This document shows, in pieces, positions 1 through 64,000 of a stretch of DNA of 64,000 nt; position 1 is the first letter of the stretch; each line of letters begins with the position of its first letter. A program made the translations under genes and the position numbers. Below the pieces are notes generated by a model. The model worked only from the letters and a program-made list of their open reading frames with translations. It did not search any database and was not told the origin of the DNA. The DNA is from a virus. Taxonomy: Duplodnaviria; Caudoviricetes. The stretch lies in IMG/VR virus record IMGVR_UViG_2841096034_000001; one strand, 5' to 3'.

Positions 1-1488
1 CTAGCGTTCAACCTCTACTTTTTCTTTTTGCTTTTCCTTCTGCTGAAAAGCCTCCTTATTCCCCTTTCCATTCTGCATTTCCGAAGTGGTGCTTTCTTTC
101 TCTTCATGAAACTCTCGGTCCAGCTTACTTTCGATTTGAGATAGTCGCTGTTCACCACGATCGGTCAATGGTAGTTCTTTTAATTCTTGAAGAGATTCTT
201 TCTTAAGCTGGTACACATCTTCCTTACTATGAGTCTCTTGAAAAGCACGCATCTGATTTAAACGTTCTTGCCGGTCAAAGTTTTCTTCTTTATCCAATTC
301 TTTTCCGACTGTTGGTTCAATAAAGTTCATGAGCTCCTTTTTATAAGCGTCTTTGAAATCTTGATGAGAATATTCCTCTTCAGCCTTATGACCTTTAATA
401 AAAGGCCCAATATCCTTCTCAGCCTTACTCACTTGGCTTCTATACATTTCCCGAAGCTTTTCAGAAGGTAATATCTCACTTTCTTGTTTCTCCTCTTCCA
501 TTTCATGATTTGGTTCTTTAACACTCATAGCTTTCTCTCCTTCCTTTTCTTGTTCCATTGATTCTTCAATGGTGGTAATAAATTCTTTAGCTGTTGACTG
601 AACTTCTTGTAATAGCTTTTCATGGTCTTTAAAATCATGATCCTTGGTCCAGTGATGCAGATAATCCAATGAGTAGTCACTGGTATCAATATTGAAATAA
701 GATGCAACGGTATAAGCTGTCATTTCTGCTTGAAATTCTTTCTCCGGTTTGGTGTAGTTATTGGTGTTTTCCTTTGTATGAAGCTTGGCATGAGTTAGTT
801 CATGTAACAAAGTCTTTGTGTCCTGACGCTCCGAGTTGCGAGGATTAAGAGCTACTTCACCTCTTCCTGTGTAACTTACTCCTTTAGCTGCTCCTAACTC
901 TTCATAAGGCTTTACAATTTGAATATTGTTTTTATCAGCTATAGCCTCCATTCCTTGTCGAAGCTGAGTGTAGTTTTCAACCTCCCCATCGATCCATTTG
1001 TTAGGAAAGATCTGAGGCAGATCTTTTTGAGTGGCCGTTGTCTGGGAAACATCAAATACACTCCCGGTAGAATAAACAAGACGGCCATCTCGTTTATCGA
1101 GTTGACCGTCTTTGACTTGTTGCTTTTCTTTTTTCGTTGCATATTTCAAAGGTTTCCATTCGCCTTCTCCATCTTGAAACTGCTGGCCTAAACGATTAGG
1201 CACGAGAACCTTAAGACTTTTCTCTCCTTTGTTTACGGAAAACCCTTTGCCTTTCCAGAAGGCGTAGGAACCTACAGCTTCAGCTCCCGGAAACTGTGAA
1301 TCAATTAGTGCTGTATTGCGTGGAGAATACCGATGGAACTTCCCCATAAAGTCCAGATACTCTTTCATTTGTTCAGGAGAATGAAAATGATTGGCGATGC
1401 TCTGCTCCATGCCTTCCGTCAAATGATTGATCTCTTCTTTCACCTGTTCAGGCGTTTTCTTTTTATAAGGTCGTTTAGTCTTCGCCAT
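1..1488 (-). CDS. ArdC-like ssDNA-binding N-terminal domain plus zincin metallopeptidase domain (ArdC/LtrC-like), acidic C-terminal tail
   Basis: F..FHRYSPRN..LI..QFP.A..V.SY..WK..G..V.KGEK motif, VFDVSQT, and HELTH...EFQAE zincin motif; likely start MAKTK at 1488. Confidence 0.75.
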   Translation of the reverse strand: MAKTKRPYKKKTPEQVKEEINHLTEGMEQSIANHFHSPEQMKEYLDFMGKFHRYSPRNTALIDSQFPGAEAVGSYAFWKGKGFSVNKGEKSLKVLVPNRLGQQFQDGEGEWKPLKYATKKEKQQVKDGQLDKRDGRLVYSTGSVFDVSQTTATQKDLPQIFPNKWIDGEVENYTQLRQGMEAIADKNNIQIVKPYEELGAAKGVSYTGRGEVALNPRNSERQDTKTLLHELTHAKLHTKENTNNYTKPEKEFQAEMTAYTVASYFNIDTSDYSLDYLHHWTKDHDFKDHEKLLQEVQSTAKEFITTIEESMEQEKEGEKAMSVKEPNHEMEEEKQESEILPSEKLREMYRSQVSKAEKDIGPFIKGHKAEEEYSHQDFKDAYKKELMNFIEPTVGKELDKEENFDRQERLNQMRAFQETHSKEDVYQLKKESLQELKELPLTDRGEQRLSQIESKLDREFHEEKESTTSEMQNGKGNKEAFQQKEKQKEKVEVER

Positions 1489-1756
1489 GATATTCAGCTC
1501 CATCACTGATGTTCATAAGCTCTTCCATTTCCTCTTCATCGTAGTTTGGTTGGGTATCCAGAATTAGTTCCTTGGTTGATTTATTAAACGGAATAAGCAA
1601 GTTTTCTTGAGTCATTAAATGCTGCTCAAGATCGGCCATTTCTTCCTCATTCAATGTTAGGCTATATTCCTCTTGGCCCACTTCCATCACAAGCTCCTTA
1701 TTATCGCTTAAACGCTTGAATACACCTACCTCATAATTGTTGTTAAACAAAAACAT
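1475..1756 (-). CDS. hypothetical acidic protein (93 aa)
   Basis: ORF with AAGGAG RBS, within the conjugation operon. Confidence 0.6.
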   Translation of the reverse strand: MFLFNNNYEVGVFKRLSDNKELVMEVGQEEYSLTLNEEEMADLEQHLMTQENLLIPFNKSTKELILDTQPNYDEEEMEELMNISDGAEYHGED

Positions 1757-1816
1757 CTGTTCATCTCCTTTATTGATAATTACTCATGAATACTATTAAA
1801 TTGATGCTTATTGTGT

Positions 1817-2224
1817 CTATGTCGCGCTTATTCTTTTCTGACGCTGATGACTGATTCTTTCTTCTACTGCTTGTTTCGCATCCTTCATCGCTTGGCTCTC
1901 AAAGATCGGTGTGGTAACACAGCTTTCTAAGTTTTGGTCCATCGCAAAACCATTCATTAATTCCAGAAGTACCTGCGTATTTTTATCACTACGATTGGCT
2001 GCTAACCGCAGTCTTTTCATCTCTTCAGAAAACACGTCTTGGAAACGTTGCGCCATTAAACTCAGGAGATATTCTTGAGAATGGTCGGTTGCCTTCTGCG
2101 CTTCCCATTCGCCAATCATACGGTCTAAAGCTTCACCAGGGTAACGAATATGATGCTGTTCCTGATAATCTTTGATTAACGCTATCGTCTCTTCATGAAG
2201 CGTGACATTTTGACGCCTTCCCAT
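1817..2224 (-). CDS. relaxosome accessory protein (Aux2-like, RHH N-terminus)
   Basis: N-terminal beta-strand/helix RHH pattern, LRLAANRSDKNTQVLLELMN motif, directly downstream of the relaxase. Confidence 0.6.
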   Translation of the reverse strand: MGRRQNVTLHEETIALIKDYQEQHHIRYPGEALDRMIGEWEAQKATDHSQEYLLSLMAQRFQDVFSEEMKRLRLAANRSDKNTQVLLELMNGFAMDQNLESCVTTPIFESQAMKDAKQAVEERISHQRQKRISAT

Positions 2225-2234
2225 TTAAATCCCC

Positions 2235-3398
2235 CTAACTTTCTCTTTCGATTTCTCGTTCTAACTTCTGATGATCCATATCATTGATAAACTGCTCATA
2301 TGTTTGTCCTAACGATCGTTGAATGCTTCTCAAAGAACGTTGCAATTGAATCCCTGAAGGCATGGACTTATAAGTGGCATTTGAATTGTTAGTTTGTCTA
2401 GGATACTGCTGACGATCGTACCGTTTCATTTCTTGCAAAAAAGCATTGCCCATTCGTTTATAGAGATCATCCAACTTGTCTTGTTTGTAATGTTGATAGC
2501 GTTTCTTATCCTTCAGTCCATCCCCATAGGCTTGCTTCAATTCATTTACTTCCTTGTCCAATTTTTCATGCAGCTGCTTCATATCTTTGCCATGATACTT
2601 ATCTAAATACCTTGTCGTTAGTTCATCTATCTTCGGTCGAATAGGATTCAGCGTTTGATAGCCATAGTGCCACTGTCGCTTATCCTTAGGCAAGTGATTA
2701 TACACATCGAGGAACAGAGGTTTTATTTCTCTATTGCTCCATTTCATGCTGCTATTTTCTTTCTTTGCATTCACCATGTGGTCACGAATCAACGAGTTAA
2801 TTTGATTTCGTTCTTGCGTTCGATTTAACAAGCCATTCACGACTTCACTTTTCATCGCGTCTAGCGTTTTCGGCTTTCGCTTTCCACGTTCACGAGTCGG
2901 GTTTGGTTCGACTGTGGCCACATGAATATGAATGTTATCGGTGTTATAGTGAATGGCCGCCGACCAGACAGCACTCTCTTGTAATCCCTCTTTTTTCATC
3001 ATCGACTGCAAGGATTTTCTTGTCACTTGCTTCAAAGCATCTTCATCTAAAGTGTGTGTCTTTGAATCATAAACGCCGCGTTTTTGAAGCCAATCATTAT
3101 CAAATGTAATAACGTCCTGCCACATGATACTGTTTTTCTTTTGAGCTTGTTCAAACAAAGATTTAATGCCCTGCTTTTCTTCCACCGATAAATGATCCGA
3201 CTGCTGAGTAAACAAAGCAGATGTTTTATCCGGATCGTCCATATAGTGATTATATAAACTAAACATGGACCGATGAGCATCCCCTTTTCCTTTGGCCTCT
3301 TCCCGATCCACATACTGTACATAATCTTGGAATCCTTTTTTATTCGCGGTCACGAATTTTGTTTTTAAAACCACCCCAGGCGTTACGGTTTCACTCAT
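2235..3398 (-). CDS. MobP2/MOB-L family relaxase (pLS20 Rel-like)
   Basis: DYVQYVDREEA, YNHYMDDP, MWQDVITFD and WSAAIHYNTDNIHIHVA HUH motif. Confidence 0.9.
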   Translation of the reverse strand: MSETVTPGVVLKTKFVTANKKGFQDYVQYVDREEAKGKGDAHRSMFSLYNHYMDDPDKTSALFTQQSDHLSVEEKQGIKSLFEQAQKKNSIMWQDVITFDNDWLQKRGVYDSKTHTLDEDALKQVTRKSLQSMMKKEGLQESAVWSAAIHYNTDNIHIHVATVEPNPTRERGKRKPKTLDAMKSEVVNGLLNRTQERNQINSLIRDHMVNAKKENSSMKWSNREIKPLFLDVYNHLPKDKRQWHYGYQTLNPIRPKIDELTTRYLDKYHGKDMKQLHEKLDKEVNELKQAYGDGLKDKKRYQHYKQDKLDDLYKRMGNAFLQEMKRYDRQQYPRQTNNSNATYKSMPSGIQLQRSLRSIQRSLGQTYEQFINDMDHQKLEREIERES

Positions 3399-3652
3399 GC
3401 TTCTTCACCTGGTTCTTCAATCTGCAAGAGATCGTTCATTTCTCGAATCACTGTATAACAATGAGCCATCGCTTGAATGTTTCGATCAACTAATTGCTGG
3501 AGTCTTTGTTCACGATTATTTTCTTCCTGAAAGATAGCTAACTGTTGTAACTGAGCATGCAAAAACTCTTGTCTGCTTAACCCTTTTTCATTCGCGAGTT
3601 CGTCAATTCGTTGGACGGTTTTCGGATCCATATAACGAATTCTTACTTCCAT
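3395..3652 (-). CDS. RHH relaxosome accessory protein (Aux1-like)
   Basis: MEVRIRYMDPKTVQRIDELANEKGLSRQEFL RHH pattern; AGGAGGG RBS before ATG at 3652 (the longer 152-aa call runs into oriT). Confidence 0.75.
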   Translation of the reverse strand: MEVRIRYMDPKTVQRIDELANEKGLSRQEFLHAQLQQLAIFQEENNREQRLQQLVDRNIQAMAHCYTVIREMNDLLQIEEPGEEA

Positions 3653-3659
3653 AAAAGTC

Positions 3660-3900
3660 CCTCCTTCTGAATAAGGTCCTAAAACTAGTGAATAAAGAGA
3701 AGAGCATAAGGGGTTTTTGTTCCCACTTGGCGTGTGAATCCCGGCAGAGCCGGGCAAAACGAGGGAACAAGAAAATCTCCAGATGTGCGGTCGCTGTGCG
3801 GCTAAAATAGGAACGTTCATTCGTGTATTCACCTTGATGTGTGGCCCCTGCACAGGAGATGTGTGGTCCGTGTGTTGACCTTTTTCACAACCTACACCCC
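3660..3900. promoter_or_regulatory. putative oriT
   Basis: Non-coding gap upstream of aux1-rel; GC hairpin CCCGGC-aga-GCCGGG (~3739-3754); three direct repeats GATGTG(C/T)GG at 3782, 3836 and 3858. Confidence 0.65.
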
Positions 3901-3902
3901 AT

Positions 3903-4766
3903 TTAGTTCGAAATCATCTCCCGTTTTTCTTGCAACATCTCAACTTTTTCAACGATGGTTTGGATAGTTAGTTCATGTTCAGCTGCCTCTTGATTAATCT
4001 GATCTTTTTCATTTTCTAGCTGATGAATTCTAGCCTCCGTTTGCGTTTTCTCTTCCTCTGTTTCGTAAAGAAGCTCTGATTCTAATTCAACAGTTTTCTG
4101 ATCAATTTCTTTGATTCGTTCATTGATCGTTTGAATGCTTTCCTTCTTCTCTTTTATAGTTTCTTTAGCCTCTTCGATCTCTTCAGATACAGCAGCAACT
4201 TCATATTCTTGCTCCGTTAAAATGTTTAATTGTTTGTCCATTTCCACTTTACGTTGATCTGTATAAATACGTGCCAGCTCTTTCTTTTCCTCACCCCCTT
4301 TCAAGGAATTTTGAGTACTCTCTTTCGTTAAAAGTGGATTGGTATCTTCCTTATTTACATCTAAGGCCATGACATCAAAGGAAGGACTTACCTGTTGGAT
4401 ACTAATGACATATCTACTTTCATCGCTGTACTCTACGTGCGTTGGAAGATCACGTTTTGGATGCTCTTTTTCCTGAGCCGTGAAGCTTAATTTTTCATCT
4501 AATAAAGTGGTTGATCTATTAAGGTTCAAGGTGACAACCATCAACTTTTTCGTTGGATTATAAACCCAGTCCTTTATGGTCAGTTCGCCTGATCCTTGTA
4601 AGTTCAAAGGTTCATTGACAGGTGTTTGTTGAACTTTACTCTGCTCTTCATCACCAAAGATAAAACCAGAAAATAGGAAAAAAAGAAGCGCCATGGCCAT
4701 GACGCTTAATCCAGTAAGATATTTTTTTGAGGTCCCTTCGGTAATATGTTTCGTGTGTTTCTTCAT
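3903..4766 (-). CDS. membrane-anchored conjugation protein with C-terminal coiled coil
   Basis: N-terminal TM helix, long E/K coiled coil; ATGA overlap with upstream gene at 4763-4766. Confidence 0.65.
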   Translation of the reverse strand: MKKHTKHITEGTSKKYLTGLSVMAMALLFFLFSGFIFGDEEQSKVQQTPVNEPLNLQGSGELTIKDWVYNPTKKLMVVTLNLNRSTTLLDEKLSFTAQEKEHPKRDLPTHVEYSDESRYVISIQQVSPSFDVMALDVNKEDTNPLLTKESTQNSLKGGEEKKELARIYTDQRKVEMDKQLNILTEQEYEVAAVSEEIEEAKETIKEKKESIQTINERIKEIDQKTVELESELLYETEEEKTQTEARIHQLENEKDQINQEAAEHELTIQTIVEKVEMLQEKREMISN

Positions 4767-5344
4767 GAATAGCCCTCCTCTTCGACGTCTTGAAAACCTG
4801 TTATCTTCCACAGTCCTTCTTCCCTATGAACTTTTATATTTAGAAACACGGGAGACACCTGTTGTTGATCGCTCTGTAAAGAATAGAGCGTGTGTTTAAA
4901 CTTAACTAATACGCTAGCTTTATTGTTTGTGAGATTACCTGTTTTGATGAATATTTCTACTTCATCCACCTCCGTTTTCCTGTCTCCTTTATAGTTAGCT
5001 GTAGGAAAGAAGGTTGCAGCTAAATCTTTGCTCATCACCTTGTGTGCTTCTTTTTTCCTTTCTTGGTAGGTCTCTTTATCCTGTTTAAAAGCAACCTCTA
5101 TAAACACAGAAACCTGCTTCACTAAAGCGTCATATCTCGCTTGAATGTCAGCAGGTTCCTGTTTTTGTAACGTCATCTCTAATTCGGTTTTTTCTTCCAT
5201 AACCTTTTCGTTTTTCACCTTTAATTGATGCAAGCTTTCCTGTAGATCATCACTCGATGCTGTGCGTGCAGCATATATGTTAACCGATGTGAGAACTATT
5301 AACAGAACGACAAACAGGACAAAAAGAACACGTCTATTCATCAA
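4763..5344 (-). CDS. VirB8-like/NTF2-like membrane-anchored conjugation protein
   Basis: N-terminal TM, coiled coil, C-terminal beta-rich region ending WKITGF; follows VirB1. Confidence 0.5.
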   Translation of the reverse strand: MMNRRVLFVLFVVLLIVLTSVNIYAARTASSDDLQESLHQLKVKNEKVMEEKTELEMTLQKQEPADIQARYDALVKQVSVFIEVAFKQDKETYQERKKEAHKVMSKDLAATFFPTANYKGDRKTEVDEVEIFIKTGNLTNNKASVLVKFKHTLYSLQSDQQQVSPVFLNIKVHREEGLWKITGFQDVEEEGYS

Positions 5345-5356
5345 CGTTCTCCTTTC

Positions 5357-6457
5357 TTAGAGCCCAAGATAAGGGGCAGGATTCACATCAGAACGATACT
5401 GTTTTTTGGTCCGAACTTCAAAATGTAGATGGGGACCTGTAGAGTTTCCTGTCGAACCACACTTGCCTACTTTTGTTCCTTTTTGAATCATCTCCCCGTT
5501 TTGTACACTTATCGTATACAAATGAGCATAGTGACTATAAAGTCCCTCATCATGTTTCACAAGAACGTTATTTCCATATCCAGAGTTTTTTCTTACCACT
5601 TCAACCACTTGACCGTTATCTACGCTTTGAATAGGCGTTACGGCGTTCGTACAAGCAAAATCAATACCTCTATGCATGTCCGGTGTACCATCAAAGGGAT
5701 CTGAGCGCATTCCGTAATTAGATGTTTGTGTGAGTGCTCCTTCAACGGGCATAACCCAATCTCCTGTTGGTTGTAAATCTGCTTCAATAACTCCGCCTTT
5801 AAGGTAACTTAAAACAGCCTCAACATAACCAATATCCCCATAACAAGCTCCTGTTTCTGCCGACTCAGGTCTAATGCAGGAATACATGCCTGTATGCTTC
5901 AATTCCTGGTACTTCATTCTTGAAAATTCGATCGCTAACTCTTTGCTGTATTCTCCATTGTTGTGTTTGTTTGCGTAATCAATGAACCCTCCACCGAAGT
6001 TATAAGCTTGGAGTGTTAGATTAATATCTCCCCCTGCTTTCTCCAGCATCTCAGAGAAGTATCGGATACCAACATTAATACTCCTTTCAGGATCCTCTAT
6101 CGTGTTTGGAGGTAGACCAAGAGACTCACTTGCTTGCATCACATCATCAAGACGACCACCCGATTCTTGCATCGTTTTGGCCAAGAGAAGCTCCACATAC
6201 TTGGACACCCCATACTTTTCAGCATATTCTTCAAACAGAGGACGGTACTCTTCTAGTGCAGCTGAAACTTGCGCTGTTCCATTTACCACATCAACGGACC
6301 TCACATCCTCACTGGAGGAAGACTTTTGATAACCGATCAACCCTGTAATGACTGAAGCATACAAAAGCATTTGTAGAAGGAAAAGAGCGACCAGAATACC
6401 AATCAACCAAAGCCATACTTTCCGAGGGACTAACCCCAGGAGAAGGGACCAAGGCAT
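5357..6457 (-). CDS. VirB1-like cell-wall hydrolase (lysozyme-like + M23 peptidase)
   Basis: QESGG..DVMQASES, QAYNFGGGF (lysozyme-like); HRGIDF and STGPHLHFEV (M23). Confidence 0.9.
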   Translation of the reverse strand: MPWSLLLGLVPRKVWLWLIGILVALFLLQMLLYASVITGLIGYQKSSSSEDVRSVDVVNGTAQVSAALEEYRPLFEEYAEKYGVSKYVELLLAKTMQESGGRLDDVMQASESLGLPPNTIEDPERSINVGIRYFSEMLEKAGGDINLTLQAYNFGGGFIDYANKHNNGEYSKELAIEFSRMKYQELKHTGMYSCIRPESAETGACYGDIGYVEAVLSYLKGGVIEADLQPTGDWVMPVEGALTQTSNYGMRSDPFDGTPDMHRGIDFACTNAVTPIQSVDNGQVVEVVRKNSGYGNNVLVKHDEGLYSHYAHLYTISVQNGEMIQKGTKVGKCGSTGNSTGPHLHFEVRTKKQYRSDVNPAPYLGL

Positions 6458-6459
6458 CC

Positions 6460-8382
6460 TTATGCACCTCCTCCAAACAAGGCTAATTCTTCGTCCGATA
6501 CTTCCACCTTGAAACGAATGTTTTCAACCGCACGGATGCTTAACATCGTCTCCCCTGTTTGTAGGTAAGGGATATCTTTTAATTCACTTTGGCTTAATTG
6601 CCCCATGAATATTTGCTGCATCATCTCTAAGTTGTTACTATCTTGCTGCATAATTATCTTGTATTGGGTCAGTTCAAAAAGCTTCTTGATTTCCTCTACC
6701 ATACTCTGATCCGAACCCTCAGGAACAAAATCACGAATGGTGTGACTGGCATAGAGAAGAGCACCAAAATACTTCCTTGCCTCTCGGCTGAACTTTGTAA
6801 GAAAATCAAGAGCACTCTCACTTTTCTTCTTTGTATTAATGATGTGGTGAGCTTCATCCATCAAGATGAGATATCGTACAGCGTCTTCAAAAGCTAATTC
6901 TCCTCGATTATAAGCATCAAACTGCGGAGATCCGTTCGTTAGCATGGAGTCCCATAGAAGGTTGAGTACATTAAACAATTGCGCTTGGAAAACCTCTGCC
7001 CTCATTTGCGATAGGCCCCTAAGTGTAAACGTAACGACCTGTTGCTCATCAAAGTGTTCGATGGTTGATACTCCATTGAAGAGATGCGCGTAAGTCTCTA
7101 CAAGGTTACGAATGTTTAATTCGATGCTTTCCAGGCGTCGTTTCCTTTCCTGACTCAACTTCTCCTTTTGCTTCCCTTCCTTGATATTTTCATAGAGTTG
7201 TTCTTCGATAAAGGCAAGAAAATCGATGAAGATAGGGTACTCATGGACAGAAAGTTCGGTTATATTTGATTTTGAATCATCGTTCCATAAGCCAAGCTTT
7301 TCATAGAGCTTTCTTAATAGATTTTCATATTCTTTCAATTCACTATCATTCGCTTCAGGTGCTAAGAATTTATAGAATGTCGTCAATTTGGATAAATGCT
7401 GAGTAAAGGACGTATATTCGTCCTCTGCCGTTCGATACACCTGCAAAGGGTTGATGACCCCATCTGAACCATCGAGAGCAATCTGCTTCCCACCTAAAGC
7501 TTCCGTTAACTCCACAAATTCTCCTGTGACATCAAACGTCCGGACCTTATATCCTTTAATCGCATTATCCAGCATAATTTTCTTAAGTGTCGTAGACTTT
7601 CCTGCCCCCATCGCTCCGACCATGACTCCGTTATAACTCTTACGCTGCTGATCTCTATGAAAAAGATCAAAGACGACGTTTCCTCCGGTGAGTGTCGTGC
7701 CATAGAATGTACCGTAAGGATCGTTTAAGCTAGTAAAATGAAAAGGAAAGCCACCTGCTAACCCTAGTGCGGGTATCGGGTGACCTTCCCTCTTGTTTCT
7801 ATAAGTGGATTGTTCTGTATAATTGGTGAGTAGTGATCTCCATTCGAATTCCTGTTCGTTTAAGAAGATGGATCCTCGAAAATTCTCGTCCTGTAACGTC
7901 GATAAGACGACTTTCACTTTGTCTTCCAGCTCTTCTCTTGTTGGTGCACTTACATAATGCCTAAGGTGAACACGTTTAACGATTTCTCCTTCTTCAGACA
8001 CCTGATTGTACAGCTGCCGTAAATCATCATAGTTATTTTGCGCTTCTATAATACCTGCATTATCTTTTTCATTAATCATTCTGGAACTCTGTTCAGCCAT
8101 CCCTTTGTTTAAACCATCTCGGACTTTGTAACGATCGTCAGAGACAATATCCATTGTAGTAATGACATTCTCCATATTGAAAATAGGTTCTAACCAAAAG
8201 TCTGAAACATTTTTAGGGAAGGAATAGACATGGACACAAACTTCATAACCGTCTCCTTTTCGAGTAAAGGTTTCCTGAAATTTAATTCCTCCTTGCGGTT
8301 GGATATGGGCCAGTAAAAAAGGGTTATATCCTTTTTCTTGTGTTTCTTCGGCATCACTTTTCTTTTTTAGAAATGAGAACAT
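6460..8382 (-). CDS. virB4: VirB4-like conjugation ATPase
   Basis: Walker A GAMGAGKS, FDVTGEF, Walker B ILMDEAH, REARKY. Confidence 0.9.
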   Translation of the reverse strand: MFSFLKKKSDAEETQEKGYNPFLLAHIQPQGGIKFQETFTRKGDGYEVCVHVYSFPKNVSDFWLEPIFNMENVITTMDIVSDDRYKVRDGLNKGMAEQSSRMINEKDNAGIIEAQNNYDDLRQLYNQVSEEGEIVKRVHLRHYVSAPTREELEDKVKVVLSTLQDENFRGSIFLNEQEFEWRSLLTNYTEQSTYRNKREGHPIPALGLAGGFPFHFTSLNDPYGTFYGTTLTGGNVVFDLFHRDQQRKSYNGVMVGAMGAGKSTTLKKIMLDNAIKGYKVRTFDVTGEFVELTEALGGKQIALDGSDGVINPLQVYRTAEDEYTSFTQHLSKLTTFYKFLAPEANDSELKEYENLLRKLYEKLGLWNDDSKSNITELSVHEYPIFIDFLAFIEEQLYENIKEGKQKEKLSQERKRRLESIELNIRNLVETYAHLFNGVSTIEHFDEQQVVTFTLRGLSQMRAEVFQAQLFNVLNLLWDSMLTNGSPQFDAYNRGELAFEDAVRYLILMDEAHHIINTKKKSESALDFLTKFSREARKYFGALLYASHTIRDFVPEGSDQSMVEEIKKLFELTQYKIIMQQDSNNLEMMQQIFMGQLSQSELKDIPYLQTGETMLSIRAVENIRFKVEVSDEELALFGGGA

Positions 8383-8385
8383 TCC

Positions 8386-9045
8386 TTAACCCCTCTTCTC
8401 TAATTTAGAATTTTGATTATATAGCTTATAGAGCAAATCAAGCTTCTTTTCATCAGTTAACTCAATGACCGGAGCGACTCGACCAAGATAGCGCCGACAA
8501 TTGTTTCTATACTCAGCAAGCTGTTTAAGGCTAGTCGCGTAAATGTATAAATAAAATTCTCTGTTTGTCCGGTAGGTCTCTAAAAAGTGCAGTTCCTCCC
8601 TTTTTCTAATTAAAAAACGTTCATAAAGAGGCGCCTTGTTCTGTGTAATCTTGTAATTAATCGCATCTAGTTGTTTTTTCATATTAACCGGAAAATTCAT
8701 AGATACGATCTTGATATCCGGCGCATATGATTGAAAGAACTTAGCCATCTTCATGATGTCGTACTCGGTTTCCTGGGTAGATGGAGAATAAATATCTTTA
8801 CTCTGAAGTTGCATCACGTCCATATAGCCCGTGTCTCCTTTTAATTGAAAGGATCCTTCTTCGGTCATGTCCTGAATGGGAAGAATCTCAGCTATGGATG
8901 GAATTGCCACCTCTCTCTTTTTCTTTTTAGCGTTCGACCTTTGCTGCTTCTTGTTTTTCTCAGTAGTTTTTCGTTCATCAAAAAGAGCCATTTTTTCGGA
9001 ACTGTCTTCTTTAAAGAAAGGTTGGTCTTTCTTATTCTTCTTCAT
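8386..9045 (-). CDS. conjugation protein (TrsD-like, precedes VirB4)
   Basis: DIKIVSMNFPVN and RTNREFYL motifs; position before virB4. Confidence 0.55.
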   Translation of the reverse strand: MKKNKKDQPFFKEDSSEKMALFDERKTTEKNKKQQRSNAKKKKREVAIPSIAEILPIQDMTEEGSFQLKGDTGYMDVMQLQSKDIYSPSTQETEYDIMKMAKFFQSYAPDIKIVSMNFPVNMKKQLDAINYKITQNKAPLYERFLIRKREELHFLETYRTNREFYLYIYATSLKQLAEYRNNCRRYLGRVAPVIELTDEKKLDLLYKLYNQNSKLEKRG

Positions 9046-9261
9046 TTAAAGTCCTCCCTCATTTTTCTTTCCTGCTACTTCATGAATCAGGTCAAAAATT
9101 ACGCCGACCGTTTCATGCTCCCATCCAGACAACCACCGAATCTTCCGTGCTTCTATTTTTGTTAAGTCTCGTCCAAGCTGTTCCTCAAGAAGTGCCTTAA
9201 ACCTTTGAAACGTATATCCTTCATCATTTAACTCTTCATATTTGATCACTATTCCTACCAT
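9046..9261 (-). CDS. small hypothetical protein
   Basis: ORF abutting neighbours; start uncertain (9261 or 9249). Confidence 0.5.
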   Translation of the reverse strand: MVGIVIKYEELNDEGYTFQRFKALLEEQLGRDLTKIEARKIRWLSGWEHETVGVIFDLIHEVAGKKNEGGL

Positions 9262-9559
9262 CCTCCCTTTCTTTTTTATCGATGGCACAATAAGCAATTC
9301 GGTCCCTTGTGACAGCTAAGAACAACGCTTTTGCCATACGCAGCTTTGGATTCGTTTTGGGTCGGATTAACCAACCAACCATCAATAAGATCCAAAAGAT
9401 TGCATACCACCAGACGAATGAAGAATGAACGACATACCGAAATGTAAAGCCTATGCCGCCGAGGATGAGGACCACAAGTAAGTCTGTAAGGTAAAATAGA
9501 CGGTTGATCTTCAACTCACTTCCAATTTCGGATGGAATCTTATATTGCAATAAAAACAC
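9236..9559 (-). CDS. VirB3-like two-TM conjugation protein (DUF5592-like)
   Basis: YKIPSEIGSELKI motif plus two TM helices, between VirB6 and VirB4. Confidence 0.6.
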   Translation of the reverse strand: MFLLQYKIPSEIGSELKINRLFYLTDLLVVLILGGIGFTFRYVVHSSFVWWYAIFWILLMVGWLIRPKTNPKLRMAKALFLAVTRDRIAYCAIDKKEREDGRNSDQI

Positions 9560-9585
9560 TCCTTCATAACAAAACGCGGACCAAG

Positions 9586-11487
9586 TTAAGATTCAGGCCC
9601 GCGTTTCTTAATTTTATTTATCCAGTTCTCCGTAGTGTTTCGAGATAAGTTATACGTCCGTTTTGCACTTTGAACCTTAGGATTATTAGTAAATCGCTCA
9701 CCCAACCGATCTTTCATATATCCTCCTACAGTTCGCTGCTCTGTTCTATATTGATTAGACATAGGAATATCATCTGTACTTTTTGGAGCTTTTACGTCTG
9801 GTGTTTCTAATTTGGCGCTTGCAGCTATTTGGTTTGTCTCTTCCTTAGGTTCATTATCGTTTTCATCTAAACGTGCGCTTCCTGTTTCACTACTACCTAT
9901 ATCTTTCTCTTGTTTTTTATCTTTCTTAGGTTGAGTATATATAGGTTGCTCATTGCTTTGGTTCGATGACGGTACGTCCAATCCTCCTGGGGAATCTTCT
10001 TTTGTAGTGTTCATAGAGGACCCTTTCTGAGAAGAAGGATGGGACTGACCCTGAGTTTCATAGCTGGATAAACGATTTCCTGCCTCCGGACTTCTAACTT
10101 CTTTTCCTCCCAACGAACCTTTTTGCCCTTCCTGATTGAATGTCATTGGACTTGGCTCTTGTTTTTTACTGTTTCCTTGACTTCTATTTCCTTCAGTTGA
10201 TGATGAATCATTTTTTCCATCTGTCTTAGATTTCCTCTCATCCTTGCGTCCATAGATACCAGCGACCGCACCAGCTGTCCCGGCACCTGTATTCATCAAG
10301 GCTGATACACCACCACTTGTAATAGCTCCTGCAGCTTTCTTCACGGGAGGTCCGAGTGTTTTAGAAGCTAGGTAACCACCCATCGCCACATGCCAGGCAT
10401 TTTTCAATCCAGCATCAATTCCAAAGAGTTTTTGCACGATATTAGGACCATCAATGACAGCCAAACTTCCTGCAATTAAAGCAATCAGATACCCTAGTCC
10501 TTCAAGATTATTATTTATAAAAGTTGTGTAATACATATACACACGTAGACTTAAGAAAATCATGATAAGCGAAGCAAAAATGCTTCCAATATTCTTAATG
10601 ACCGCTTTCAATCGCTGGCCCGTCGAAATATCCGCATAGGCCATGATTAAGGCCACGATATGATTAAAGCCAAGCTCAAAACAGAGCTTGGCTACTTTAA
10701 TCGATATTAATATCATGGTAAAAGCCATAACGGAAAGAGTTACGATGGCAGTAAACCAATCCACATGCCACCTGTAATAATTTTCTGGAAGGAAATCAAA
10801 CAGACCACTTTTTCCTAACTCAACAAGCCCTTCTTCGCCATTTGATTCCAACCCTACTTTGTTCATTACAAGCTTTTGTCCTTTATTTGATAGGCTATCG
10901 CCATTAGATTTTTCAAAACTATCGTCAATCGTTTCATTAATGGATATTTTATCAATTGAGTCTGGGCTTATATGATGTTGTTCTTCTACATCTGGATCTG
11001 TCCAGTCTGTTTCTTCATAAATGACTATGTCTGTAATATGGTCTTCCATTACTCGATCGGAGGTGGTAAAAGAATCTGTTTGTACTTTCGCTACGTCCAT
11101 CGCATCTCCAGTAAAGTCATTCACTTTCCCCATTCCAAAAGACAACAGAGTAATCGTCATGATAGATATAAATAGGTTCATTGGAATGTCAGATCGATTC
11201 TTTTCTTTATTAAATATTAATCGAAAGCCGATCATTCCCAATGAGATGGCCAGCATAATGTAGAGAGCAGGCTGGATGGTTTCGAGAAAGTTAGTCACGG
11301 GATCGCTCGAAAAGAAATCCGTTAAGGTTAAGACCTGATCAACCATTCCTTCCAGACCATCAACAATCATTTTCAAGAATAATATCGTTCCCCACCCTAC
11401 GATCCTTAACCCAGATGTAAAGATATTATTCGTTGATAAGACTTCGGAAAACCTTAACAATATCTCTAACAGTTCTTCATCGGACAC
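9586..11487 (-). CDS. VirB6-like polytopic conjugation membrane protein (pLS20_p028-like)
   Basis: Multiple TMs, YYRWHVDW, IDGPNIVQKLFGIDAG motif, disordered C-terminus. Confidence 0.8.
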   Translation of the reverse strand: MSDEELLEILLRFSEVLSTNNIFTSGLRIVGWGTILFLKMIVDGLEGMVDQVLTLTDFFSSDPVTNFLETIQPALYIMLAISLGMIGFRLIFNKEKNRSDIPMNLFISIMTITLLSFGMGKVNDFTGDAMDVAKVQTDSFTTSDRVMEDHITDIVIYEETDWTDPDVEEQHHISPDSIDKISINETIDDSFEKSNGDSLSNKGQKLVMNKVGLESNGEEGLVELGKSGLFDFLPENYYRWHVDWFTAIVTLSVMAFTMILISIKVAKLCFELGFNHIVALIMAYADISTGQRLKAVIKNIGSIFASLIMIFLSLRVYMYYTTFINNNLEGLGYLIALIAGSLAVIDGPNIVQKLFGIDAGLKNAWHVAMGGYLASKTLGPPVKKAAGAITSGGVSALMNTGAGTAGAVAGIYGRKDERKSKTDGKNDSSSTEGNRSQGNSKKQEPSPMTFNQEGQKGSLGGKEVRSPEAGNRLSSYETQGQSHPSSQKGSSMNTTKEDSPGGLDVPSSNQSNEQPIYTQPKKDKKQEKDIGSSETGSARLDENDNEPKEETNQIAASAKLETPDVKAPKSTDDIPMSNQYRTEQRTVGGYMKDRLGERFTNNPKVQSAKRTYNLSRNTTENWINKIKKRGPES

Positions 11488-11518
11488 TCCATCACCACCT
11501 TTATTATTTTTCCCTTTT

Positions 11519-14053
11519 TCATCCCTGCTCTACTGGTGTTTCCTGTTCTTCAATTAACTTATCTATTTGTTTGCGAATGTGACTATACACTTGTCGGTTA
11601 ATTTCTTGGTGATCGCCTAAAAGCTTTAAGTTATAAAGAAAAGCTTCCATAGGTTCATCATTCATTTCCTCCTCACTGTGTTCTAAATGAGGAGCAATTT
11701 GTTGGTGGATCAGGGAGAATGTGCTTTTATCAAAGAACTCACCCACTTTTTCCTTCCTCCACCATTCCATAGGTTGTTCTGAATCACTGAATGGTCCATT
11801 TTGTGAGTGATTTTCCATATCCTCTACCGCCTCGTCTGTCTGTGCTTTATTAGAATAGCCAGTTTGAAAATCAATAACTAAGTCTGCTGGATGAACATGG
11901 CGGTGTGGGGTAGAAATCTCTTCTTCCGTAATTGATCTACCTGGACGGAATTCTGAACTAAGATACGTGTGAGCATATTTCATACTGTATTTTCCTGTAT
12001 TATAAATAGGAAAGGCACGAATCTTTCTTCCTTTCTTATCACGACGTAATAGCACACGTCGCACTACCGTATCTCCTTCCTCCAATTCCTGCAGTTCATT
12101 GGCCGTTAGAAGGTCTCTTCCTTCCGTACTTTCCGTTTTCGACTTATCCAGGGAAAAGGTAGATCCAGACCGTGTTTGAGTATTTAACGTTTGCTTTCCT
12201 AACTTGGAAGAAAAATAGGAAGCAGAATCATAGTCCGCACTCAATATATAAATTTCATTTCCGCAGTTACCTCGGATTGTGGCTTGCCCATCTTCTCCAT
12301 ACAAATCTTTTAATTGAGCATAGGATTGAACAACTAAGTGAAAGCGAATGTTTCTTCCCAAACATACCGTAATTTTATTTTCCATATCTGCTATCGCAGG
12401 CATATTACCGAACTCATCTAACATGAAGACCACTTCTCGTAAGCACTTTTGTCCTTTGGCAATGGCTGCATTTTTTGATAATACATAATACAATTGGCTA
12501 ACGAAAATAGACGGTATAGCATGAGTAGACGTATCATAATCCGGTGTAACCATAAACACAGCAATTGGCTTATTGGAGTAAATAATTTCTTTTACTTCAA
12601 TAATGCCTCTAGCAAAAATATAAGAGAAGGAAACCTTGCCCGTTTCCTCATCTACTTTGTCAATCCGAATTGTCATATTATCCTTTTGAACTTCTTTATC
12701 CTTTGAATTTCCAGGAACAGAATCTTGAGAAATCACTAAATGATCTCCAGCTTCTAATGAGGTATTAAAGTTAATGGTCCATGTCCCACTCTCTCCAGAT
12801 TGATTGATTTCAGTGGTTCCATCCGGGAATGAAATTATTACTTTGGAAAAAGGGCGACCTCGCCCCTTAATACTTTGACCGAAGCCCACTCTTTTTAAAT
12901 CCAAAGAGTTTTTTGCTGTCATTTTAGCTGTTTCACTCATTGTGAATTTCGTCAATCCATTCATCGCTGTCGTAAAAATGCTTGATCGAGTATTCCCTTT
13001 GGAAAAATTACTCGTTGCATATTGACCTTTCGCTACATGGGATTGGGGTAGTTCTTGGAAGAATTGATCCAATGCATTGTACTCTTGGCCATCTTCATCC
13101 ATTTCATTTCTAGTCCCTAACTCTGAGAGCATGTTGGCGACCGTGTACATCGTAATTTTCTCTTCCATCCCTTCGGTTATGCTTTTCTCTGTAACCGCAA
13201 GGATCATAGCATTCACAAGTGATTTAGCTGAATCATCCCACATAGGTTCTTTAGCATTCGGATTGTGGTAAAGCATATGAGTAATGGTTTCGCAAAGAGT
13301 TTGAGCTGTAGAATAATCCCCATCCTTATAAGATTGTTTAACCAACTCTAGCAAATTGAAGCTCATGCTTTGCATGGGATTCATTAAGTTTAAGACCTCA
13401 ACCTCATAACCTCTTCTCTCCAGCGTCTCCCGGCTAGAAGCAAATAACTCGCCTTTAGGATCATTGATGACTAAAGAGGGCTGATATTCAGCACGAGAGT
13501 ATGCATCTATGGTTGGAATAACATAGGTTTGGCCCTTACCACTCCTTGTCGTACCAATAATTAGATTATTGACAGGTGACGGATCAATAAAAGCTTTGTC
13601 CCCTTTTCTAGATAACACAGGGCCTCCTTTACCTTTATATGGTTGTTTTCGATCAGGAATGGCCCTGTACTGTTGTTGAATTTCTTTTCTCGTTGCAAAT
13701 CTCTGGGAACCTTTTTCGTCCGTGCCTACGGGTTTAAAGTTACTTCTAAGTTTGTAAATCATGTTGGCTATACCGACTAAGCCGATTAAGGCCGCTATTC
13801 CATAGTAGAGAGGTTGTTCTTGCATATGAAAATCTGTCAAAAATGAAGCTTTAATTTCTATTGGTTTACTGAATTCTGGGAAAGTCTTTAAGGTTGACCA
13901 CATGGCATATCCCAAATTCCATACGAAAGTACTGACCAGCATCGTGGATATAAAAAAACAGATGCTTAGGAGAATAAGCACCTGTTTTTTAGCAATGACT
14001 GATTTCAAATGAATCACCCTCTTATATATTGTTCTTTTGGCCCTCCAGCTCAT
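11519..14053 (-). CDS. virD4: VirD4/TraG type IV coupling protein, with internal Ig-like insertion
   Basis: Two N-terminal TMs, Walker A GTTRSGKG, NDPKGEL, Walker B FMLDEFGN. Confidence 0.92.
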   Translation of the reverse strand: MSWRAKRTIYKRVIHLKSVIAKKQVLILLSICFFISTMLVSTFVWNLGYAMWSTLKTFPEFSKPIEIKASFLTDFHMQEQPLYYGIAALIGLVGIANMIYKLRSNFKPVGTDEKGSQRFATRKEIQQQYRAIPDRKQPYKGKGGPVLSRKGDKAFIDPSPVNNLIIGTTRSGKGQTYVIPTIDAYSRAEYQPSLVINDPKGELFASSRETLERRGYEVEVLNLMNPMQSMSFNLLELVKQSYKDGDYSTAQTLCETITHMLYHNPNAKEPMWDDSAKSLVNAMILAVTEKSITEGMEEKITMYTVANMLSELGTRNEMDEDGQEYNALDQFFQELPQSHVAKGQYATSNFSKGNTRSSIFTTAMNGLTKFTMSETAKMTAKNSLDLKRVGFGQSIKGRGRPFSKVIISFPDGTTEINQSGESGTWTINFNTSLEAGDHLVISQDSVPGNSKDKEVQKDNMTIRIDKVDEETGKVSFSYIFARGIIEVKEIIYSNKPIAVFMVTPDYDTSTHAIPSIFVSQLYYVLSKNAAIAKGQKCLREVVFMLDEFGNMPAIADMENKITVCLGRNIRFHLVVQSYAQLKDLYGEDGQATIRGNCGNEIYILSADYDSASYFSSKLGKQTLNTQTRSGSTFSLDKSKTESTEGRDLLTANELQELEEGDTVVRRVLLRRDKKGRKIRAFPIYNTGKYSMKYAHTYLSSEFRPGRSITEEEISTPHRHVHPADLVIDFQTGYSNKAQTDEAVEDMENHSQNGPFSDSEQPMEWWRKEKVGEFFDKSTFSLIHQQIAPHLEHSEEEMNDEPMEAFLYNLKLLGDHQEINRQVYSHIRKQIDKLIEEQETPVEQG

Positions 14054-15131
14054 CTTGTTGTTCCTTAAGCGAATCGATTTTAGATTGATTTTGATCTTCC
14101 GACTTTTTCTCTGTTTCTATTTGGCTGTTTATCTTCGTCAACTGTTCCTCAATTTCTTGATACTCATTAATCTTTTTATTCAGTTCATCATTTTTCGCTT
14201 CACTGGCCATCTTTTTTGCATCTTCCAATTGACCAAGCCTCAAATAAGCGATCCCCTTTTGTTTATACAGTTCAGGAGACATCGCCATATCTTGAATATC
14301 CACCGCCTGTTTGTATTCCCCATTATGAAAGGCTATTTTAAATTCACCCAAAGGACTTGGATAAGCTTCTTGAAAGGAAATCAATTCTTCCAGACCATGA
14401 ACTTTCATGACTTGCTCAGCCAGTGAAGAAGAGTTTTCCTTGCCTACATATTGCAAAGCTTGATCATACTTTTTAAGTTCCACCAGAAAATGAAGCAATG
14501 TTTTGCGCTCCGATTCCGTTAAGGTTTCCATTCCTTGTAACTGATCAACAGCTTTTTTCTGCTGACCTGTCCAATAACCTTCATAAGCCGTTTTTACATT
14601 CTCCGTTTTTTCCAGCTCTTGTGTTGTGGCTCTTAGATCTTTGCCTTGATTGCTTAGAAGTATAAATAGAGTGATGGATGTAACTATGGCTACCACTAAT
14701 GTGGTACTGATCATACTCACAAAAAATTTGCCACGCTTACCAAGTTGCTTCCAACTCGATTTTTGTACTTCCTTTTCTTTCAATACTCCTGTCATATCAA
14801 TTTGATAAGATGCTGGTGTATTAGAAGTTAATTGTTGAAGGAAGACATCCCTTTTTGTTTCTTCATTTTTATTTTGCATGGGTAACTCTAAAAGCTTTTG
14901 ACAAACATGGTCATAAATATTTGATGTTCCTTCTGCTCCCATTTCATATGAGCCGTTGTACAGCTTGTCTCCTTCTTCATTAAATATCATGAAATCTAGC
15001 AGAATTGGCTTGGCATTTTTCTTCTTTAATTTAGCATCCAATTCTGCTGTTAGAACGACAATTTCCTGGAAGGAATAAGGGTGAAAGCTTGAAATTTCAC
15101 CATCCATTTTTGATGTGAATAATACCCTCAT
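14022..15131 (-). CDS. single-TM conjugation protein with helical-repeat/coiled-coil C-terminus
   Basis: Central TM helix, TPR-like YKQKGIAYLRLGQLEDA segment. Confidence 0.6.
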   Translation of the reverse strand: MRVLFTSKMDGEISSFHPYSFQEIVVLTAELDAKLKKKNAKPILLDFMIFNEEGDKLYNGSYEMGAEGTSNIYDHVCQKLLELPMQNKNEETKRDVFLQQLTSNTPASYQIDMTGVLKEKEVQKSSWKQLGKRGKFFVSMISTTLVVAIVTSITLFILLSNQGKDLRATTQELEKTENVKTAYEGYWTGQQKKAVDQLQGMETLTESERKTLLHFLVELKKYDQALQYVGKENSSSLAEQVMKVHGLEELISFQEAYPSPLGEFKIAFHNGEYKQAVDIQDMAMSPELYKQKGIAYLRLGQLEDAKKMASEAKNDELNKKINEYQEIEEQLTKINSQIETEKKSEDQNQSKIDSLKEQQDELEGQKNNI

Positions 15132-15145
15132 AAACCTACACTCCT

Positions 15146-15409
15146 TTAAAAGATCACCTGACTGTCAATGTATTCAGCGATAGCTGTAGCTCCCATTAGA
15201 ACGACAAGTCCAACGGCACCACCAATGAACCACACGATAGAGCTTTGGCGGCCTCTAACTCCACCCCAGATAAGATGGTAGGCTCCTATACCAAAAGCAA
15301 TGGCAGCCGAGATAATACCCAAAAGCTGCATGGCGGTTAAAATTGATGCCCCTGTAGATTGTAAATTACTAATGGCAGCAAGCATGGAATAATCTGCAAA
15401 GTACTTCAT
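15146..15409 (-). CDS. TrbC/VirB2-like pilin
   Basis: 87 aa, two hydrophobic helices separated by GGVRGRQS, pilin-like pattern. Confidence 0.65.
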   Translation of the reverse strand: MKYFADYSMLAAISNLQSTGASILTAMQLLGIISAAIAFGIGAYHLIWGGVRGRQSSIVWFIGGAVGLVVLMGATAIAEYIDSQVIF

Positions 15410-15424
15410 TAAAATCTCCCCTTA

Positions 15425-15619
15425 TTAAATATTTTTGTTCTTGTTTTCTTCATCCACCCCTTTGTAATGGAGCAATGACTTCATAACGACATCTTGGTTT
15501 TGTTGAATGTAGTCTTGATGTTTTTCATGAAGCCACTCGTTGTAAGAAATGTCTTGGATGGTTAGCAGTGTCTGAACTAAGTCTTTTGATTGCTTAAGTT
15601 CACGATTAGTAACGCCCAT
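15425..15619 (-). CDS. small hypothetical protein (64 aa)
   Basis: ORF with GGTGA RBS, in operon. Confidence 0.55.
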   Translation of the reverse strand: MGVTNRELKQSKDLVQTLLTIQDISYNEWLHEKHQDYIQQNQDVVMKSLLHYKGVDEENKNKNI

Positions 15620-15652
15620 TCACCTTCACCCCCTTTCAAGGTTTTTGTCCAT

Positions 15653-15684
15653 AAAAAAAGAAGCGATCTATTAAAGATCACTTC
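15653..15684 (-). terminator. intrinsic terminator inside the conjugation operon
   Basis: Minus strand GAAGTGATCT-ttaat-AGATCGCTTC followed by T7. Confidence 0.75.
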
Positions 15685-15686
15685 CA

Positions 15687-16127
15687 TTAGGATGAAGTTT
15701 CGTTGATGAATTTTTGTATAGCTTGATCCCTATCTTCAAGGGTTTGGTATTTCTGTGTTTTTAAGGAGATACGGTTCTGTAATTGTCCACCCTCATAATA
15801 ACTTAGAGATTGGAAGAGTTCACTACCTTCCAAACCTATTTCATTCAGATCCATATCCCCATCAAGAATTTTTTGATTCTGAGCATTAATTTCTTTCACA
15901 TTAATTTCTTCAATATTCTCTTCCACTACCTTGATATGTTCATCTCTTTTTTCTTCCTCAGACGCATCAGTTACTAAAATATAAACATTGTCACTGTCTT
16001 GCAGAGTTTCTTTCATCTCACCTGGTGATAATGACTCGACTTGACCTGTGGCTCCTTGAGATCCGCAACCAACTAGGATTAAAACTACAACAAATCCAGC
16101 CAAACCACCGACCCAACGCTTTGCCAT
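15687..16127 (-). CDS. lipoprotein with thioredoxin-like fold lacking CxxC (surface-exclusion candidate)
   Basis: Lipobox LVGC; LSPGEMKETL...VYILV...LSYYEGGQLQNRI resembles thioredoxin-fold pattern; near the start of the conjugation operon. Confidence 0.6.
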   Translation of the reverse strand: MAKRWVGGLAGFVVVLILVGCGSQGATGQVESLSPGEMKETLQDSDNVYILVTDASEEEKRDEHIKVVEENIEEINVKEINAQNQKILDGDMDLNEIGLEGSELFQSLSYYEGGQLQNRISLKTQKYQTLEDRDQAIQKFINETSS

Positions 16128-16154
16128 CAGATCAATCTCCTCTCAAGTGATTTG

Positions 16155-16537
16155 TATAACGATTCTAACACCTACTCAAATATAAATCCACATTATGGAA
16201 GATAGATCTTTATTATTAATGATTGTTTATGGCGAGATACAATCAACCCTATGTAGAAGGATTATTCTTTCTACAATGCACAACGTTTCTAGCCTATACG
16301 AAGAACTTTATGTATCTAGGATAAACTATACAAAGCTTCATCAGTTTATACCTCACTTTATATAAGTAAACCATAATAGATACAACGCTTACCGGGTCAC
16401 AAGATGCGTTTCACGTAACACGCACCAAACGGTAATCGACTGTTAGGAAAGTTCAATGACCTTTCAGTTTCCTAACGTAGATATATACTTTTCAATGTTC
16501 AATATGTGCTATTTAAGCACGTGTTAAAATCGTTATA
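16155..16537 (-). ncRNA. large structured non-coding RNA (conAn2-like antiterminator candidate)
   Basis: 17-bp closing inverted repeat (16155-16171 vs 16521-16537, one G-U on the minus strand) enclosing at least six internal hairpins; no credible ORF. Confidence 0.65.
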
Positions 16538-16538
16538 T

Positions 16539-16772
16539 TTACTTCACAGGTTTCAGCTCACTCATAGGGTTTTTGCGTTTAGCAATGGTTCTGAATTGAT
16601 CATCTTTTACGGTTCGAATTCGATAATAGATACTGGCCAGCTTTTCAGTAGTACCATGACGATCAACCGCCCAAATACCACGCACATCATATCTTTTTCC
16701 TTCAAAGGTTTTTACATTGTCAGCTTGTGAAGCAATGTCATAATAAGCAAAGTGCTTTTTATTTGATTTCAC
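16539..16772 (-). CDS. small basic protein (77 aa), candidate partner of the adjacent RNA
   Basis: GGGAGG/AAGGTG RBS; stop codon abuts the RNA closing stem. Confidence 0.6.
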   Translation of the reverse strand: MKSNKKHFAYYDIASQADNVKTFEGKRYDVRGIWAVDRHGTTEKLASIYYRIRTVKDDQFRTIAKRKNPMSELKPVK

Positions 16773-16791
16773 CTTATCTTACCTCCCAAGT

Positions 16792-17814
16792 TTATGGTTC
16801 TCCCGCCACACTAAGCTTCAATTGTTCTAATAAAATGTCTATAGCTGAGCATTTACCATCCCTGATAGAAGCTATATCTTCTTCGGAAAGATTATATCGA
16901 TCATCAATGGATTCAAGAATATTCTCTCTCGATCTTTTTAGCTTAATCGCTAACTCAATGGTTCGAGCTGTATCTTCGATGCTAGGTTTTTTATTTATAT
17001 GATGCTTTTCTTGTTCTTCACGGTTTTTAAACCATTCCGGTAATACCTCCTGACTTTGTGATTGTTTGGAATACGTAGCTTTATTAGCCTGCTTGTTCTT
17101 ATATTCAACTTCTTCAGCATCCGCCTGTTCTACTGTTCGTATCCCTTTATTTATCCAGGATTGAAGGATGCTCTTAACGTAGCCCCATGTCGGTTTATTT
17201 CGGTCCAAGGAACGCTTCATAGCCTCCACAATTAATGGATCCCCAAGGTCTTCAACCCATTTCACTATTTCTTCTGAGATTTGAGGACGTATAATCCCAA
17301 AGTTGTTTTGGTAAAATTGAATGCTGTCACAATCCAATCGTTCAGAAGTTGTTGTAGTAATGAATTCTTTTACATTCTTAACTTCTTTAAGTTCTCTGCC
17401 ATTCTTGTATGTGTCTTTCTGCTGTCTCTCTGATGACGAGGAGTTGTCGTCTTGCTGTTTTTCTGCTGTTGTTTTGTTGTCGTATTCTTCATCGTTAGAT
17501 TGATAAATCCCCCAGTTTTCAACGGTTATTACACTATATTTGTTGGTGGTATTTATACTAATGACACTGTCTTCCTGAAGTATTTTTATATAGTCACGAA
17601 CGGTGGATTCATTCATACTTAATTCAGAAGCAGCTTTTTTACGGCCAAATATAAATTGTCCAGGTTTAAGAGTAACCTTTTGCCTCCCTACTCTCGATTC
17701 TGTACTTTTATGGCTTGCCTTCGTCAGACAATAAATGAACACTTTTAACAACTTCTCATTTTCGAAAATTTCACTATGAAGAATTTTACGATGCAGCTTT
17801 AACCACCCCTGCAC
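16792..17814 (-). CDS. phage-type replisome organizer / DnaD-domain protein
   Basis: GWLKLHRKI...LKPGQFIFGRKKAA wHTH N-terminus; DnaD motif FYQNNFG...WGYVKSILQSWINKGIRT. Confidence 0.85.
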   Translation of the reverse strand: MQGWLKLHRKILHSEIFENEKLLKVFIYCLTKASHKSTESRVGRQKVTLKPGQFIFGRKKAASELSMNESTVRDYIKILQEDSVISINTTNKYSVITVENWGIYQSNDEEYDNKTTAEKQQDDNSSSSERQQKDTYKNGRELKEVKNVKEFITTTTSERLDCDSIQFYQNNFGIIRPQISEEIVKWVEDLGDPLIVEAMKRSLDRNKPTWGYVKSILQSWINKGIRTVEQADAEEVEYKNKQANKATYSKQSQSQEVLPEWFKNREEQEKHHINKKPSIEDTARTIELAIKLKRSRENILESIDDRYNLSEEDIASIRDGKCSAIDILLEQLKLSVAGEP

Positions 17815-17825
17815 AACCTCACCTC

Positions 17826-18317
17826 CTAATTTATTAATCTCTTAGAATATAGAGTTTGGTGATGATCCTTCCAAAGCTTTAGCCAATTGATTTCATATCT
17901 TTCACAAACAGTAGCTAAATACAGGGTAGAGAAATGAATAACACCAGTCATAACTTCAGCTGATTTCCGTATGTCATGAATCTTAATAGAGTGCTTATCG
18001 TGTAATTTTACAGTTAAATTTACATTAGCTAATACATTAATAGCCTTCTGTAGTTCTTCCTCTAATAGAAGTTGTAAGAGAAAATTATCCTCTTCTACTT
18101 CCGGTCCCTCTAAGCGAGAGATCCCCCACCCAACATATTCATTAACAGATTCAAGTGCTAACCAAGGATTGTTATACTTCTCAATAAAGTATTTAGTGGA
18201 TACAGGAGGAATCTTCCGTTCTCCCCCTTCCTGTTTAGAGATATACTCTCTTGACTGAAACATATCTACAGCTAACTGTTGCTGGGTTTTATTTTTGTTT
18301 TTCCTTAAATCCTTCAT
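17826..18317 (-). CDS. XRE-HTH protein (phage-like early gene)
   Basis: TQQQLAVDMFQSREYISKQEGGERK HTH. Confidence 0.7.
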   Translation of the reverse strand: MKDLRKNKNKTQQQLAVDMFQSREYISKQEGGERKIPPVSTKYFIEKYNNPWLALESVNEYVGWGISRLEGPEVEEDNFLLQLLLEEELQKAINVLANVNLTVKLHDKHSIKIHDIRKSAEVMTGVIHFSTLYLATVCERYEINWLKLWKDHHQTLYSKRLIN

Positions 18318-18416
18318 TAACTGCGCTGATTTGCTTTTATTAATAGTTTCCCCCTCCTTACTTATTGATTTGTACCATTGATTGCTTTCTCAGAGGTATA
18401 TACTAGATTCATAGAG

Positions 18417-18740
18417 TCAAACAACACCAAAGTTTCTTTCCGGAGCAATATCATCAGATACATCAACATGATTTCTAATCCATGTAATGACTAAATCCTT
18501 GGGGTAAAGTGTCCGGCCACCTACATGAACTTTTGGAAAGTCCTTGCGCTTTAATACGTGAGCATCAAGAGATTGTACACTGACATTAAACACACGCTCA
18601 GCTAATTTTGTTCGATCAAGTAAATAGGGTAATTCCATTTCTTTCTGAACATCTTCTTGTGCTTTTTTAGCAATATCATAAAAAATATCATAAACCTTGT
18701 TATTAAAATCAGATTCGGGTTGCAGTTTAGCTTCAAACAT
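18417..18740 (-). CDS. excisionase-like HTH DNA-binding protein
   Basis: LLDRTKLAERVFNVSVQSLD...DFPKVHVGGRTLYPKDLVITWI MerR/Xis-type pattern. Confidence 0.6.
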   Translation of the reverse strand: MFEAKLQPESDFNNKVYDIFYDIAKKAQEDVQKEMELPYLLDRTKLAERVFNVSVQSLDAHVLKRKDFPKVHVGGRTLYPKDLVITWIRNHVDVSDDIAPERNFGVV

Positions 18741-18980
18741 CTACAACATCTCCTTATAAGTTTTTTGTTCCTTTAAGGAACATTGGTTTTCAAAAAAATT
18801 TGTCCACTTGAACTCTAGGGCAAAAGCTATGTCCTTCGCTGTTTCTACTGTAGGATTTTTAACTCCTGATTCAATATGGGTATAATAGCTTCTCGATATG
18901 TTTGATTTAATAGCTGTTTGTTTTTGCGTTAAATCCTTCTGAAGTCGAATCTCTTTTAACCACATCCTCAATATATTCAC
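18741..18980 (-). CDS. Cro-like XRE HTH regulator
   Basis: LTQKQTAIKSNISRSYYTHIESGVKNPT; divergent from immR. Confidence 0.85.
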   Translation of the reverse strand: MNILRMWLKEIRLQKDLTQKQTAIKSNISRSYYTHIESGVKNPTVETAKDIAFALEFKWTNFFENQCSLKEQKTYKEML

Positions 18981-19114
18981 CTCCTAAAGTTCCTTTAAGG
19001 AACATCTTACAATGTATTATAAGTTCCTTTAGGTAACATTGTCAACAATATCCATATAATTTTTTTACACTTTTAGGAACTTTTCTTTAAGTTACTTTGA
19101 GAAACATTTATAAT
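18767..19114. promoter_or_regulatory. divergent immR/cro promoters with five 15-bp operator palindromes (GTTCCTTTAAGGAAC consensus)
   Basis: Copies at 18767, 18989, 19023, 19066 and 19091; leftward TTGACA(19045-19040)-18bp-TATAAT(19021-19016); rightward TATAAT at 19109. Confidence 0.75.
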
Positions 19115-19161
19115 GGATACATAACACACTTTAATCTAGTGAAAAGCATGGTGGTATAAAC

Positions 19162-19584
19162 ATGAATTTTTCAAACAGGCTGAAAAGATGCCGACAAATA
19201 AAAAAAGAGGAAAATCCAAATTGGACCCAAGATTATATTGCGAGGCAAATTGGTGTAGCTCGAACAACTTACACAGCATACGAGAGAGGTACCAAAATTC
19301 CTACTTTAGATACTGTGAACAAGATCGCTGACCTTTTTGATGTATCCACCGATTACCTTTTAGGCCGATCAGATATTTCAGATTATCAAGTGGATAAAAG
19401 CAATGAATTTGATTCAATAAAAGAAGTGAATAAATTGATGGACCAATATGGAATTGAAGATGCAGCTTTTTTTGATTTGGAAAAGTGGAAATCAATGAGT
19501 CCAGAGCAGATAAGGGAATTGGAAAGTTACTTTCAATATTTAGTGAAAAAGTCTAAAGAGCTTGAGGAAAAAGAAAATAAATAA
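19162..19584 (+). CDS. immR: ImmR-like XRE repressor
   Basis: WTQDYIARQIGVARTTYTAYERG...ADLFDVSTDYLLGR; divergent arrangement. Confidence 0.8.
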   Translation: MNFSNRLKRCRQIKKEENPNWTQDYIARQIGVARTTYTAYERGTKIPTLDTVNKIADLFDVSTDYLLGRSDISDYQVDKSNEFDSIKEVNKLMDQYGIEDAAFFDLEKWKSMSPEQIRELESYFQYLVKKSKELEEKENK

Positions 19585-19619
19585 AAGCAGGGAACTCCAC
19601 TAAAGAAGTCCCTGCTTTT
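19583..19619. terminator. bidirectional terminator after immR
   Basis: AAAAGCAGGGA...TCCCTGCTTTT hairpin. Confidence 0.7.
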
Positions 19620-19823
19620 GTGTTTAATCAATATAGAGTTTGAAATTCCCCATTATACATCAAGAAAAGCCCCTTTAAAGGAAGACTTGATTTCTAGATA
19701 TCTTGTATCAAATAATAAATTAATGCACCCGTTACTTTATGTACATTTTTTATAAAATCAGTACAAAAAGATGTCGTTTGAATGCACAGTATCGTTGTAC
19801 TGTGTAACAAGAAATCGAGAATT

Positions 19824-22424
19824 TTATTTATAACCCCTAGCAATAATTTCAGGATCACCCTTCTCTAATGCAACTTGTAGGCTATGCTTATAAACATGCT
19901 TTTTTTCTCTTATTTTTGAATCACGATTTAAGGATTTCCGATAGACAAACTTTTGTTTTAGCACATTTTTTCGTTGATTATAATAAAGAATAAATCTGGC
20001 TAATGGTGCTTGATCATTGGAATTTCGCCATATAATTTTGAAGCTCTTCATTCCTTCCCACTCTTCTACACTTAGCATTTTACATAATAAATTTAATTGC
20101 AATAAGTTAAATTCAGCATTTATGTTAACTTCTCTTGAAAGAATTAATTTAGTTTCATCGATAAATGGTTCCTGAACAACAGTAAAAGTAGTTATTGTCC
20201 TCAATTGGTGTATAAATTGCTCAAACGTACATATTGGAAATCTAGCTTCTAGAAAGTTTTCAAAATCTGTTTGTTTGACGTGCAAATTCAGTTTATTTAA
20301 GTGATTTTGGATTTGCTCCCAAAAGTCTCTATAGGTTTCTCTGATGGGATACACATGTTGATGTATCTTTTTTAGATGTAGAGCTAATTCTTTCTTTTGC
20401 ATCCGAACTTGATCATAGTTATCCTCGCTTGCTAATAGGTATTCCTTTGCAACGATACTGGATAATAACTTCGTTACTATATCTCGTACTTCCATACTTT
20501 CTCCATCTAAAATATTCATCTCACAATAACTTTCCATTGTTTTCGCAATGTCTAAGTTCTCTTGAATTAAATCCCCTGTACTGATAAAGCCAGTATCAAC
20601 ATCATATAGCTTCCATAAGAATCCATTATAAATTGCTATATTTTTTATTAGTATCTCGTTATTAACTTTTTCTAAATAGTCCCGCGAGTGTATACCTCTA
20701 TGGAACTTCTTAATAAACCGCTTCATTCTTTTCTCTAATAGCTTTACATCCATTTCTTTTATAGTAATTTCATTATTACCGGAGGGTGGGGTTTCCTGCT
20801 TCACATCCATCGGTTCCTCACTAGTGTTTTGAAAATGTCGATTCAGTGCACGGATTAAATTAGTAAAGACATCTACCCCACCAATAACCCCATAAGATTT
20901 TACTGGTTCCTCTGTCGATACATAATAATCGTCTAAATTATCACTAATGTGTTCCTTATCCCCACGTAATTCTGCTTGTTGGTGTATGTTTGTAGAGCCC
21001 CTTTGTTGATTCGCTTGTTCAATATCGTCTTCTGTTAGTATTAACCGATTATTCAAATCATCTAGCAAACCCACAAGTGTTTGATACTCTTCCAAATTTG
21101 AATCTTTTTCTAAATAATGGTATGGCGAATCCTTCATATTAGCAAAGGTCTTCAACAACATCTGGGTATCATGATACCAACCAACACATTCTAGGACTTG
21201 ATTCGGTGTTGTAATCAAAATATCAAAAGTTTCTTTTAATTTGTCTAAATTACGGTCGAACACATAAGTGTAGTAGGATTCAACCTGATCAATCTTCTTT
21301 CCTTGTGCGGCACAAACATGAACCTGATCGATTGATATGGTCGATTTTAGCTTTATGGTCAGCTTGTTTTGATCCAATACGCCCTCAATAAATTGAATCG
21401 TTTGTTTTTGCTGTTCCTGATTTGCCTCTTCCGGCATAAGTTCAAACAAGTCAGTTAAAGGAACAAAATTAAATTCTTCGTCAAAAAAAGAATCGAACTT
21501 ACCCTTTGGTCCTTTCTCCGCAATAACCGCTTCCGTATTACCGTCCGCACTTGTTTGTAACAAAGCCTGGCGACTACAGTTGGCACTTCCATATACAATG
21601 ACCTCTTCCTGCTCACCAATAAATCGAAAAACTTTTCCATGATACCTTTTATGATTATCCTCTGTGAAATTCACTTCATACAAATCAAACCTCGAATCAT
21701 CCTTTTTAGTTAATGGGAAATTCGTAGTTTTGTTTTGTAAATAGATCGAAACCTTTTCAGGGTTATATTTTTGATGCCAATGATTAATAACTGCAAGGGA
21801 TTGATCAAAGTATGGTGTCATGCAATCAATTCGTTTAATTACTTCTGGTAAGATCTCACTTAATTGATCTTGTATTGACCTCTCAAGATTCATGAACATC
21901 GATAGTGCATTATTTTCCCGATTAAAGTTATTTAAATAGTAAAAAGTCTGTAGTTGAGCCATCAATTCTTCCATCAATTTATTATTACTTGGCTTCGTTT
22001 GCCAAAACATACTTAAAGCAGCATTAATGATGTGAAGATGATCTTTATTTCTTCCAACCTCATAGGTGAATACGTTGAATAATTCTTTGTTCGTTATAAA
22101 TCCAGAAGGGGTTAAATTGCCACTACCAATAATCAGCTTTGCCTTTTTTTCACCTAATAACAAATACACTTTTGGATGAAAAGCATGATTAGTTTCCATT
22201 GGTGTTACCAGATAACTTTTTCCGAGTTCGGTGATATTTGGATGTTTAACCGAGTCTTGTAAACTATTATGATCAATAAAGAGCCCAATATATGTACAAC
22301 CATTATCTAACAAATGACGCAGAATCATCTTTTCAAAAAAAACTAAATCTGTGGAAAAGGATGAAAATAGTGCGACCTTATATCCGTTATGTTTCAACTC
22401 TTCTAGTATGTTAATCTTATCCAC
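19824..22424 (-). CDS. 866-aa protein with two phospholipase D-like (HxK...GSxN) nuclease domains; candidate defence effector
   Basis: FHPKVYLL...IIGSGNLT and YHGKVFRF...VYGSANCS; overlaps the upstream gene. Confidence 0.75.
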   Translation of the reverse strand: MDKINILEELKHNGYKVALFSSFSTDLVFFEKMILRHLLDNGCTYIGLFIDHNSLQDSVKHPNITELGKSYLVTPMETNHAFHPKVYLLLGEKKAKLIIGSGNLTPSGFITNKELFNVFTYEVGRNKDHLHIINAALSMFWQTKPSNNKLMEELMAQLQTFYYLNNFNRENNALSMFMNLERSIQDQLSEILPEVIKRIDCMTPYFDQSLAVINHWHQKYNPEKVSIYLQNKTTNFPLTKKDDSRFDLYEVNFTEDNHKRYHGKVFRFIGEQEEVIVYGSANCSRQALLQTSADGNTEAVIAEKGPKGKFDSFFDEEFNFVPLTDLFELMPEEANQEQQKQTIQFIEGVLDQNKLTIKLKSTISIDQVHVCAAQGKKIDQVESYYTYVFDRNLDKLKETFDILITTPNQVLECVGWYHDTQMLLKTFANMKDSPYHYLEKDSNLEEYQTLVGLLDDLNNRLILTEDDIEQANQQRGSTNIHQQAELRGDKEHISDNLDDYYVSTEEPVKSYGVIGGVDVFTNLIRALNRHFQNTSEEPMDVKQETPPSGNNEITIKEMDVKLLEKRMKRFIKKFHRGIHSRDYLEKVNNEILIKNIAIYNGFLWKLYDVDTGFISTGDLIQENLDIAKTMESYCEMNILDGESMEVRDIVTKLLSSIVAKEYLLASEDNYDQVRMQKKELALHLKKIHQHVYPIRETYRDFWEQIQNHLNKLNLHVKQTDFENFLEARFPICTFEQFIHQLRTITTFTVVQEPFIDETKLILSREVNINAEFNLLQLNLLCKMLSVEEWEGMKSFKIIWRNSNDQAPLARFILYYNQRKNVLKQKFVYRKSLNRDSKIREKKHVYKHSLQVALEKGDPEIIARGYK

Positions 22425-23961
22425 TTAGTTTCACCTCACCTAAAGGTGTTACATGATAGACGCGCTTTTTTTGCGTAATTAAGCCAAGGTCTTCTAAAAT
22501 ACTCAATCCTTGATATACACGAAACGTATTATATACAGGGGTATCTTCGGCAATTAGGTATAGCTTGCCATTGTTCTCAGTAAAGTGATACGTCTCATTA
22601 TTAGTCGTAATCATTTTATTTAAAGCAACTTTTTGATGTTGATCAAGAATATAATAATTTAAAATATAACTAATAAACTTGCTTACTGGTTTAGTCTTGT
22701 GTCCTTCTATCAACGATGTCCAACTTTGAAAAGAAATACTATCTCTTCCACCAAGGCGAAGCAATTCATAATGAAAATCCTGAAAGTCGGCTCGATTTTG
22801 TAACCGCAGATTTACATCTAACATGATTAGTAAGGGCTGCCACAGATGATTTTTCACACTTTTTTCTTGTTCTTCCATATGTTTGAGAAATGTTTCACGC
22901 CTATCATATGGAAATGAAAGATCATTTTCCAGATCTTTAACCGTCTGTTGTAAATCATAGCCCTGCTCACTTAATTCCACTAACACCGCAGAAATTAGTT
23001 CCGCTTTTGTGAATACTCTTTTGGACATTTTATCTAAAAGATACGTCCATATATTTAGGAGACTATAAGTGAAAAATTGTCTCGCCTGATAAATTTCCCA
23101 ACCAATAGCAACTTCGTTCACTCCAGCTTGTAAGTTTATTTTATTATGATAAAAGCTATCATACATGTGATGTTGCCAATCTTGAATCGATACTTTCTGC
23201 CCGTTAAAGTGGTTAATTAAAATCATGTAATAAAGAAGTGAATCTCTCCGCCATTCCCCTTTTGGGCTTTTGGGTTGTTCTGGCATAAACATGTTTGTGA
23301 GTAGTTTTCTATCCTTTGAGGAAGCATCTAATGATGCTAAAGCAGCAACTTTACCATATTCAACTAAGACTTCTCTTGGGACATTTATATCTTGCTTTCT
23401 ATATGTTTTATAATACGTAGTATCTTTTACGTTAAGCTCAAACGCATCGGCTAACTCTTTTCCAAAAGGTGTTAACCTATCAATGTTAACACCTTTTTTT
23501 GCATCACCAGCTTTGGTGACCCCCATTATCTTCATTACGTTTCGATACGTCCCATATCCTCCAAATGGATCCTTTACATACTTTGTATCAACAGAAAATC
23601 CCTGTTGATCCGAATTCCATACTTTATATCCATGGGTACTTCCAATCACACTATTAATAGTTCCTTCTCGTTCTTCAGCTTCTGCAATGTTTGCTAGAAT
23701 ATAATACCATTCTTGTTTTTTTAAATAAGTTTTAAAATTTTGTACTGACTTTTTATCCGGCACATTTTCAATAAAATCTTTCAGTACCCATGCGAAGAAC
23801 GACCAATATCTCGCCCTAGGGGTGATGCTAGTAATTCCAGATTGCAATGTATCCGCAATTGAAATCCCAACATAAAGAATCCCCAAATGGTCTTCCCCAT
23901 TAATCGTCCTGAAATTATTTGTTGTCCACCTTGGGCCTTGTGTCATTTGTACAGTGGTCAC
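22417..23961 (-). CDS. 514-aa partner of PLD protein (DUF6361-like N-terminal motif, C-terminal wHTH-like end)
   Basis: DHLGI...LQSGITSITPRARYWSFFAW; LTPFGKELA; ILEDLGLI...VTPLG. Confidence 0.6.
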   Translation of the reverse strand: MTTVQMTQGPRWTTNNFRTINGEDHLGILYVGISIADTLQSGITSITPRARYWSFFAWVLKDFIENVPDKKSVQNFKTYLKKQEWYYILANIAEAEEREGTINSVIGSTHGYKVWNSDQQGFSVDTKYVKDPFGGYGTYRNVMKIMGVTKAGDAKKGVNIDRLTPFGKELADAFELNVKDTTYYKTYRKQDINVPREVLVEYGKVAALASLDASSKDRKLLTNMFMPEQPKSPKGEWRRDSLLYYMILINHFNGQKVSIQDWQHHMYDSFYHNKINLQAGVNEVAIGWEIYQARQFFTYSLLNIWTYLLDKMSKRVFTKAELISAVLVELSEQGYDLQQTVKDLENDLSFPYDRRETFLKHMEEQEKSVKNHLWQPLLIMLDVNLRLQNRADFQDFHYELLRLGGRDSISFQSWTSLIEGHKTKPVSKFISYILNYYILDQHQKVALNKMITTNNETYHFTENNGKLYLIAEDTPVYNTFRVYQGLSILEDLGLITQKKRVYHVTPLGEVKLSG

Positions 23962-24181
23962 CTCTCTATATTGTAGGAAAGTAAATCTATTATAATTTTA
24001 GCACAATCTTAGGAACAGAGATGTTGTCACAGAGTACTAGAGATACTGTACATCAATTGATCCTAATCGTCCTCTTTAACGGAACAAACAACGCAATCCA
24101 ATCTTCCTGAATTGCGTCCTTTTCTAACACTTCTTATTGCACTTAGATAATTTAATGGAATTACCCAGTATTCAAATTTCA

Positions 24182-25492
24182 TTATAGAGGACGAACACTT
24201 CCTGATTTAAGACCAGAATTCACATTTCCATATACCTTTCTTATTTCTCTTTCGTTTTCTAATGCTGTATTCCATTTGGACAATAAGGTTTGAGCTATAT
24301 AATTAAAATATTGCTCCACATGTGTCTCCATGTGATCTTTATAATCGTTAAAAGAATTATAGGTATTTATATATCTAAAATATGTTTCAAATAAAACTGC
24401 ATCATCAAAATATGTATCAACTATAAAACAATAGGTTGAATCCTTAGGAAAAAAATACTCAGTCATCTTTTTCAATAAATTAAATTGCTTTTTATCTAAT
24501 TGAAACCATTCATTAGACAGTAACTTTCTTTTTCCTGGATTATTTTTATCATACCTGTGTTCATTTGCTAATTTGGAAATATATTTTCCTGAAAGTACGA
24601 CTAAAACATCTGAAATTCGAAGACCGACATGAGTAACAGAATCTTCATTTTCTTTTATTGAGGGAATATCCAATTTTTTGAAGGGGTCTATGGGTATCCC
24701 TTCATCAAGAATCAGTTCTGCCGACTGGCTATCAAATTTATTATAAAAGTTCATTTCTGTAATCCACAAGTCAATGTCAAATGTCACCTTGTTCCAATCA
24801 AATGAGACTTCATTAAAAGGGGTATCTTGAATAAAATGCTTTGTTTTTCTAATCGTTTGTACTAACCTTTCATAATCCTGTATTTGGTACTTCATTCTTT
24901 GAATGTTCTTATTCTTTGTCACAAAAGCTGCCAGGTCTTTCTGAATTTCCGTAAGAACTTCTCTATTTCCCTTATACTTATCAAAGATAGATTGAATTAC
25001 ACTATCACTGGCTTCAAGTTCCAAATATTTCACAAGAGAGTATTTAAAAAGTCGTGCCGATTCTATATATCTTTTTTCTTCTAATTTTAGGATCCACTGT
25101 GTCAATCTGTTGTCTGCAACTAGAGACATTTTATTTATAGTAAATAATAAATTGTCAACGTGGTTCTCAAGAAGTATATCAAACAAGGAATTATAAAAAT
25201 CTAGCTCACGATTTTTAAGACTCGCGATACCATACTTGAAATTCTTGGCCAAAATATCTTTTCCTTTTAATTCTTTATAGTCAGGTAAATTCCTTGAGGA
25301 AATATATTTCTTTTCTAACAATTTATAATTCTCTTCAATTTTATGGAGACTTTCCCTATTTATCTTAATTAAGTCAGCAACATAAACATACATGTTGTCA
25401 CTTCCTAACCGAATTTTTTTCTCTTCATCATAGGGAGTCGTCATCCTAATTGTATCTTGGGGTCCTTTTTCATCAATATATAAGTAATGCAT
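24182..25492 (-). CDS. DUF3800-like (RNase H-like fold) protein, extended to 436 aa; candidate defence gene
   Basis: N-terminal YLYIDEKG, ELKG, and DS..HVGLRISDVL motifs. Confidence 0.65.
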   Translation of the reverse strand: MHYLYIDEKGPQDTIRMTTPYDEEKKIRLGSDNMYVYVADLIKINRESLHKIEENYKLLEKKYISSRNLPDYKELKGKDILAKNFKYGIASLKNRELDFYNSLFDILLENHVDNLLFTINKMSLVADNRLTQWILKLEEKRYIESARLFKYSLVKYLELEASDSVIQSIFDKYKGNREVLTEIQKDLAAFVTKNKNIQRMKYQIQDYERLVQTIRKTKHFIQDTPFNEVSFDWNKVTFDIDLWITEMNFYNKFDSQSAELILDEGIPIDPFKKLDIPSIKENEDSVTHVGLRISDVLVVLSGKYISKLANEHRYDKNNPGKRKLLSNEWFQLDKKQFNLLKKMTEYFFPKDSTYCFIVDTYFDDAVLFETYFRYINTYNSFNDYKDHMETHVEQYFNYIAQTLLSKWNTALENEREIRKVYGNVNSGLKSGSVRPL

Positions 25493-25629
25493 TTTTTCAT
25501 CCTTTCATATCAGATTAAAATACTTTTTCCCTATTTAAAACCTAATCCATTTTTAGACACCTATCATTCACGTCTTAAAAAATATAAATTTCATTAAAAG
25601 ATAAACATAATCGAAGTTATATGAATTTT

Positions 25630-25783
25630 TAATGTAGTACCTATTTAAACGGCTAGCTCCATTGCCATTTTTAAGCGCTCCCAAGATTTTGTCTTACTCT
25701 TTCATGTGTTTATACATTACATCATCGCAGCTACGCATATTTTGGTTAGGTCCAGGATAACCTCCAACTCTTATATGAAGTTC
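25630..25783 (-). pseudogene. remnant of small GGYPG-motif protein
   Basis: Translates ELHIRVGGYPGPNQNMRSCDDVMYKHMKE*DKILGALKNGNGASRLNRYY with an internal stop; no start found. Confidence 0.55.
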
Positions 25784-25867
25784 TTTTTAAGAAATTTCTA
25801 AAATTTCTCAAGGAAATAAAACAATCTACAATAAAATAGTTGAATTTCTTTTTGAAACTTAAACTCT

Positions 25868-27550
25868 CTAATGATTAATATCTTTAACTTTCTCTTTTGA
25901 CCCCAACGCCTCTAAAGTATTATCAAAAGCATCCATGATTCTTTTATCAATAAATTTTGGCCTCTTCATTGGGAAATTCCTTTGATATAAAAAATCTTTA
26001 AATGAAGTTAGAGGATTGTCAAAAAATTCATTAACAATGTTAAATATAGATCTTTTCTTAGAGATTAGGTAGCAAAGCGCTTCAAATTCTTCTATATCTA
26101 AATTCACAAAACCTTTAATTAAATCAGATTCCCTGACATCTTTAAGTTTATCTTTTACAAAATTTTCAAATGATCCTAGGCTGCGACATTTGTTTGTTGT
26201 TACTGAGAATATGTAAACTTCTTCAATGCTCTCTAGTTTATTTGACACAGTTGTTTCTATAATTTCTGTAATGGATTTAAATGCTTGTTGAACTGGCTCA
26301 ATATTCATTTTGTTAAAATCTTTTTTTATAGTTACTTCATCACCTTGTAAAAAAGATGCTGCCCGTACTCTTCTGTTCTTTACTTCAAAAACAGCTAGTT
26401 TATTTCCAAGTTTAATCATGACATCGGGAGATTTTTTTGAATTGTTCTCTCCATAATTAAACTCCTCAATAAATTCATAGTGTCCTAACTTAGATTGATT
26501 TACACTCTCTTCACCTAAAAGGGCAGCATATTCTTCAAAAGGTCTTCCTAGAAATCCAAGTATTTTATCATCATTATACATTTGTCTCACTTTAAAGAAG
26601 AAGGATTCATAAACTTTATCCTCTAAAAATGGTGTACACACTGGAAAGTAACATTCATTACTATACTTAAATAACGGTTTTATCTGAAACAACGAAAAAT
26701 CCCATGGGTTATGAATAGTCTTCATCGCCCATTTTTTTGCATCCGAATAACTAAAGGAAAGTTCGTTAACTACTTTCACTCCAGTCGTATCTAAATGGGT
26801 ATTATGATAATAATTTATAGGATTTATAAGCACTGGTTCATTTGTCGATTTTTTATCTGAACTTAAAAACTTGCTTATTAGAGATGTTATGATTGAAAAA
26901 TATTCCTTCATAGAATAAGGGTTTAATTTTTCAAAATCTGATTGAATGTCTATGAATTCTTTCTTATTATACCTGCTCTCATCAGCAGCTAAATCTAGAT
27001 ATATATATGAAGATCTACCTAATGAAGCGAATACTTCAGGTCTGTTATTAAAATAAATATTTCTAATTAGTTCAATTTCTAAAGATTTGGACTCATCTCT
27101 ATATAAGGTGTCTCCAATTTTAGCGAATAAGGAAATGACGCTACCTATTAAATCGTTTTCTGATAAATTAGAGGATTTCTTTAACATTTCTTCAGTACCA
27201 TATGCAAAAATGTATTTCCACAAAGTTAAAATACATTGATAATTTAATATAGTTCTACTAGCTATAACTGATGCTGCTCTTTGTGTTAAAAGTCCTTTCT
27301 TCTTTAAATAAAATAAATAACTTCTTTTTATGTCTGGATCCATCTTATCAAGATACTGTAACCTAGATAAAAGTAAAATAGTGTCTTGCAAAGGCTTATT
27401 CTCGATAGCATTCTTTATACTTTCTTCCTTACCTTTGATTCCAAACAGTTCACTATAAGTTAGGTAAACTGAAATGTTACTTTTATTTAATTTTCTCATT
27501 AGTTCACATCCTTTTTTTATTTCTGTAATTTCAATGTTTATTTGGCACAC
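25868..27550 (-). CDS. 560-aa protein with C-terminal PD-(D/E)xK (NERD-like) nuclease motif; candidate defence gene
   Basis: GRPFEEY...KSPDVMIKLGNKLAVFEVKN; very AT-rich. Confidence 0.6.
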   Translation of the reverse strand: MCQINIEITEIKKGCELMRKLNKSNISVYLTYSELFGIKGKEESIKNAIENKPLQDTILLLSRLQYLDKMDPDIKRSYLFYLKKKGLLTQRAASVIASRTILNYQCILTLWKYIFAYGTEEMLKKSSNLSENDLIGSVISLFAKIGDTLYRDESKSLEIELIRNIYFNNRPEVFASLGRSSYIYLDLAADESRYNKKEFIDIQSDFEKLNPYSMKEYFSIITSLISKFLSSDKKSTNEPVLINPINYYHNTHLDTTGVKVVNELSFSYSDAKKWAMKTIHNPWDFSLFQIKPLFKYSNECYFPVCTPFLEDKVYESFFFKVRQMYNDDKILGFLGRPFEEYAALLGEESVNQSKLGHYEFIEEFNYGENNSKKSPDVMIKLGNKLAVFEVKNRRVRAASFLQGDEVTIKKDFNKMNIEPVQQAFKSITEIIETTVSNKLESIEEVYIFSVTTNKCRSLGSFENFVKDKLKDVRESDLIKGFVNLDIEEFEALCYLISKKRSIFNIVNEFFDNPLTSFKDFLYQRNFPMKRPKFIDKRIMDAFDNTLEALGSKEKVKDINH

Positions 27551-27868
27551 TCATACCTATAGAGTATTGAAATCTAATAGGTGCTGATAACAAAATCACT
27601 ATTCATTTCAGTAATGTTATTTATAGTTCCGTAAATTTCTTCCCCTTTTAAAATTTTTTAAATTTAATTCCTCAATCAAAATAAATCTCTTCTTACAATT
27701 TTGTAATGTTTAATTAGGTATATTTTAACATTATCTTGAAATCAAGTCTTTAAGATAACTACCCTATTCTTGAAGATAGTTTCGAGATATTTTCCCTATT
27801 ATAAAATACCAATTATTTCAAATTAATCTCTTATTAACCTCTTTCCCAAAATAGCTGGATTTTCATCT

Positions 27869-28000
27869 TTAACGTCCGACCAAGTAACACTTTAACTGGT
27901 CGATAACCACCTCTTCTGTATCATCATCTCCAAAGTATTTCACCAACTTATTGAATTGTAAGCAATATGTTTTCACATTTAGTAACGAACTGCTTCTGAT
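27869..28000 (-). pseudogene. fragment resembling a tyrosine recombinase N-terminal SAM-like domain
   Basis: Translates VKTYCLQFNKLVKYFGDDDTEEVVIDQLKCYL then stops. Confidence 0.35.
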
Positions 28001-28017
28001 AGGAGCACCTTCTATCA

Positions 28018-28068
28018 CTCTCCAAAACTATGAACCTTTATTTCATTAAGGTTCATAGTTTTGGAGAG
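28018..28068. repeat. perfect 21-bp inverted repeat, 9-nt loop
   Basis: CTCTCCAAAACTATGAACCTT / AAGGTTCATAGTTTTGGAGAG. Confidence 0.85.
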
Positions 28069-28159
28069 GAATTCCTATACTTTAGGCATTTATATAAAAA
28101 GAAATCTTAATTCCCTTTATCTTTCACCTACATTTATATCCAATTATTGTAATTATATG

Positions 28160-28188
28160 TTGAATAATAGAACGCACGTTCGTATAAT
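28160..28188 (+). promoter_or_regulatory. sigma-A promoter of immA-int with LexA (Cheo/SOS) box in the spacer
   Basis: TTGAAT(28160)-17bp-TATAAT(28183); AGAACGCACGTTCG at 28169-28182 matches GAAC-N4-GTTC. Confidence 0.8.
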
Positions 28189-28210
28189 GCTTGTAAGGAT
28201 GGTGATTAGT

Positions 28211-28723
28211 TTGAGATTTCCTTACTATACAACAACAATTCTAGAAGATTTAATAACTCAGTGGTATAAAATTCACAAATTTACAGAGCCCAATGATTTA
28301 AATGTTTACAGCATTGGAACAGAGTCACAAATCTTTGTCACTTGTAGACCTACTCAAGCTAGTTACATGAAAGTAGGAAAGTTTCAAGAAATTGTCTTGG
28401 ATAGTCGCCTACCATATATACAACAACGAGAGCAATTCTTCCATGAGCTTTGCCACGCAATAAGGCATGCAGGTCGCCAATCTATCATGCCATATTCTTT
28501 TTACGAACTTCAGGAAAGAGACGCCAGGCACTTTACTCTCTATGCCTCGCTTCCCATCCATATGATTAATGAATATAACATTGCTAGCCCAGCAATTGTT
28601 GACCAGTTATCGCAAGATTTTATGATTCCAAAGAACATTTGTATTGAACGCTTAGAAAAGATTAAGAATCGAATTGTACCATCCGTTAGACCTCAATTCT
28701 TTAATATAAAAAAGGAGGGATAA
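28211..28723 (+). CDS. immA: ImmA/IrrE family metallopeptidase anti-repressor
   Basis: QREQFFHELCHAIRH and QERDARHF motifs; likely TTG start at 28211; directly upstream of int. Confidence 0.85.
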   Translation: MRFPYYTTTILEDLITQWYKIHKFTEPNDLNVYSIGTESQIFVTCRPTQASYMKVGKFQEIVLDSRLPYIQQREQFFHELCHAIRHAGRQSIMPYSFYELQERDARHFTLYASLPIHMINEYNIASPAIVDQLSQDFMIPKNICIERLEKIKNRIVPSVRPQFFNIKKEG

Positions 28724-28725
28724 AT

Positions 28726-29904
28726 ATGGCTAATTTCCGAAAAAGAGGGAGTAAATGGTACTTTCAAATATATACAGGTATAGATCCATCCACTGGGAGA
28801 AAGAAGTTCACATCTAAAGGAGGATTTAAGACTAAAAAGGAAGCTCAGATGGCCGCAGTTGAAGTAGAAAAGGAAGTATTTGAAAACACATATGTTCAAG
28901 AGCAAAATATTACCTTTCAAGAATTTACTTTAGAGTGGATTAAGAATTATCGTGAAACCGCCAAAATTAGTTCTGTTAGAAACCGGCAGCAAAACTTGGA
29001 TCACTTAAACAGATTTTTTGGAAATAAAAAAATAAAAGATATCACGCGTAAACAGTATCAAGCCTTGCTTGCTTCGCTGCATAATGCAGGCTACGCTTTT
29101 AATACTTTGGATGGCATTCATGCAACAGGTAGAATGGTCTTTAGGAAAGCTGTGGAATTTAACATAATTAAGGACAGTCCTTGCGACTTTGCAAAAATTC
29201 CACGCAAAGTGGAAACCGTTGAGGAGGTTGAGAGCAGTAAAGGTGAGATTAAATTTATGGAAAAAGAAGAACTTATTCGTTTTCTTAATGCTGCAAAGGA
29301 AAGTGGCATCGATAAAGACTACCCCATGTTTTTGACACTTGCTTATAGTGGATTACGAGTAGGGGAGCTTATCGCATTAAAATGGTCGGATATAGATATG
29401 GATAAAAAAACCTTAAGAGTAACCAAAACTTATTACAACCCCAACAATAGTACAAAAGAGTATCAATTACTGACTCCCAAAACTAAAGGATCGATCAGAA
29501 CGTTAAAAATGGACGCTGGAGTTATTGAGGTCCTCCAAAAACACAAGGAACACCAGGATTATCTCATTGAAAAGATGAAGAACGAGTATACTCAACTGGA
29601 TTTTGTTTTTGCTAAGGAAGTTCAGAACCTTGGATACCCTGAATTTTTAAAGACCGTAAACACCCATATGAGACGTTTATTAAAAATTAGTGGCATCGAT
29701 AAGGAACTTACCCCTCACTCCTTGCGACACACCCACACCTCTCTATTAATTGAAGCAGGAGTAGGAGTTAAGGAAATTCAGCAACGATTAGGTCATGGAG
29801 ATATAAACACAACCATGAATATATACGCGCACATTACTGAAAACATGGAAGAAAAAGCCTCCCAAAAGTTCAGTGAACTTATGAGAGGCTCATTAGATTT
29901 ATAG
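28726..29904 (+). CDS. int: tyrosine integrase with Arm DNA-binding domain
   Basis: GGFKTKKEA arm domain; SGLRVGEL, HSLRHTH, RLGH, MNIY catalytic motifs. Confidence 0.95.
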   Translation: MANFRKRGSKWYFQIYTGIDPSTGRKKFTSKGGFKTKKEAQMAAVEVEKEVFENTYVQEQNITFQEFTLEWIKNYRETAKISSVRNRQQNLDHLNRFFGNKKIKDITRKQYQALLASLHNAGYAFNTLDGIHATGRMVFRKAVEFNIIKDSPCDFAKIPRKVETVEEVESSKGEIKFMEKEELIRFLNAAKESGIDKDYPMFLTLAYSGLRVGELIALKWSDIDMDKKTLRVTKTYYNPNNSTKEYQLLTPKTKGSIRTLKMDAGVIEVLQKHKEHQDYLIEKMKNEYTQLDFVFAKEVQNLGYPEFLKTVNTHMRRLLKISGIDKELTPHSLRHTHTSLLIEAGVGVKEIQQRLGHGDINTTMNIYAHITENMEEKASQKFSELMRGSLDL

Positions 29905-29919
29905 TGTTTTCCCCGCCAG

Positions 29920-29980
29920 GTATGTCAAAAGTATGTCAATTTGACTTAAGGGGTGAAGCTAAACCCTTGATATCAAGGGT
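29920..29980. repeat. ICE att arm sites: GTATGTCAA direct repeat and 18-bp palindrome
   Basis: GTATGTCAA at 29920 and 29931; ACCCTTGATATCAAGGGT at 29963-29980. Confidence 0.6.
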
Positions 29981-29993
29981 CATGGGGGCATGA

Positions 29994-30011
29994 TTACATC
30001 ATGCCGCCCAT
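29994..30011 (-). repeat. att core: duplicated 3' end of groEL, junction between ICE and prophage
   Basis: ATGGGCGGCATGATGTAA encodes MGGMM*, the GroEL C-terminal signature, with no groEL ORF upstream. Confidence 0.85.
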
Positions 30012-30126
30012 ACTTGAGCGGACTTTCCCTCACTTTTCATCTCCTTGAATTCCCCTAAAAATCAATTTACCACACCCCCGAATTCAGAAAATACATTCAT
30101 ATGTTTTCGGTAAACTTTTTCGATTC

Positions 30127-30158
30127 GTGAGGTTTTCTGTGAGGTTACAAAACCTCAC
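30127..30158. repeat. prophage integrase arm-type sites
   Basis: GTGAGGTT at 30127 and 30139, inverted AACCTCAC at 30151, about 120 bp from the att core. Confidence 0.55.
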
Positions 30159-30254
30159 ACATATAACACAAAAAAATGGTAACCTTGAAATAGTGAGAGA
30201 AGCTCTCCCTTTAATACAAGCTACTACATTTTTTTATGTTATTTAAATCTTATT

Positions 30255-30284
30255 AAAAAAGACCTCTATATTTAGAGGTCTTTT
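30255..30284. terminator. bidirectional terminator
   Basis: AAAAAAGACCTCT-atattt-AGAGGTCTTTT. Confidence 0.7.
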
Positions 30285-30609
30285 ACAATACAGTGCCTAT
30301 CGTTACTAAAGAACCCACCATACCTATAGAATCCTTTATCCATCCCCAATATTTTTTTGCTTTTTCCTTATCATGTTCTCTTAAAGCAACTCTCATTTTT
30401 TCATAATGCCCCAGAACCTCTTCTTGTTCTTTTTCATTATTGGTATGCTCTATTATTTCATCCTTTAAATTATTTAATGTTTCTTCGGATACACCATGGG
30501 CATATTCGAAGTGCTGATCTATTTCCTTAGCTTCTACTTCACTTTCATCACCCTGATTCACACCTGCTAAGTTACCTGTATTATTTAAATTTCTGCTATT
30601 ATCATGCAC
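30283..30609 (-). CDS. moron protein, or C-terminal part of a frameshift fusion with 30735-31136
   Basis: Frame is open upstream to the A10 tract at 30761-30770; N/G-rich motif, helices, hydrophobic C-terminus. Confidence 0.6.
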   Translation of the reverse strand: MHDNSRNLNNTGNLAGVNQGDESEVEAKEIDQHFEYAHGVSEETLNNLKDEIIEHTNNEKEQEEVLGHYEKMRVALREHDKEKAKKYWGWIKDSIGMVGSLVTIGTVL

Positions 30610-30734
30610 CTTATAGTCACCCTCAATATAGTTAATTGTTAAACCTACTCCTAATTCTTTTAGGTGCTGGAGAGCACCGCTATCCTTTGAAAAGGCAGCA
30701 AGTGACGGTGGATCGTCTATTGAACTCTTTTCTT

Positions 30735-31136
30735 TTAGAGAGCTTTTAGCAGACTTGGGCTTTTTTTTTTAGATTCTCTAATATCTTGTCTATAGTGTCC
30801 ACTTATAGAAAACACTGGAAATATTATATTTTCATTAATCAATATTTCCCTTTCACATTCGCATTCAACATATTGACCGATAAATTGGTCAATATCATCA
30901 GTTCTTAAGATAAGGGAATTACATTCGTAGTCATCACAACGAATTTCCCATTCGAGTTTCAAGCGTCCATCTAATGTTAACTTTAGGAGATATTCAAAAA
31001 CTGTGTTTAAAGGAAGATCAGTAGCTTTGCTGACAATTGTTGGATAAAACCTTTTGACACGGGAATACGCTATTTCTTCAATAACATTTTCAATTTTACG
31101 TTTATCCTGATAATGTAACTCTGCCACCACCTCCAC
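30735..31136 (-). CDS. wHTH + zinc-ribbon protein (moron)
   Basis: FYPTIVSKATDLPLNTVFEYL wHTH; CDDYEC...CECE; ends in KKK encoded by A10. Confidence 0.7.
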   Translation of the reverse strand: MEVVAELHYQDKRKIENVIEEIAYSRVKRFYPTIVSKATDLPLNTVFEYLLKLTLDGRLKLEWEIRCDDYECNSLILRTDDIDQFIGQYVECECEREILINENIIFPVFSISGHYRQDIRESKKKSPSLLKAL

Positions 31137-31139
31137 CTC

Positions 31140-32228
31140 CTAGTTAAACGTGGACAATATTACCTTGCTACGGACTTCCTCTATTACTTCTTCTGTAGTT
31201 TTATTCGACTTGAAGTATACTGACTTAGGTCTCACTCCGATGTTAATCGAAAACTCTTGCCATACATTATTTACTTCGACTTGAAACTTAATATATCCTC
31301 CTGAAGTTTGCAGGTAAGGTCCGAGAAGATTGTAAAAGGGGGTATGACGCAAATCCTTCTCATTCACCTTCAAACCCACATCACCCATTCCAGCGAGTAT
31401 AATTGCAATAAATGGCGAAGTCAATAGTTCATCACCTAAAATGGATTTTGCTTCTTCTAACTTTTGCTGCAGTGTATCAATATCATCGTATTCATAATAT
31501 TCATCTATTGCCCCGAGAATATTTACTATCGTTTCATTTTCCTTCTCATTAAAAGTATCAATAAAAGTTTCAGGAAAAGCTTTTGATTCAGTAAACCTTC
31601 CATTGTGCAGCTGGTCAGCAATATCTTCAATCTTAGAACCATATGGTGCCAAAAAATTATATTTGTCCAAAGTAATTTGTTGATTAACATAGGAGGCAAC
31701 TAAACCAGCTATTTTTAAAGCGTCATCAGGTTTATCACGGACCTCAACCAAATTTTTCGTTTCATTAATATAGACTGTAGCCGTTTTTGTCGTAGGCAAA
31801 ACTTCTATGTCCTCACCAATTATCCGCCTTGTGCCATCTTGATAAATGAAACGAAGGTAATAGGAATCTTCATCAATCTCTGCTGCGCTCCTAAGTTTAG
31901 GATTTATAAGTTCCTCTTCCTTATAAGGAATTTTTTCATTGAAAGGATTGTTTCTCTCACGTTCTATGATACCTTTTTTCAATCCCTCTAGGGAGTCGCA
32001 AGTAAACCATGAAACCGAGGTGTTCCCTGCAAAAACTTTATTATAATGATTAAATAAAAAATCATGTTTCTCTCCAGAACTTTTTCTTTTCAAGTCACTC
32101 CATATATCCTTTGCTAGGTTGAAGGCTCTATCATTTGTATCAATACTCATGGCTGTAGCTATTTCTTGTAAGTGCTTTTTTGGCAACTTTACAATATCGG
32201 CAAATGTAACGACATCAGCGATCCGCAT
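31140..32228 (-). CDS. 362-aa hypothetical moron protein; candidate defence component
   Basis: Long ORF with GGGGGAG RBS, 3 bp from the Zn-ribbon gene, at the prophage end. Confidence 0.7.
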   Translation of the reverse strand: MRIADVVTFADIVKLPKKHLQEIATAMSIDTNDRAFNLAKDIWSDLKRKSSGEKHDFLFNHYNKVFAGNTSVSWFTCDSLEGLKKGIIERERNNPFNEKIPYKEEELINPKLRSAAEIDEDSYYLRFIYQDGTRRIIGEDIEVLPTTKTATVYINETKNLVEVRDKPDDALKIAGLVASYVNQQITLDKYNFLAPYGSKIEDIADQLHNGRFTESKAFPETFIDTFNEKENETIVNILGAIDEYYEYDDIDTLQQKLEEAKSILGDELLTSPFIAIILAGMGDVGLKVNEKDLRHTPFYNLLGPYLQTSGGYIKFQVEVNNVWQEFSINIGVRPKSVYFKSNKTTEEVIEEVRSKVILSTFN

Positions 32229-32432
32229 CCCAACTCCCCCTATATATATCCAATGCTTCCAGACTAATACATATAAACATTTATGTAAATTTTTTCATAA
32301 GTTCCATCCAAATACAACAACAGTCCTGTGGAATTATTAAGCGGTTTTTACTGTTAGAGCGTAAAACAGACTCGACAAAGCTTTTTACTTTTATGCATCT
32401 ATACTTCATGCAGTAATTGGAGAAGTATAGAA

Positions 32433-32774
32433 TTAAATTATGTGGACATCCATAATATCGTCTACTTGGAATGAAGTATGAAGTTTATCCTGCAGCCCAA
32501 TGCATTTTATTTTTCTATTCTGTGGATCCAAGTGCACCACTTTCACTTTTTCATCAGAGTAATCAAACCCATTATGAAATCGGATCTCTACTGGCAAGTT
32601 ATCTGTCAACGCTCTCTGGAGTTTGAAACCTATCTCTTCCCATTGCTGCTCATCCAGAATCGGCTTCTCAATACGCTCATCCTCTTTCCAGACTTGCTTG
32701 ATCATTTCCACATGCTCCGGCAACATTAAGGATGTCCATTTGAGCGTACCTCGATCACGGTTGCGGTTATCCAT
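32433..32774 (-). CDS. yolD: YolD-like protein
   Basis: RDRGTLKWTSLMLPEH...KPILDEQQWEEI signature. Confidence 0.85.
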   Translation of the reverse strand: MDNRNRDRGTLKWTSLMLPEHVEMIKQVWKEDERIEKPILDEQQWEEIGFKLQRALTDNLPVEIRFHNGFDYSDEKVKVVHLDPQNRKIKCIGLQDKLHTSFQVDDIMDVHII

Positions 32775-32991
32775 TGACTACACCTTTCCTTTCTTTGTAA
32801 GGGTACACAGAAAGAATTCCGTTTTTACTGAACGAACGTACCTGATTCCGGTTGTAACAATAAGCGAGAATATGATTTTCACGGACTTCTACAACGCGGA
32901 TCTTCCGTTGAGTCATGTTTCCTTTTCCATCTACATAGATCATCTCCAGAATCTTCTTGGTATCAGCAGCACGATTCAATACTCCTATCAT
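32767..32991 (-). CDS. small WYL-like protein
   Basis: MIYVDGKGNMTQRKIRV...AYCYNRNQVRSF. Confidence 0.7.
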   Translation of the reverse strand: MIGVLNRAADTKKILEMIYVDGKGNMTQRKIRVVEVRENHILAYCYNRNQVRSFSKNGILSVYPYKERKGVVNG

Positions 32992-33012
32992 TTATCATCA
33001 CTCCCTTTTATG

Positions 33013-33026
33013 CGAACGTTTGTTCT
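33013..33026 (-). promoter_or_regulatory. LexA (Cheo/SOS) box upstream of the WYL-yolD operon
   Basis: AGAACAAACGTTCG on the minus strand. Confidence 0.8.
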
Positions 33027-33085
33027 GTTAATATATATGTTATCACAACATCATTAGAAGTAAACTGGAAAATGGAGGAGTTAAC

Positions 33086-33298
33086 ATGCAGACCTTTAAG
33101 GATTTGGAGCTGGCGATTTTCCAAAATGATCATGCTCAAAAAATAAAAATGAATGAATTATGGTTGGAACAACAGATGATGATACACCCTGTGCTTGATA
33201 TGAGTGGGGACCCTGTGATTTTATCCATGAACTTTATGGGAATACCTGTGGAGTTTAGTGAGGATATAGAGGATTTTGAGTTAGTAGTTGATACATAA
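33086..33298 (+). CDS. hypothetical protein (70 aa)
   Basis: GGAGGAG RBS; divergent from the yolD operon. Confidence 0.55.
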   Translation: MQTFKDLELAIFQNDHAQKIKMNELWLEQQMMIHPVLDMSGDPVILSMNFMGIPVEFSEDIEDFELVVDT

Positions 33299-33429
33299 AA
33301 AAGGCTCCAGAAATAATCTGGAGCCCTACCACCTATACCTATTCCGTGCATGTCTCTTACGTCTTTTTCTCTATTTAGATGGCGATACAATTATAACATT
33401 AGTTGTAATTATATGGTGGATGTGTTTTA

Positions 33430-34515
33430 TTATTCAATTTCAATTTCTTTTCCCATAGCATACTCCACTCCTCTTACTACAAGTGCTGCAGCTTCTGCTC
33501 GAGTAATTGTTTGGTTAGGATCAAACATCCCGTTACCAACTCCTACAGATATACCAGCTGCTTTAGCTTTTGTGATTTCTTTCTGTAAGAGTGAATCCTT
33601 TTCTACGTCCTTAAATCCTGTCTCTTTCAAATTTTTCTCCATTTGCTTTTCATCCTCCTCCGCAGCAGTGTATTTGTCCATAGCTGCGTTTATGTGTTTT
33701 TGAGTGTTAGGTCCAAAAATTCCGTCCTCTTTAATCCCTTGCTCCTTCTGAAATGATTTCACGGCATCCTCGGTAGCTGGTCCATAAGATCCATCAAGCT
33801 CACCTTTATAATGACCCAGCTCTTTCAAATCACGTTGAGCCTCCAATACTTTAGCGCCAGTATCGCCACGTTTTAGCCAGTTTTTCTCCGTAACATTGGC
33901 ACCTTTCCAGGCGATATTAAAGTAATCGCAAATGCCTTGGCCATGTTCAGCAGCAGTTTCTATTTGATATGATTCTTTAATCATCAACAAAGCTTCGCGC
34001 CGGTCGTCCATAAAACCGTTTTCCGTCAATACGGCAGGCATGTTCGTTTCGCGCAACTCATGAAAATTATTCTCTTTATAACCCCGCCAGTCCTGTTTCG
34101 TTCCTTGCTTAAGATACTTTGCAATGCTGCGGGCCAGGTCCCCGCTCATATATTTCATATTTCCTAAATATACATGGGTGCTGATCCCGTCGGCTCTTGA
34201 GTAATCAAAATCAAAACTCATAGCGTTAAAATGAATGGATACGTAAATATCCGCGTTGTGACGGTTAGCTGCGTTGGTTCTGTCTCTTAGCGAGGTGTCC
34301 TGGTCGGTAGGTGCGACTAACAAAACCCTAAATCCATGTGCTAAAAGTATCTCAGACAAGAAAGCTACCGTTTTCCTGTTGAATTCATTCTCTCGAATGG
34401 ATCGGCCAAGCTCTGGAATGTAGGGCGTGCGTTTACCAGGGGTGCCTATACCATGCCCGTCACTCAATGCTACGGTTTTACCATTCCATATTTCTGGATA
34501 TAACATTTTAGCCAT
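33430..34515 (-). CDS. endolysin: N-acetylmuramoyl-L-alanine amidase (Amidase_3) + PG-binding domain + SLH domain
   Basis: DGHG, E..FN, SIHFNA, PAVLTENGF; DGSYGPATEDAVKSFQ; FKDV...FDPNQTITRAEAAA. Confidence 0.9.
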   Translation of the reverse strand: MAKMLYPEIWNGKTVALSDGHGIGTPGKRTPYIPELGRSIRENEFNRKTVAFLSEILLAHGFRVLLVAPTDQDTSLRDRTNAANRHNADIYVSIHFNAMSFDFDYSRADGISTHVYLGNMKYMSGDLARSIAKYLKQGTKQDWRGYKENNFHELRETNMPAVLTENGFMDDRREALLMIKESYQIETAAEHGQGICDYFNIAWKGANVTEKNWLKRGDTGAKVLEAQRDLKELGHYKGELDGSYGPATEDAVKSFQKEQGIKEDGIFGPNTQKHINAAMDKYTAAEEDEKQMEKNLKETGFKDVEKDSLLQKEITKAKAAGISVGVGNGMFDPNQTITRAEAAALVVRGVEYAMGKEIEIE

Positions 34516-34761
34516 TTACTTCAGCCCCTTTTTTTGAAGTTCCCTTTTCTGCTTCTTGGCTTTCTTACTGACGTAAGTGTTTTTCCAAACCGAATAAACC
34601 CCCACCACTAACATCCCAAAAGCGATAATGACCGTCACAAATGCACTAATACTAGCTTCCGTAAGCCACTCATATCTGATATTAAGAGTGGCCAAAAATG
34701 CCATGACAGCTGTCAAAAAACCACCTACAAGTGTTGCTACATCTTTGATTTGCTCTTTCAT
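34516..34761 (-). CDS. holin (SPP1/XhlB-like)
   Basis: Two TMs, WKNTYVSKKAKKQK..L..KGLK C-terminus. Confidence 0.85.
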   Translation of the reverse strand: MKEQIKDVATLVGGFLTAVMAFLATLNIRYEWLTEASISAFVTVIIAFGMLVVGVYSVWKNTYVSKKAKKQKRELQKKGLK

Positions 34762-34763
34762 TT

Positions 34764-35108
34764 TTAGCCTCCTATACTAATAAACCGAGATAAAAAACCC
34801 ATCACTGCAATAACCACCGCCACCCAAGCGGGAAGGTTTCGCTGCCAATTGTCTTTCTGTTTGATGATTCGTTCTACATCGTCTCTGTCAGCCTTTTTCT
34901 CCATCTTTTCGTCCCATTCTTTAATGTCTTTTTTATTCTGCTTGGAGACTCTATCAGCTTCATTAGCTACTACTTGTGTTTCTTCTACTTTCCTTTTCAT
35001 ATCCAGCACGTTGTCCAACTTTTGGTTTTGTTGAGCAAGCGACACTTTTACATCCATGAGAATAGTCATGAATTTCTCCATGTCCTCCACTTCCTTTTGC
35101 TCTGACAT
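34764..35108 (-). CDS. XhlA-like lysis accessory protein
   Basis: Coiled coil plus C-terminal TM; start MSEQKEV. Confidence 0.6.
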   Translation of the reverse strand: MSEQKEVEDMEKFMTILMDVKVSLAQQNQKLDNVLDMKRKVEETQVVANEADRVSKQNKKDIKEWDEKMEKKADRDDVERIIKQKDNWQRNLPAWVAVVIAVMGFLSRFISIGG

Positions 35109-35201
35109 GCTCGACCCCCTCAATGCAACCTTTAAATTCGAAGAGGTATAGCACCTCTCCCTTGGCAAATAAAAAGTGGCTCACCTTATTGGCGGGCCAC
35201 T

Positions 35202-35330
35202 TTATTGTTTATTTCTTACCTTTTTTATTCCCTTTGGCATATTTCCCTTTATGACCGTTCCGTTGGTTCGCTTGCTTGGTTTTGGATTGACCTTGCTTAC
35301 CCATGAGCTCACCCCCTTCATTTTTTCCAT
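35202..35330 (-). CDS. small basic peptide (42 aa)
   Basis: GGAGGTG RBS upstream, terminator hairpin downstream (35171-35203). Confidence 0.35.
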   Translation of the reverse strand: MEKMKGVSSWVSKVNPKPSKRTNGTVIKGNMPKGIKKVRNKQ

Positions 35331-35352
35331 AAAAAATACACCTCCATGAGTG

Positions 35353-35490
35353 TTATGCGATTGCGTATTCTTCTCCAGTAATATCCTGGTACTGCTCCTC
35401 TGTAAGCCACTCATACTCAACAAAATCGCCTACATCCGACTTGTCGTACAAACCCATCTGGTAATAAGTCCTAATTGCATTGAAATACAT
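35353..35490 (-). CDS. xkdX: XkdX family protein (not in ORF track)
   Basis: MYFNAIRTYYQMGLYDKSDVGDFVEYEWLTEEQYQDITGEEYAIA, AGGAGGG RBS. Confidence 0.85.
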   Translation of the reverse strand: MYFNAIRTYYQMGLYDKSDVGDFVEYEWLTEEQYQDITGEEYAIA

Positions 35491-35505
35491 AAAGTCCCTC
35501 CTATA

Positions 35506-35874
35506 TTAATTAATTCCATTGCGAGCAAGCTTTAAAAGCAAATCGGAGTTTAGTGCTTTTGCATCTTTTAGCTGCTGGCCTTGTTCAGCCATAGTCTTCA
35601 GATGCATTGCATTCATTTGAAGTACTCCTTGCACATCCATCTCCAACTTTTCTTTGTCCGCTTTCAGCTGTTCGAATTCCTTTAACTGAATCGCTGGGCG
35701 ATCAGGTAAAAACTTTTCTGTTGACCAGGTTTTTGTTGTAGGATCATACTGCTTCCAGACGTATTCTGAATCCATGCTTTCGATTTCTACGGCGTTAGGA
35801 TCGTTCATAGCATCCCTTGTCATTTTCACGCCCGTACAGATATTGTCCCCGTTTAATTCTGCATAGAATTTCAT
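35506..35874 (-). CDS. tail fibre accessory/chaperone protein
   Basis: FYAELNGDNICTGV motif plus coiled coil; between fibre and xkdX. Confidence 0.6.
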   Translation of the reverse strand: MKFYAELNGDNICTGVKMTRDAMNDPNAVEIESMDSEYVWKQYDPTTKTWSTEKFLPDRPAIQLKEFEQLKADKEKLEMDVQGVLQMNAMHLKTMAEQGQQLKDAKALNSDLLLKLARNGIN

Positions 35875-35891
35875 GCTATCCCTCCTTTATT

Positions 35892-38231
35892 TTATGGAAA
35901 CTCGACGACGAACCATTGAATGAAGTAGCGCTGACCTGAATCGCCCCTGCGTACATTTAATGTAGTAGCGTCTGTAAGTTCCAGGGCCCACTCGACGTCC
36001 GCCCCGTCCAATCCAGACGAATAAAGGCTTTCACTGTAAAAGACCGCGGCCTTATTCATGTCTACCGCAGAAATAGTAACGTTTAAAGCGCTTAACGTCG
36101 TATCAATATATCCGCTTTGTACGTTCACACCATCCTGGAATTCGATGACTTCCCAGGAAAAGTACCTTTGGGTATTGTAGTTATTCGCTGATGATAACTC
36201 AATTTCGCTTGAGGTATTAAATTTGGCTAATACCTTAGTTTTTTGGATCGTCGCTGTGGATGCATCGCTTGTATGAAAACCCTTTGGCAAGACAATCGAT
36301 TTACTTAAGTCCACAGGGCTTATAGTTACAATACGGGAATAACCAGACCCTGAATTATTTCCACGCTGCACGCTCTTGATCGCGCTTGTCGTGATTCCGT
36401 TTACCCCGTCCGTCAGTTCCTGGAAGGTCGGTATTCCGTCACTGTCAGCGTCCGCGACTGTTCCACCTTTGCCAATAACGGCGTCGCGGACCTGTTGTTT
36501 CCCGTTACTGACAGATTGCTTTAAATCGACGCCATCCACAGTTACAGAAGCGAAGGAAACGTCGGCGCCTTGATTCGCGATCTCCGCCCAAGGACGCCAC
36601 CCATTATTATCACTAAATCGATGGAATATTTTATTTGTCGTCACGTCCATGAATAGCTGCTTTTTATAAGCAGAAGTATATACCTGCTGTATAAGGTACC
36701 CATTTGATCCCGAAGGCGATCCGTTTAAATTGCCATTTGAAAGGTAATAGAATCCCGCCCCGTTTGGTACGTTATCGACATGGTAGTCGATCCGCTTTGC
36801 CTGGGTACCTAAACCATATGATTCTGCCCAGTCTTGCACAGCATTGGCTTTCGCCTGGGCGCCTGCGGTTGTTTCCTGTTCTTTCCACGGTTCCCAAACA
36901 TCTGACGCCTTTGTTCTAGTATAAACCCTGTTCATTCCAGAAGTAGGATAAACCCCGATAGCCACCTGAGAAGCAGCCGTTTTTGATACTTTTATATGAA
37001 TTATGGAATAGGTGTCTGTCGTAGGCGCGTTTACTAGGTCAAAACCGTCGTAAAATCCTGTATTATCAAGAGTGTCTACATCCGTTTGCTGTGCCAGCTG
37101 CTTCGTATCAGACCCTAATCCAAAACTTTTCGCCCAGTCTTGCACAGCATCGGCTTTCGCCTGGGCGCCTGCCGTTGTTTCAATCGTCTTTTTATCCCAG
37201 GTTATCGGGTCCCCCGCGGTCATTGTAGCGTTGGTACTTTCCCATACTTGAGAACCACTATGATGCCCTGTTTTTATAACAGTCGCCTTTACATTACTAC
37301 GCTCGAAGGTCCATTCCCCAGTATCTTCGTCATGTTTAGCGTTATGCGCTATATAGGTCCCGTAATCTAGCGTAGTACCGTCACCCTGGTACTTCATCCA
37401 TCCCAGCGCGCCGTAGACCCCTATGCGACCATGCCAGATACGGGCGTCTGTTTCTAAGTCACCTGTCATTTTGTCGCCTGACTTATGGACGACTTCGCTG
37501 TCGACGGCGATCTTTGCCCACTCGTTCCAAGTGCCATTAACTTTTGTTCTCATATAGTTGTCTTGATTATGAAGGTCAATGTAAATCTGACTCGCATAAT
37601 CCATTCCAGGATGATGCTGATGGATAAGATAACCTGCGGCTGTCGGTTGATTTGTTGCGTCAGTTCCTATATAGAAAAACCCGTTGGTAGTGACATTGTC
37701 TAAATTTCCCGTAAAGCGTGAAGGTGTGCCTAGACCCATGCTTTTCGCCCAGTCTTTGACTTCTGTCGCTTTCGTTTGTGCGCCTTCGGTTGTTTCCATT
37801 TGAACCCATGAGGACCATACCCCATTAGAACATATCCTCTTATACATATTACCTACCGTACTTCCGCCCGAAGGGAAATAAACCTGTATTATATATGCGG
37901 TATCTATAGAAGTAACAATACAGAATCCGTTTGTATCGCCAGGTCGATTAAGTGCTGCTGTTTGTCCATAGTAAAAACCCGACTTATAAAGATTGTTAAA
38001 ATCACCTGAATATAGGTTTGCTGTTGTACCTAGCCCGAAGCTTTCAGCGTAATCTATCGCCGCTTGTTCGGCGTCATTCGCCTTCGTTTGGGCACCGTCT
38101 TTCGTTTCAACTGTTTGATCAATCTTTTCCCAGTTCTCATTCAACATTGTGGTAACATTAAAATACATTTCATCTTTGGGATCTTCACTTGTTACCATGT
38201 AGAGGTCAAGGTTATTTGTATTATTCGGCAC
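35892..38231 (-). CDS. tail fibre with repeated pyocin-knob-like modules
   Basis: LNENWEKID N-terminus; four ET.xGAQ.KA...(W/Y)A.S.GLG linkers, each followed by a GFY...W..W knob-like module. Confidence 0.85.
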   Translation of the reverse strand: MPNNTNNLDLYMVTSEDPKDEMYFNVTTMLNENWEKIDQTVETKDGAQTKANDAEQAAIDYAESFGLGTTANLYSGDFNNLYKSGFYYGQTAALNRPGDTNGFCIVTSIDTAYIIQVYFPSGGSTVGNMYKRICSNGVWSSWVQMETTEGAQTKATEVKDWAKSMGLGTPSRFTGNLDNVTTNGFFYIGTDATNQPTAAGYLIHQHHPGMDYASQIYIDLHNQDNYMRTKVNGTWNEWAKIAVDSEVVHKSGDKMTGDLETDARIWHGRIGVYGALGWMKYQGDGTTLDYGTYIAHNAKHDEDTGEWTFERSNVKATVIKTGHHSGSQVWESTNATMTAGDPITWDKKTIETTAGAQAKADAVQDWAKSFGLGSDTKQLAQQTDVDTLDNTGFYDGFDLVNAPTTDTYSIIHIKVSKTAASQVAIGVYPTSGMNRVYTRTKASDVWEPWKEQETTAGAQAKANAVQDWAESYGLGTQAKRIDYHVDNVPNGAGFYYLSNGNLNGSPSGSNGYLIQQVYTSAYKKQLFMDVTTNKIFHRFSDNNGWRPWAEIANQGADVSFASVTVDGVDLKQSVSNGKQQVRDAVIGKGGTVADADSDGIPTFQELTDGVNGITTSAIKSVQRGNNSGSGYSRIVTISPVDLSKSIVLPKGFHTSDASTATIQKTKVLAKFNTSSEIELSSANNYNTQRYFSWEVIEFQDGVNVQSGYIDTTLSALNVTISAVDMNKAAVFYSESLYSSGLDGADVEWALELTDATTLNVRRGDSGQRYFIQWFVVEFP

Positions 38232-38243
38232 CTGACATCCCTC

Positions 38244-38795
38244 CTAAAAAGAAAAAGCATCCAATGTGGATGCTTCCATTTCATTTATTGTTAATTTCTC
38301 AACTTCATCAATAAAGTAATACCTGAATTCAAATTCAAACGGCAAGTGAGCTGGTATTATTCGCAATACACTTTCTCTTACATCATCCAAGTTTGAAGGC
38401 ACCCCATAAAAACTGGTAAAAGCAACGATGATTATTCCATTTTCAAACCTAGTCTCTACTTGACCGTTTGTATATGCATCAACCACTCTTTTGAGCAGAA
38501 TATTATGGGATGCATCGCCTTTACGCATTTTTGCTTTAACTACTGATCTTCTTTCTTCTAGGGAGTTTTTATAAGACGCATTTACCCCATACTCCTTCTC
38601 CCACCACTCGATGGTCCATGTTGCCGTATTAATAGAAAACTGTAATAATATTTCATCTAAGATATCTTGGATCTTACCTAATTCATCTCCCCTTATGTCC
38701 ATTAGCATTCTCATGATATCAGAACGTTCATAAAGGTCTGGTAAGCTATTAAACAACCTTTCTCCTACAGGAATCGACTCGTCTACAAATATCAT
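38244..38795 (-). CDS. xkdU: baseplate protein XkdU/YmfQ (DUF2313)
   Basis: TATWTIEWWEKEYG, IPAHL. Confidence 0.85.
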   Translation of the reverse strand: MIFVDESIPVGERLFNSLPDLYERSDIMRMLMDIRGDELGKIQDILDEILLQFSINTATWTIEWWEKEYGVNASYKNSLEERRSVVKAKMRKGDASHNILLKRVVDAYTNGQVETRFENGIIIVAFTSFYGVPSNLDDVRESVLRIIPAHLPFEFEFRYYFIDEVEKLTINEMEASTLDAFSF

Positions 38796-39904
38796 GTGTA
38801 ACTGACACTCCCTAATGAAGCCGAATCTGTTCTGGATAATGTTATATTTTCTAAGCTCCCGTTTAAGGTTATATCTCCAAAATCGAGCACGCCTTCAGCT
38901 TGAATTATAGCTGCAGCGACACCTTTAACTCTAATAACAGCTCCCGGATCAAGCTGATTAAAATGTTGATCCAGTGCTTCCTCTACATTCCCTTTAACTT
39001 GACTTAGGGAATAATTATCTGTTGGTTGTAATGCTGGAATATTAACATCAACTACGAATGGATCGACAGTAACTACAGTGACTATAGCTCCTATAGGTGC
39101 TTCACCCAAGCCTGCCCCATCTTGAGTAGGGTCAATATGGGTTTGAACTTCTTGTACTACCTCTGGTGATGCAGGGTTATTGTTACGGTCAAAGATAATT
39201 AATCGGACGGTATTAGCCCCGTCCCATAATGAATCAACTAACACGGTTCCTACACTTGCAATTTGCTGAGCCCATGTTACATAGTCGCTGATATTACCTG
39301 CGCCGTCCGCTTTTTGATTATCTTCAAGAATTCTTTTTCTTAAAGACTCATCACTTTCAATGTCAAACCCTCCAGAAGTACCTGTTGAGTTTTGAACAGC
39401 AGTTACTCCATCAAGGTTTGTAACCAGGATACTTATGGAGTAAGGTTTTACGTTACCACTTCTCCCTGCATTAACCGCCTGTATCCCTATGTTAACTTCA
39501 CCATCAGTATCTATTGAGAGCTCTTCTGTAGTCTCGAATTCAATAGAAGGTGTAATATTGTCAGCCGGCGTTGCTACTCTAGTTCCTGCTGGGATTATAG
39601 TGCCGGGTTCTCCTGAGAGTTTAGTTTCTCCGGTCGCTTTCACTGCGTCTTGTCTGGTCAATCCACGCTCAGAAGCTTTATGATCTAAATAAACACCAAA
39701 AGTTGTAGAAACAAACCCTCTTTGTAAGACCTGTCTGCACCACTCAGCCGTTTTAGCAAGCTCAGGCGATAATGGAGCCATGGTGTCCCATATAAAGGTA
39801 CCTTCTGATTTATCTAAATCGTTCCCCATAGCATCGAGCATTCTTTGGAGAATTTCTTCTTCTGATTCTTCTTCTAAAAAAGATGGTAAAGGCAACTCAT
39901 TCAT
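38792..39904 (-). CDS. xkdT: baseplate J-like protein
   Basis: DKSEGTFIWD, GGFDIESDESLR, GNISDYVTWA. Confidence 0.9.
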   Translation of the reverse strand: MNELPLPSFLEEESEEEILQRMLDAMGNDLDKSEGTFIWDTMAPLSPELAKTAEWCRQVLQRGFVSTTFGVYLDHKASERGLTRQDAVKATGETKLSGEPGTIIPAGTRVATPADNITPSIEFETTEELSIDTDGEVNIGIQAVNAGRSGNVKPYSISILVTNLDGVTAVQNSTGTSGGFDIESDESLRKRILEDNQKADGAGNISDYVTWAQQIASVGTVLVDSLWDGANTVRLIIFDRNNNPASPEVVQEVQTHIDPTQDGAGLGEAPIGAIVTVVTVDPFVVDVNIPALQPTDNYSLSQVKGNVEEALDQHFNQLDPGAVIRVKGVAAAIIQAEGVLDFGDITLNGSLENITLSRTDSASLGSVSYT

Positions 39905-40365
39905 GATGAAAAGTTCACCTCCCCGTTTACTGTGCCTGATACGTTTCGAATACTTTGCACCTCAAAATCAAACGAAACTTTATCTTTTTCCCAACCAAAG
40001 TTGAAATTTCGAACATTCGCTGTTCTGGGATCAACTTCCAAACATTCAGTAGTCATACGTTTTATTTCACTCTCGATAGCTTCTTTGGTTAATCCTCTTC
40101 CTAATACATCATTAAACTCCTGGCCAAAGTCCTCAGAATAAATCAAACTACTATACCTTCGGGTTCTGACTGCTTTCTTGCACCACTCAATCCAAGAGTC
40201 TTCTCCATCCACTTGAACAAATTTACCTGTGGGGGAAATCGAAAACTCACCTGTTTCATAATCAAATACAACACTTCTACCAAACCTAATGACATTACCA
40301 GGTTCTCCTGAAGTAATATTAGTTTCTGCCTGTTGGTACGCTTTCTCAGGAAAGAGTTTGCTCAT
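39901..40365 (-). CDS. xkdS: baseplate protein XkdS (DUF2634)
   Basis: WCKKAVRTRRY..LIYSEDFG, ECLEVDPR. Confidence 0.85.
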   Translation of the reverse strand: MSKLFPEKAYQQAETNITSGEPGNVIRFGRSVVFDYETGEFSISPTGKFVQVDGEDSWIEWCKKAVRTRRYSSLIYSEDFGQEFNDVLGRGLTKEAIESEIKRMTTECLEVDPRTANVRNFNFGWEKDKVSFDFEVQSIRNVSGTVNGEVNFSS

Positions 40366-40637
40366 CTTGCCACCACCTTGCTGATGATTACATGATCTTG
40401 GCCACCATTAACCAACAGAACTACCACACGGTCTCCCTTGGATAAACTACTGGATTGAGATAGTTGTTCGGCAAGAAGATAGTCAGAGATGGGTTCTTTA
40501 AAATTGTCTAACTTTAAATCGAGACGCTCGTTCATTGTCCCCAACTCACCTCCAAGCCCTTGCATGGTTCTTGAAGCGTGTTGTCGATTGCTATTATATA
40601 AGTCTTTAGCTACTTCTTTAAAAGGATCCCTGGTCAT
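40362..40637 (-). CDS. baseplate spike-like protein (XkdR/DUF2577-like)
   Basis: LSKGDRVVVL motif; position. Confidence 0.65.
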   Translation of the reverse strand: MTRDPFKEVAKDLYNSNRQHASRTMQGLGGELGTMNERLDLKLDNFKEPISDYLLAEQLSQSSSLSKGDRVVVLLVNGGQDHVIISKVVAR

Positions 40638-41589
40638 AATATTTCCTCCTGATATGATCAAGTGAGCCCATTTCAAGTGTCATAAATCCGCTTGCTTTTA
40701 AGTCGCGTTTTACTGAAATAACATACTGTTGCGCATTATCAACTTCCACTAGATCACCTACTCGAATTACGTTAATATCTAGCCCTCTTACGGTAGTAGT
40801 CTGATCTATCCCTGCCAGCTGTTTGTTTCCAGCTTTTTCAGCATCTTTTTTTGTTTTGACCTTATCATCTTGTAAGATCTTTTGAAGAGTACCGAACTTC
40901 TCAGTATCTTTGGACACTGTAGCAAGCACAGGTGTTTTTTTGTCTTCTTCCTCTTTCCCTAGGACTTTCACTTGTGTTACAGCACTTTCAAGTGTTTTTC
41001 TATTTCTAACTTCTTCATTGGCTTCTAAAATCCAAACATCTCTGTTACTCCCAAAAGGAACTAAGTCCAAACGATTCCTGTTCATCCGGGGGATAAACAA
41101 ATCTCCCCCTTTATCGGACGTCTCAGACAGGTCTCTTTGAATCATTCGGTAGATTGGTTGTGCCCTATATACAGACTTGGCCAATGCTATATGAGTATCA
41201 GATATCTCCCCAAGAGGAATTTCCCAATCAGAGGCATATTCTTTCAAACGATGAGAAGCAGTCTTTCCCTTGGAAAATAAATATTCATCCTCACTTTTAG
41301 CTAAATAAATTGAGCGATCATATGCCTCTATAGATATATTTTTGAGTCCTTTCTTGGCGTCATCTACATCCCATATAACACCATTAAATATTTCTCCGTA
41401 AGAAGTGGTATTAAATAATTTACCAGTCACCTTAAGCTCATCCCCACCTGTTATTACAGGTAAGTCGGGGTGACTTTTTATTGTTAAACTCATCCTTACG
41501 GCAACACTATCCAGCTCTTCTTCCATGGATATATCCTGAAGCAAGTCATTAAGAATGTACTCATTATTTAATACAATCTCATAATTCAT
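40618..41589 (-). CDS. xkdQ: baseplate hub protein
   Basis: AYDRSIYLAKSED, KFGTLQKI; position after the LysM gene. Confidence 0.8.
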   Translation of the reverse strand: MNYEIVLNNEYILNDLLQDISMEEELDSVAVRMSLTIKSHPDLPVITGGDELKVTGKLFNTTSYGEIFNGVIWDVDDAKKGLKNISIEAYDRSIYLAKSEDEYLFSKGKTASHRLKEYASDWEIPLGEISDTHIALAKSVYRAQPIYRMIQRDLSETSDKGGDLFIPRMNRNRLDLVPFGSNRDVWILEANEEVRNRKTLESAVTQVKVLGKEEEDKKTPVLATVSKDTEKFGTLQKILQDDKVKTKKDAEKAGNKQLAGIDQTTTVRGLDINVIRVGDLVEVDNAQQYVISVKRDLKASGFMTLEMGSLDHIRRKYYDQGSF

Positions 41590-42218
41590 GGCATGACCAA
41601 CTTCTGCCCTGGATAAATCAAGTCTGGATTTGATCCAATAGTGGATTTATTTTCCGGTATCTTATAAATCGATGGCCATTTACTTCCGCTACCTAACTCA
41701 CTTTTAGCGATATCCCATAAGTTATCTCCTTTAACGACAACATAGACCTTTGGTTTTGGTTTTGATGGTCGTGATTTGGGCTTTTCTGATTTAGTGCTTT
41801 TTCGAATTTTAATCTCTTTGTATGCCCTGAATTCAATATCAAAATAAAGATCGCCAGGCTCACCTCCACGGATTTGTGGAGAGATACTGGCGATTCTGTA
41901 CATGTCATTTATGGGACTTTCAGTGATTAATAATCGTATTGGCTTTCCTGATTCTCTCACTTTCTCTAATTTTTCAAAAGCATCATGCGGATCCGGAATG
42001 TCTTGATATTGACAATAGGAATCAGAGTGTAGAGGAAAAAAAGAAGAGAATGCAACGGTTGGCACCCTCTCTCCAGTAGGAATATCTACTTCCCCTACAT
42101 CATTAATATCGATTGTCTCAATCATTTTTTCTCTTATGATATCCACAGTCTGTGGGTTAACAGGAAAATGAAAGTCTCCAAACTCCGATGACAAAAGGTA
42201 AAAGTCCATACCGTGCAC
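41586..42218 (-). CDS. xkdP: LysM tail tube initiator
   Basis: FPVNP, FSSFFP, YVVVKGDNLWDIA...NPDLIYPGQKL. Confidence 0.9.
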   Translation of the reverse strand: MHGMDFYLLSSEFGDFHFPVNPQTVDIIREKMIETIDINDVGEVDIPTGERVPTVAFSSFFPLHSDSYCQYQDIPDPHDAFEKLEKVRESGKPIRLLITESPINDMYRIASISPQIRGGEPGDLYFDIEFRAYKEIKIRKSTKSEKPKSRPSKPKPKVYVVVKGDNLWDIAKSELGSGSKWPSIYKIPENKSTIGSNPDLIYPGQKLVMP

Positions 42219-42221
42219 CTC

Positions 42222-45200
42222 CTACGATTTATTTGACAAGTAAGCTTTCAGTTCTTTCGCGAATCTCCAACCTACTTCTTCAGCGATTTCATCAATTCTC
42301 TCGTCCAAGTTATCTCCGTCGCCTACCACAACTTGTCCTATCATCCCTTCAAAGTCCATTTGAATGTGAGTTTCTCTTCCATTATCACCAGAGTAGTCCT
42401 CTTCCGGTGCTTTGTATTCGGGCGCTTGATATCTAGGTGCATTCCCTACGATTCCACCTTCTGCATAGGGTTTAACACCGAGCGCTTCACCAGTCTGTTG
42501 CCATAAGCCAAGAGCTCTGTCTCTTCTCTTAGCACTTAAAGGAATGATAGACTCTGGACCATCTTCGGCCACTAATCCTACGTGAGGGCTGCTTAATATT
42601 CCGCCCTCTGCATGAGGTGTGATTTTGTTCATGACCCAAGAGGCGCCCCTTGAAATAGAGCTACCTAAGCTTGATGCAGTGCTCTTCGCTTTATTAAAAG
42701 CGCTAGTGACCGCACCTGCCAAACGGGATCCCCAGCTGCGGAAAGTACCTACCAATCCACTGAAGACACTGGATGCTGAAGGAGCAATACGAGCGATGAT
42801 TCCAGCAACTCCTCCAGGAAGTCCTCGGACACCACTGATACCGCTAGATTCAGCACTCTTCATTCTGGAGAGGAACAAACTAGTTAGAGGACTCAACTTC
42901 CCTGAAGATAACCCTGGCAATCGTCCTAGGATGCCTCCGACACCGCCAGGCATTCCACTCACTCCGCTAACACCTGAATCTCCTGCTGAACCCATCATAG
43001 AGCCGAACAACCATCCAAGAGGGCTGAGTACTCCTGATGAAATCCCAGGAAGTCTACCTAGAATACCACCTACGCCTCCAGGCATGCCATTTATACCTTG
43101 GATACCCTGACGGCTTGCTCCTCCCATTGTTCGACCAAGTACACCACCCAAAGGAAATAAAGCAGCTGCACTTGCGCCTGGTACGCTCCCAGCGATTCTG
43201 CTTACTCCTGAAGGCAATCCGTTAATTCCTGATAACCCGTCCTGTTTGGCAGAACCAAACCATCTGCCGAACTTGGGACCTAGTGCCCCTAAAATAGAAC
43301 CTGCATTCCTCGGGAGATTCTGTACCGTTTTCTTGAAGCCAGAGGAGAACTCATCGACTTTTTCTTTTGCGGGACCGAAATTTAGTTTCTTAGCAAAATC
43401 GAATGTTTTCCCTCCGAGTAATCGTCCGAGCGAATCCCCGCCAATAGATCCGGCTATACCTCCAACAGTTCCGCCAATAGCTGTTCCTATGCCAGGAACC
43501 ACAGAACCGATTGCAGCTCCAGTTGCGGCTCCGCCTAAACCTCCAGCCATTCCTCCGGCCGCTTGTGATTTGGCTCTTCCGCCTTTGGCAGTCATCATTT
43601 CAAGAGCACCTAAAGCCCCGCCTAATAGAGGCACCTTCTTAAGGAAGCTTTTACCTTTTGATAAAAATCCAACAGCCGGAGCTTTAGGAGGGGTGGGGCC
43701 TTGTGGTGGTTTAGGTGTTTTCGTTTTCCTGGTTCGAGCCTGCTCTTTCCTACGCTGAGCCCGGGTCATAGCAGTGGCCGCTCCCCCAGAACCAGGTCCG
43801 CCACCTTTTCCGCCTTTCTTGCTACCGATTAAACCTTTAGTCTTTTTACCTAGCCATCCTGCTAGTTTAAAGCCACCAAGCTTCTTCGTTAATCCAGCAA
43901 GTATCGCTGTCGCAAACACGGTACCTAACATGTTCCCTTTGCTTTCGAAAGTGCTAGAGTACACGTTTCCAAGTGATTCGAGAGCTTTGTTGATAATCTT
44001 TCCTAAATCGAAGTTATCTGCAAAACCCTCCAAGAAAGAACTAGCTGCGGTTGACCCTGCGTTTACGAACGGGCTTTGGTCCTCTTCTTCGGCCTTTATT
44101 CCTGCTAGTGCCATTAACGCAGCACCGAAAGCAGAACCTACCCCCTCACCCATCGTAGTGGCGACAGATTCCATTGCACTGCGACCAGGACCGTCATACC
44201 ATTCAGCAAATGGCTTAGCTACGAATTCATCCCAAGCAATGTTCATCTTGCCTAAAAAGTCGGCTTCTTTAAATTCACCAGACGTGACTACATCAACTAC
44301 AACCTCAACACCTGCGTTTAGTTTCTTAGACATAGACTTACCGAAATCCTCGATAGCTTCCTGGTTGTTTGTTATGAAGGACTCAAGTCTCCCAAGTTGG
44401 TCGGTAAGATTTTCTACGAACGATCGAGCTGCTGGCCCTAGACCCTTTTCTCCACCAATTACCATGAGCATACCGCTCCACGCAGATCCAAGCATTCTTA
44501 CAGAGTTATATAAAGTGTCCCTCATCGTTCCTGCCATGTCTGACGCGGCGTCTTCAGAATTGGCAAGTTGTTCTGTATAATCAGCTATTGCTTCTGACCC
44601 TGTATCCATAAGTTTTGAAAAAGCAGGACCAGCTTCAAGACCGAATATTCTGTAAGCTTGAGCTCCTTTTAACCCAGCAACCTCTGCTGCTTTGACGATT
44701 CCGGGAAGGTCTTTCAATTCACCAGACGAATTGGTGACACTGACTCCTAAACGATCAAGCTCTTTACGCGCCGTACTTGTCGGATCGACCAGCTGTGCAA
44801 AGATTCCTCTTAAGGCTGTACCTGCCCTTTCACCTTGAATACCCGCTTTACTAATCAAACCGATTGCTGCAGAGGTCGCTTCTATCGTCTGACCTGCATC
44901 AGCTGCAGCAGGGGCTGCGTAGGATAGAGCATTTCCTAATTGTTCAACATTCGTATTTGCCGTGGCTTGTGTCTTAGCCATGACATCTACTATTCGTTTG
45001 TATTGATCGATATCGTAACCAAATCCAGTCAAAACATTGGAAGAAATGTCGGCTGCCCTAGCTAAGTCCAGTTGACCAGCAGTTGCTAAATCAAGTGTTT
45101 GAGGCAGAGCTGACATAGATTCATTGGCCTTGAAGCCTGCCATTGATAAATAACCCAGTGCATCAGCAGTTTCTACTGAAGTGTACTCCGTTGATTTACC

Positions 45201-46040
45201 TAATTCTTTTGCCAAGTCACTCATATCGGCAAACTCTTTCTTTGTAGCCCCCGAAACAGCTTGTACTTTGGCCATAGCTTGCTCAAATGCTCCCGCTTCT
45301 TTCAAAGCACTAACACCGAGAAGACCAGGACTCAATGCAATAGCGCCCGCTCCCATCATCACCGGGAGCGAGGTCATCATGTTTCTTAAGCCTTCAAAAG
45401 ACCTACGAATTCCCCTAAATACTGCGAAGGTTCTATCCTTAGCTGTTATGGTTATTTCCCAGGCCCTAGAGGATACTTTGCGTAGTTTGCTATTCACTTG
45501 TTTAAGCTTGGTCGATACCTGGTCCGAAAGGGAGACGCGTGGTCGAACTCGAGCATTCCCGACCTTTTTGATTAGTTTCTCTGTTCTGTTGAGCTCTCTC
45601 ATCAATGATCCTTGCAGGCGTGATTCAGGGGTCAGTACACTGCTGTCAATCTCTTTGAGGTTCTTCTTCGTCCTAGTAATGTCACGTAGTAGAGAACCCT
45701 TGGTTTTCATCGTTACTTCTACATCTTCCTTTGATAAAGATTCAAGAAGTTTGTCAGTACGTTTCACTACTGAAGTAACTTTATCCTTTGCATCGATCAC
45801 TGGTTGAGCTCTTGTGTTGCCTAATCTTTTAACCAGTCGTTCTGCTTTATTGACCTTTTTGGTCATGCGGTCTCGTGCATTTATGATTGGACTTACCTTC
45901 ATGCTCTTCAGCGCTCTCGCTCTACGCTGTGTCCTGTCGAACGTTTCTTTGATGCGCTTCTCAGCACGCTTGGCCCTTCTTATGGCATCGTCATCATTCA
46001 CATCAAAGATTATTTCCTCCCGGTAAAATTCATCAGCCAT
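42222..46040 (-). CDS. tape measure protein (TP901-family core)
   Basis: FEQAMAKVQAVSGA...LSMAGF core; G/S-rich repeats; HAEGG...AEDGPE C-terminus. Confidence 0.92.
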   Translation of the reverse strand: MADEFYREEIIFDVNDDDAIRRAKRAEKRIKETFDRTQRRARALKSMKVSPIINARDRMTKKVNKAERLVKRLGNTRAQPVIDAKDKVTSVVKRTDKLLESLSKEDVEVTMKTKGSLLRDITRTKKNLKEIDSSVLTPESRLQGSLMRELNRTEKLIKKVGNARVRPRVSLSDQVSTKLKQVNSKLRKVSSRAWEITITAKDRTFAVFRGIRRSFEGLRNMMTSLPVMMGAGAIALSPGLLGVSALKEAGAFEQAMAKVQAVSGATKKEFADMSDLAKELGKSTEYTSVETADALGYLSMAGFKANESMSALPQTLDLATAGQLDLARAADISSNVLTGFGYDIDQYKRIVDVMAKTQATANTNVEQLGNALSYAAPAAADAGQTIEATSAAIGLISKAGIQGERAGTALRGIFAQLVDPTSTARKELDRLGVSVTNSSGELKDLPGIVKAAEVAGLKGAQAYRIFGLEAGPAFSKLMDTGSEAIADYTEQLANSEDAASDMAGTMRDTLYNSVRMLGSAWSGMLMVIGGEKGLGPAARSFVENLTDQLGRLESFITNNQEAIEDFGKSMSKKLNAGVEVVVDVVTSGEFKEADFLGKMNIAWDEFVAKPFAEWYDGPGRSAMESVATTMGEGVGSAFGAALMALAGIKAEEEDQSPFVNAGSTAASSFLEGFADNFDLGKIINKALESLGNVYSSTFESKGNMLGTVFATAILAGLTKKLGGFKLAGWLGKKTKGLIGSKKGGKGGGPGSGGAATAMTRAQRRKEQARTRKTKTPKPPQGPTPPKAPAVGFLSKGKSFLKKVPLLGGALGALEMMTAKGGRAKSQAAGGMAGGLGGAATGAAIGSVVPGIGTAIGGTVGGIAGSIGGDSLGRLLGGKTFDFAKKLNFGPAKEKVDEFSSGFKKTVQNLPRNAGSILGALGPKFGRWFGSAKQDGLSGINGLPSGVSRIAGSVPGASAAALFPLGGVLGRTMGGASRQGIQGINGMPGGVGGILGRLPGISSGVLSPLGWLFGSMMGSAGDSGVSGVSGMPGGVGGILGRLPGLSSGKLSPLTSLFLSRMKSAESSGISGVRGLPGGVAGIIARIAPSASSVFSGLVGTFRSWGSRLAGAVTSAFNKAKSTASSLGSSISRGASWVMNKITPHAEGGILSSPHVGLVAEDGPESIIPLSAKRRDRALGLWQQTGEALGVKPYAEGGIVGNAPRYQAPEYKAPEEDYSGDNGRETHIQMDFEGMIGQVVVGDGDNLDERIDEIAEEVGWRFAKELKAYLSNKS

Positions 46041-46224
46041 TCAATCCACCTCCTTGCTGCTGTTTTCTTCTCTTGTTTTCTTCTTCAATATCAAAAATAA
46101 CCCCCTGATATATGAAACGCTTCTCCTCAGGAGGGAGGTTCCAGATATCAGAAGGATATTTACTTAGCTTCTTGGAAGCTTCCCAGACGAGAAAACTTAT
46201 TCCTCGTCGGGATAGGAGTTTTTT
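46033..46224 (-). CDS. tail assembly chaperone -1 frameshift extension (gpGT-like)
   Basis: Slippery A AAA AAC at 46224-46218; -1 frame reads KKLLSRRGISFLVWEASKKLSKYPSDIWNLPPEEKRFIY... Confidence 0.75.
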   Translation of the reverse strand, partial: KKLLSRRGISFLVWEASKKLSKYPSDIWNLPPEEKRFIYQGVIFDIEEENKRRKQQQGGGLNG

Positions 46225-46655
46225 ACATCTTCATCCTCAGTCGCGCTGTCATAGTAACCGGATAGATCAAGGACAACATCAGCTAGTTGATTAATCTCAC
46301 CGGCAAGTAACACTCTTTTGACGACCTGTTCGGCACCAGAGGCTTTGAAAGTAGATAGCATATCCGGGTGATCCCACTTCATTTTCTCGTCTCCACCGAT
46401 GGCCTTCGTAGCTGCTGCTACAAGAGCACGGTTGAAACGCTTGGTATCAAGATCATGTTTCTCTTCTCCACGTACACGTTTGACGTTTGTGAATCGCTTC
46501 TCTAGCTTCTCAATCTCCCCTTCACGAAGTCCGGACATTAAAAAAGAAAGGTCAATACGATCAATCGTAACCTTCCTTTTCGGAATGCTGGCCTCTTCAG
46601 ACGCAGCGAACAAGCGATCCAGTACACTTTTTTCATTTACAGATTTATTAGTCAA
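46197..46655 (-). CDS. xkdN: tail assembly chaperone
   Basis: VVKRVLLAGEI...VLDLSGY; between tube and TMP. Confidence 0.85.
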   Translation of the reverse strand: MTNKSVNEKSVLDRLFAASEEASIPKRKVTIDRIDLSFLMSGLREGEIEKLEKRFTNVKRVRGEEKHDLDTKRFNRALVAAATKAIGGDEKMKWDHPDMLSTFKASGAEQVVKRVLLAGEINQLADVVLDLSGYYDSATEDEDVKNSYPDEE

Positions 46656-46671
46656 TATAATTCCTCCTCTA

Positions 46672-47109
46672 TTATTCCGCTTCGATTGGGTCTAAGAGTT
46701 CGAAGCCTTCGAAAGTAAATGGTGTTTCTTGTTCTACTTCTTGACCAGCAGTCCAGTTTGCAAGTTGTACGGAATCCCACTTAACATTTTTAAGGCGCAC
46801 CCGTTCATGACCGTACGCCTCTGGATCTGCCAGTTTTGAGATAAGTTCTGTTTTTACAGGTGCCCCTCGGTCATCAGCTGCCCAAGCATGTTTCTGAATC
46901 ATCTTCGAAGTGACCTTGTAACCACTCGCCGTTCCAGTTCCATTCAATCCTGTGACTTTATGTTTTTGCCAGCGAGTCCCCGACAAGTTTAATCCACTTT
47001 TCGAAATTTCAACTTCCGCAGTCAAGCTGTTTATATTCTCTTGCCATTCACCGTCTTCCCATAACTCACCAAAACTACCATTAATAACGCGATCTGCATC
47101 TTGTGACAT
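46672..47109 (-). CDS. xkdM: tail tube protein
   Basis: RVINGSFGELW.DG, SKLADPEAYG.ER, ETPFTF. Confidence 0.9.
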   Translation of the reverse strand: MSQDADRVINGSFGELWEDGEWQENINSLTAEVEISKSGLNLSGTRWQKHKVTGLNGTGTASGYKVTSKMIQKHAWAADDRGAPVKTELISKLADPEAYGHERVRLKNVKWDSVQLANWTAGQEVEQETPFTFEGFELLDPIEAE

Positions 47110-47129
47110 ATATTTTCACCGTCCTTTTA

Positions 47130-48545
47130 TTATTGGTGGTAACCCGTACCATAGATTTCTTCCATCGTATCGATGTCTGCAACACGATACTCCCAGAAGA
47201 ATTGATCTTTTCCTGCAGTGGCCATTCGTTCTTGGTCCATTTCTACTGTAAAATCTGGTGCAATCAAAGTTGGTGACAGTGTTTCAAAATAATTTTTCAA
47301 TGCGGATAGCACATATGCTTGTCCATCAGGATTGTTTGGTACTTTCCCGATAAACTTCTCAATAGATTCACTCGAAGTATCCATATCAATCGCATCTTTC
47401 ACCCGAACCATCTTGATTTTCTTCCACGTATCGTTTTGATTCTCCCGTAGAGTGTTTAATGTGTTTACTCCACGTTCGCACCTAACCTTCCCATTTTCAT
47501 AAGACATGACAATGGTTCCAGAAGTTACGGCTTCTTTCTTTTGCTCGTATGTTAATCGTGGCTTTACATCAGTAAATGGTGTAACTGCGAAAGTTACGCT
47601 CTCTCTTAAAGGGAGGCCAGATACAAGACCAGCAAAATATGAGGCGACCTCAGCACTTGAGTACCAAACTCCGTCATATTCGCCACTAACACCTATATTG
47701 ACGATACCCTCGTAGTCTAGTGATCTAGAACGATTAAAACCAGTGCTAGGTGTTTCATCATCTGTGGCTGACCCGCCTAGGAAGGTTGTAATTTTCTTTC
47801 CTTGACTTCTTAATCGCTTGGTCCATTCCGCGACAGATGCTCTAAGATCAGCATCGACAATGCCGTCTAAAGTAAAAGCATCAAAACGGTGCGCTTCGAA
47901 AGCGGTTAAAGCATCCATATATTGTTCATTGGTTACACTAGCGACTCCAGAATTACCACCCGCTAAAGGTTCGTTCGTCACAGAAGCTAAAGTGCCATCA
48001 TTATCCTTTGTTGCAGTCAACCATTCATTCCTGGTGCTCGTATTTACAGCAGATACCAGGGCATCAATATCAGAAAACGGGACTTCAAATAACTTTCTCG
48101 TTCCCTCATAAAGGATCAATTCTTGACTCCCTTGTTCTGTTAGACTATCCCGGATAGTAACGTTAAACTCCAATGATGTAGGGTGTTTAGTAGTCAGCGT
48201 TAAAACATCTACCGCAGCTCCATCCTGGAGTTTCACACTGGCCTTAGCTTCAGAACCATCGGCCACCCGGTAACCTATTACTTTGTTAGGATTTCCTAGT
48301 AGCATGAGGGAAATTAGTTTAAATGCAGTGAACCCACCACCAAAGTCAGTGTGATACACGTTTTTCAATTCATCTTCACTGGTAATTTCAACAAGTTCAC
48401 CTACAGGACCCCAGTTTGCCTTCACAGGAATAGCTACTATTCCTCGAGTTCCATTACTAGATGTATTCTTCGCTGCAGAAATGAAGCGCATATACGCTCC
48501 GGCTAGAGTTTTGTCCTCACCAGGACTCCATTCTCCTCTTCCCAT
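47130..48545 (-). CDS. xkdK: tail sheath protein
   Basis: RGIVAIPVKANWGP, RGVNTL, WKKIKMVR, IGKVPN, DTMEEIY. Confidence 0.92.
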   Translation of the reverse strand: MGRGEWSPGEDKTLAGAYMRFISAAKNTSSNGTRGIVAIPVKANWGPVGELVEITSEDELKNVYHTDFGGGFTAFKLISLMLLGNPNKVIGYRVADGSEAKASVKLQDGAAVDVLTLTTKHPTSLEFNVTIRDSLTEQGSQELILYEGTRKLFEVPFSDIDALVSAVNTSTRNEWLTATKDNDGTLASVTNEPLAGGNSGVASVTNEQYMDALTAFEAHRFDAFTLDGIVDADLRASVAEWTKRLRSQGKKITTFLGGSATDDETPSTGFNRSRSLDYEGIVNIGVSGEYDGVWYSSAEVASYFAGLVSGLPLRESVTFAVTPFTDVKPRLTYEQKKEAVTSGTIVMSYENGKVRCERGVNTLNTLRENQNDTWKKIKMVRVKDAIDMDTSSESIEKFIGKVPNNPDGQAYVLSALKNYFETLSPTLIAPDFTVEMDQERMATAGKDQFFWEYRVADIDTMEEIYGTGYHQ

Positions 48546-48548
48546 TTA

Positions 48549-48764
48549 CTACACCTTCCTTTTCATAAATTTATTGATAGCAGATTTTACCTCATCCACC
48601 GTAAAGATTTCCTTTTCAAAACTATTCAGTGCTCCAACAACAACTTCAGGAGAAACGTTGAAAGCAGCATTCGCATTGGTAACTAACTCACTTTTGTTGT
48701 AAGTCGGTTCTTTCTTAGCTGCCTCTTTTTTATTGACGTGATCTTTACTATCTCGTTGACTCAT
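48549..48764 (-). CDS. small protein upstream of sheath
   Basis: FNVSPEVVVGAL...EVKSAINKFMKRKV; conserved position. Confidence 0.65.
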   Translation of the reverse strand: MSQRDSKDHVNKKEAAKKEPTYNKSELVTNANAAFNVSPEVVVGALNSFEKEIFTVDEVKSAINKFMKRKV

Positions 48765-48768
48765 TACT

Positions 48769-49623
48769 TCACCCCACTTCCCCATCTGAATTCATCTGCT
48801 CAATCACCGTAACTTCCTCATAAGGACGTTTAGTCCTTCGTTTTAATCGGAGTGTGATTTGACCTCTATTTAATCCATCAGCAAGAAAATCCCCACGAGG
48901 TTGAACGACTGTCATGAATTTTTTATTTTCGATGTCCAAAGGGACCTTAATGTCTGACATGAATTGTTCAACCAACGCAGAAATTGCTCTTATCCTAAGG
49001 TTAGGAGATTCAGAGATTACATGCCCCACAACCTCTTTCCTAACCTCGAAGGACGCCCGGCTTACACCTTCCACCCGGTAATCATTCAGCCTCCACAACA
49101 CTGAAGGTCGCTTGTAACCTAAAGGTAGACGGTTTTCGTAAACTGTCCATTCTGGGTTAGCCGGATCCTCATTTAAAAGCTCTCCCGACCAACTTGATAG
49201 AGCCTCTAACCAATGATCTGTTAAAACATCTGGTGACACGTCCACTTGCTGAAGAGCCATAACTGCAAATCGTAATCCGCGCGTTATAGCATCCCATTCA
49301 TGATCGGTTACATCCTGGCCAGACGTCCCTAGATACACGCAAGAAAAGACAGCGCCTGTGGTCTGATCGGTAATTAGTTGTTGATCCAATGCCTCTATAA
49401 TTTTCTTTTGCAGGTCATCCACTTTAGTGAATGTAGTCCTCGAAACATAAGGCCATATCTCAACAATTCTTCGAAACCCTACCCAATCACTATCCTCGGT
49501 ATCTACACCTTGTCTGATTACTCCATAAGGCTTTTCCGATTGAGGTCCAGCCACATGAGGTTCATAGACGTCTTTGAATTCAGGTATGCTATTCATTAAC
49601 TGTTCTCTTATGGCATTCCTCAT
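48769..49623 (-). CDS. tail terminator/neck protein
   Basis: Position between HK97-gp10-like gene and sheath. Confidence 0.6.
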   Translation of the reverse strand: MRNAIREQLMNSIPEFKDVYEPHVAGPQSEKPYGVIRQGVDTEDSDWVGFRRIVEIWPYVSRTTFTKVDDLQKKIIEALDQQLITDQTTGAVFSCVYLGTSGQDVTDHEWDAITRGLRFAVMALQQVDVSPDVLTDHWLEALSSWSGELLNEDPANPEWTVYENRLPLGYKRPSVLWRLNDYRVEGVSRASFEVRKEVVGHVISESPNLRIRAISALVEQFMSDIKVPLDIENKKFMTVVQPRGDFLADGLNRGQITLRLKRRTKRPYEEVTVIEQMNSDGEVG

Positions 49624-49625
49624 CG

Positions 49626-50054
49626 TTAGTCCCTCCTGAATAATCGGTGCACGCTATCTCTCATCTTGTTCCAATGGACGTCAACAGTAGGCCCAATAAT
49701 CGGTTGAGCTTTTATACCTGGATGAATGACTTCCCTTACTGGGTGTGAAGCGCCATACCAAAATAAGGCTTGCTTGTTTTTCGGTTTGATTTTATAGGGT
49801 ACCCCTTTCGGACCGTGAATCCCTGTTCCTTCCTCCAGATAGTTACCAGCTTCAGACCCGTGAGATAAATAGGTAGTTACTTCATCGCCGTTTACTTCCA
49901 CACCAGAGTGGATGGATTGTCTTGTGTGTCCTGTTCGGTCAACCCATTCAGCATGAGTTTTGGCATATCGCTCCATAGTACCAGCGTAGTTATCTGCCAA
50001 AGCATGAAGCTCCGCTTTCTTCCTATTCAACTTTTGCTCATAAGAAAAAGCCAT
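49626..50054 (-). CDS. HK97 gp10-like neck protein
   Basis: WVDRTGHTRQSI, YLEEGTG, HPGIKAQP. Confidence 0.75.
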   Translation of the reverse strand: MAFSYEQKLNRKKAELHALADNYAGTMERYAKTHAEWVDRTGHTRQSIHSGVEVNGDEVTTYLSHGSEAGNYLEEGTGIHGPKGVPYKIKPKNKQALFWYGASHPVREVIHPGIKAQPIIGPTVDVHWNKMRDSVHRLFRRD

Positions 50055-50438
50055 CTACCCCACCCTCTCCAGGTCGGCTTGATAGCCTACAATCTGATTC
50101 ATAACGATTTGAGGACGAACGGCGGTAATGACGAAATGGCCGTACCCTCCAGCTTCAAACCGATCTTCTACATTTGTTCCAGATTTTAAGTCAGCCTCTG
50201 AATCAGCTAACATCGACCAGCTGTCATTTGTTTGTTTCGCCCCGACAACACCATTTGTCTCTTTCGTTTCTGTGGTTGAAGCTTGGTAAATGCGCACAGT
50301 AAAAGGGCCAGGGTTAGATTCTGCTTCATCGAATCCACCCCCAACCCTTTTCTTTTCCGTTCGGGATATAGTGATGTCTGTCGGGTTTCTCTGGATATTC
50401 CATTTGATATGGTCTTTCCGGACTTTAACGAAATCCAT
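50055..50438 (-). CDS. head-tail adaptor/stopper
   Basis: Position; beta-rich 127-aa ORF. Confidence 0.55.
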   Translation of the reverse strand: MDFVKVRKDHIKWNIQRNPTDITISRTEKKRVGGGFDEAESNPGPFTVRIYQASTTETKETNGVVGAKQTNDSWSMLADSEADLKSGTNVEDRFEAGGYGHFVITAVRPQIVMNQIVGYQADLERVG

Positions 50439-50783
50439 TTAGAGCACCTCCGGAGGCTTTATTTTAAACAAAACCCCTCCGGAGCTTTCCTTACCCATCT
50501 CTTGATAATGATTAGCCATTGCCATTGCATGGGTCATCTTATCTTTTAGGGAGGTTAGTGTGTACTGCTCATCACCTGTAGAATACTTCTCAATATCCCC
50601 TTGGAGTAGGGCTGCCTTTTCAGCCCACCCCTTGGATGCAGCTGTGTAAACATTCGATGATTCTTGGAGCAAACCATCCAGTTCAACATCACTAAAGTTC
50701 GTGTCTGCCTCCGATCCACCGCTGGGAACCTTCTCGTTCAGCAATTTACGCAGCTTGTTTCTCAACTCCTTGGTTGGAGTCAT
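50439..50783 (-). CDS. head-tail connector
   Basis: Position after capsid; FSDVELDGLL motif. Confidence 0.6.
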   Translation of the reverse strand: MTPTKELRNKLRKLLNEKVPSGGSEADTNFSDVELDGLLQESSNVYTAASKGWAEKAALLQGDIEKYSTGDEQYTLTSLKDKMTHAMAMANHYQEMGKESSGGVLFKIKPPEVL

Positions 50784-50797
50784 AGTACTTCACCTCC

Positions 50798-51856
50798 TTA
50801 GGATTGACCAGGAAGCGTAATTTCTTGGACGTTTTCATCGACAGCTGCGAATACACCACGCCAGAAGTCACCAACAACCTGACTTTCAACCAGACGAGTG
50901 ATGTCGCCCATCGTAGCATTGATTTGAAGGTCTTGCTTGATAAGTTCCTTGAATCCTCGCTTCGGACGGATGGCGTATAATTTGCCTGGAGCCACTCCAT
51001 CATATGCATATTTCTTCTTGCCAACGTTCGTTTCATAACCATCGTAATAAATCACACTCTCCACACCATCCAAAGCGCGGTACGGTGTTCCGTTGATGGA
51101 TACGCTGGCCATTGCTTCTTCGATATCATACTGATCAGCAGAGTTAGCCAAAAGGATTGTTCCTGGACGTTTCGCTGTCCGGGTGTCTTGCAATCCTTGC
51201 TTGATTGTTTCACGGAGACTCAACAGATAGTGGCTATCTGCTTGTGCAATTACCTGCCTGTTCTGGTCAACATACTTTGGTGCCGTTTTGTTGGCCGCTT
51301 TGTAGGTATGCTTGAGAATCGGCGCCAGGTGCAGGTGGTTCAGCATCGCGTTATGGGCTTCACCAAAGGCTCTGTTCAAAAGCTCTAGGTTGAACGATGC
51401 ATTAAACATATCGATTTCCTTCGTGTACTCAAAACCTGCAGCATAACCTTTAATATATGCAGTAGGCCCTTGCTCAGCGCTCAATGATCCAAATTTAACC
51501 TCTTCACCTTCCATGTGTTCGAAGAAAATGACGGAACCATACTGCGCCCACTTCGCTTCAAACTGTTGAGGAAAGTTAGGGTCTTGGATACGCTCATAAA
51601 TTGCATTGTAAAGCACCGGGACTTCTTCACGTCCGAGTTCGACATCAAGAACAACTTTCTGCATGAGCTCTTTTCGGGTCTTCTCGTTGGTAAGCATTTC
51701 CCCGACAGGCTTTCCTAAGTCGTATGTCTCCATCTCTCCATTTACGATCCGCTTTTTTGTAGATAGTGGCGCTCCATTAAGCGTGAAGCCAATATCATTC
51801 TCAATTGTTCCGGATCGACGTTGTTCTTTTACTGTTGCTGGACTAATAATTTTCAT
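50798..51856 (-). CDS. major capsid protein
   Basis: 352 aa, EGEEVKFG motif; position after the decoration gene. Confidence 0.75.
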   Translation of the reverse strand: MKIISPATVKEQRRSGTIENDIGFTLNGAPLSTKKRIVNGEMETYDLGKPVGEMLTNEKTRKELMQKVVLDVELGREEVPVLYNAIYERIQDPNFPQQFEAKWAQYGSVIFFEHMEGEEVKFGSLSAEQGPTAYIKGYAAGFEYTKEIDMFNASFNLELLNRAFGEAHNAMLNHLHLAPILKHTYKAANKTAPKYVDQNRQVIAQADSHYLLSLRETIKQGLQDTRTAKRPGTILLANSADQYDIEEAMASVSINGTPYRALDGVESVIYYDGYETNVGKKKYAYDGVAPGKLYAIRPKRGFKELIKQDLQINATMGDITRLVESQVVGDFWRGVFAAVDENVQEITLPGQS

Positions 51857-51875
51857 GTCTCTCTATTCCCCCTTC

Positions 51876-52292
51876 TTAAACTTGCGGTCCTAAAATGAAA
51901 TGAATAACGTTGTTTGCATCCTTGGCTTCTGTAACAAGCCCTACCGAACGATAAGGAACAGGTTCCGTATCCCCGGATTCAGCCGTTTCTGTAAGTTTTT
52001 TTGTAGATGGATTAAAGTAAATCTTCGTACCTTTGGCGAAATCTTGAGACGTACTGATTTGATCTGTCTCAAATTCCGCTTGTTCAATGTTCAAGATGAC
52101 GTCCGTTGTTTCTCCAGCTCCGGTTACCGCAGATTGCATTGCGACACCAATAAAACCATCTAATTCATAAACCCCACCAGCAGCTACGGTGGTATTTTCC
52201 GGAACAGTAACGTGAACACTTTTTCCATCACCCACTTTTGCTCGATTAGACTGGTGAGTCGTCGTAGGTACAGGTTGTCCTTGAAATGGCAT
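51876..52292 (-). CDS. capsid decoration/cement protein (DUF2190-like)
   Basis: GFIGVA...FAKGTKIYF...VGLV. Confidence 0.7.
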   Translation of the reverse strand: MPFQGQPVPTTTHQSNRAKVGDGKSVHVTVPENTTVAAGGVYELDGFIGVAMQSAVTGAGETTDVILNIEQAEFETDQISTSQDFAKGTKIYFNPSTKKLTETAESGDTEPVPYRSVGLVTEAKDANNVIHFILGPQV

Positions 52293-52306
52293 TTAAAACG
52301 GCCTCC

Positions 52307-53467
52307 TTATAGCGCAGTGCGCTTTGTTTTTAGTCCTTGTGATTGATTACCCTCGGGAGCACTTGTTCCGATTCCAGCAGGTGTATCTTTGTGATAGGAA
52401 TCAATGATGCCCTTGACCACTTTATCGTCAAGGAAATTATCCAATTCACCAGAAATTTTGTCCTTCTCCATGCCAGGCGTCAGTGTCTTGGAATGATAAG
52501 AGAATAGCTTGCCGATTTGCGTCTCTGTGTTATGAATATCTTTCTTCACAGCGTCAGACTTCACTTTCTCATCCATCATTTCACCGACTGTCTTGTTGAA
52601 GTCAGCACTTTCTTTCTCCTTCATCGCTTCCGCAGCTGCTTCAGCAACTTTCGTGATGTCCATTTCTCCTGAGATTCCCAGCTTCCCTGCTACTTCCTTC
52701 AGCGTCTTCTCAGCTTTTGTTTTCTCATCGAGCCAGGAAGAGTCCATTTCTCCTGCTACCTGATCAACCGACATCCCGATTTCACCGGCGATCATCGGAA
52801 CTGTAATTTGTTTGTTCTTAACCATCTGTCCAAGTTGTTTCAATAATTCTTGTGGGTCCATGCGTCTAGCACCTCCATTTTTATTTTCATCCTTACCTGG
52901 TCCCGATCCGTCAACGTCCCACATCTCACCGGAAGTGGCCACAATCTTAGTAGGCATCCCTGCCCGGTCGAGCGGTGTCCAGTCAATTGACAAGGCGTCA
53001 TAATCAACTACCTGTGTTTCTCCATTTGAAGTCTGCAGTTTAGGGTATCCGAAAATACTTACCTGTTTAATCCGACCTGTGCGTATCCAACGCTTCAGAT
53101 CAGGCGCAGCCTTATCAATAACTCCACGAAAAAAAGCTGACTCCCCTTCCATCTTCGCCCCAATCCAGTGAGTGACCGGTTCTTCAAACCGATTCTTCAC
53201 TTCTTCAGGCTTCTGATGGCCGAGGAAACCAGCCAATGTATTTCGCATTACCTTCTCGACAATGCTCTGCAGTGCGAATTTCGTGTAGTTCCACCCTCGA
53301 GTGGATGGACCTGCGGGGATCTCGACAACAACTTCCATGAAATCATCATCGTGTTTCTTGAAATCATCTAGATTCACTCCTGATGCAAGAGGAACGCCAG
53401 TGGTTTTCATCTCACCACTTAAATTCCCAAATAGCATCATAAGCTGCTCTTTCTTCTGTTTACTCAA
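52307..53467 (-). CDS. prohead protease/scaffold protein
   Basis: GFLGHQ, VSIFG, SIDW..L.RAG protease-like N-half; charged scaffold C-half. Confidence 0.65.
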   Translation of the reverse strand: MSKQKKEQLMMLFGNLSGEMKTTGVPLASGVNLDDFKKHDDDFMEVVVEIPAGPSTRGWNYTKFALQSIVEKVMRNTLAGFLGHQKPEEVKNRFEEPVTHWIGAKMEGESAFFRGVIDKAAPDLKRWIRTGRIKQVSIFGYPKLQTSNGETQVVDYDALSIDWTPLDRAGMPTKIVATSGEMWDVDGSGPGKDENKNGGARRMDPQELLKQLGQMVKNKQITVPMIAGEIGMSVDQVAGEMDSSWLDEKTKAEKTLKEVAGKLGISGEMDITKVAEAAAEAMKEKESADFNKTVGEMMDEKVKSDAVKKDIHNTETQIGKLFSYHSKTLTPGMEKDKISGELDNFLDDKVVKGIIDSYHKDTPAGIGTSAPEGNQSQGLKTKRTAL

Positions 53468-53643
53468 TGTTTCTCACCCCCTTTCAATTTTTCTTTTATT
53501 TCATCAGCTTCTTTGAGTATCCTTCTGCTTTTCAATCCATTCATAATTAAGAGGATACTCCCCGCAAGTAACAAAAGAGCAATCACAATACGAAGCACAT
53601 CCAGTACTCCTTCAGAGAAAATGAACACGACCGGGTCTGTCAT
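53464..53643 (-). CDS. small membrane protein (59 aa, not in ORF track)
   Basis: MTDPVVFIFSEGVLDVLRIVIALLLLAGSILLIMNG...; overlaps both neighbours by 4 nt. Confidence 0.55.
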   Translation of the reverse strand: MTDPVVFIFSEGVLDVLRIVIALLLLAGSILLIMNGLKSRRILKEADEIKEKLKGGEKH

Positions 53644-53879
53644 CCTCTTTCACCCCTTTCCACAACTTCGTATTCACTATCATGGATAGGGATAGGGTGT
53701 TCTTTAACCTCAACAGATGCAACGATTATACTTCTAGGTGTCCAATGATCTTTTTTCACTGTAAATATATCGCCATTCTTATAGACACCATCATTTAGGT
53801 CAGGAAGGGCGTCAACTATTTTTATTTTTTCGCCAGGTTGAGGTCTGCCTTCTCCTGAAATGTATTCAAAATCAGCCAT
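53640..53879 (-). CDS. hypothetical protein (79 aa)
   Basis: AGGAGG RBS, in head operon. Confidence 0.6.
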   Translation of the reverse strand: MADFEYISGEGRPQPGEKIKIVDALPDLNDGVYKNGDIFTVKKDHWTPRSIIVASVEVKEHPIPIHDSEYEVVERGERG

Positions 53880-53891
53880 AAACTCCCTCCT

Positions 53892-54914
53892 TTATGCAGC
53901 TTTATAGACTTCCTTGTACCATTCTTCAATTTGCGGTTGTGACTGCGGGTTCTCCCGCCATTCTTTGAGCTTATCAACGAAGTCATCTGGATCTTCATGA
54001 ACAGGCAATAAGCTACACAAGCAATTCGGGTGAGGCGGAAACATAGGCTCCTCACCAACAGGATAAACACCCCTACCTAACCCGTGATCAGCATTAGCAA
54101 ATGTATCGCAAATATCTACTACTGGATGTGAAGGGGATAAAACCCACTGTATGCCCTTGGAAGATGGGGAAACTCTCACAGATTGGATGGTGCCTTCTCC
54201 AAATGCGGCAGTCATTTCAGTTCTGGCAAGTCTGAGGGCTTCATAGGAGACATCCTGAGGTATTCTATTACCAAGACGCTTCATCATATTCGGATAATCT
54301 CTAGCTAGTGTCTGCTTGCCGTTCTGTGCGTATTTTTCTAATGAACGTGCAACCTCCCTGACGTCTTTCCCCATTACAATTCCTTCTTGGATGATAGTCC
54401 TTATCGAAGTGCCCGCCTTTTGGCTATTCCGCCATATTCGGTCAGAAGTACTCAATCCATTAATAGTCCTGGCATAAACCGCCTCAGCTGCCCGGACATT
54501 AACCTTATGGAACCTACGAATCATCGGAGCTTTGTCGATACCAGCTTCATCTAACAATTTGTATGTGACACCCTGGCTATAAGAAAGACCCGCTTCCACC
54601 GCTTCTGCTATGAATTCTGCTGTAGCTTCATCCACTTCTCCATTTAGAGAAGCTATTTCTTGAGCAACCGCCTTTTCCAACTCCACTAAATGACGAATCT
54701 TCATTTCTGAATCACCGTTAGCTGCTAAACCTCGGACTTCTTTTGCAATATTCTTGATGATTCGTATATACATAGATTTTATTTTTTTGTCTTGCTTCAG
54801 CCGAATCTCAACATATTTCTTCCTGGCTTCCAGTGCGTATTTCGCGTAAGGACCAGAGTGATACCTCAGGCGCTCAACCAACTCCCTTGCTGACTGCCCG
54901 AATAAATCGCTCAT
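53892..54914 (-). CDS. head morphogenesis / minor capsid protein (SPP1 gp7-like)
   Basis: LSTSDRIW, ALRLARTEM, PPHPNCLC. Confidence 0.85.
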   Translation of the reverse strand: MSDLFGQSARELVERLRYHSGPYAKYALEARKKYVEIRLKQDKKIKSMYIRIIKNIAKEVRGLAANGDSEMKIRHLVELEKAVAQEIASLNGEVDEATAEFIAEAVEAGLSYSQGVTYKLLDEAGIDKAPMIRRFHKVNVRAAEAVYARTINGLSTSDRIWRNSQKAGTSIRTIIQEGIVMGKDVREVARSLEKYAQNGKQTLARDYPNMMKRLGNRIPQDVSYEALRLARTEMTAAFGEGTIQSVRVSPSSKGIQWVLSPSHPVVDICDTFANADHGLGRGVYPVGEEPMFPPHPNCLCSLLPVHEDPDDFVDKLKEWRENPQSQPQIEEWYKEVYKAA

Positions 54915-56438
54915 TTACCCCGTCCCCTTACGTATCTGTTCCAGTACCTTGTCTATCTCTTTTACCTGGCTCTCATTGAACTGACTGTCTTCCAGGCGCA
55001 TGTTCATGAGTCTTGTATGCATGATCTTCTCACGCTCTCCTGGCACTTCTTGATCATCTGTTACGAAGTTGTTCATCGTATCGATGTACTTTGTCAATAG
55101 GTTGACTGCTGACTCCAGGGATACCACCCCTTTGTCTACTCCAATACTCATCGCTTCAACCATAGCTTTAACTTCCTCAGCAATATCTTTGCCATCACGT
55201 GGGTCAATATCATCCCACTGCAACGTTGTTTTAAATGTGCTGTATGATCTGTTATCTGCTTCGGACGTCATGGCCAATACGATTCGGCACATACGCTTGA
55301 AAGGCTCGTCGTAATGTTCTCGTTTCCTGGCTATTCGCCGAATTAGAATAGGCATCTGCTCTTTAACACTGGATAAGCTGGATGGCGTATGAACCCCGAA
55401 TACAAATTCCGGAGTCTCAGACACATCGACAATGCAATAAAAGAGGAACTTCAACAAGACTGCTGCGTCGCCAATCGCACTCTTCACTTCAACAAACTCT
55501 GCTTCTTCCGTCTCGGACAACATCAAAAGCTCATGTCCGTCCAAGTCTATCTGCCCGCCTTCCTTAGCGAACTTCGCCGGGTCCGTCACCCCGAAATTGT
55601 TTCTGAGGAATTCCCCTACGTCTTTCAGCTTAAGTTTAAGCCTAGGAGTGCTATGCAATTTAGAACCTTGAATAGCGTGAAGCATAACGTCATGATAGGC
55701 TTTCATGAACGGTTCGATAGGTTCGAGATCAGAACGACCGAACTCTTCGTGCACATCTCCTTCATTTTTAAAATGCACAATAGGTATGAATCCCCACTTG
55801 TTCAGTTGTTCCCCCATCTCCATGCCAGGGGGAACTTCGTCGTCCGTAGAAATCACCCGCTTATCCTTGGTAATCCTTTGAGTTATCTTTGAGTTCACCT
55901 CCACTCCAGTTTCATTCATCCAGGAGTGAATAGATTCAAGAATGTATTCAACCGGATTCCCAGTGACAGGGTCTCTGTTTATTTTTGTGACCTGCTCAGG
56001 AGGAATGATGTTATACATCAGCCGTGCGCCTTCCTTCGGGTATAGCTTGTTATCATGAACATCTTCTCTGGTGATCCAAACAAAACCATCACCCTCTCGA
56101 CCAGAATTTCTAAGTGTACGCTGCATCTTAGAAACGTTGTCGTCGAAAAAAGCGTCCAACGCCTTCTGTGCTTCTTCATCCTCTGATATCGGTCGAGGAA
56201 CCCCCATAAATCCAACTGTCGTGTTGACAACTGGCTTCGCAAAGCCTGCCCCGAGTTTGTAGTCATCAGCAGTGTTGTGGTAAAGATTCCTGGCTTTATC
56301 AACGTCAACTCGAGAGGAGTCTAGCTTGTAACCTGAGTTCATCGTTCCGCCAAGGAAGTTCCAACCAAGCTTATTCGATAGTTGATTACGTAGCTTAGAC
56401 ATTTCCCCCACTGCTTTTTGATACCAGCTATTAGCCAT
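54915..56438 (-). CDS. portal protein (SPP1 gp6-like)
   Basis: NKWGFIPIVHFKN...GRSDLE; follows terL. Confidence 0.85.
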   Translation of the reverse strand: MANSWYQKAVGEMSKLRNQLSNKLGWNFLGGTMNSGYKLDSSRVDVDKARNLYHNTADDYKLGAGFAKPVVNTTVGFMGVPRPISEDEEAQKALDAFFDDNVSKMQRTLRNSGREGDGFVWITREDVHDNKLYPKEGARLMYNIIPPEQVTKINRDPVTGNPVEYILESIHSWMNETGVEVNSKITQRITKDKRVISTDDEVPPGMEMGEQLNKWGFIPIVHFKNEGDVHEEFGRSDLEPIEPFMKAYHDVMLHAIQGSKLHSTPRLKLKLKDVGEFLRNNFGVTDPAKFAKEGGQIDLDGHELLMLSETEEAEFVEVKSAIGDAAVLLKFLFYCIVDVSETPEFVFGVHTPSSLSSVKEQMPILIRRIARKREHYDEPFKRMCRIVLAMTSEADNRSYSTFKTTLQWDDIDPRDGKDIAEEVKAMVEAMSIGVDKGVVSLESAVNLLTKYIDTMNNFVTDDQEVPGEREKIMHTRLMNMRLEDSQFNESQVKEIDKVLEQIRKGTG

Positions 56439-57855
56439 ATACTTTCACCCCCCGTAATAATTGTGCAGAGTCCTCATCCATCACTCCTTTAACCTTGGCA
56501 AACGCCAGAACAAGCGCATCTGCACGGTCGGGTGACTTGACTCCTCTTCGCTTCATTTCGTCTTTTGATTCCAGCTTGATTTTCCCTTTAGATGTAACGG
56601 TGTACTTCCTCGTGGTGAGCTGGCCTATCATATCCTCATCATTCGGAATCTTGATAGCATCAGCTTGCAGTAAATCTCTAATATTCGCCCAAGACTCTGT
56701 TCCCCAGTTATCGTAATGATCTTTGTCATTAGCAACTCCACCGTTATGACAGTCAACCACTTTAATATGCAGCCCCTCTTCTCGAACCACTTCTCTGAGA
56801 CGGTCGGTAACAGCTCCACCTACGCCGTCATCATCGACTTTAACTGTGCATCGAGGGCGCCCGTAAGTACGCATCATGTCCCTGGCCACTTGAATGACGT
56901 TTCCTGTGGTGACCATCGTGTCCTGTTTGTTATACCAATTGAAATAAGGAACGTGATTACCAATACGAGGAACAATAGTCGTCTCATCATCGCCAAAACG
57001 CGCAACGTCGACTCCAATCTCTACTTCTGCTTGATCTGGAACAATGAGGTCCTGGTTCTCGTCTTCCTCGTACACATCTCTTGCAGCTGCTTTCTCAGCG
57101 AGCTCCAAGTAAATGAATGTGTCCGGCTCACTTCTAGGAAACTCTCCATCAACACGGACACGAACCACATCACTATCGCGCCCGTATTTCCTCTCGAGCA
57201 TGGCGATGTTCTTTTTGCTTGTTCTCTCGCTGTCTCTGGAGGATACTCTGTGTGCTTTATAGTTGGACCGGTCTTTATGGTGGGAATCATAAAAAAAACC
57301 GCTGGTGCGGGTTGGGTTACCACACATCAACAGTTTGTTTTCGTTTCCGGACAACGTACCGAAAATTGCTTCCATGATCTTGTCATCAATACCTGACGCT
57401 TCATCAGCAATAAAAAGCATGTAATCTTCGTGGAAACCTTGCATATTTTCAGGTTTGGTAGCTGTTCGGGCAGTAGCAAACCACCGCTTCTCATATCCAG
57501 CCATATACACTTTGGTTTTCGTCCACTTCAAAAGCTTCTTCACTTTAGAGGTCTCAAGCCACTTGGCAATCTCTGCCCACAATACGTCGTTCAATTGTTG
57601 CCTGGTGGGAGCCGTACAAACTACCCTCGGATTCGGTCTGCAGGTGAGGAACCATATCGCTGCCACTGCTTCGATACCGGTTTTACCTATACCTTGGCCT
57701 GATCGGACAGTAACCATCGGATGACCCGCTAAGTCTCGAAGGATGGCTGATTGAAATTTATCAGGATAGAAACCTAGCATATCTTCAGCAAAAGCCACTG
57801 GATCATCCCAATACACTTCCAATAAATCTAAGATGACATTATACGGCTTCGTCAT
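56431..57855 (-). CDS. terL: terminase large subunit
   Basis: SGQGIGKT, IADEASG, GNPT, GVDVARFGDD, SPDRADA. Confidence 0.92.
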   Translation of the reverse strand: MTKPYNVILDLLEVYWDDPVAFAEDMLGFYPDKFQSAILRDLAGHPMVTVRSGQGIGKTGIEAVAAIWFLTCRPNPRVVCTAPTRQQLNDVLWAEIAKWLETSKVKKLLKWTKTKVYMAGYEKRWFATARTATKPENMQGFHEDYMLFIADEASGIDDKIMEAIFGTLSGNENKLLMCGNPTRTSGFFYDSHHKDRSNYKAHRVSSRDSERTSKKNIAMLERKYGRDSDVVRVRVDGEFPRSEPDTFIYLELAEKAAARDVYEEDENQDLIVPDQAEVEIGVDVARFGDDETTIVPRIGNHVPYFNWYNKQDTMVTTGNVIQVARDMMRTYGRPRCTVKVDDDGVGGAVTDRLREVVREEGLHIKVVDCHNGGVANDKDHYDNWGTESWANIRDLLQADAIKIPNDEDMIGQLTTRKYTVTSKGKIKLESKDEMKRRGVKSPDRADALVLAFAKVKGVMDEDSAQLLRGVKVYG

Positions 57856-58784
57856 CCTCCATCACCTTTCTTTTCGCGGCGTCGATCGGCCACCTCTTTA
57901 AGGGCTCCAACCCAATCCTCTGTATTCTTATCGTCGTTACTTCCTTCTATCGCTTCTGTTTCAGCCTGGGTCTTCGCGATATCAGCACGCATTTTCTCTT
58001 CCTGTAATTTACGTTTATCTGCTTCAGGCAACATGTCAAAGTACTGCCACAACTTGTCCAGAGCCTTCATTTTGTCGGCCAACTTAACAGACACGCCATC
58101 ACGTCCATGTTTGACCTCTGTAACAATCGTGCCGTCAACTAACTCACTGTCTTTAAAGAACACTTCGTTATACGAATCCACCCTTGGAACAATATCCTTC
58201 ACAGTTCCATCCTGATTGAGGAGAACATCCTTCTTACCGGTATCGACATCTTTTCTCGTAAACGTTACGAAATCCGTGATGTCTGCGAATGCGATTTCTG
58301 CATATTTGCGAAGAACGTCCATGGCATCCAGGAACAGCGCGTCCGTCATGTTGCTCTTCAGGTCCAGGATATACTCACGAACCTTAGCATTTCTTAGCAA
58401 CCTGCTCCCTTCTACATGAGCGCTATCAGGAGCATATCCCGCTTTGATAGCAGACTGTGTAGCATTGAAGGTTTTAATATAATGAACACAAAAAAGCCTT
58501 TGCTTATCAGTGAGTTCATCACTTGGCAAAGACTCTGGTTCGCTCGCTTCTTCATCAGTAGCATCCCGTATTTGATTCGTCTCTTTCTTATTAGTAACGC
58601 TCCCTTTCGATTTAGTAACGTTACCATTCAATTTCTCGTTCCATTTGTCCTGGCTTTTCCACTTCCTTATCTGCGAAGGAGAGCAATCCAGTTCTTCAGC
58701 AATGTCTTTTAATTTCCGTTCACCATTACTGGCTTTCCATAATTCGAATGCTTGGTTACGTCTTGGATCTCTTTTTCTGGCCAC
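57852..58784 (-). CDS. terS: terminase small subunit
   Basis: HTH IRKWKSQDKW; LTDKQRLFC..Y...FNATQSAIKAGY; KLADKMKAL. Confidence 0.92.
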   Translation of the reverse strand: MARKRDPRRNQAFELWKASNGERKLKDIAEELDCSPSQIRKWKSQDKWNEKLNGNVTKSKGSVTNKKETNQIRDATDEEASEPESLPSDELTDKQRLFCVHYIKTFNATQSAIKAGYAPDSAHVEGSRLLRNAKVREYILDLKSNMTDALFLDAMDVLRKYAEIAFADITDFVTFTRKDVDTGKKDVLLNQDGTVKDIVPRVDSYNEVFFKDSELVDGTIVTEVKHGRDGVSVKLADKMKALDKLWQYFDMLPEADKRKLQEEKMRADIAKTQAETEAIEGSNDDKNTEDWVGALKEVADRRREKKGDGG

Positions 58785-58823
58785 TACATCTGCACCTACC
58801 CCCAGTTACATTGGAATCCGCGC

Positions 58824-59282
58824 TTACTCTTCTTTAACCAGATACCAGTATTCTTTATTTCTGATACCTAAATGCGTAGGGTTGCCTAATTCATCGTAAT
58901 AGTCAGTAAACCCGTATCTTCTAAGAAACTGATAGGCTTTTTTTCTTCGCACTTCTTCCCATCCAATTACAAGTTCTTCGTTGCGATCCATTTTTCCGGC
59001 AAAGTCCAATATGTGGTCCATCGCCCACTTCATCGCTGTTAACGTTCCATTTCCTGTAACTATGTTTTTCGGTTTATTTTTTTGATTATGTTTGAACCAG
59101 CGATTTGCTTCTTTTCGCGAACCTATATAAAAACCGACGAACCATTGATAAGAAATCTCAGGATCAGCATCTTCTATATAGGGAGCTCTCAATCTATAAA
59201 AATATAAATTAACCTCTTGGCCATTCGGCAGCTGCTCTCTCAACCGATATTCACTCCGTCTCTTGTTATAGACACGCAGCAT
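58824..59282 (-). CDS. hypothetical protein (152 aa)
   Basis: GGGAGGGG RBS before MLRVY; the longer call would cross a terminator. Confidence 0.6.
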   Translation of the reverse strand: MLRVYNKRRSEYRLREQLPNGQEVNLYFYRLRAPYIEDADPEISYQWFVGFYIGSRKEANRWFKHNQKNKPKNIVTGNGTLTAMKWAMDHILDFAGKMDRNEELVIGWEEVRRKKAYQFLRRYGFTDYYDELGNPTHLGIRNKEYWYLVKEE

Positions 59283-59309
59283 CCTATTCCCCTCCCTGTG
59301 CTTAACCAC

Positions 59310-59438
59310 AAAAAAGAACACTCTATAAGAGTGCTCCAGAATTCGTGTTTTAAGTTCATTCACCCGGGAGGGTGATAGGCGCTTAGAATTTTTCTATGTG
59401 CTTCGCCCGAAGAGCAAAGCCGCGCCGACCTGCCTCCC
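59310..59438 (-). ncRNA. candidate structured small RNA with own extended -10 promoter and terminator
   Basis: TGGTATAAT at 59447-59439; nested GC-rich stems; terminator GAGCACTCT-tat-AGAGTGTTC-T6 at 59336-59310. Confidence 0.5.
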
Positions 59439-59495
59439 ATTATACCATATTAGGAAAAATATTCTTCACTTATAGTTGGCAAACGTAAGACGATT

Positions 59496-60257
59496 TTAGC
59501 CGTTCAATTCCCGTAATAATTCCTCTTTTTTATTTTGCAATTTGCTTATGAGGCTTATCATTTCATCCTGTAATGAAAAAATAAATTCTTGGTCCTTATC
59601 GTGGATATTAATTTTAATACTTGTGTATTCATTTAATTCCTCTCTGGAAAGTACACTCAAAGATATGCCACCGACCAAACTCTCAAAAGAAAGGTCGTAC
59701 TTTTCTACAATACGATGTTTAAACTTCTCTAATTCTCTTATAGGATTTAACATTAAACTATTTTCAATAGACCTAATTCGACTCCTAAAATTAAGAAACA
59801 ACTCATATGTGTCTGAACCTATGTAGACTATATCGCTCTGAATATTATTGAGCCTATTTTTTGTGTATTCTTCATAGGCGTCAGTTAATTCCAATGAAAT
59901 TTCATTGTTCACATTATGAAAGGTACCTTGATCACTATATGGATCTATCCTTTCATTTATTTTTGAAATTTCCGTGACACCATCATCCAGTTTAATGATA
60001 CATCTCTCAATATTATCTATCTTTTTAGGAAACTCATCTTTCTTCCTTAACTTTTCATTTTCTTTAATGGTAATTAAAACCCCGACCAATGTTATAGTTC
60101 CACCTAATACTGCTCCTATAAAGCCAATAAACCCAGCGATTATTGTGTCATTCCACCCCAGAAATAATTTGACTATCCCTAAATATATAAAGATATCGGC
60201 TATAATCAAAGACGCCAGTATCAGTATCGCAAAAAAATTATTTTTTATAATTCTCAC
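59496..60257 (-). CDS. AT-rich two-TM moron protein
   Basis: Two N-terminal TMs (IIAGFIGFIGAVLGGTITLVGV) plus helical domain. Confidence 0.7.
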   Translation of the reverse strand: MRIIKNNFFAILILASLIIADIFIYLGIVKLFLGWNDTIIAGFIGFIGAVLGGTITLVGVLITIKENEKLRKKDEFPKKIDNIERCIIKLDDGVTEISKINERIDPYSDQGTFHNVNNEISLELTDAYEEYTKNRLNNIQSDIVYIGSDTYELFLNFRSRIRSIENSLMLNPIRELEKFKHRIVEKYDLSFESLVGGISLSVLSREELNEYTSIKINIHDKDQEFIFSLQDEMISLISKLQNKKEELLRELNG

Positions 60258-60329
60258 AACCTCCCCCCTATGTAATTTAAATATTAAACAACATTAGAAC
60301 TATTGTGAATAGATAACTGTGAGAAGAGC

Positions 60330-60851
60330 TCATTCCGCTAAGCAGAATAAGCTCTCTGAAATTCGCTTTTCTATTTTCCTTTTCGATCTTTCATAGTGTT
60401 TTTGCACTGTACCCTTTTTTATATACATCATTTCAGCAATTTCCATAAATGAATACACGCCAACCTCATGCAATAAATAAACATCTTTTTCTCTAACGGT
60501 CAATAAAGCAAGAGCGTCTTCTATTCTTTCGTTGTCCCATACCGAAACTTCTTTCCCATCGAACTGATTTAATTCTTTGCGTTTGTTATTAAAGAAGCTC
60601 AAGGTGTCATTATTACTTTTTACAGTGTTTTGATACACAGAACGTCGATCTAAACCTCTCTTAGCACCAGGTTCCCTTCCCCTTACCAACCATCTTATGA
60701 TGAGTTCATGGTCGCTGATCATGCTTCCATACATTTTTAAATCATATGTTTCTTGAGCTGTCCTTTTGTCTTCAGGAATGGACTTGATTATCTCCTTCTT
60801 AGTTTTTAAATCCTTCAAAGAACTTTTATACTCATAAATTAAATCAATCAC
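60330..60851 (-). CDS. sigma70 region-4-type late transcription activator (Xpf-like)
   Basis: GREPGAKRGLDRRS; LTVREKDVYLL...SFMEIAEMMYIKKGTVQ. Confidence 0.85.
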   Translation of the reverse strand: MIDLIYEYKSSLKDLKTKKEIIKSIPEDKRTAQETYDLKMYGSMISDHELIIRWLVRGREPGAKRGLDRRSVYQNTVKSNNDTLSFFNNKRKELNQFDGKEVSVWDNERIEDALALLTVREKDVYLLHEVGVYSFMEIAEMMYIKKGTVQKHYERSKRKIEKRISESLFCLAE

Positions 60852-60868
60852 ATAACCAGCTCCCTTGT

Positions 60869-61057
60869 TTATCTTTGTTTCATAGCTCCACCCTTGCCCC
60901 TTCGATAAGTAGGGCGATTCACTCCCATTAGGTCTTCGACGTCCCGGTGACTCATACGCTCTTTCTTCTTCTTGGGTGTATTTTTCTTAGGGTGAGGGGT
61001 CTGTATGTTATTTTTGCGCTTGTACCTTTTGAGTTGATCACGTAACTGTTGACTCAT
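60869..61057 (-). CDS. small basic phage protein
   Basis: MSHRDVEDLMGVNRPTYRR..GGA motif. Confidence 0.65.
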   Translation of the reverse strand: MSQQLRDQLKRYKRKNNIQTPHPKKNTPKKKKERMSHRDVEDLMGVNRPTYRRGKGGAMKQR

Positions 61058-61074
61058 TTGACCTCTCCTTTTCA

Positions 61075-61143
61075 AATAAAAAAGAGCACCAACTACAGCT
61101 GCGTGTTTGCAACTTGTAATCAGTGCCCTGGTTGTTCCAGTAG
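61075..61143 (-). terminator. long terminator preceded by a small hairpin
   Basis: CTGG-aacaa-CCAG, then GGGCACTGATTACA...TGTAGTTGGTGCTC-TTTTT. Confidence 0.6.
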
Positions 61144-61144
61144 C

Positions 61145-61729
61145 TTATTTAATTACTGTTTCCTCATCTTCTTTGTACCAACGATCGCCGTATTTCTCCT
61201 GTCCAACTCTCATAAGATGCCAATATTTCTTCCGGTGCCTATCCGATTCCGTTTTAAGGTTTCTTATCCGCCTGTTTAAAGCATCTACTAAATGGGGTTC
61301 TTTGCTGCTAAATGCTTTATCTGTTTCTCTGGAAAGTGATCTTATCAATGAGTTTTTCAATGTTTCTCCGTCTTCTCCCAACTCTTGTTTCTTAGCCCTC
61401 TTAACCGAGCAACCACCGACATATACTCCAATGTGAGGAGGTATTTCATCTTTGACCTTATCGAATAACTCCCGAGGCATGACATAGTAGTTATAATGCC
61501 CGCAAAAGGTATTATTGGACTTACTTCTAAAATCAGAAACTGAAACTTTCACTTCATAGCAACGCCATATTCCGTTAGTATCATATGTCATGTAATCAAC
61601 TCTTTCATTTCCAAACCACCCTATGGTGACTTCAAAACAACCAAATACGCCTTGTTTTTTAGTGGCTCTATATATTTCTTTTTCAAGCTTTTCGGTGAGT
61701 TCTGTTTTAGCGATGATCATCACCCTCAT
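61145..61729 (-). CDS. MmcB-like PD-(D/E)xK nuclease-fold protein
   Basis: EVTIG...RVDY...CYEVKVSVSDFRS...YNYYVMP. Confidence 0.65.
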   Translation of the reverse strand: MRVMIIAKTELTEKLEKEIYRATKKQGVFGCFEVTIGWFGNERVDYMTYDTNGIWRCYEVKVSVSDFRSKSNNTFCGHYNYYVMPRELFDKVKDEIPPHIGVYVGGCSVKRAKKQELGEDGETLKNSLIRSLSRETDKAFSSKEPHLVDALNRRIRNLKTESDRHRKKYWHLMRVGQEKYGDRWYKEDEETVIK

Positions 61730-61911
61730 TTCTTTGTATAACTGATTTCGTATAGCTGCGGCTTACCGTTTTGCCATGTAATCGTCTGTTTACCGAATCC
61801 ATCGCCTGGAGTATCTACTTTTTCGAGGACCCCATCCTTAACTCGATAAACTGCATTTTCCAACAGGTCTATTTCAGCCGTCGATTCTAGTTTTCCCGCT
61901 GCATCTGCCAA
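61726..61911 (-). CDS. DUF3954/XtrA-like small protein
   Basis: AEIDL.ENAVYRVKDG....P.DGFGKQTITWQNGK. Confidence 0.7.
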   Translation of the reverse strand: MADAAGKLESTAEIDLLENAVYRVKDGVLEKVDTPGDGFGKQTITWQNGKPQLYEISYTKK

Positions 61912-61987
61912 TGTATAAGCCCCCTAGTAATATGCTATAATGAGATTGTCAGATTACATTAAAGCTGGGGCTTATGCTCTGGCTTTT

Positions 61988-62194
61988 TTATTTGTCCCTA
62001 ATTTCAAAGAAAATCTTTCTCGCTTCAAACCAAGAACATCCATGCTGTCTCTGGATCACCTTCATGTACTCGGCAAAGAGTCTCTGATTCGCCACGAAAG
62101 CCTGTGAGTTCACCTTCTTATTGCATTCCAGTGGTGATTTCACTGATTGGGGCACTTCTATTTCCACGGGTTCAAATAATGCCATTTGTTCCAT
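61988..62194 (-). CDS. hypothetical protein
   Basis: AGGAGG RBS, 68 aa. Confidence 0.6.
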   Translation of the reverse strand: MEQMALFEPVEIEVPQSVKSPLECNKKVNSQAFVANQRLFAEYMKVIQRQHGCSWFEARKIFFEIRDK

Positions 62195-62344
62195 GATCCA
62201 TCCTCCTAGTTAATAGTCATCGTATAGTAGCGTGTAAACATCCTTTAAAGCATGAGTCTGTTGTACGTCATCTTCAGAGTATTTCTTAATAAAATGAAAT
62301 TCATGTCGATAAAGTTGGTAAATATTATATTTGGAGTGATTAAT

Positions 62345-62752
62345 TTGTCAGAAGTACTACCTATTGGACTTTTAGCTCAAGACCTAAAAACTTGGGAATC
62401 TGTGATTGTCTCAGAAATGCCTGAAATTCCTAGAAACGAAACAAAATATAAAATCAAGGGCCATCATTTATTCGAGACTATTCATGGACATACCTTAATT
62501 TTAGATTTGTATAATCATAAAGAGGATAAGGATATCTCAATAAGCTTTCCGGACATTGAGGAAGTCAGATTAAATGACCTTTCCAACCAGCACCAACATA
62601 AATATTATTTAGAATGTAAAGTGAGATTACTAGATTACAAATTAAAAGATAAAAAAGGGGAAACTTCTATTGGTTTCAATAAAGATGAGTTTGACGACAC
62701 AACCCTTATGAAAAACTCTTATATGAAATACAGACTAATTCTAGTTAATTAA
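62345..62752 (+). CDS. antisense-oriented moron protein
   Basis: GGAGTGA RBS before TTG at 62345; AT-rich; hairpin AGAGTGCTC/GAGCACTCT after the stop. Confidence 0.6.
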   Translation: MSEVLPIGLLAQDLKTWESVIVSEMPEIPRNETKYKIKGHHLFETIHGHTLILDLYNHKEDKDISISFPDIEEVRLNDLSNQHQHKYYLECKVRLLDYKLKDKKGETSIGFNKDEFDDTTLMKNSYMKYRLILVN

Positions 62753-62828
62753 TCTATCACCCAGAGTGCTCGCTATAGAGCACTCTACCGCTTCACTATT
62801 CTTTTACTCCTTTGCATAATTTTATGTC

Positions 62829-63122
62829 TTAACCACTTGAATAAACGACGAACGGTTTACCTTCCCAGCGAGCATTAATAACTTCTGCAACGCTCTCAGT
62901 TTCCTCTGAATTTTCGTACTTGAGGATTTGCTTTTCTTTTGACACTTCTTCTACATCCTCAATCGGATAACAGGCATCTTCGCGATCATCGATTTCTTTT
63001 TGATAATAATCGACCGCATCCTCGGCATAGTAAGCAGCTACCGCATCGTACTCATTTACTTCAAACACACCAACATCTTTTAAGCCTTTAGTTTCTGCGA
63101 TTTTTAATTCTTCCATCATCAA
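62829..63122 (-). CDS. hypothetical acidic protein
   Basis: AAGGAG RBS, 97 aa. Confidence 0.6.
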   Translation of the reverse strand: MMMEELKIAETKGLKDVGVFEVNEYDAVAAYYAEDAVDYYQKEIDDREDACYPIEDVEEVSKEKQILKYENSEETESVAEVINARWEGKPFVVYSSG

Positions 63123-63137
63123 TCTCTCCTTTGTTTT

Positions 63138-63464
63138 TTATTTCAGATGGCCGTTCCTCTTTATGGTCTCAGCAATTTCATTCGAATACGGTTCGTCTAC
63201 ATTCACAACCAGATAAGAATTGAAAGGCTCTTTTCCGTCCCTTGCTCGACCGTCTTCAATCTTGCTGAGATAGTGGAACAAAGCGCTGTCCAACTTCCTC
63301 TTCTCTTCCGGTGTCAGATACTTCTCACGATCACGTTCATTGATAATGGTGTACTTGCGCTCTCTTCCTTCGAGGATCGTTCCTTTGAAAGCCTCCTCTT
63401 CCTTTTGTTTCTGAGGAAGAATAGCTTTGATTTCATTGTTAATATGCGGCCAATTGTTATTCAT
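63138..63464 (-). CDS. hypothetical phage protein
   Basis: RKYTIINERD...YLVVNVDEPY; AAGGAG RBS. Confidence 0.65.
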   Translation of the reverse strand: MNNNWPHINNEIKAILPQKQKEEEAFKGTILEGRERKYTIINERDREKYLTPEEKRKLDSALFHYLSKIEDGRARDGKEPFNSYLVVNVDEPYSNEIAETIKRNGHLK

Positions 63465-63563
63465 TTGTTATCAACTCCTTATACCTAACCAAAATCCCAC
63501 TATATTTTTTGGAATAAAAATGATAAAATTCACTCATTACTTTAGATGGAGGTAGATTTTTAG

Positions 63564-63692
63564 TTGAATACATTTACAAACTTCATAAGAAATGAAATTG
63601 TTGCACCAATTCTAGGTGTACTGGGTGGCATATTTTTCATTTACCTTGTCGCCTATTATGCAGAGCCATTAGCAAAGGTTCTTTTTAAATAG
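63564..63692 (+). CDS. 42-aa single-TM peptide (type I toxin-like; not in ORF track)
   Basis: GGAGGT RBS, TTG start, MNTFTNFIRNEIVAPILGVLGGIFFIYLVAYYAEPLAKVLFK, terminator at 63687-63722. Confidence 0.55.
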   Translation: MNTFTNFIRNEIVAPILGVLGGIFFIYLVAYYAEPLAKVLFK

Positions 63693-63746
63693 ATCATTCA
63701 ATTTGAGTGATCTATTTTTTATTAACTTGCAGCTGAGCACCCTTTT

Positions 63747-63875
63747 TCATATCTTCCTCACCTTCCAACCGAGTTTCTGCATCATTTGCACTTCTTTCGC
63801 TGATAATGGCTCATATACATAAACCCGATGACCTTCAGTTATTTTGAAAAGGTAATACCATTTTGGTTCCTTCAT
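63747..63875 (-). CDS. small hypothetical protein
   Basis: AAGGAG RBS before MKEPKWYY. Confidence 0.5.
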   Translation of the reverse strand: MKEPKWYYLFKITEGHRVYVYEPLSAKEVQMMQKLGWKVRKI

Positions 63876-64000
63876 ACGATCACTCTCCTTCAAAGAGGTC
63901 CAGTAGCAACCAACCGATAGCGACGAAACAAGCAATAAATGAGCTCAGTCACCATGTTTCAAATCCTTTAGGTTTTCTTTTCAAAGACTCGACTACAGCA

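Follow-up and report, generated by a model that had tools for sequence, protein, structure and literature searches.

The conAn-like locus and its genetic surroundings

The conAn-like locus of the window, the whole stretch of DNA of 64,000 nt analysed here, belongs to a chromosomal ICE of ~42.6 kb whose transfer apparatus is of the pLS20 type (MobL, VirD4 and VirB4). On the minus strand of this element, a 77-aa ORF is separated from a gene for a 146-aa lipoprotein by a gap of 411 nt (16128-16538), which contains a 383-nt structured element, and an intrinsic terminator lies directly after the lipoprotein gene (Table 1). All of these features belong to a co-directional array that extends over ~31.6 kb from a candidate promoter to attL, and the T4SS, coupling-protein and relaxase genes all lie downstream of them on the same strand. 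The initial annotation had placed the 77-aa ORF and the RNA at the head of the conjugation operon; four genes precede them, making the ORF the fifth gene, ahead of all transfer genes. Specifically, the preceding genes encode a cro-like HTH protein of 79 aa, a 107-aa protein, a 163-aa protein with a weak HTH match and a 340-aa DnaB_2/DnaD-type replication protein, and the candidate promoter is divergent from a repressor-like HTH gene on the plus strand (19162-19584).

Table 1. Features of the conAn-like locus and of the operon around it.
Feature	Position	Strand	Details
Operon promoter candidate	19016..19045	minus	motif match; perfect TTGACA, 18 nt, TATAAT
Four genes between promoter and conAn1	16792..18980	minus	ORFs and domain searches
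conAn1-like gene	16539..16772	minus	77 aa, GTG start, GGGAGG ribosome-binding site upstream
conAn2-like structured RNA	16155..16537	minus	383 nt, closing stem to closing stem
Closing helix P1, 5' arm	16512..16537	minus	17-bp core 16537-16521, extension 16519-16512
Closing helix P1, 3' arm	16155..16180	minus	core 16171-16155
Hairpin GTTAGGAAA / TTTCCTAAC	16442..16476	minus	arms 16476-16468 / 16450-16442; loop has GGTCAT 16461-16456
GC-rich hairpin GGTGCGT/ACGCATC	16403..16426	minus	100% paired, 3/7 pairs compensatory
Pseudoknot 3' partner GTGACC	16395..16400	minus	predicted to pair with loop motif GGTCAT 16461-16456
Central domain	16311..16384	minus	closed by TGTATC (16384-16379) / GATACA (16316-16311), short helices inside
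Three 3' hairpins	16222..16306	minus	consensus helices 10-12
3' hairpin 1	16306-16298/16286-16278	minus	nearly invariant, 0 pairs changed on both sides
3' hairpin 2, TGTAGA/TCTACA	16275-16270/16257-16252	minus	5/6 pairs changed on both sides
3' hairpin 3, ATTGT/ACAAT	16243-16239/16226-16222	minus	5/5 pairs changed on both sides
Weak promoter-like site	16192..16219	minus	TTAATA, 16 nt, CATAAT; 9/12 matches; in RNA 3' part
Lipoprotein gene	15687..16127	minus	ORF; 146 aa, lipobox LVGC
Intrinsic terminator	15650..15685	minus	11-bp stem 15685-15659, then T7

In each of the 14 Halobacillaceae loci for which this flank is present, the DnaD-type gene immediately precedes the 77-aa ORF, and the 79-, 107- and 163-aa genes are less widely kept among these loci than the DnaD-type gene. 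A cro-like HTH gene also precedes the homologous ORF on some plasmid relatives. The gene order common to the ICE and the plasmids runs from the conAn1-like ORF through the RNA, small genes and a ~365-aa gene to VirD4. A 16-nt palindrome motif has one match in the window, with two mismatches and inside the integrase gene; 7 of 100 shuffled sequences contained a match as good, so that it was taken as chance.

The 77-aa protein is related to ConAn1

The 77-aa protein shares 49% identity (E 8e-24) with an 82-aa protein of plasmid pFR55, whose ORF is the sole PF17362-like ORF in the pFR55 record. A direct Pfam search with the 77-aa protein itself gave PF17362 below threshold (E 0.03, 14.9 bits; cut-off 30.8), and a word-indexed protein search returned 13 close relatives only, all named 'hypothetical'. 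By tblastn, 232 plasmid records were matched, 120 of which are typed as conjugative. Additionally, a profile of the Halobacillaceae proteins gave 33 matches in a representative library of 1.84 billion proteins; among these are HTH_3 fusions, which have been described for the pFR55 branch of ConAn1 (PMC8191782), and the protein P0042 (whole-library E 6.5e-5), which is 37% identical to pLS20 ConAn1 over its full length.

Direct BLASTP detected no similarity between the 77-aa protein and pLS20 ConAn1, and the initial annotation had been unable to match the two. A 25-sequence profile, however, aligned with residues 12-79 of pLS20 ConAn1 (hhalign 94.1%, E 1.3e-7), and the 77-aa protein is now linked to pLS20 ConAn1 through pFR55, P0042 and this profile alignment. 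[quoted passage not shown] These sequence relationships place the 77-aa protein in the pFR55 branch, as a small ConAn1 with a single domain.

The AF2 model of the protein has a pLDDT of 91.6. Solved structures searched with a sequence profile of ConAn1 gave chance matches only (E above 0.6), and a Foldseek search of the PDB with the model returned nothing at E ≤ 0.001. In a wide structural search with the same model, the best Z score was 4.9, and the matches listed included the small beta-barrel proteins YaeO (4.1), Spt5 KOW domains (3.5-3.7), NusG of the lambda antitermination complex (2.8) and the RfaH C-terminal domain (2.7). Because all of these Z scores lie under the tool's meaningful level, the small beta-barrel likeness of ConAn1 is a lead only.

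The gap encodes a conserved and covarying RNA

The structured RNA, annotated initially as ~385 nt long, measures 383 nt, and the 411-nt gap around it falls within the range of about 260-600 bp reported for conAn non-coding regions (PMC8191782). A 418-nt stretch around it has a folding energy of -106.2 kcal/mol, compared with -85.5±5.3 kcal/mol for shuffled sequences (z = -3.9), one of 100 of which folded as well. The gap is 408-428 nt long in 15 of 15 related loci, and its sequence is also conserved. A nucleotide profile of the gap, built from 16 Halobacillaceae loci, matched the gap downstream of the pFR55 ConAn1 gene (nhmmer E 3e-14). Across nine plasmid loci, five were matched by nhmmer, namely pFR55 (1.8e-13) and four loci of Bacillus and Priestia (1.5e-21 to 2.7e-17); the other four, from Exiguobacterium, B. 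pumilus and Staphylococcus (two loci), carry a ConAn1 homologue and gave no RNA profile match. In line with the profile result, a narrow covariance model, R1, matched the pFR55 gap at E 6.9e-5. For the other plasmid RNAs, whose first hairpin is of a different sequence and size, R1 gave no more than partial alignments for that reason, with L020 at E 0.26. A blastn search of the gap against all plasmids in distant mode found no match, so the plasmid relatives of the gap are visible to profiles only.

Neither RNA profile detected similarity in the pLS20 region by nhmmer, so that the suggested comparison with pLS20 conAn2 yielded no sequence match; conAn2 regions share only 30-40% identity among themselves (PMC8191782). 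Rfam likewise offered no family for the gap: release 15 gave no match at gathering score in the whole window, and a permissive search of 15400-17000 gave chance-level matches only (E above 1), none of them inside the gap.

Covariation on the homologous gaps, which had been put forward as a check of the RNA, supports its fold. Compensatory changes occur in 38 of 75 consensus pairs, and 97.5% of cells pair. Shuffled controls gave 19.4±2.5 compensatory pairs, none of 500 reaching 38, and slid controls gave 10-11. When only Halobacillaceae are considered, the 5' domain shows weak covariation, with two pairs, a number reached by 160 of 500 shuffles. The idea that stem and hairpins are accidents of an AT-rich spacer and that the 77-aa ORF is no gene could draw on the base composition of the region and on the one shuffle in 100 that folds equally well. 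The conservation of sequence and length in 15 of 15 loci, covariation far above the controls, the 33 representative protein matches and the confident fold model contradict it, leaving it a negligible probability.

The fold is assigned to the sense strand, on which pairing reaches 97.5% as against 86.3% on the antisense strand, with 120 G·U cells versus 3 A·C cells. Such strand specificity would also be expected of a single-strand origin, for which large imperfect palindromes are typical, and the DnaB_2-family gene lies 19 nt upstream of the 77-aa ORF; the folded element might then act as single-stranded DNA, either as a single-strand origin from which the lagging strand is synthesised or as an accessory transfer site of the ICE. 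This seems very improbable, since the RNA-protein pair also occurs on plasmids that have no DnaD-type gene upstream, the element always lies directly after the small ORF and within the operon, and the relaxase gene, the expected neighbour of an oriT, is 13 kb away. Furthermore, the 120 wobble cells, as G·T in DNA, would be better tolerated in RNA, and the published assays of conAn in 2021 were transcriptional reporters (PMC8191782).

A long closing helix, a pseudoknotted 5' domain and 3' hairpins

The 17-bp stem reported by the initial annotation is present and recurs with compensatory changes in relatives, and its single mismatch is indeed a T·G wobble, for which pairing is confined to the minus (sense) strand. 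All related RNAs examined have the closing stem in the equivalent position, and the extended helix has changes on both sides in 12 of 25 pairs. In pLS20, mutation of the flanking 20-bp repeats left antitermination unchanged, so that the closing stem may not be the functional core here either. The hairpin GTGCT (16520-16516) / AGCAC (16510-16506) competes with the covarying closing-helix extension; it is conserved but invariant, and covariation is therefore uninformative for it.

The hairpin GTTAGGAAA/TTTCCTAAC is paired in 99.1% of cells among Halobacillaceae, with one of 14 pairs changed on both sides, which argues for it weakly. Three of four Bacillus/Priestia plasmid RNAs are predicted to have a GC-rich stem there too, but with another sequence. 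The loop of this hairpin and the downstream GTGACC form a predicted H-type pseudoknot across the next hairpin. The pseudoknot helix is 98.8% paired and has two compensatory pairs; a change from G-C to A-U occurs in three sequences, within Halobacillaceae. All four plasmid RNAs contain a perfect partner, two of them in the form GGATCAC/GTGATCC. The intervening GC-rich hairpin may correspond to two elements that pLS20 conAn2 cannot do without, its GC-rich region and its stem-loop SL1, to which no sequence alignment was obtainable.

Among the further inner hairpins proposed initially, those containing TGTAGA/TCTACA and ATTGT/ACAAT stood up, as both covary, and so does the GC-rich one, GGTGCGT/ACGCATC. 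The proposed TTACCG/CGGTAA and ATAAACT/AGTTTAT were rejected because the alignments show them to be absent from relatives.

The lipoprotein gene, terminators and an internal promoter-like site

Between loci that share 77-100% identity in the neighbouring genes, the lipoprotein has an identity of 43-48%, and the pFR55 gene at the same position encodes a protein of 28% identity. A Pfam search with the lipoprotein gave no match. Its position and hypervariability make it a candidate exclusion protein.

The operon-internal terminator after this gene, which the initial annotation had pointed out, recurs in 15 of 15 loci from Halobacillaceae. A separate promoter downstream of it was sought, and no promoter-like site was found between the terminator and the next start codon (15619). 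A second intergenic terminator follows the ArdC-like gene (L028 18000-17981), and these are the only two clean intergenic terminators in the co-directional array. Terminator-like sites overall are not enriched (19 versus 14.1±4.5 expected), and a terminator-like hairpin at 4707-4686 was set aside since it lies inside the coding sequence of a membrane segment. A 2023 paper reports that terminators with long stems resist conAn and cites one with a 14-bp stem as resistant; the stem of the terminator after the lipoprotein gene has 11 bp. An 18-bp-stem terminator (L028 5275-5236) was considered as a conAn-resistant end of the operon and rejected: it lies 86 bp beyond attL and thus belongs to the chromosome flank, not to the ICE.

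In the 3' part of the RNA, at 16219-16192, lies the weak promoter-like site, and the alignment shows partial conservation of a -10-like box. By analogy with promoter P29 of pLS20, described in PMC8191782, this site is possibly a constitutive promoter of the lipoprotein gene. Its location, together with the 3' arm of the closing helix, which ends 27 nt ahead of the lipoprotein start codon, would fit a conAn2 homologue with another role, for example a leader by which the lipoprotein mRNA is controlled in its translation, stability or processing, with the small protein as RNA chaperone or regulator and with no processive antitermination. That just two clean intergenic terminators were found in ~31.6 kb and that other genes precede conAn1 in the operon would also suit a leader. 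We nevertheless regard this alternative as unlikely, as protein and RNA alike have homologues in a system with reported antitermination activity, and the RNA is kept on plasmids whose downstream gene is different or absent, with no lipoprotein homologue found in plasmid loci L017-L021. In addition, no Rfam riboswitch or leader was matched, and the next gene is followed by a strong, conserved terminator, beyond which no promoter-like site was found up to the next start codon.

A probable conAn-type antitermination module on an ICE

Taken together, these findings suggest, with a probability of roughly 80%, that the 77-aa gene and the 383-nt RNA constitute a bipartite processive antitermination module of the conAn type (ConAn1 plus conAn2), of the pFR55 branch, on a ~42.6-kb ICE with a pLS20-type apparatus. 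The suggestion of an ICE-borne, possibly divergent conAn system is thereby supported by matches of protein, RNA and context. In B. subtilis, the pFR55 conAn system was scored +++ and pFR55 conAn2 alone ++ (Table 1 of PMC8191782), and the pFR55 fragment tested there presumably corresponds to the ORF and gap compared here. By analogy, the module of this ICE is likely to have antitermination activity as well. According to a 2022 paper, conAn operons exceed 30 kb.

Drawing on published work on pLS20 and pFR55, we infer for this ICE each functional step of the following scheme. Transcription would begin at the promoter 19045-19016 after derepression, and the polymerase would cross the regulatory and replication genes, conAn1 and then the RNA element. 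The nascent RNA would fold into the long-range closing helix, the pseudoknotted 5' domain and several hairpins, and would remain with the transcribing polymerase in cis, an association that ConAn1 would stabilise. The polymerase modified in this way would ignore ordinary intrinsic terminators, the first being that at 15685-15659 and another that after the ArdC-like gene, and we propose that the ~31.6-kb co-directional array would be transcribed as a consequence. Transcripts that start downstream of the RNA, for example from the site 16219-16192, would lack conAn2 and would stop at the first terminator.

A more speculative reading, which we put forward tentatively and hold to be rather doubtful, is that the pFR55-type conAn2 RNAs, including the ICE copy, form an uncatalogued RNA family. 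The conserved core of such RNAs would be the H-type pseudoknot between loop GG(A)UCAC and GUGA(U)CC, which spans the GC-rich hairpin, with the long closing helix as a clamp; ConAn1 would be an SH3/KOW-like beta-barrel that docks the RNA on RNA polymerase, like NusG-type KOW domains, and the competition between GUGCU/AGCAC and the closing-helix extension could be a co-transcriptional folding switch. If true, this reading would provide a first structural model of how conAn works.

Comparison with known antitermination systems

The closest known system, conAn of pFR55, likewise combines a small single-domain ConAn1 with a related downstream non-coding region. In pFR55 this region, too, is closed by a long helix, of 18 bp, and contains the pseudoknot between a loop and its downstream partner. 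The next gene encodes a 147-aa protein, followed by genes whose products share 50% identity with the 64- and 87-aa proteins of the ICE and then by one for a ~361-aa protein. Distinct from the ICE copy, the RNA region of pFR55 is 554 nt long, with an extra insert of ~120 nt near the 5' end, and its first-hairpin stem is GC-rich and of unrelated sequence. Moreover, pFR55 is a plasmid, whereas the module described here is on a chromosomal ICE; unlike in pFR55, four regulatory and replication genes precede conAn1 in the ICE, and pFR55 has no terminator directly after the 147-aa gene, where the gap is 29 nt.

The pLS20 system (ConAn1, gene 28a; conAn2, gene 28b) shares the arrangement of a protein gene, a non-coding region of ~383 nt, a gene of the surface/exclusion type and a terminator. 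The inverted repeat that brackets the non-coding region is 20 bp in pLS20 and 17-25 bp in the ICE, and both elements carry transfer genes for a MobL relaxase, a CD1115-family VirD4, a DUF5592 protein and a DUF3991-Toprim primase. The ConAn1 proteins show remote homology in the N-terminal domain, but pLS20 ConAn1 has 172 aa with an extra C-terminal domain, and pairwise comparison found no similarity between pLS20 and the ICE for either protein or RNA. In pLS20, a 456-nt attenuator leader is followed by conAn1 as the opening gene, whereas it is the fifth in the ICE, and internal terminators number up to about 20 in pLS20, as against two clean intergenic ones here.

The EAR RNA of the Bacillus eps operon has an Rfam entry. 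Both EAR and put of phage HK022 resemble conAn2 as cis-acting nascent RNAs that make the polymerase terminator-resistant, yet each is far smaller and works without a protein partner (PMC8191782). Another ICE-borne system of processive antitermination is canT of Tn916, by which a long conjugation operon bypasses internal terminators; compared here by description only, canT differs in that it is described as an RNA that acts without a dedicated protein partner (bioRxiv 10.1101/2024.09.05.611371).

The published work consulted places conAn on plasmids, and the module described here would extend it to chromosomal integrative elements. In the literature consulted, conAn2 RNAs are described only by predicted stem-loops; for one conAn2 branch, which has no Rfam entry, we provide a covariation-backed secondary structure with a predicted pseudoknot, and this fold offers concrete targets for mutational and structural studies. 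Such elements are common in this bacterial family: the search gave 31 matches, 23 of 56 genomes have between one and three copies, and several copies lie on megabase contigs. In genome annotation, the start of their transfer genes can be recognised by a small PF17362-like ORF and, behind it, a gap of ~400 nt with a long inverted repeat at its ends.

Genomic context of the module

The module formed by the 77-aa ORF and the structured RNA is a well-supported member of the conAn family of processive antitermination systems (ConAn1 protein plus conAn2 RNA) and not a new kind of system; what it contributes is an ICE setting and, for the pFR55-type RNA branch, a structure model backed by covariation. 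The window corresponds to 1.76-1.83 Mb of a 4.1-Mb contig in a 4.28-Mb genome. Two copies of a 19-bp direct repeat, one just past the integrase gene and the other 12.6 kb left of the window in L028, the chromosomal DNA on that side, delimit an integrated element of ~42.6 kb with integrase and transfer genes. The carrier is thus an ICE, as the initial annotation had assumed, and its transfer apparatus is of the pLS20 type. Gene calls and domain matches place a long run of co-directional genes on the minus strand (see table). The module had been put at the head of the conjugation operon; it does lie ahead of the VirD4, VirB4 and relaxase genes, but conAn1 is the fifth gene, unlike published conAn1, which is the first. 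Behind the ArdC-like gene stands a second, likewise clean terminator, past which the same strand continues up to attL with a DUF3991-Toprim primase gene, genes for HEPN-like and DUF4062 proteins, and a type III restriction-modification pair. The co-directional array is thus ~31.6 kb long, in keeping with the >30 kb that the 2022 paper gives for conAn operons.

Features of the ICE and of the conAn module (window coordinates unless L028 is stated)
Feature	Position	Strand	Remarks
19-bp repeat, copy 1	29993-30011
Tyrosine integrase and ImmA-like peptidase genes	28061-29904
Repressor-like HTH gene	19162-19584	+	divergent from candidate promoter
Candidate operon promoter	19045-19016	-	perfect sigma-70-type TTGACA, 18 nt, TATAAT
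Genes from promoter to conAn1, in order		-	cro-like HTH (79 aa), 107-aa ORF, 163-aa ORF, 340-aa DnaB_2/DnaD-type
conAn1-like ORF	16539-16772	-	77 aa
Gap 3' of 77-aa ORF	16128-16538	-	411 nt
Closing helix	16537-16512 / 16180-16155	-	covariation model
First hairpin	16476-16468 / 16450-16442	-
Pseudoknot helix	16461-16456 / 16400-16395	-	loop GGTCAT with GTGACC; spans GC-rich hairpin
GC-rich hairpin	16426-16420 / 16409-16403	-
Central domain	16384-16379 / 16316-16311	-	closing pairs
Three 3' hairpins		-	3' of central domain
Weak promoter-like site	16219-16192		in 3' part of RNA
Lipoprotein gene	15687-16127	-	146 aa
Intrinsic terminator	15685-15659	-	11-bp stem, then T7; directly 3' of lipoprotein gene
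First three genes 3' of terminator		-	ORFs of 64, 87, 369 aa
Following genes, in order		-	VirD4-type coupling protein, 633-aa protein, DUF5592 protein, VirB4-like ATPase
Genes after VirB4-like ATPase		-	lysozyme/M23 cell-wall hydrolase, MobL relaxase, ArdC-like protein
Second terminator	L028 18000-17981		3' of ArdC-like gene
19-bp repeat, copy 2	L028 5361-5379

The carrier also sets this module apart from the published conAn plasmids. Searches of the main texts of the 2021, 2022, 2023 and 2026 papers turned up no integrative element carrying conAn; the 662 homologues in the supplementary table of the 2021 paper may already include chromosomal copies. A Tn916 preprint (bioRxiv 10.1101/2024.09.05.611371) cites conAn as a plasmid system only; its subject, canT, is another element.

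Both ICE arms likely carry defence cargo. In one (19824-27550), the gene for an 866-aa protein resembling PLD-family nucleases is accompanied by three large ORFs lacking Pfam matches; the other (L028 5828-14113) encodes the HEPN-like and DUF4062 proteins and the type III restriction-modification pair. A third, 16-bp copy of the att repeat (L028 1116-1131) lies 4.2 kb further left, and an IS21-type istA/istB pair (L028 2723-4716) sits between the two left copies, an arrangement suggesting that this attachment site holds a remnant or took up another small insertion. Just outside the ICE, at 86 bp from an att-repeat copy in each case, are two nearly identical 40-nt perfect palindromes with 18-bp stems (L028 5236-5275 and 991-1030) that resemble bidirectional terminators. 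Stems of this length are reminiscent of the pLS20 terminator that resists conAn; the palindromes here are part of the chromosomal flank.

Homology of the 77-aa protein to ConAn1

A tblastn search with the 77-aa protein matched 232 plasmid records, with identities of 49-51% at best; in 185 of them the match spans at least 80% of the query. The records derive from Bacillus, Staphylococcus, Priestia, Exiguobacterium and Planococcus, with a single one from Klebsiella. In particular, pFR55, one of eight plasmids whose conAn system has been tested (Miguel-Arribas et al., Nucleic Acids Res 2021, PMC8191782), encodes an 82-aa protein that shares 49% identity with the window protein (E 8e-24) and is the sole PF17362-like ORF in its record. 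Behind this small ORF come a gap of 554 nt and then a 147-aa protein 28% identical to the window lipoprotein. The assayed pFR55 fragment, which is defined in the supplementary tables of PMC8191782, presumably corresponds to the ORF and gap compared here. The pFR55 branch of ConAn1 carries PF17362 and includes HTH_3 fusions in Exiguobacterium and Planococcus (PMC8191782); such fusions also occur among our matches, HTH_3 preceding the ConAn1 domain in seven representative proteins or more. Additionally, the domain is duplicated in tandem in one 171-aa protein (proteins noted for tandem duplication or HTH_3 fusion: P0037, P0027, P0030, P0032-P0034, P0038 and P0041).

Taken alone, the window protein matches PF17362 at E 0.03 and displays no BLASTP similarity to pLS20 ConAn1. 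The initial annotation had found no ConAn1 match, a statement now superseded by profiles. In a library of 1.84 billion representative proteins, a profile of 14 Halobacillaceae proteins has 33 matches at E <=0.001, including P0042 (E 6.5e-5, residues 13-79), which is 37% identical to pLS20 ConAn1 over its full length. A 25-sequence profile aligns with pLS20 ConAn1 itself over residues 12-79 (probability 94.1%, E 1.3e-7); PMC8191782 ascribes processivity to the N-terminal half of that protein. Taken together, these comparisons of sequence identify the 77-aa protein as ConAn1. Two of the 33 matches, the long repetitive proteins P0015 (2504 aa) and P0031 (965 aa), were hit through 36 and 5 short stretches, respectively, probably because a short motif is repeated in them rather than because of homology, and were set aside.

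A confident AlphaFold model of the protein (pLDDT 91.6) has a small beta-barrel with a single helix lying against it. Among solved structures, no convincing match was obtained by sequence profile or by structure: the best Z in a wide structural search is 4.9, and the KOW domains of Spt5, NusG and RfaH reach only 2.7-3.7, rated uninformative by the search tool.

Structure and homology of the RNA

The stem-bracketed stretch folds to -106.2 kcal/mol, compared with -85.5±5.3 for shuffled sequences (z = -3.9), and no Rfam family matches it. Run over nine plasmid loci with a ConAn1 homologue, a nucleotide profile of the 16 Halobacillaceae gaps matches the gap directly 3' of conAn1 in five: pFR55 (E 3e-14 alone, 1.8e-13 in a joint search), B. 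cereus p30048_2 (1.5e-21), one B. cytotoxicus and one B. cereus plasmid (about 2e-17 each) and a Priestia flexa plasmid (2.7e-17). All five RNAs carry a closing stem of 16-18 bp in the same place, with compensatory sequence changes. The profile has no match in the other four loci (Exiguobacterium pEspB, B. pumilus pONU554 and two Staphylococcus plasmids) nor in pLS20, the system with which the RNA had first been compared; the Exiguobacterium gap has a closing stem of 13+12 bp that is unrelated. With both protein and RNA matching pFR55, the kinship proposed earlier holds, and the profile identifies the window RNA as conAn2 of the pFR55 type. In two plasmid loci, the non-coding region 3' of conAn1 extends over 667 nt (L018 2738-3404, B. 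cytotoxicus) and 1132 nt (L021 2738-3869, B. cereus Z4), lengths that may hide unlisted genes, the PLSDB gene table being incomplete; RNA homology there is confined to the first ~480 nt.

Covariation was assessed on 14 sequences, comprising 10 of the 16 Halobacillaceae rows and four plasmids; L002-L005, L010 and L014 were left out as near-duplicates, L021 as nearly identical to L018, and four loci for want of a profile match. RNAalifold yields 75 pairs, with standard pairs in 97.5% of 1046 cells. The covariation sought in homologues is present: both sides change in 38 pairs, versus 19.4±2.5 in 500 column shuffles, none of which reaches 38, and 10-11 in slid controls. The margin is large even though the structure, derived from the same alignment, is favoured in the slid control and sequence relatedness inflates the shuffle control. 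The 120 G·U cells, versus 3 A·C cells, mean that the paired fraction falls from 97.5% on the sense strand to 86.3% on its complement.

The pseudoknot helix covaries: three Thalassobacillus-type sequences have AGTCAC/GTGACT, one plasmid RNA has GGATCAC/GTGATCC and another, with a wobble, has GGATCAC/GTGATCT; a perfect partner exists in all four plasmid RNAs. Within Halobacillaceae alone, two pairs of the 5' domain change on both sides, a number reached by 160 of 500 shuffles, variation being too low for significance. The 17-bp stem described initially (16537-16521 / 16171-16155) is present, and its single mismatch is a T·G wobble that pairs on the sense strand only. The hairpins listed with it all occur in the sequence, but only some are conserved: TTACCG/CGGTAA and ATAAACT/AGTTTAT are not kept in relatives, whereas GTGCT/AGCAC is conserved and invariant. 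The latter excludes a covarying extension of the closing helix, and the two may therefore alternate.

Conservation among Halobacillaceae

Scanning one genome per species revealed 15 loci whose encoded protein shares 71-100% identity with the 77-aa ORF and is followed by a gap of 408-428 nt and a 143-146-aa ORF; all belong to Halobacillus, Thalassobacillus or Sediminibacillus. The 16 aligned gaps have a mean column identity of 83%, and the order DnaD-type gene, small ORF, gap, lipoprotein, 64 aa, 87 aa, 369 aa is found in all 14 loci with enough flank. Across the family, whole-genome searches detect one to three copies in each of 23 of 56 genomes (3 of 7 genera), several at megabase positions of large contigs. 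The lipoprotein itself is only 43-48% identical to its counterparts in loci L004, L007 and L009-L015, where the flanking ORFs (conAn1, 64 aa and 87 aa) share 77-100% identity; an entry-exclusion or recognition protein would be expected to diversify locally in this way.

Proposed mode of action

What the comparisons establish is homology, a conserved fold and a conserved terminator; each functional step in this ICE is deduced from the pFR55 and pLS20 systems. Most likely, the nascent RNA would attach in cis to the very polymerase that transcribed it, ConAn1 would stabilise this association, and the resulting complex would read through ordinary intrinsic terminators, the first being that behind the lipoprotein gene. 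This strong terminator, already noticed inside the operon, is real and kept in 15 of 15 related loci, its stem sequence identical or with small variants. Its stem is shorter than the 14-bp stem of a terminator described as conAn-resistant in the 2023 paper. A search for a separate promoter 3' of it found no promoter-like site before the next start codon. The weak promoter-like site within the RNA may drive constitutive lipoprotein transcription ending at the terminator, and site, gene and terminator would then mirror P29, ses and Ter30 of pLS20. Another strong terminator-like hairpin (4686-4707; 9-bp stem, T-run) lies within coding sequence, in a membrane segment of a 302-aa ORF.
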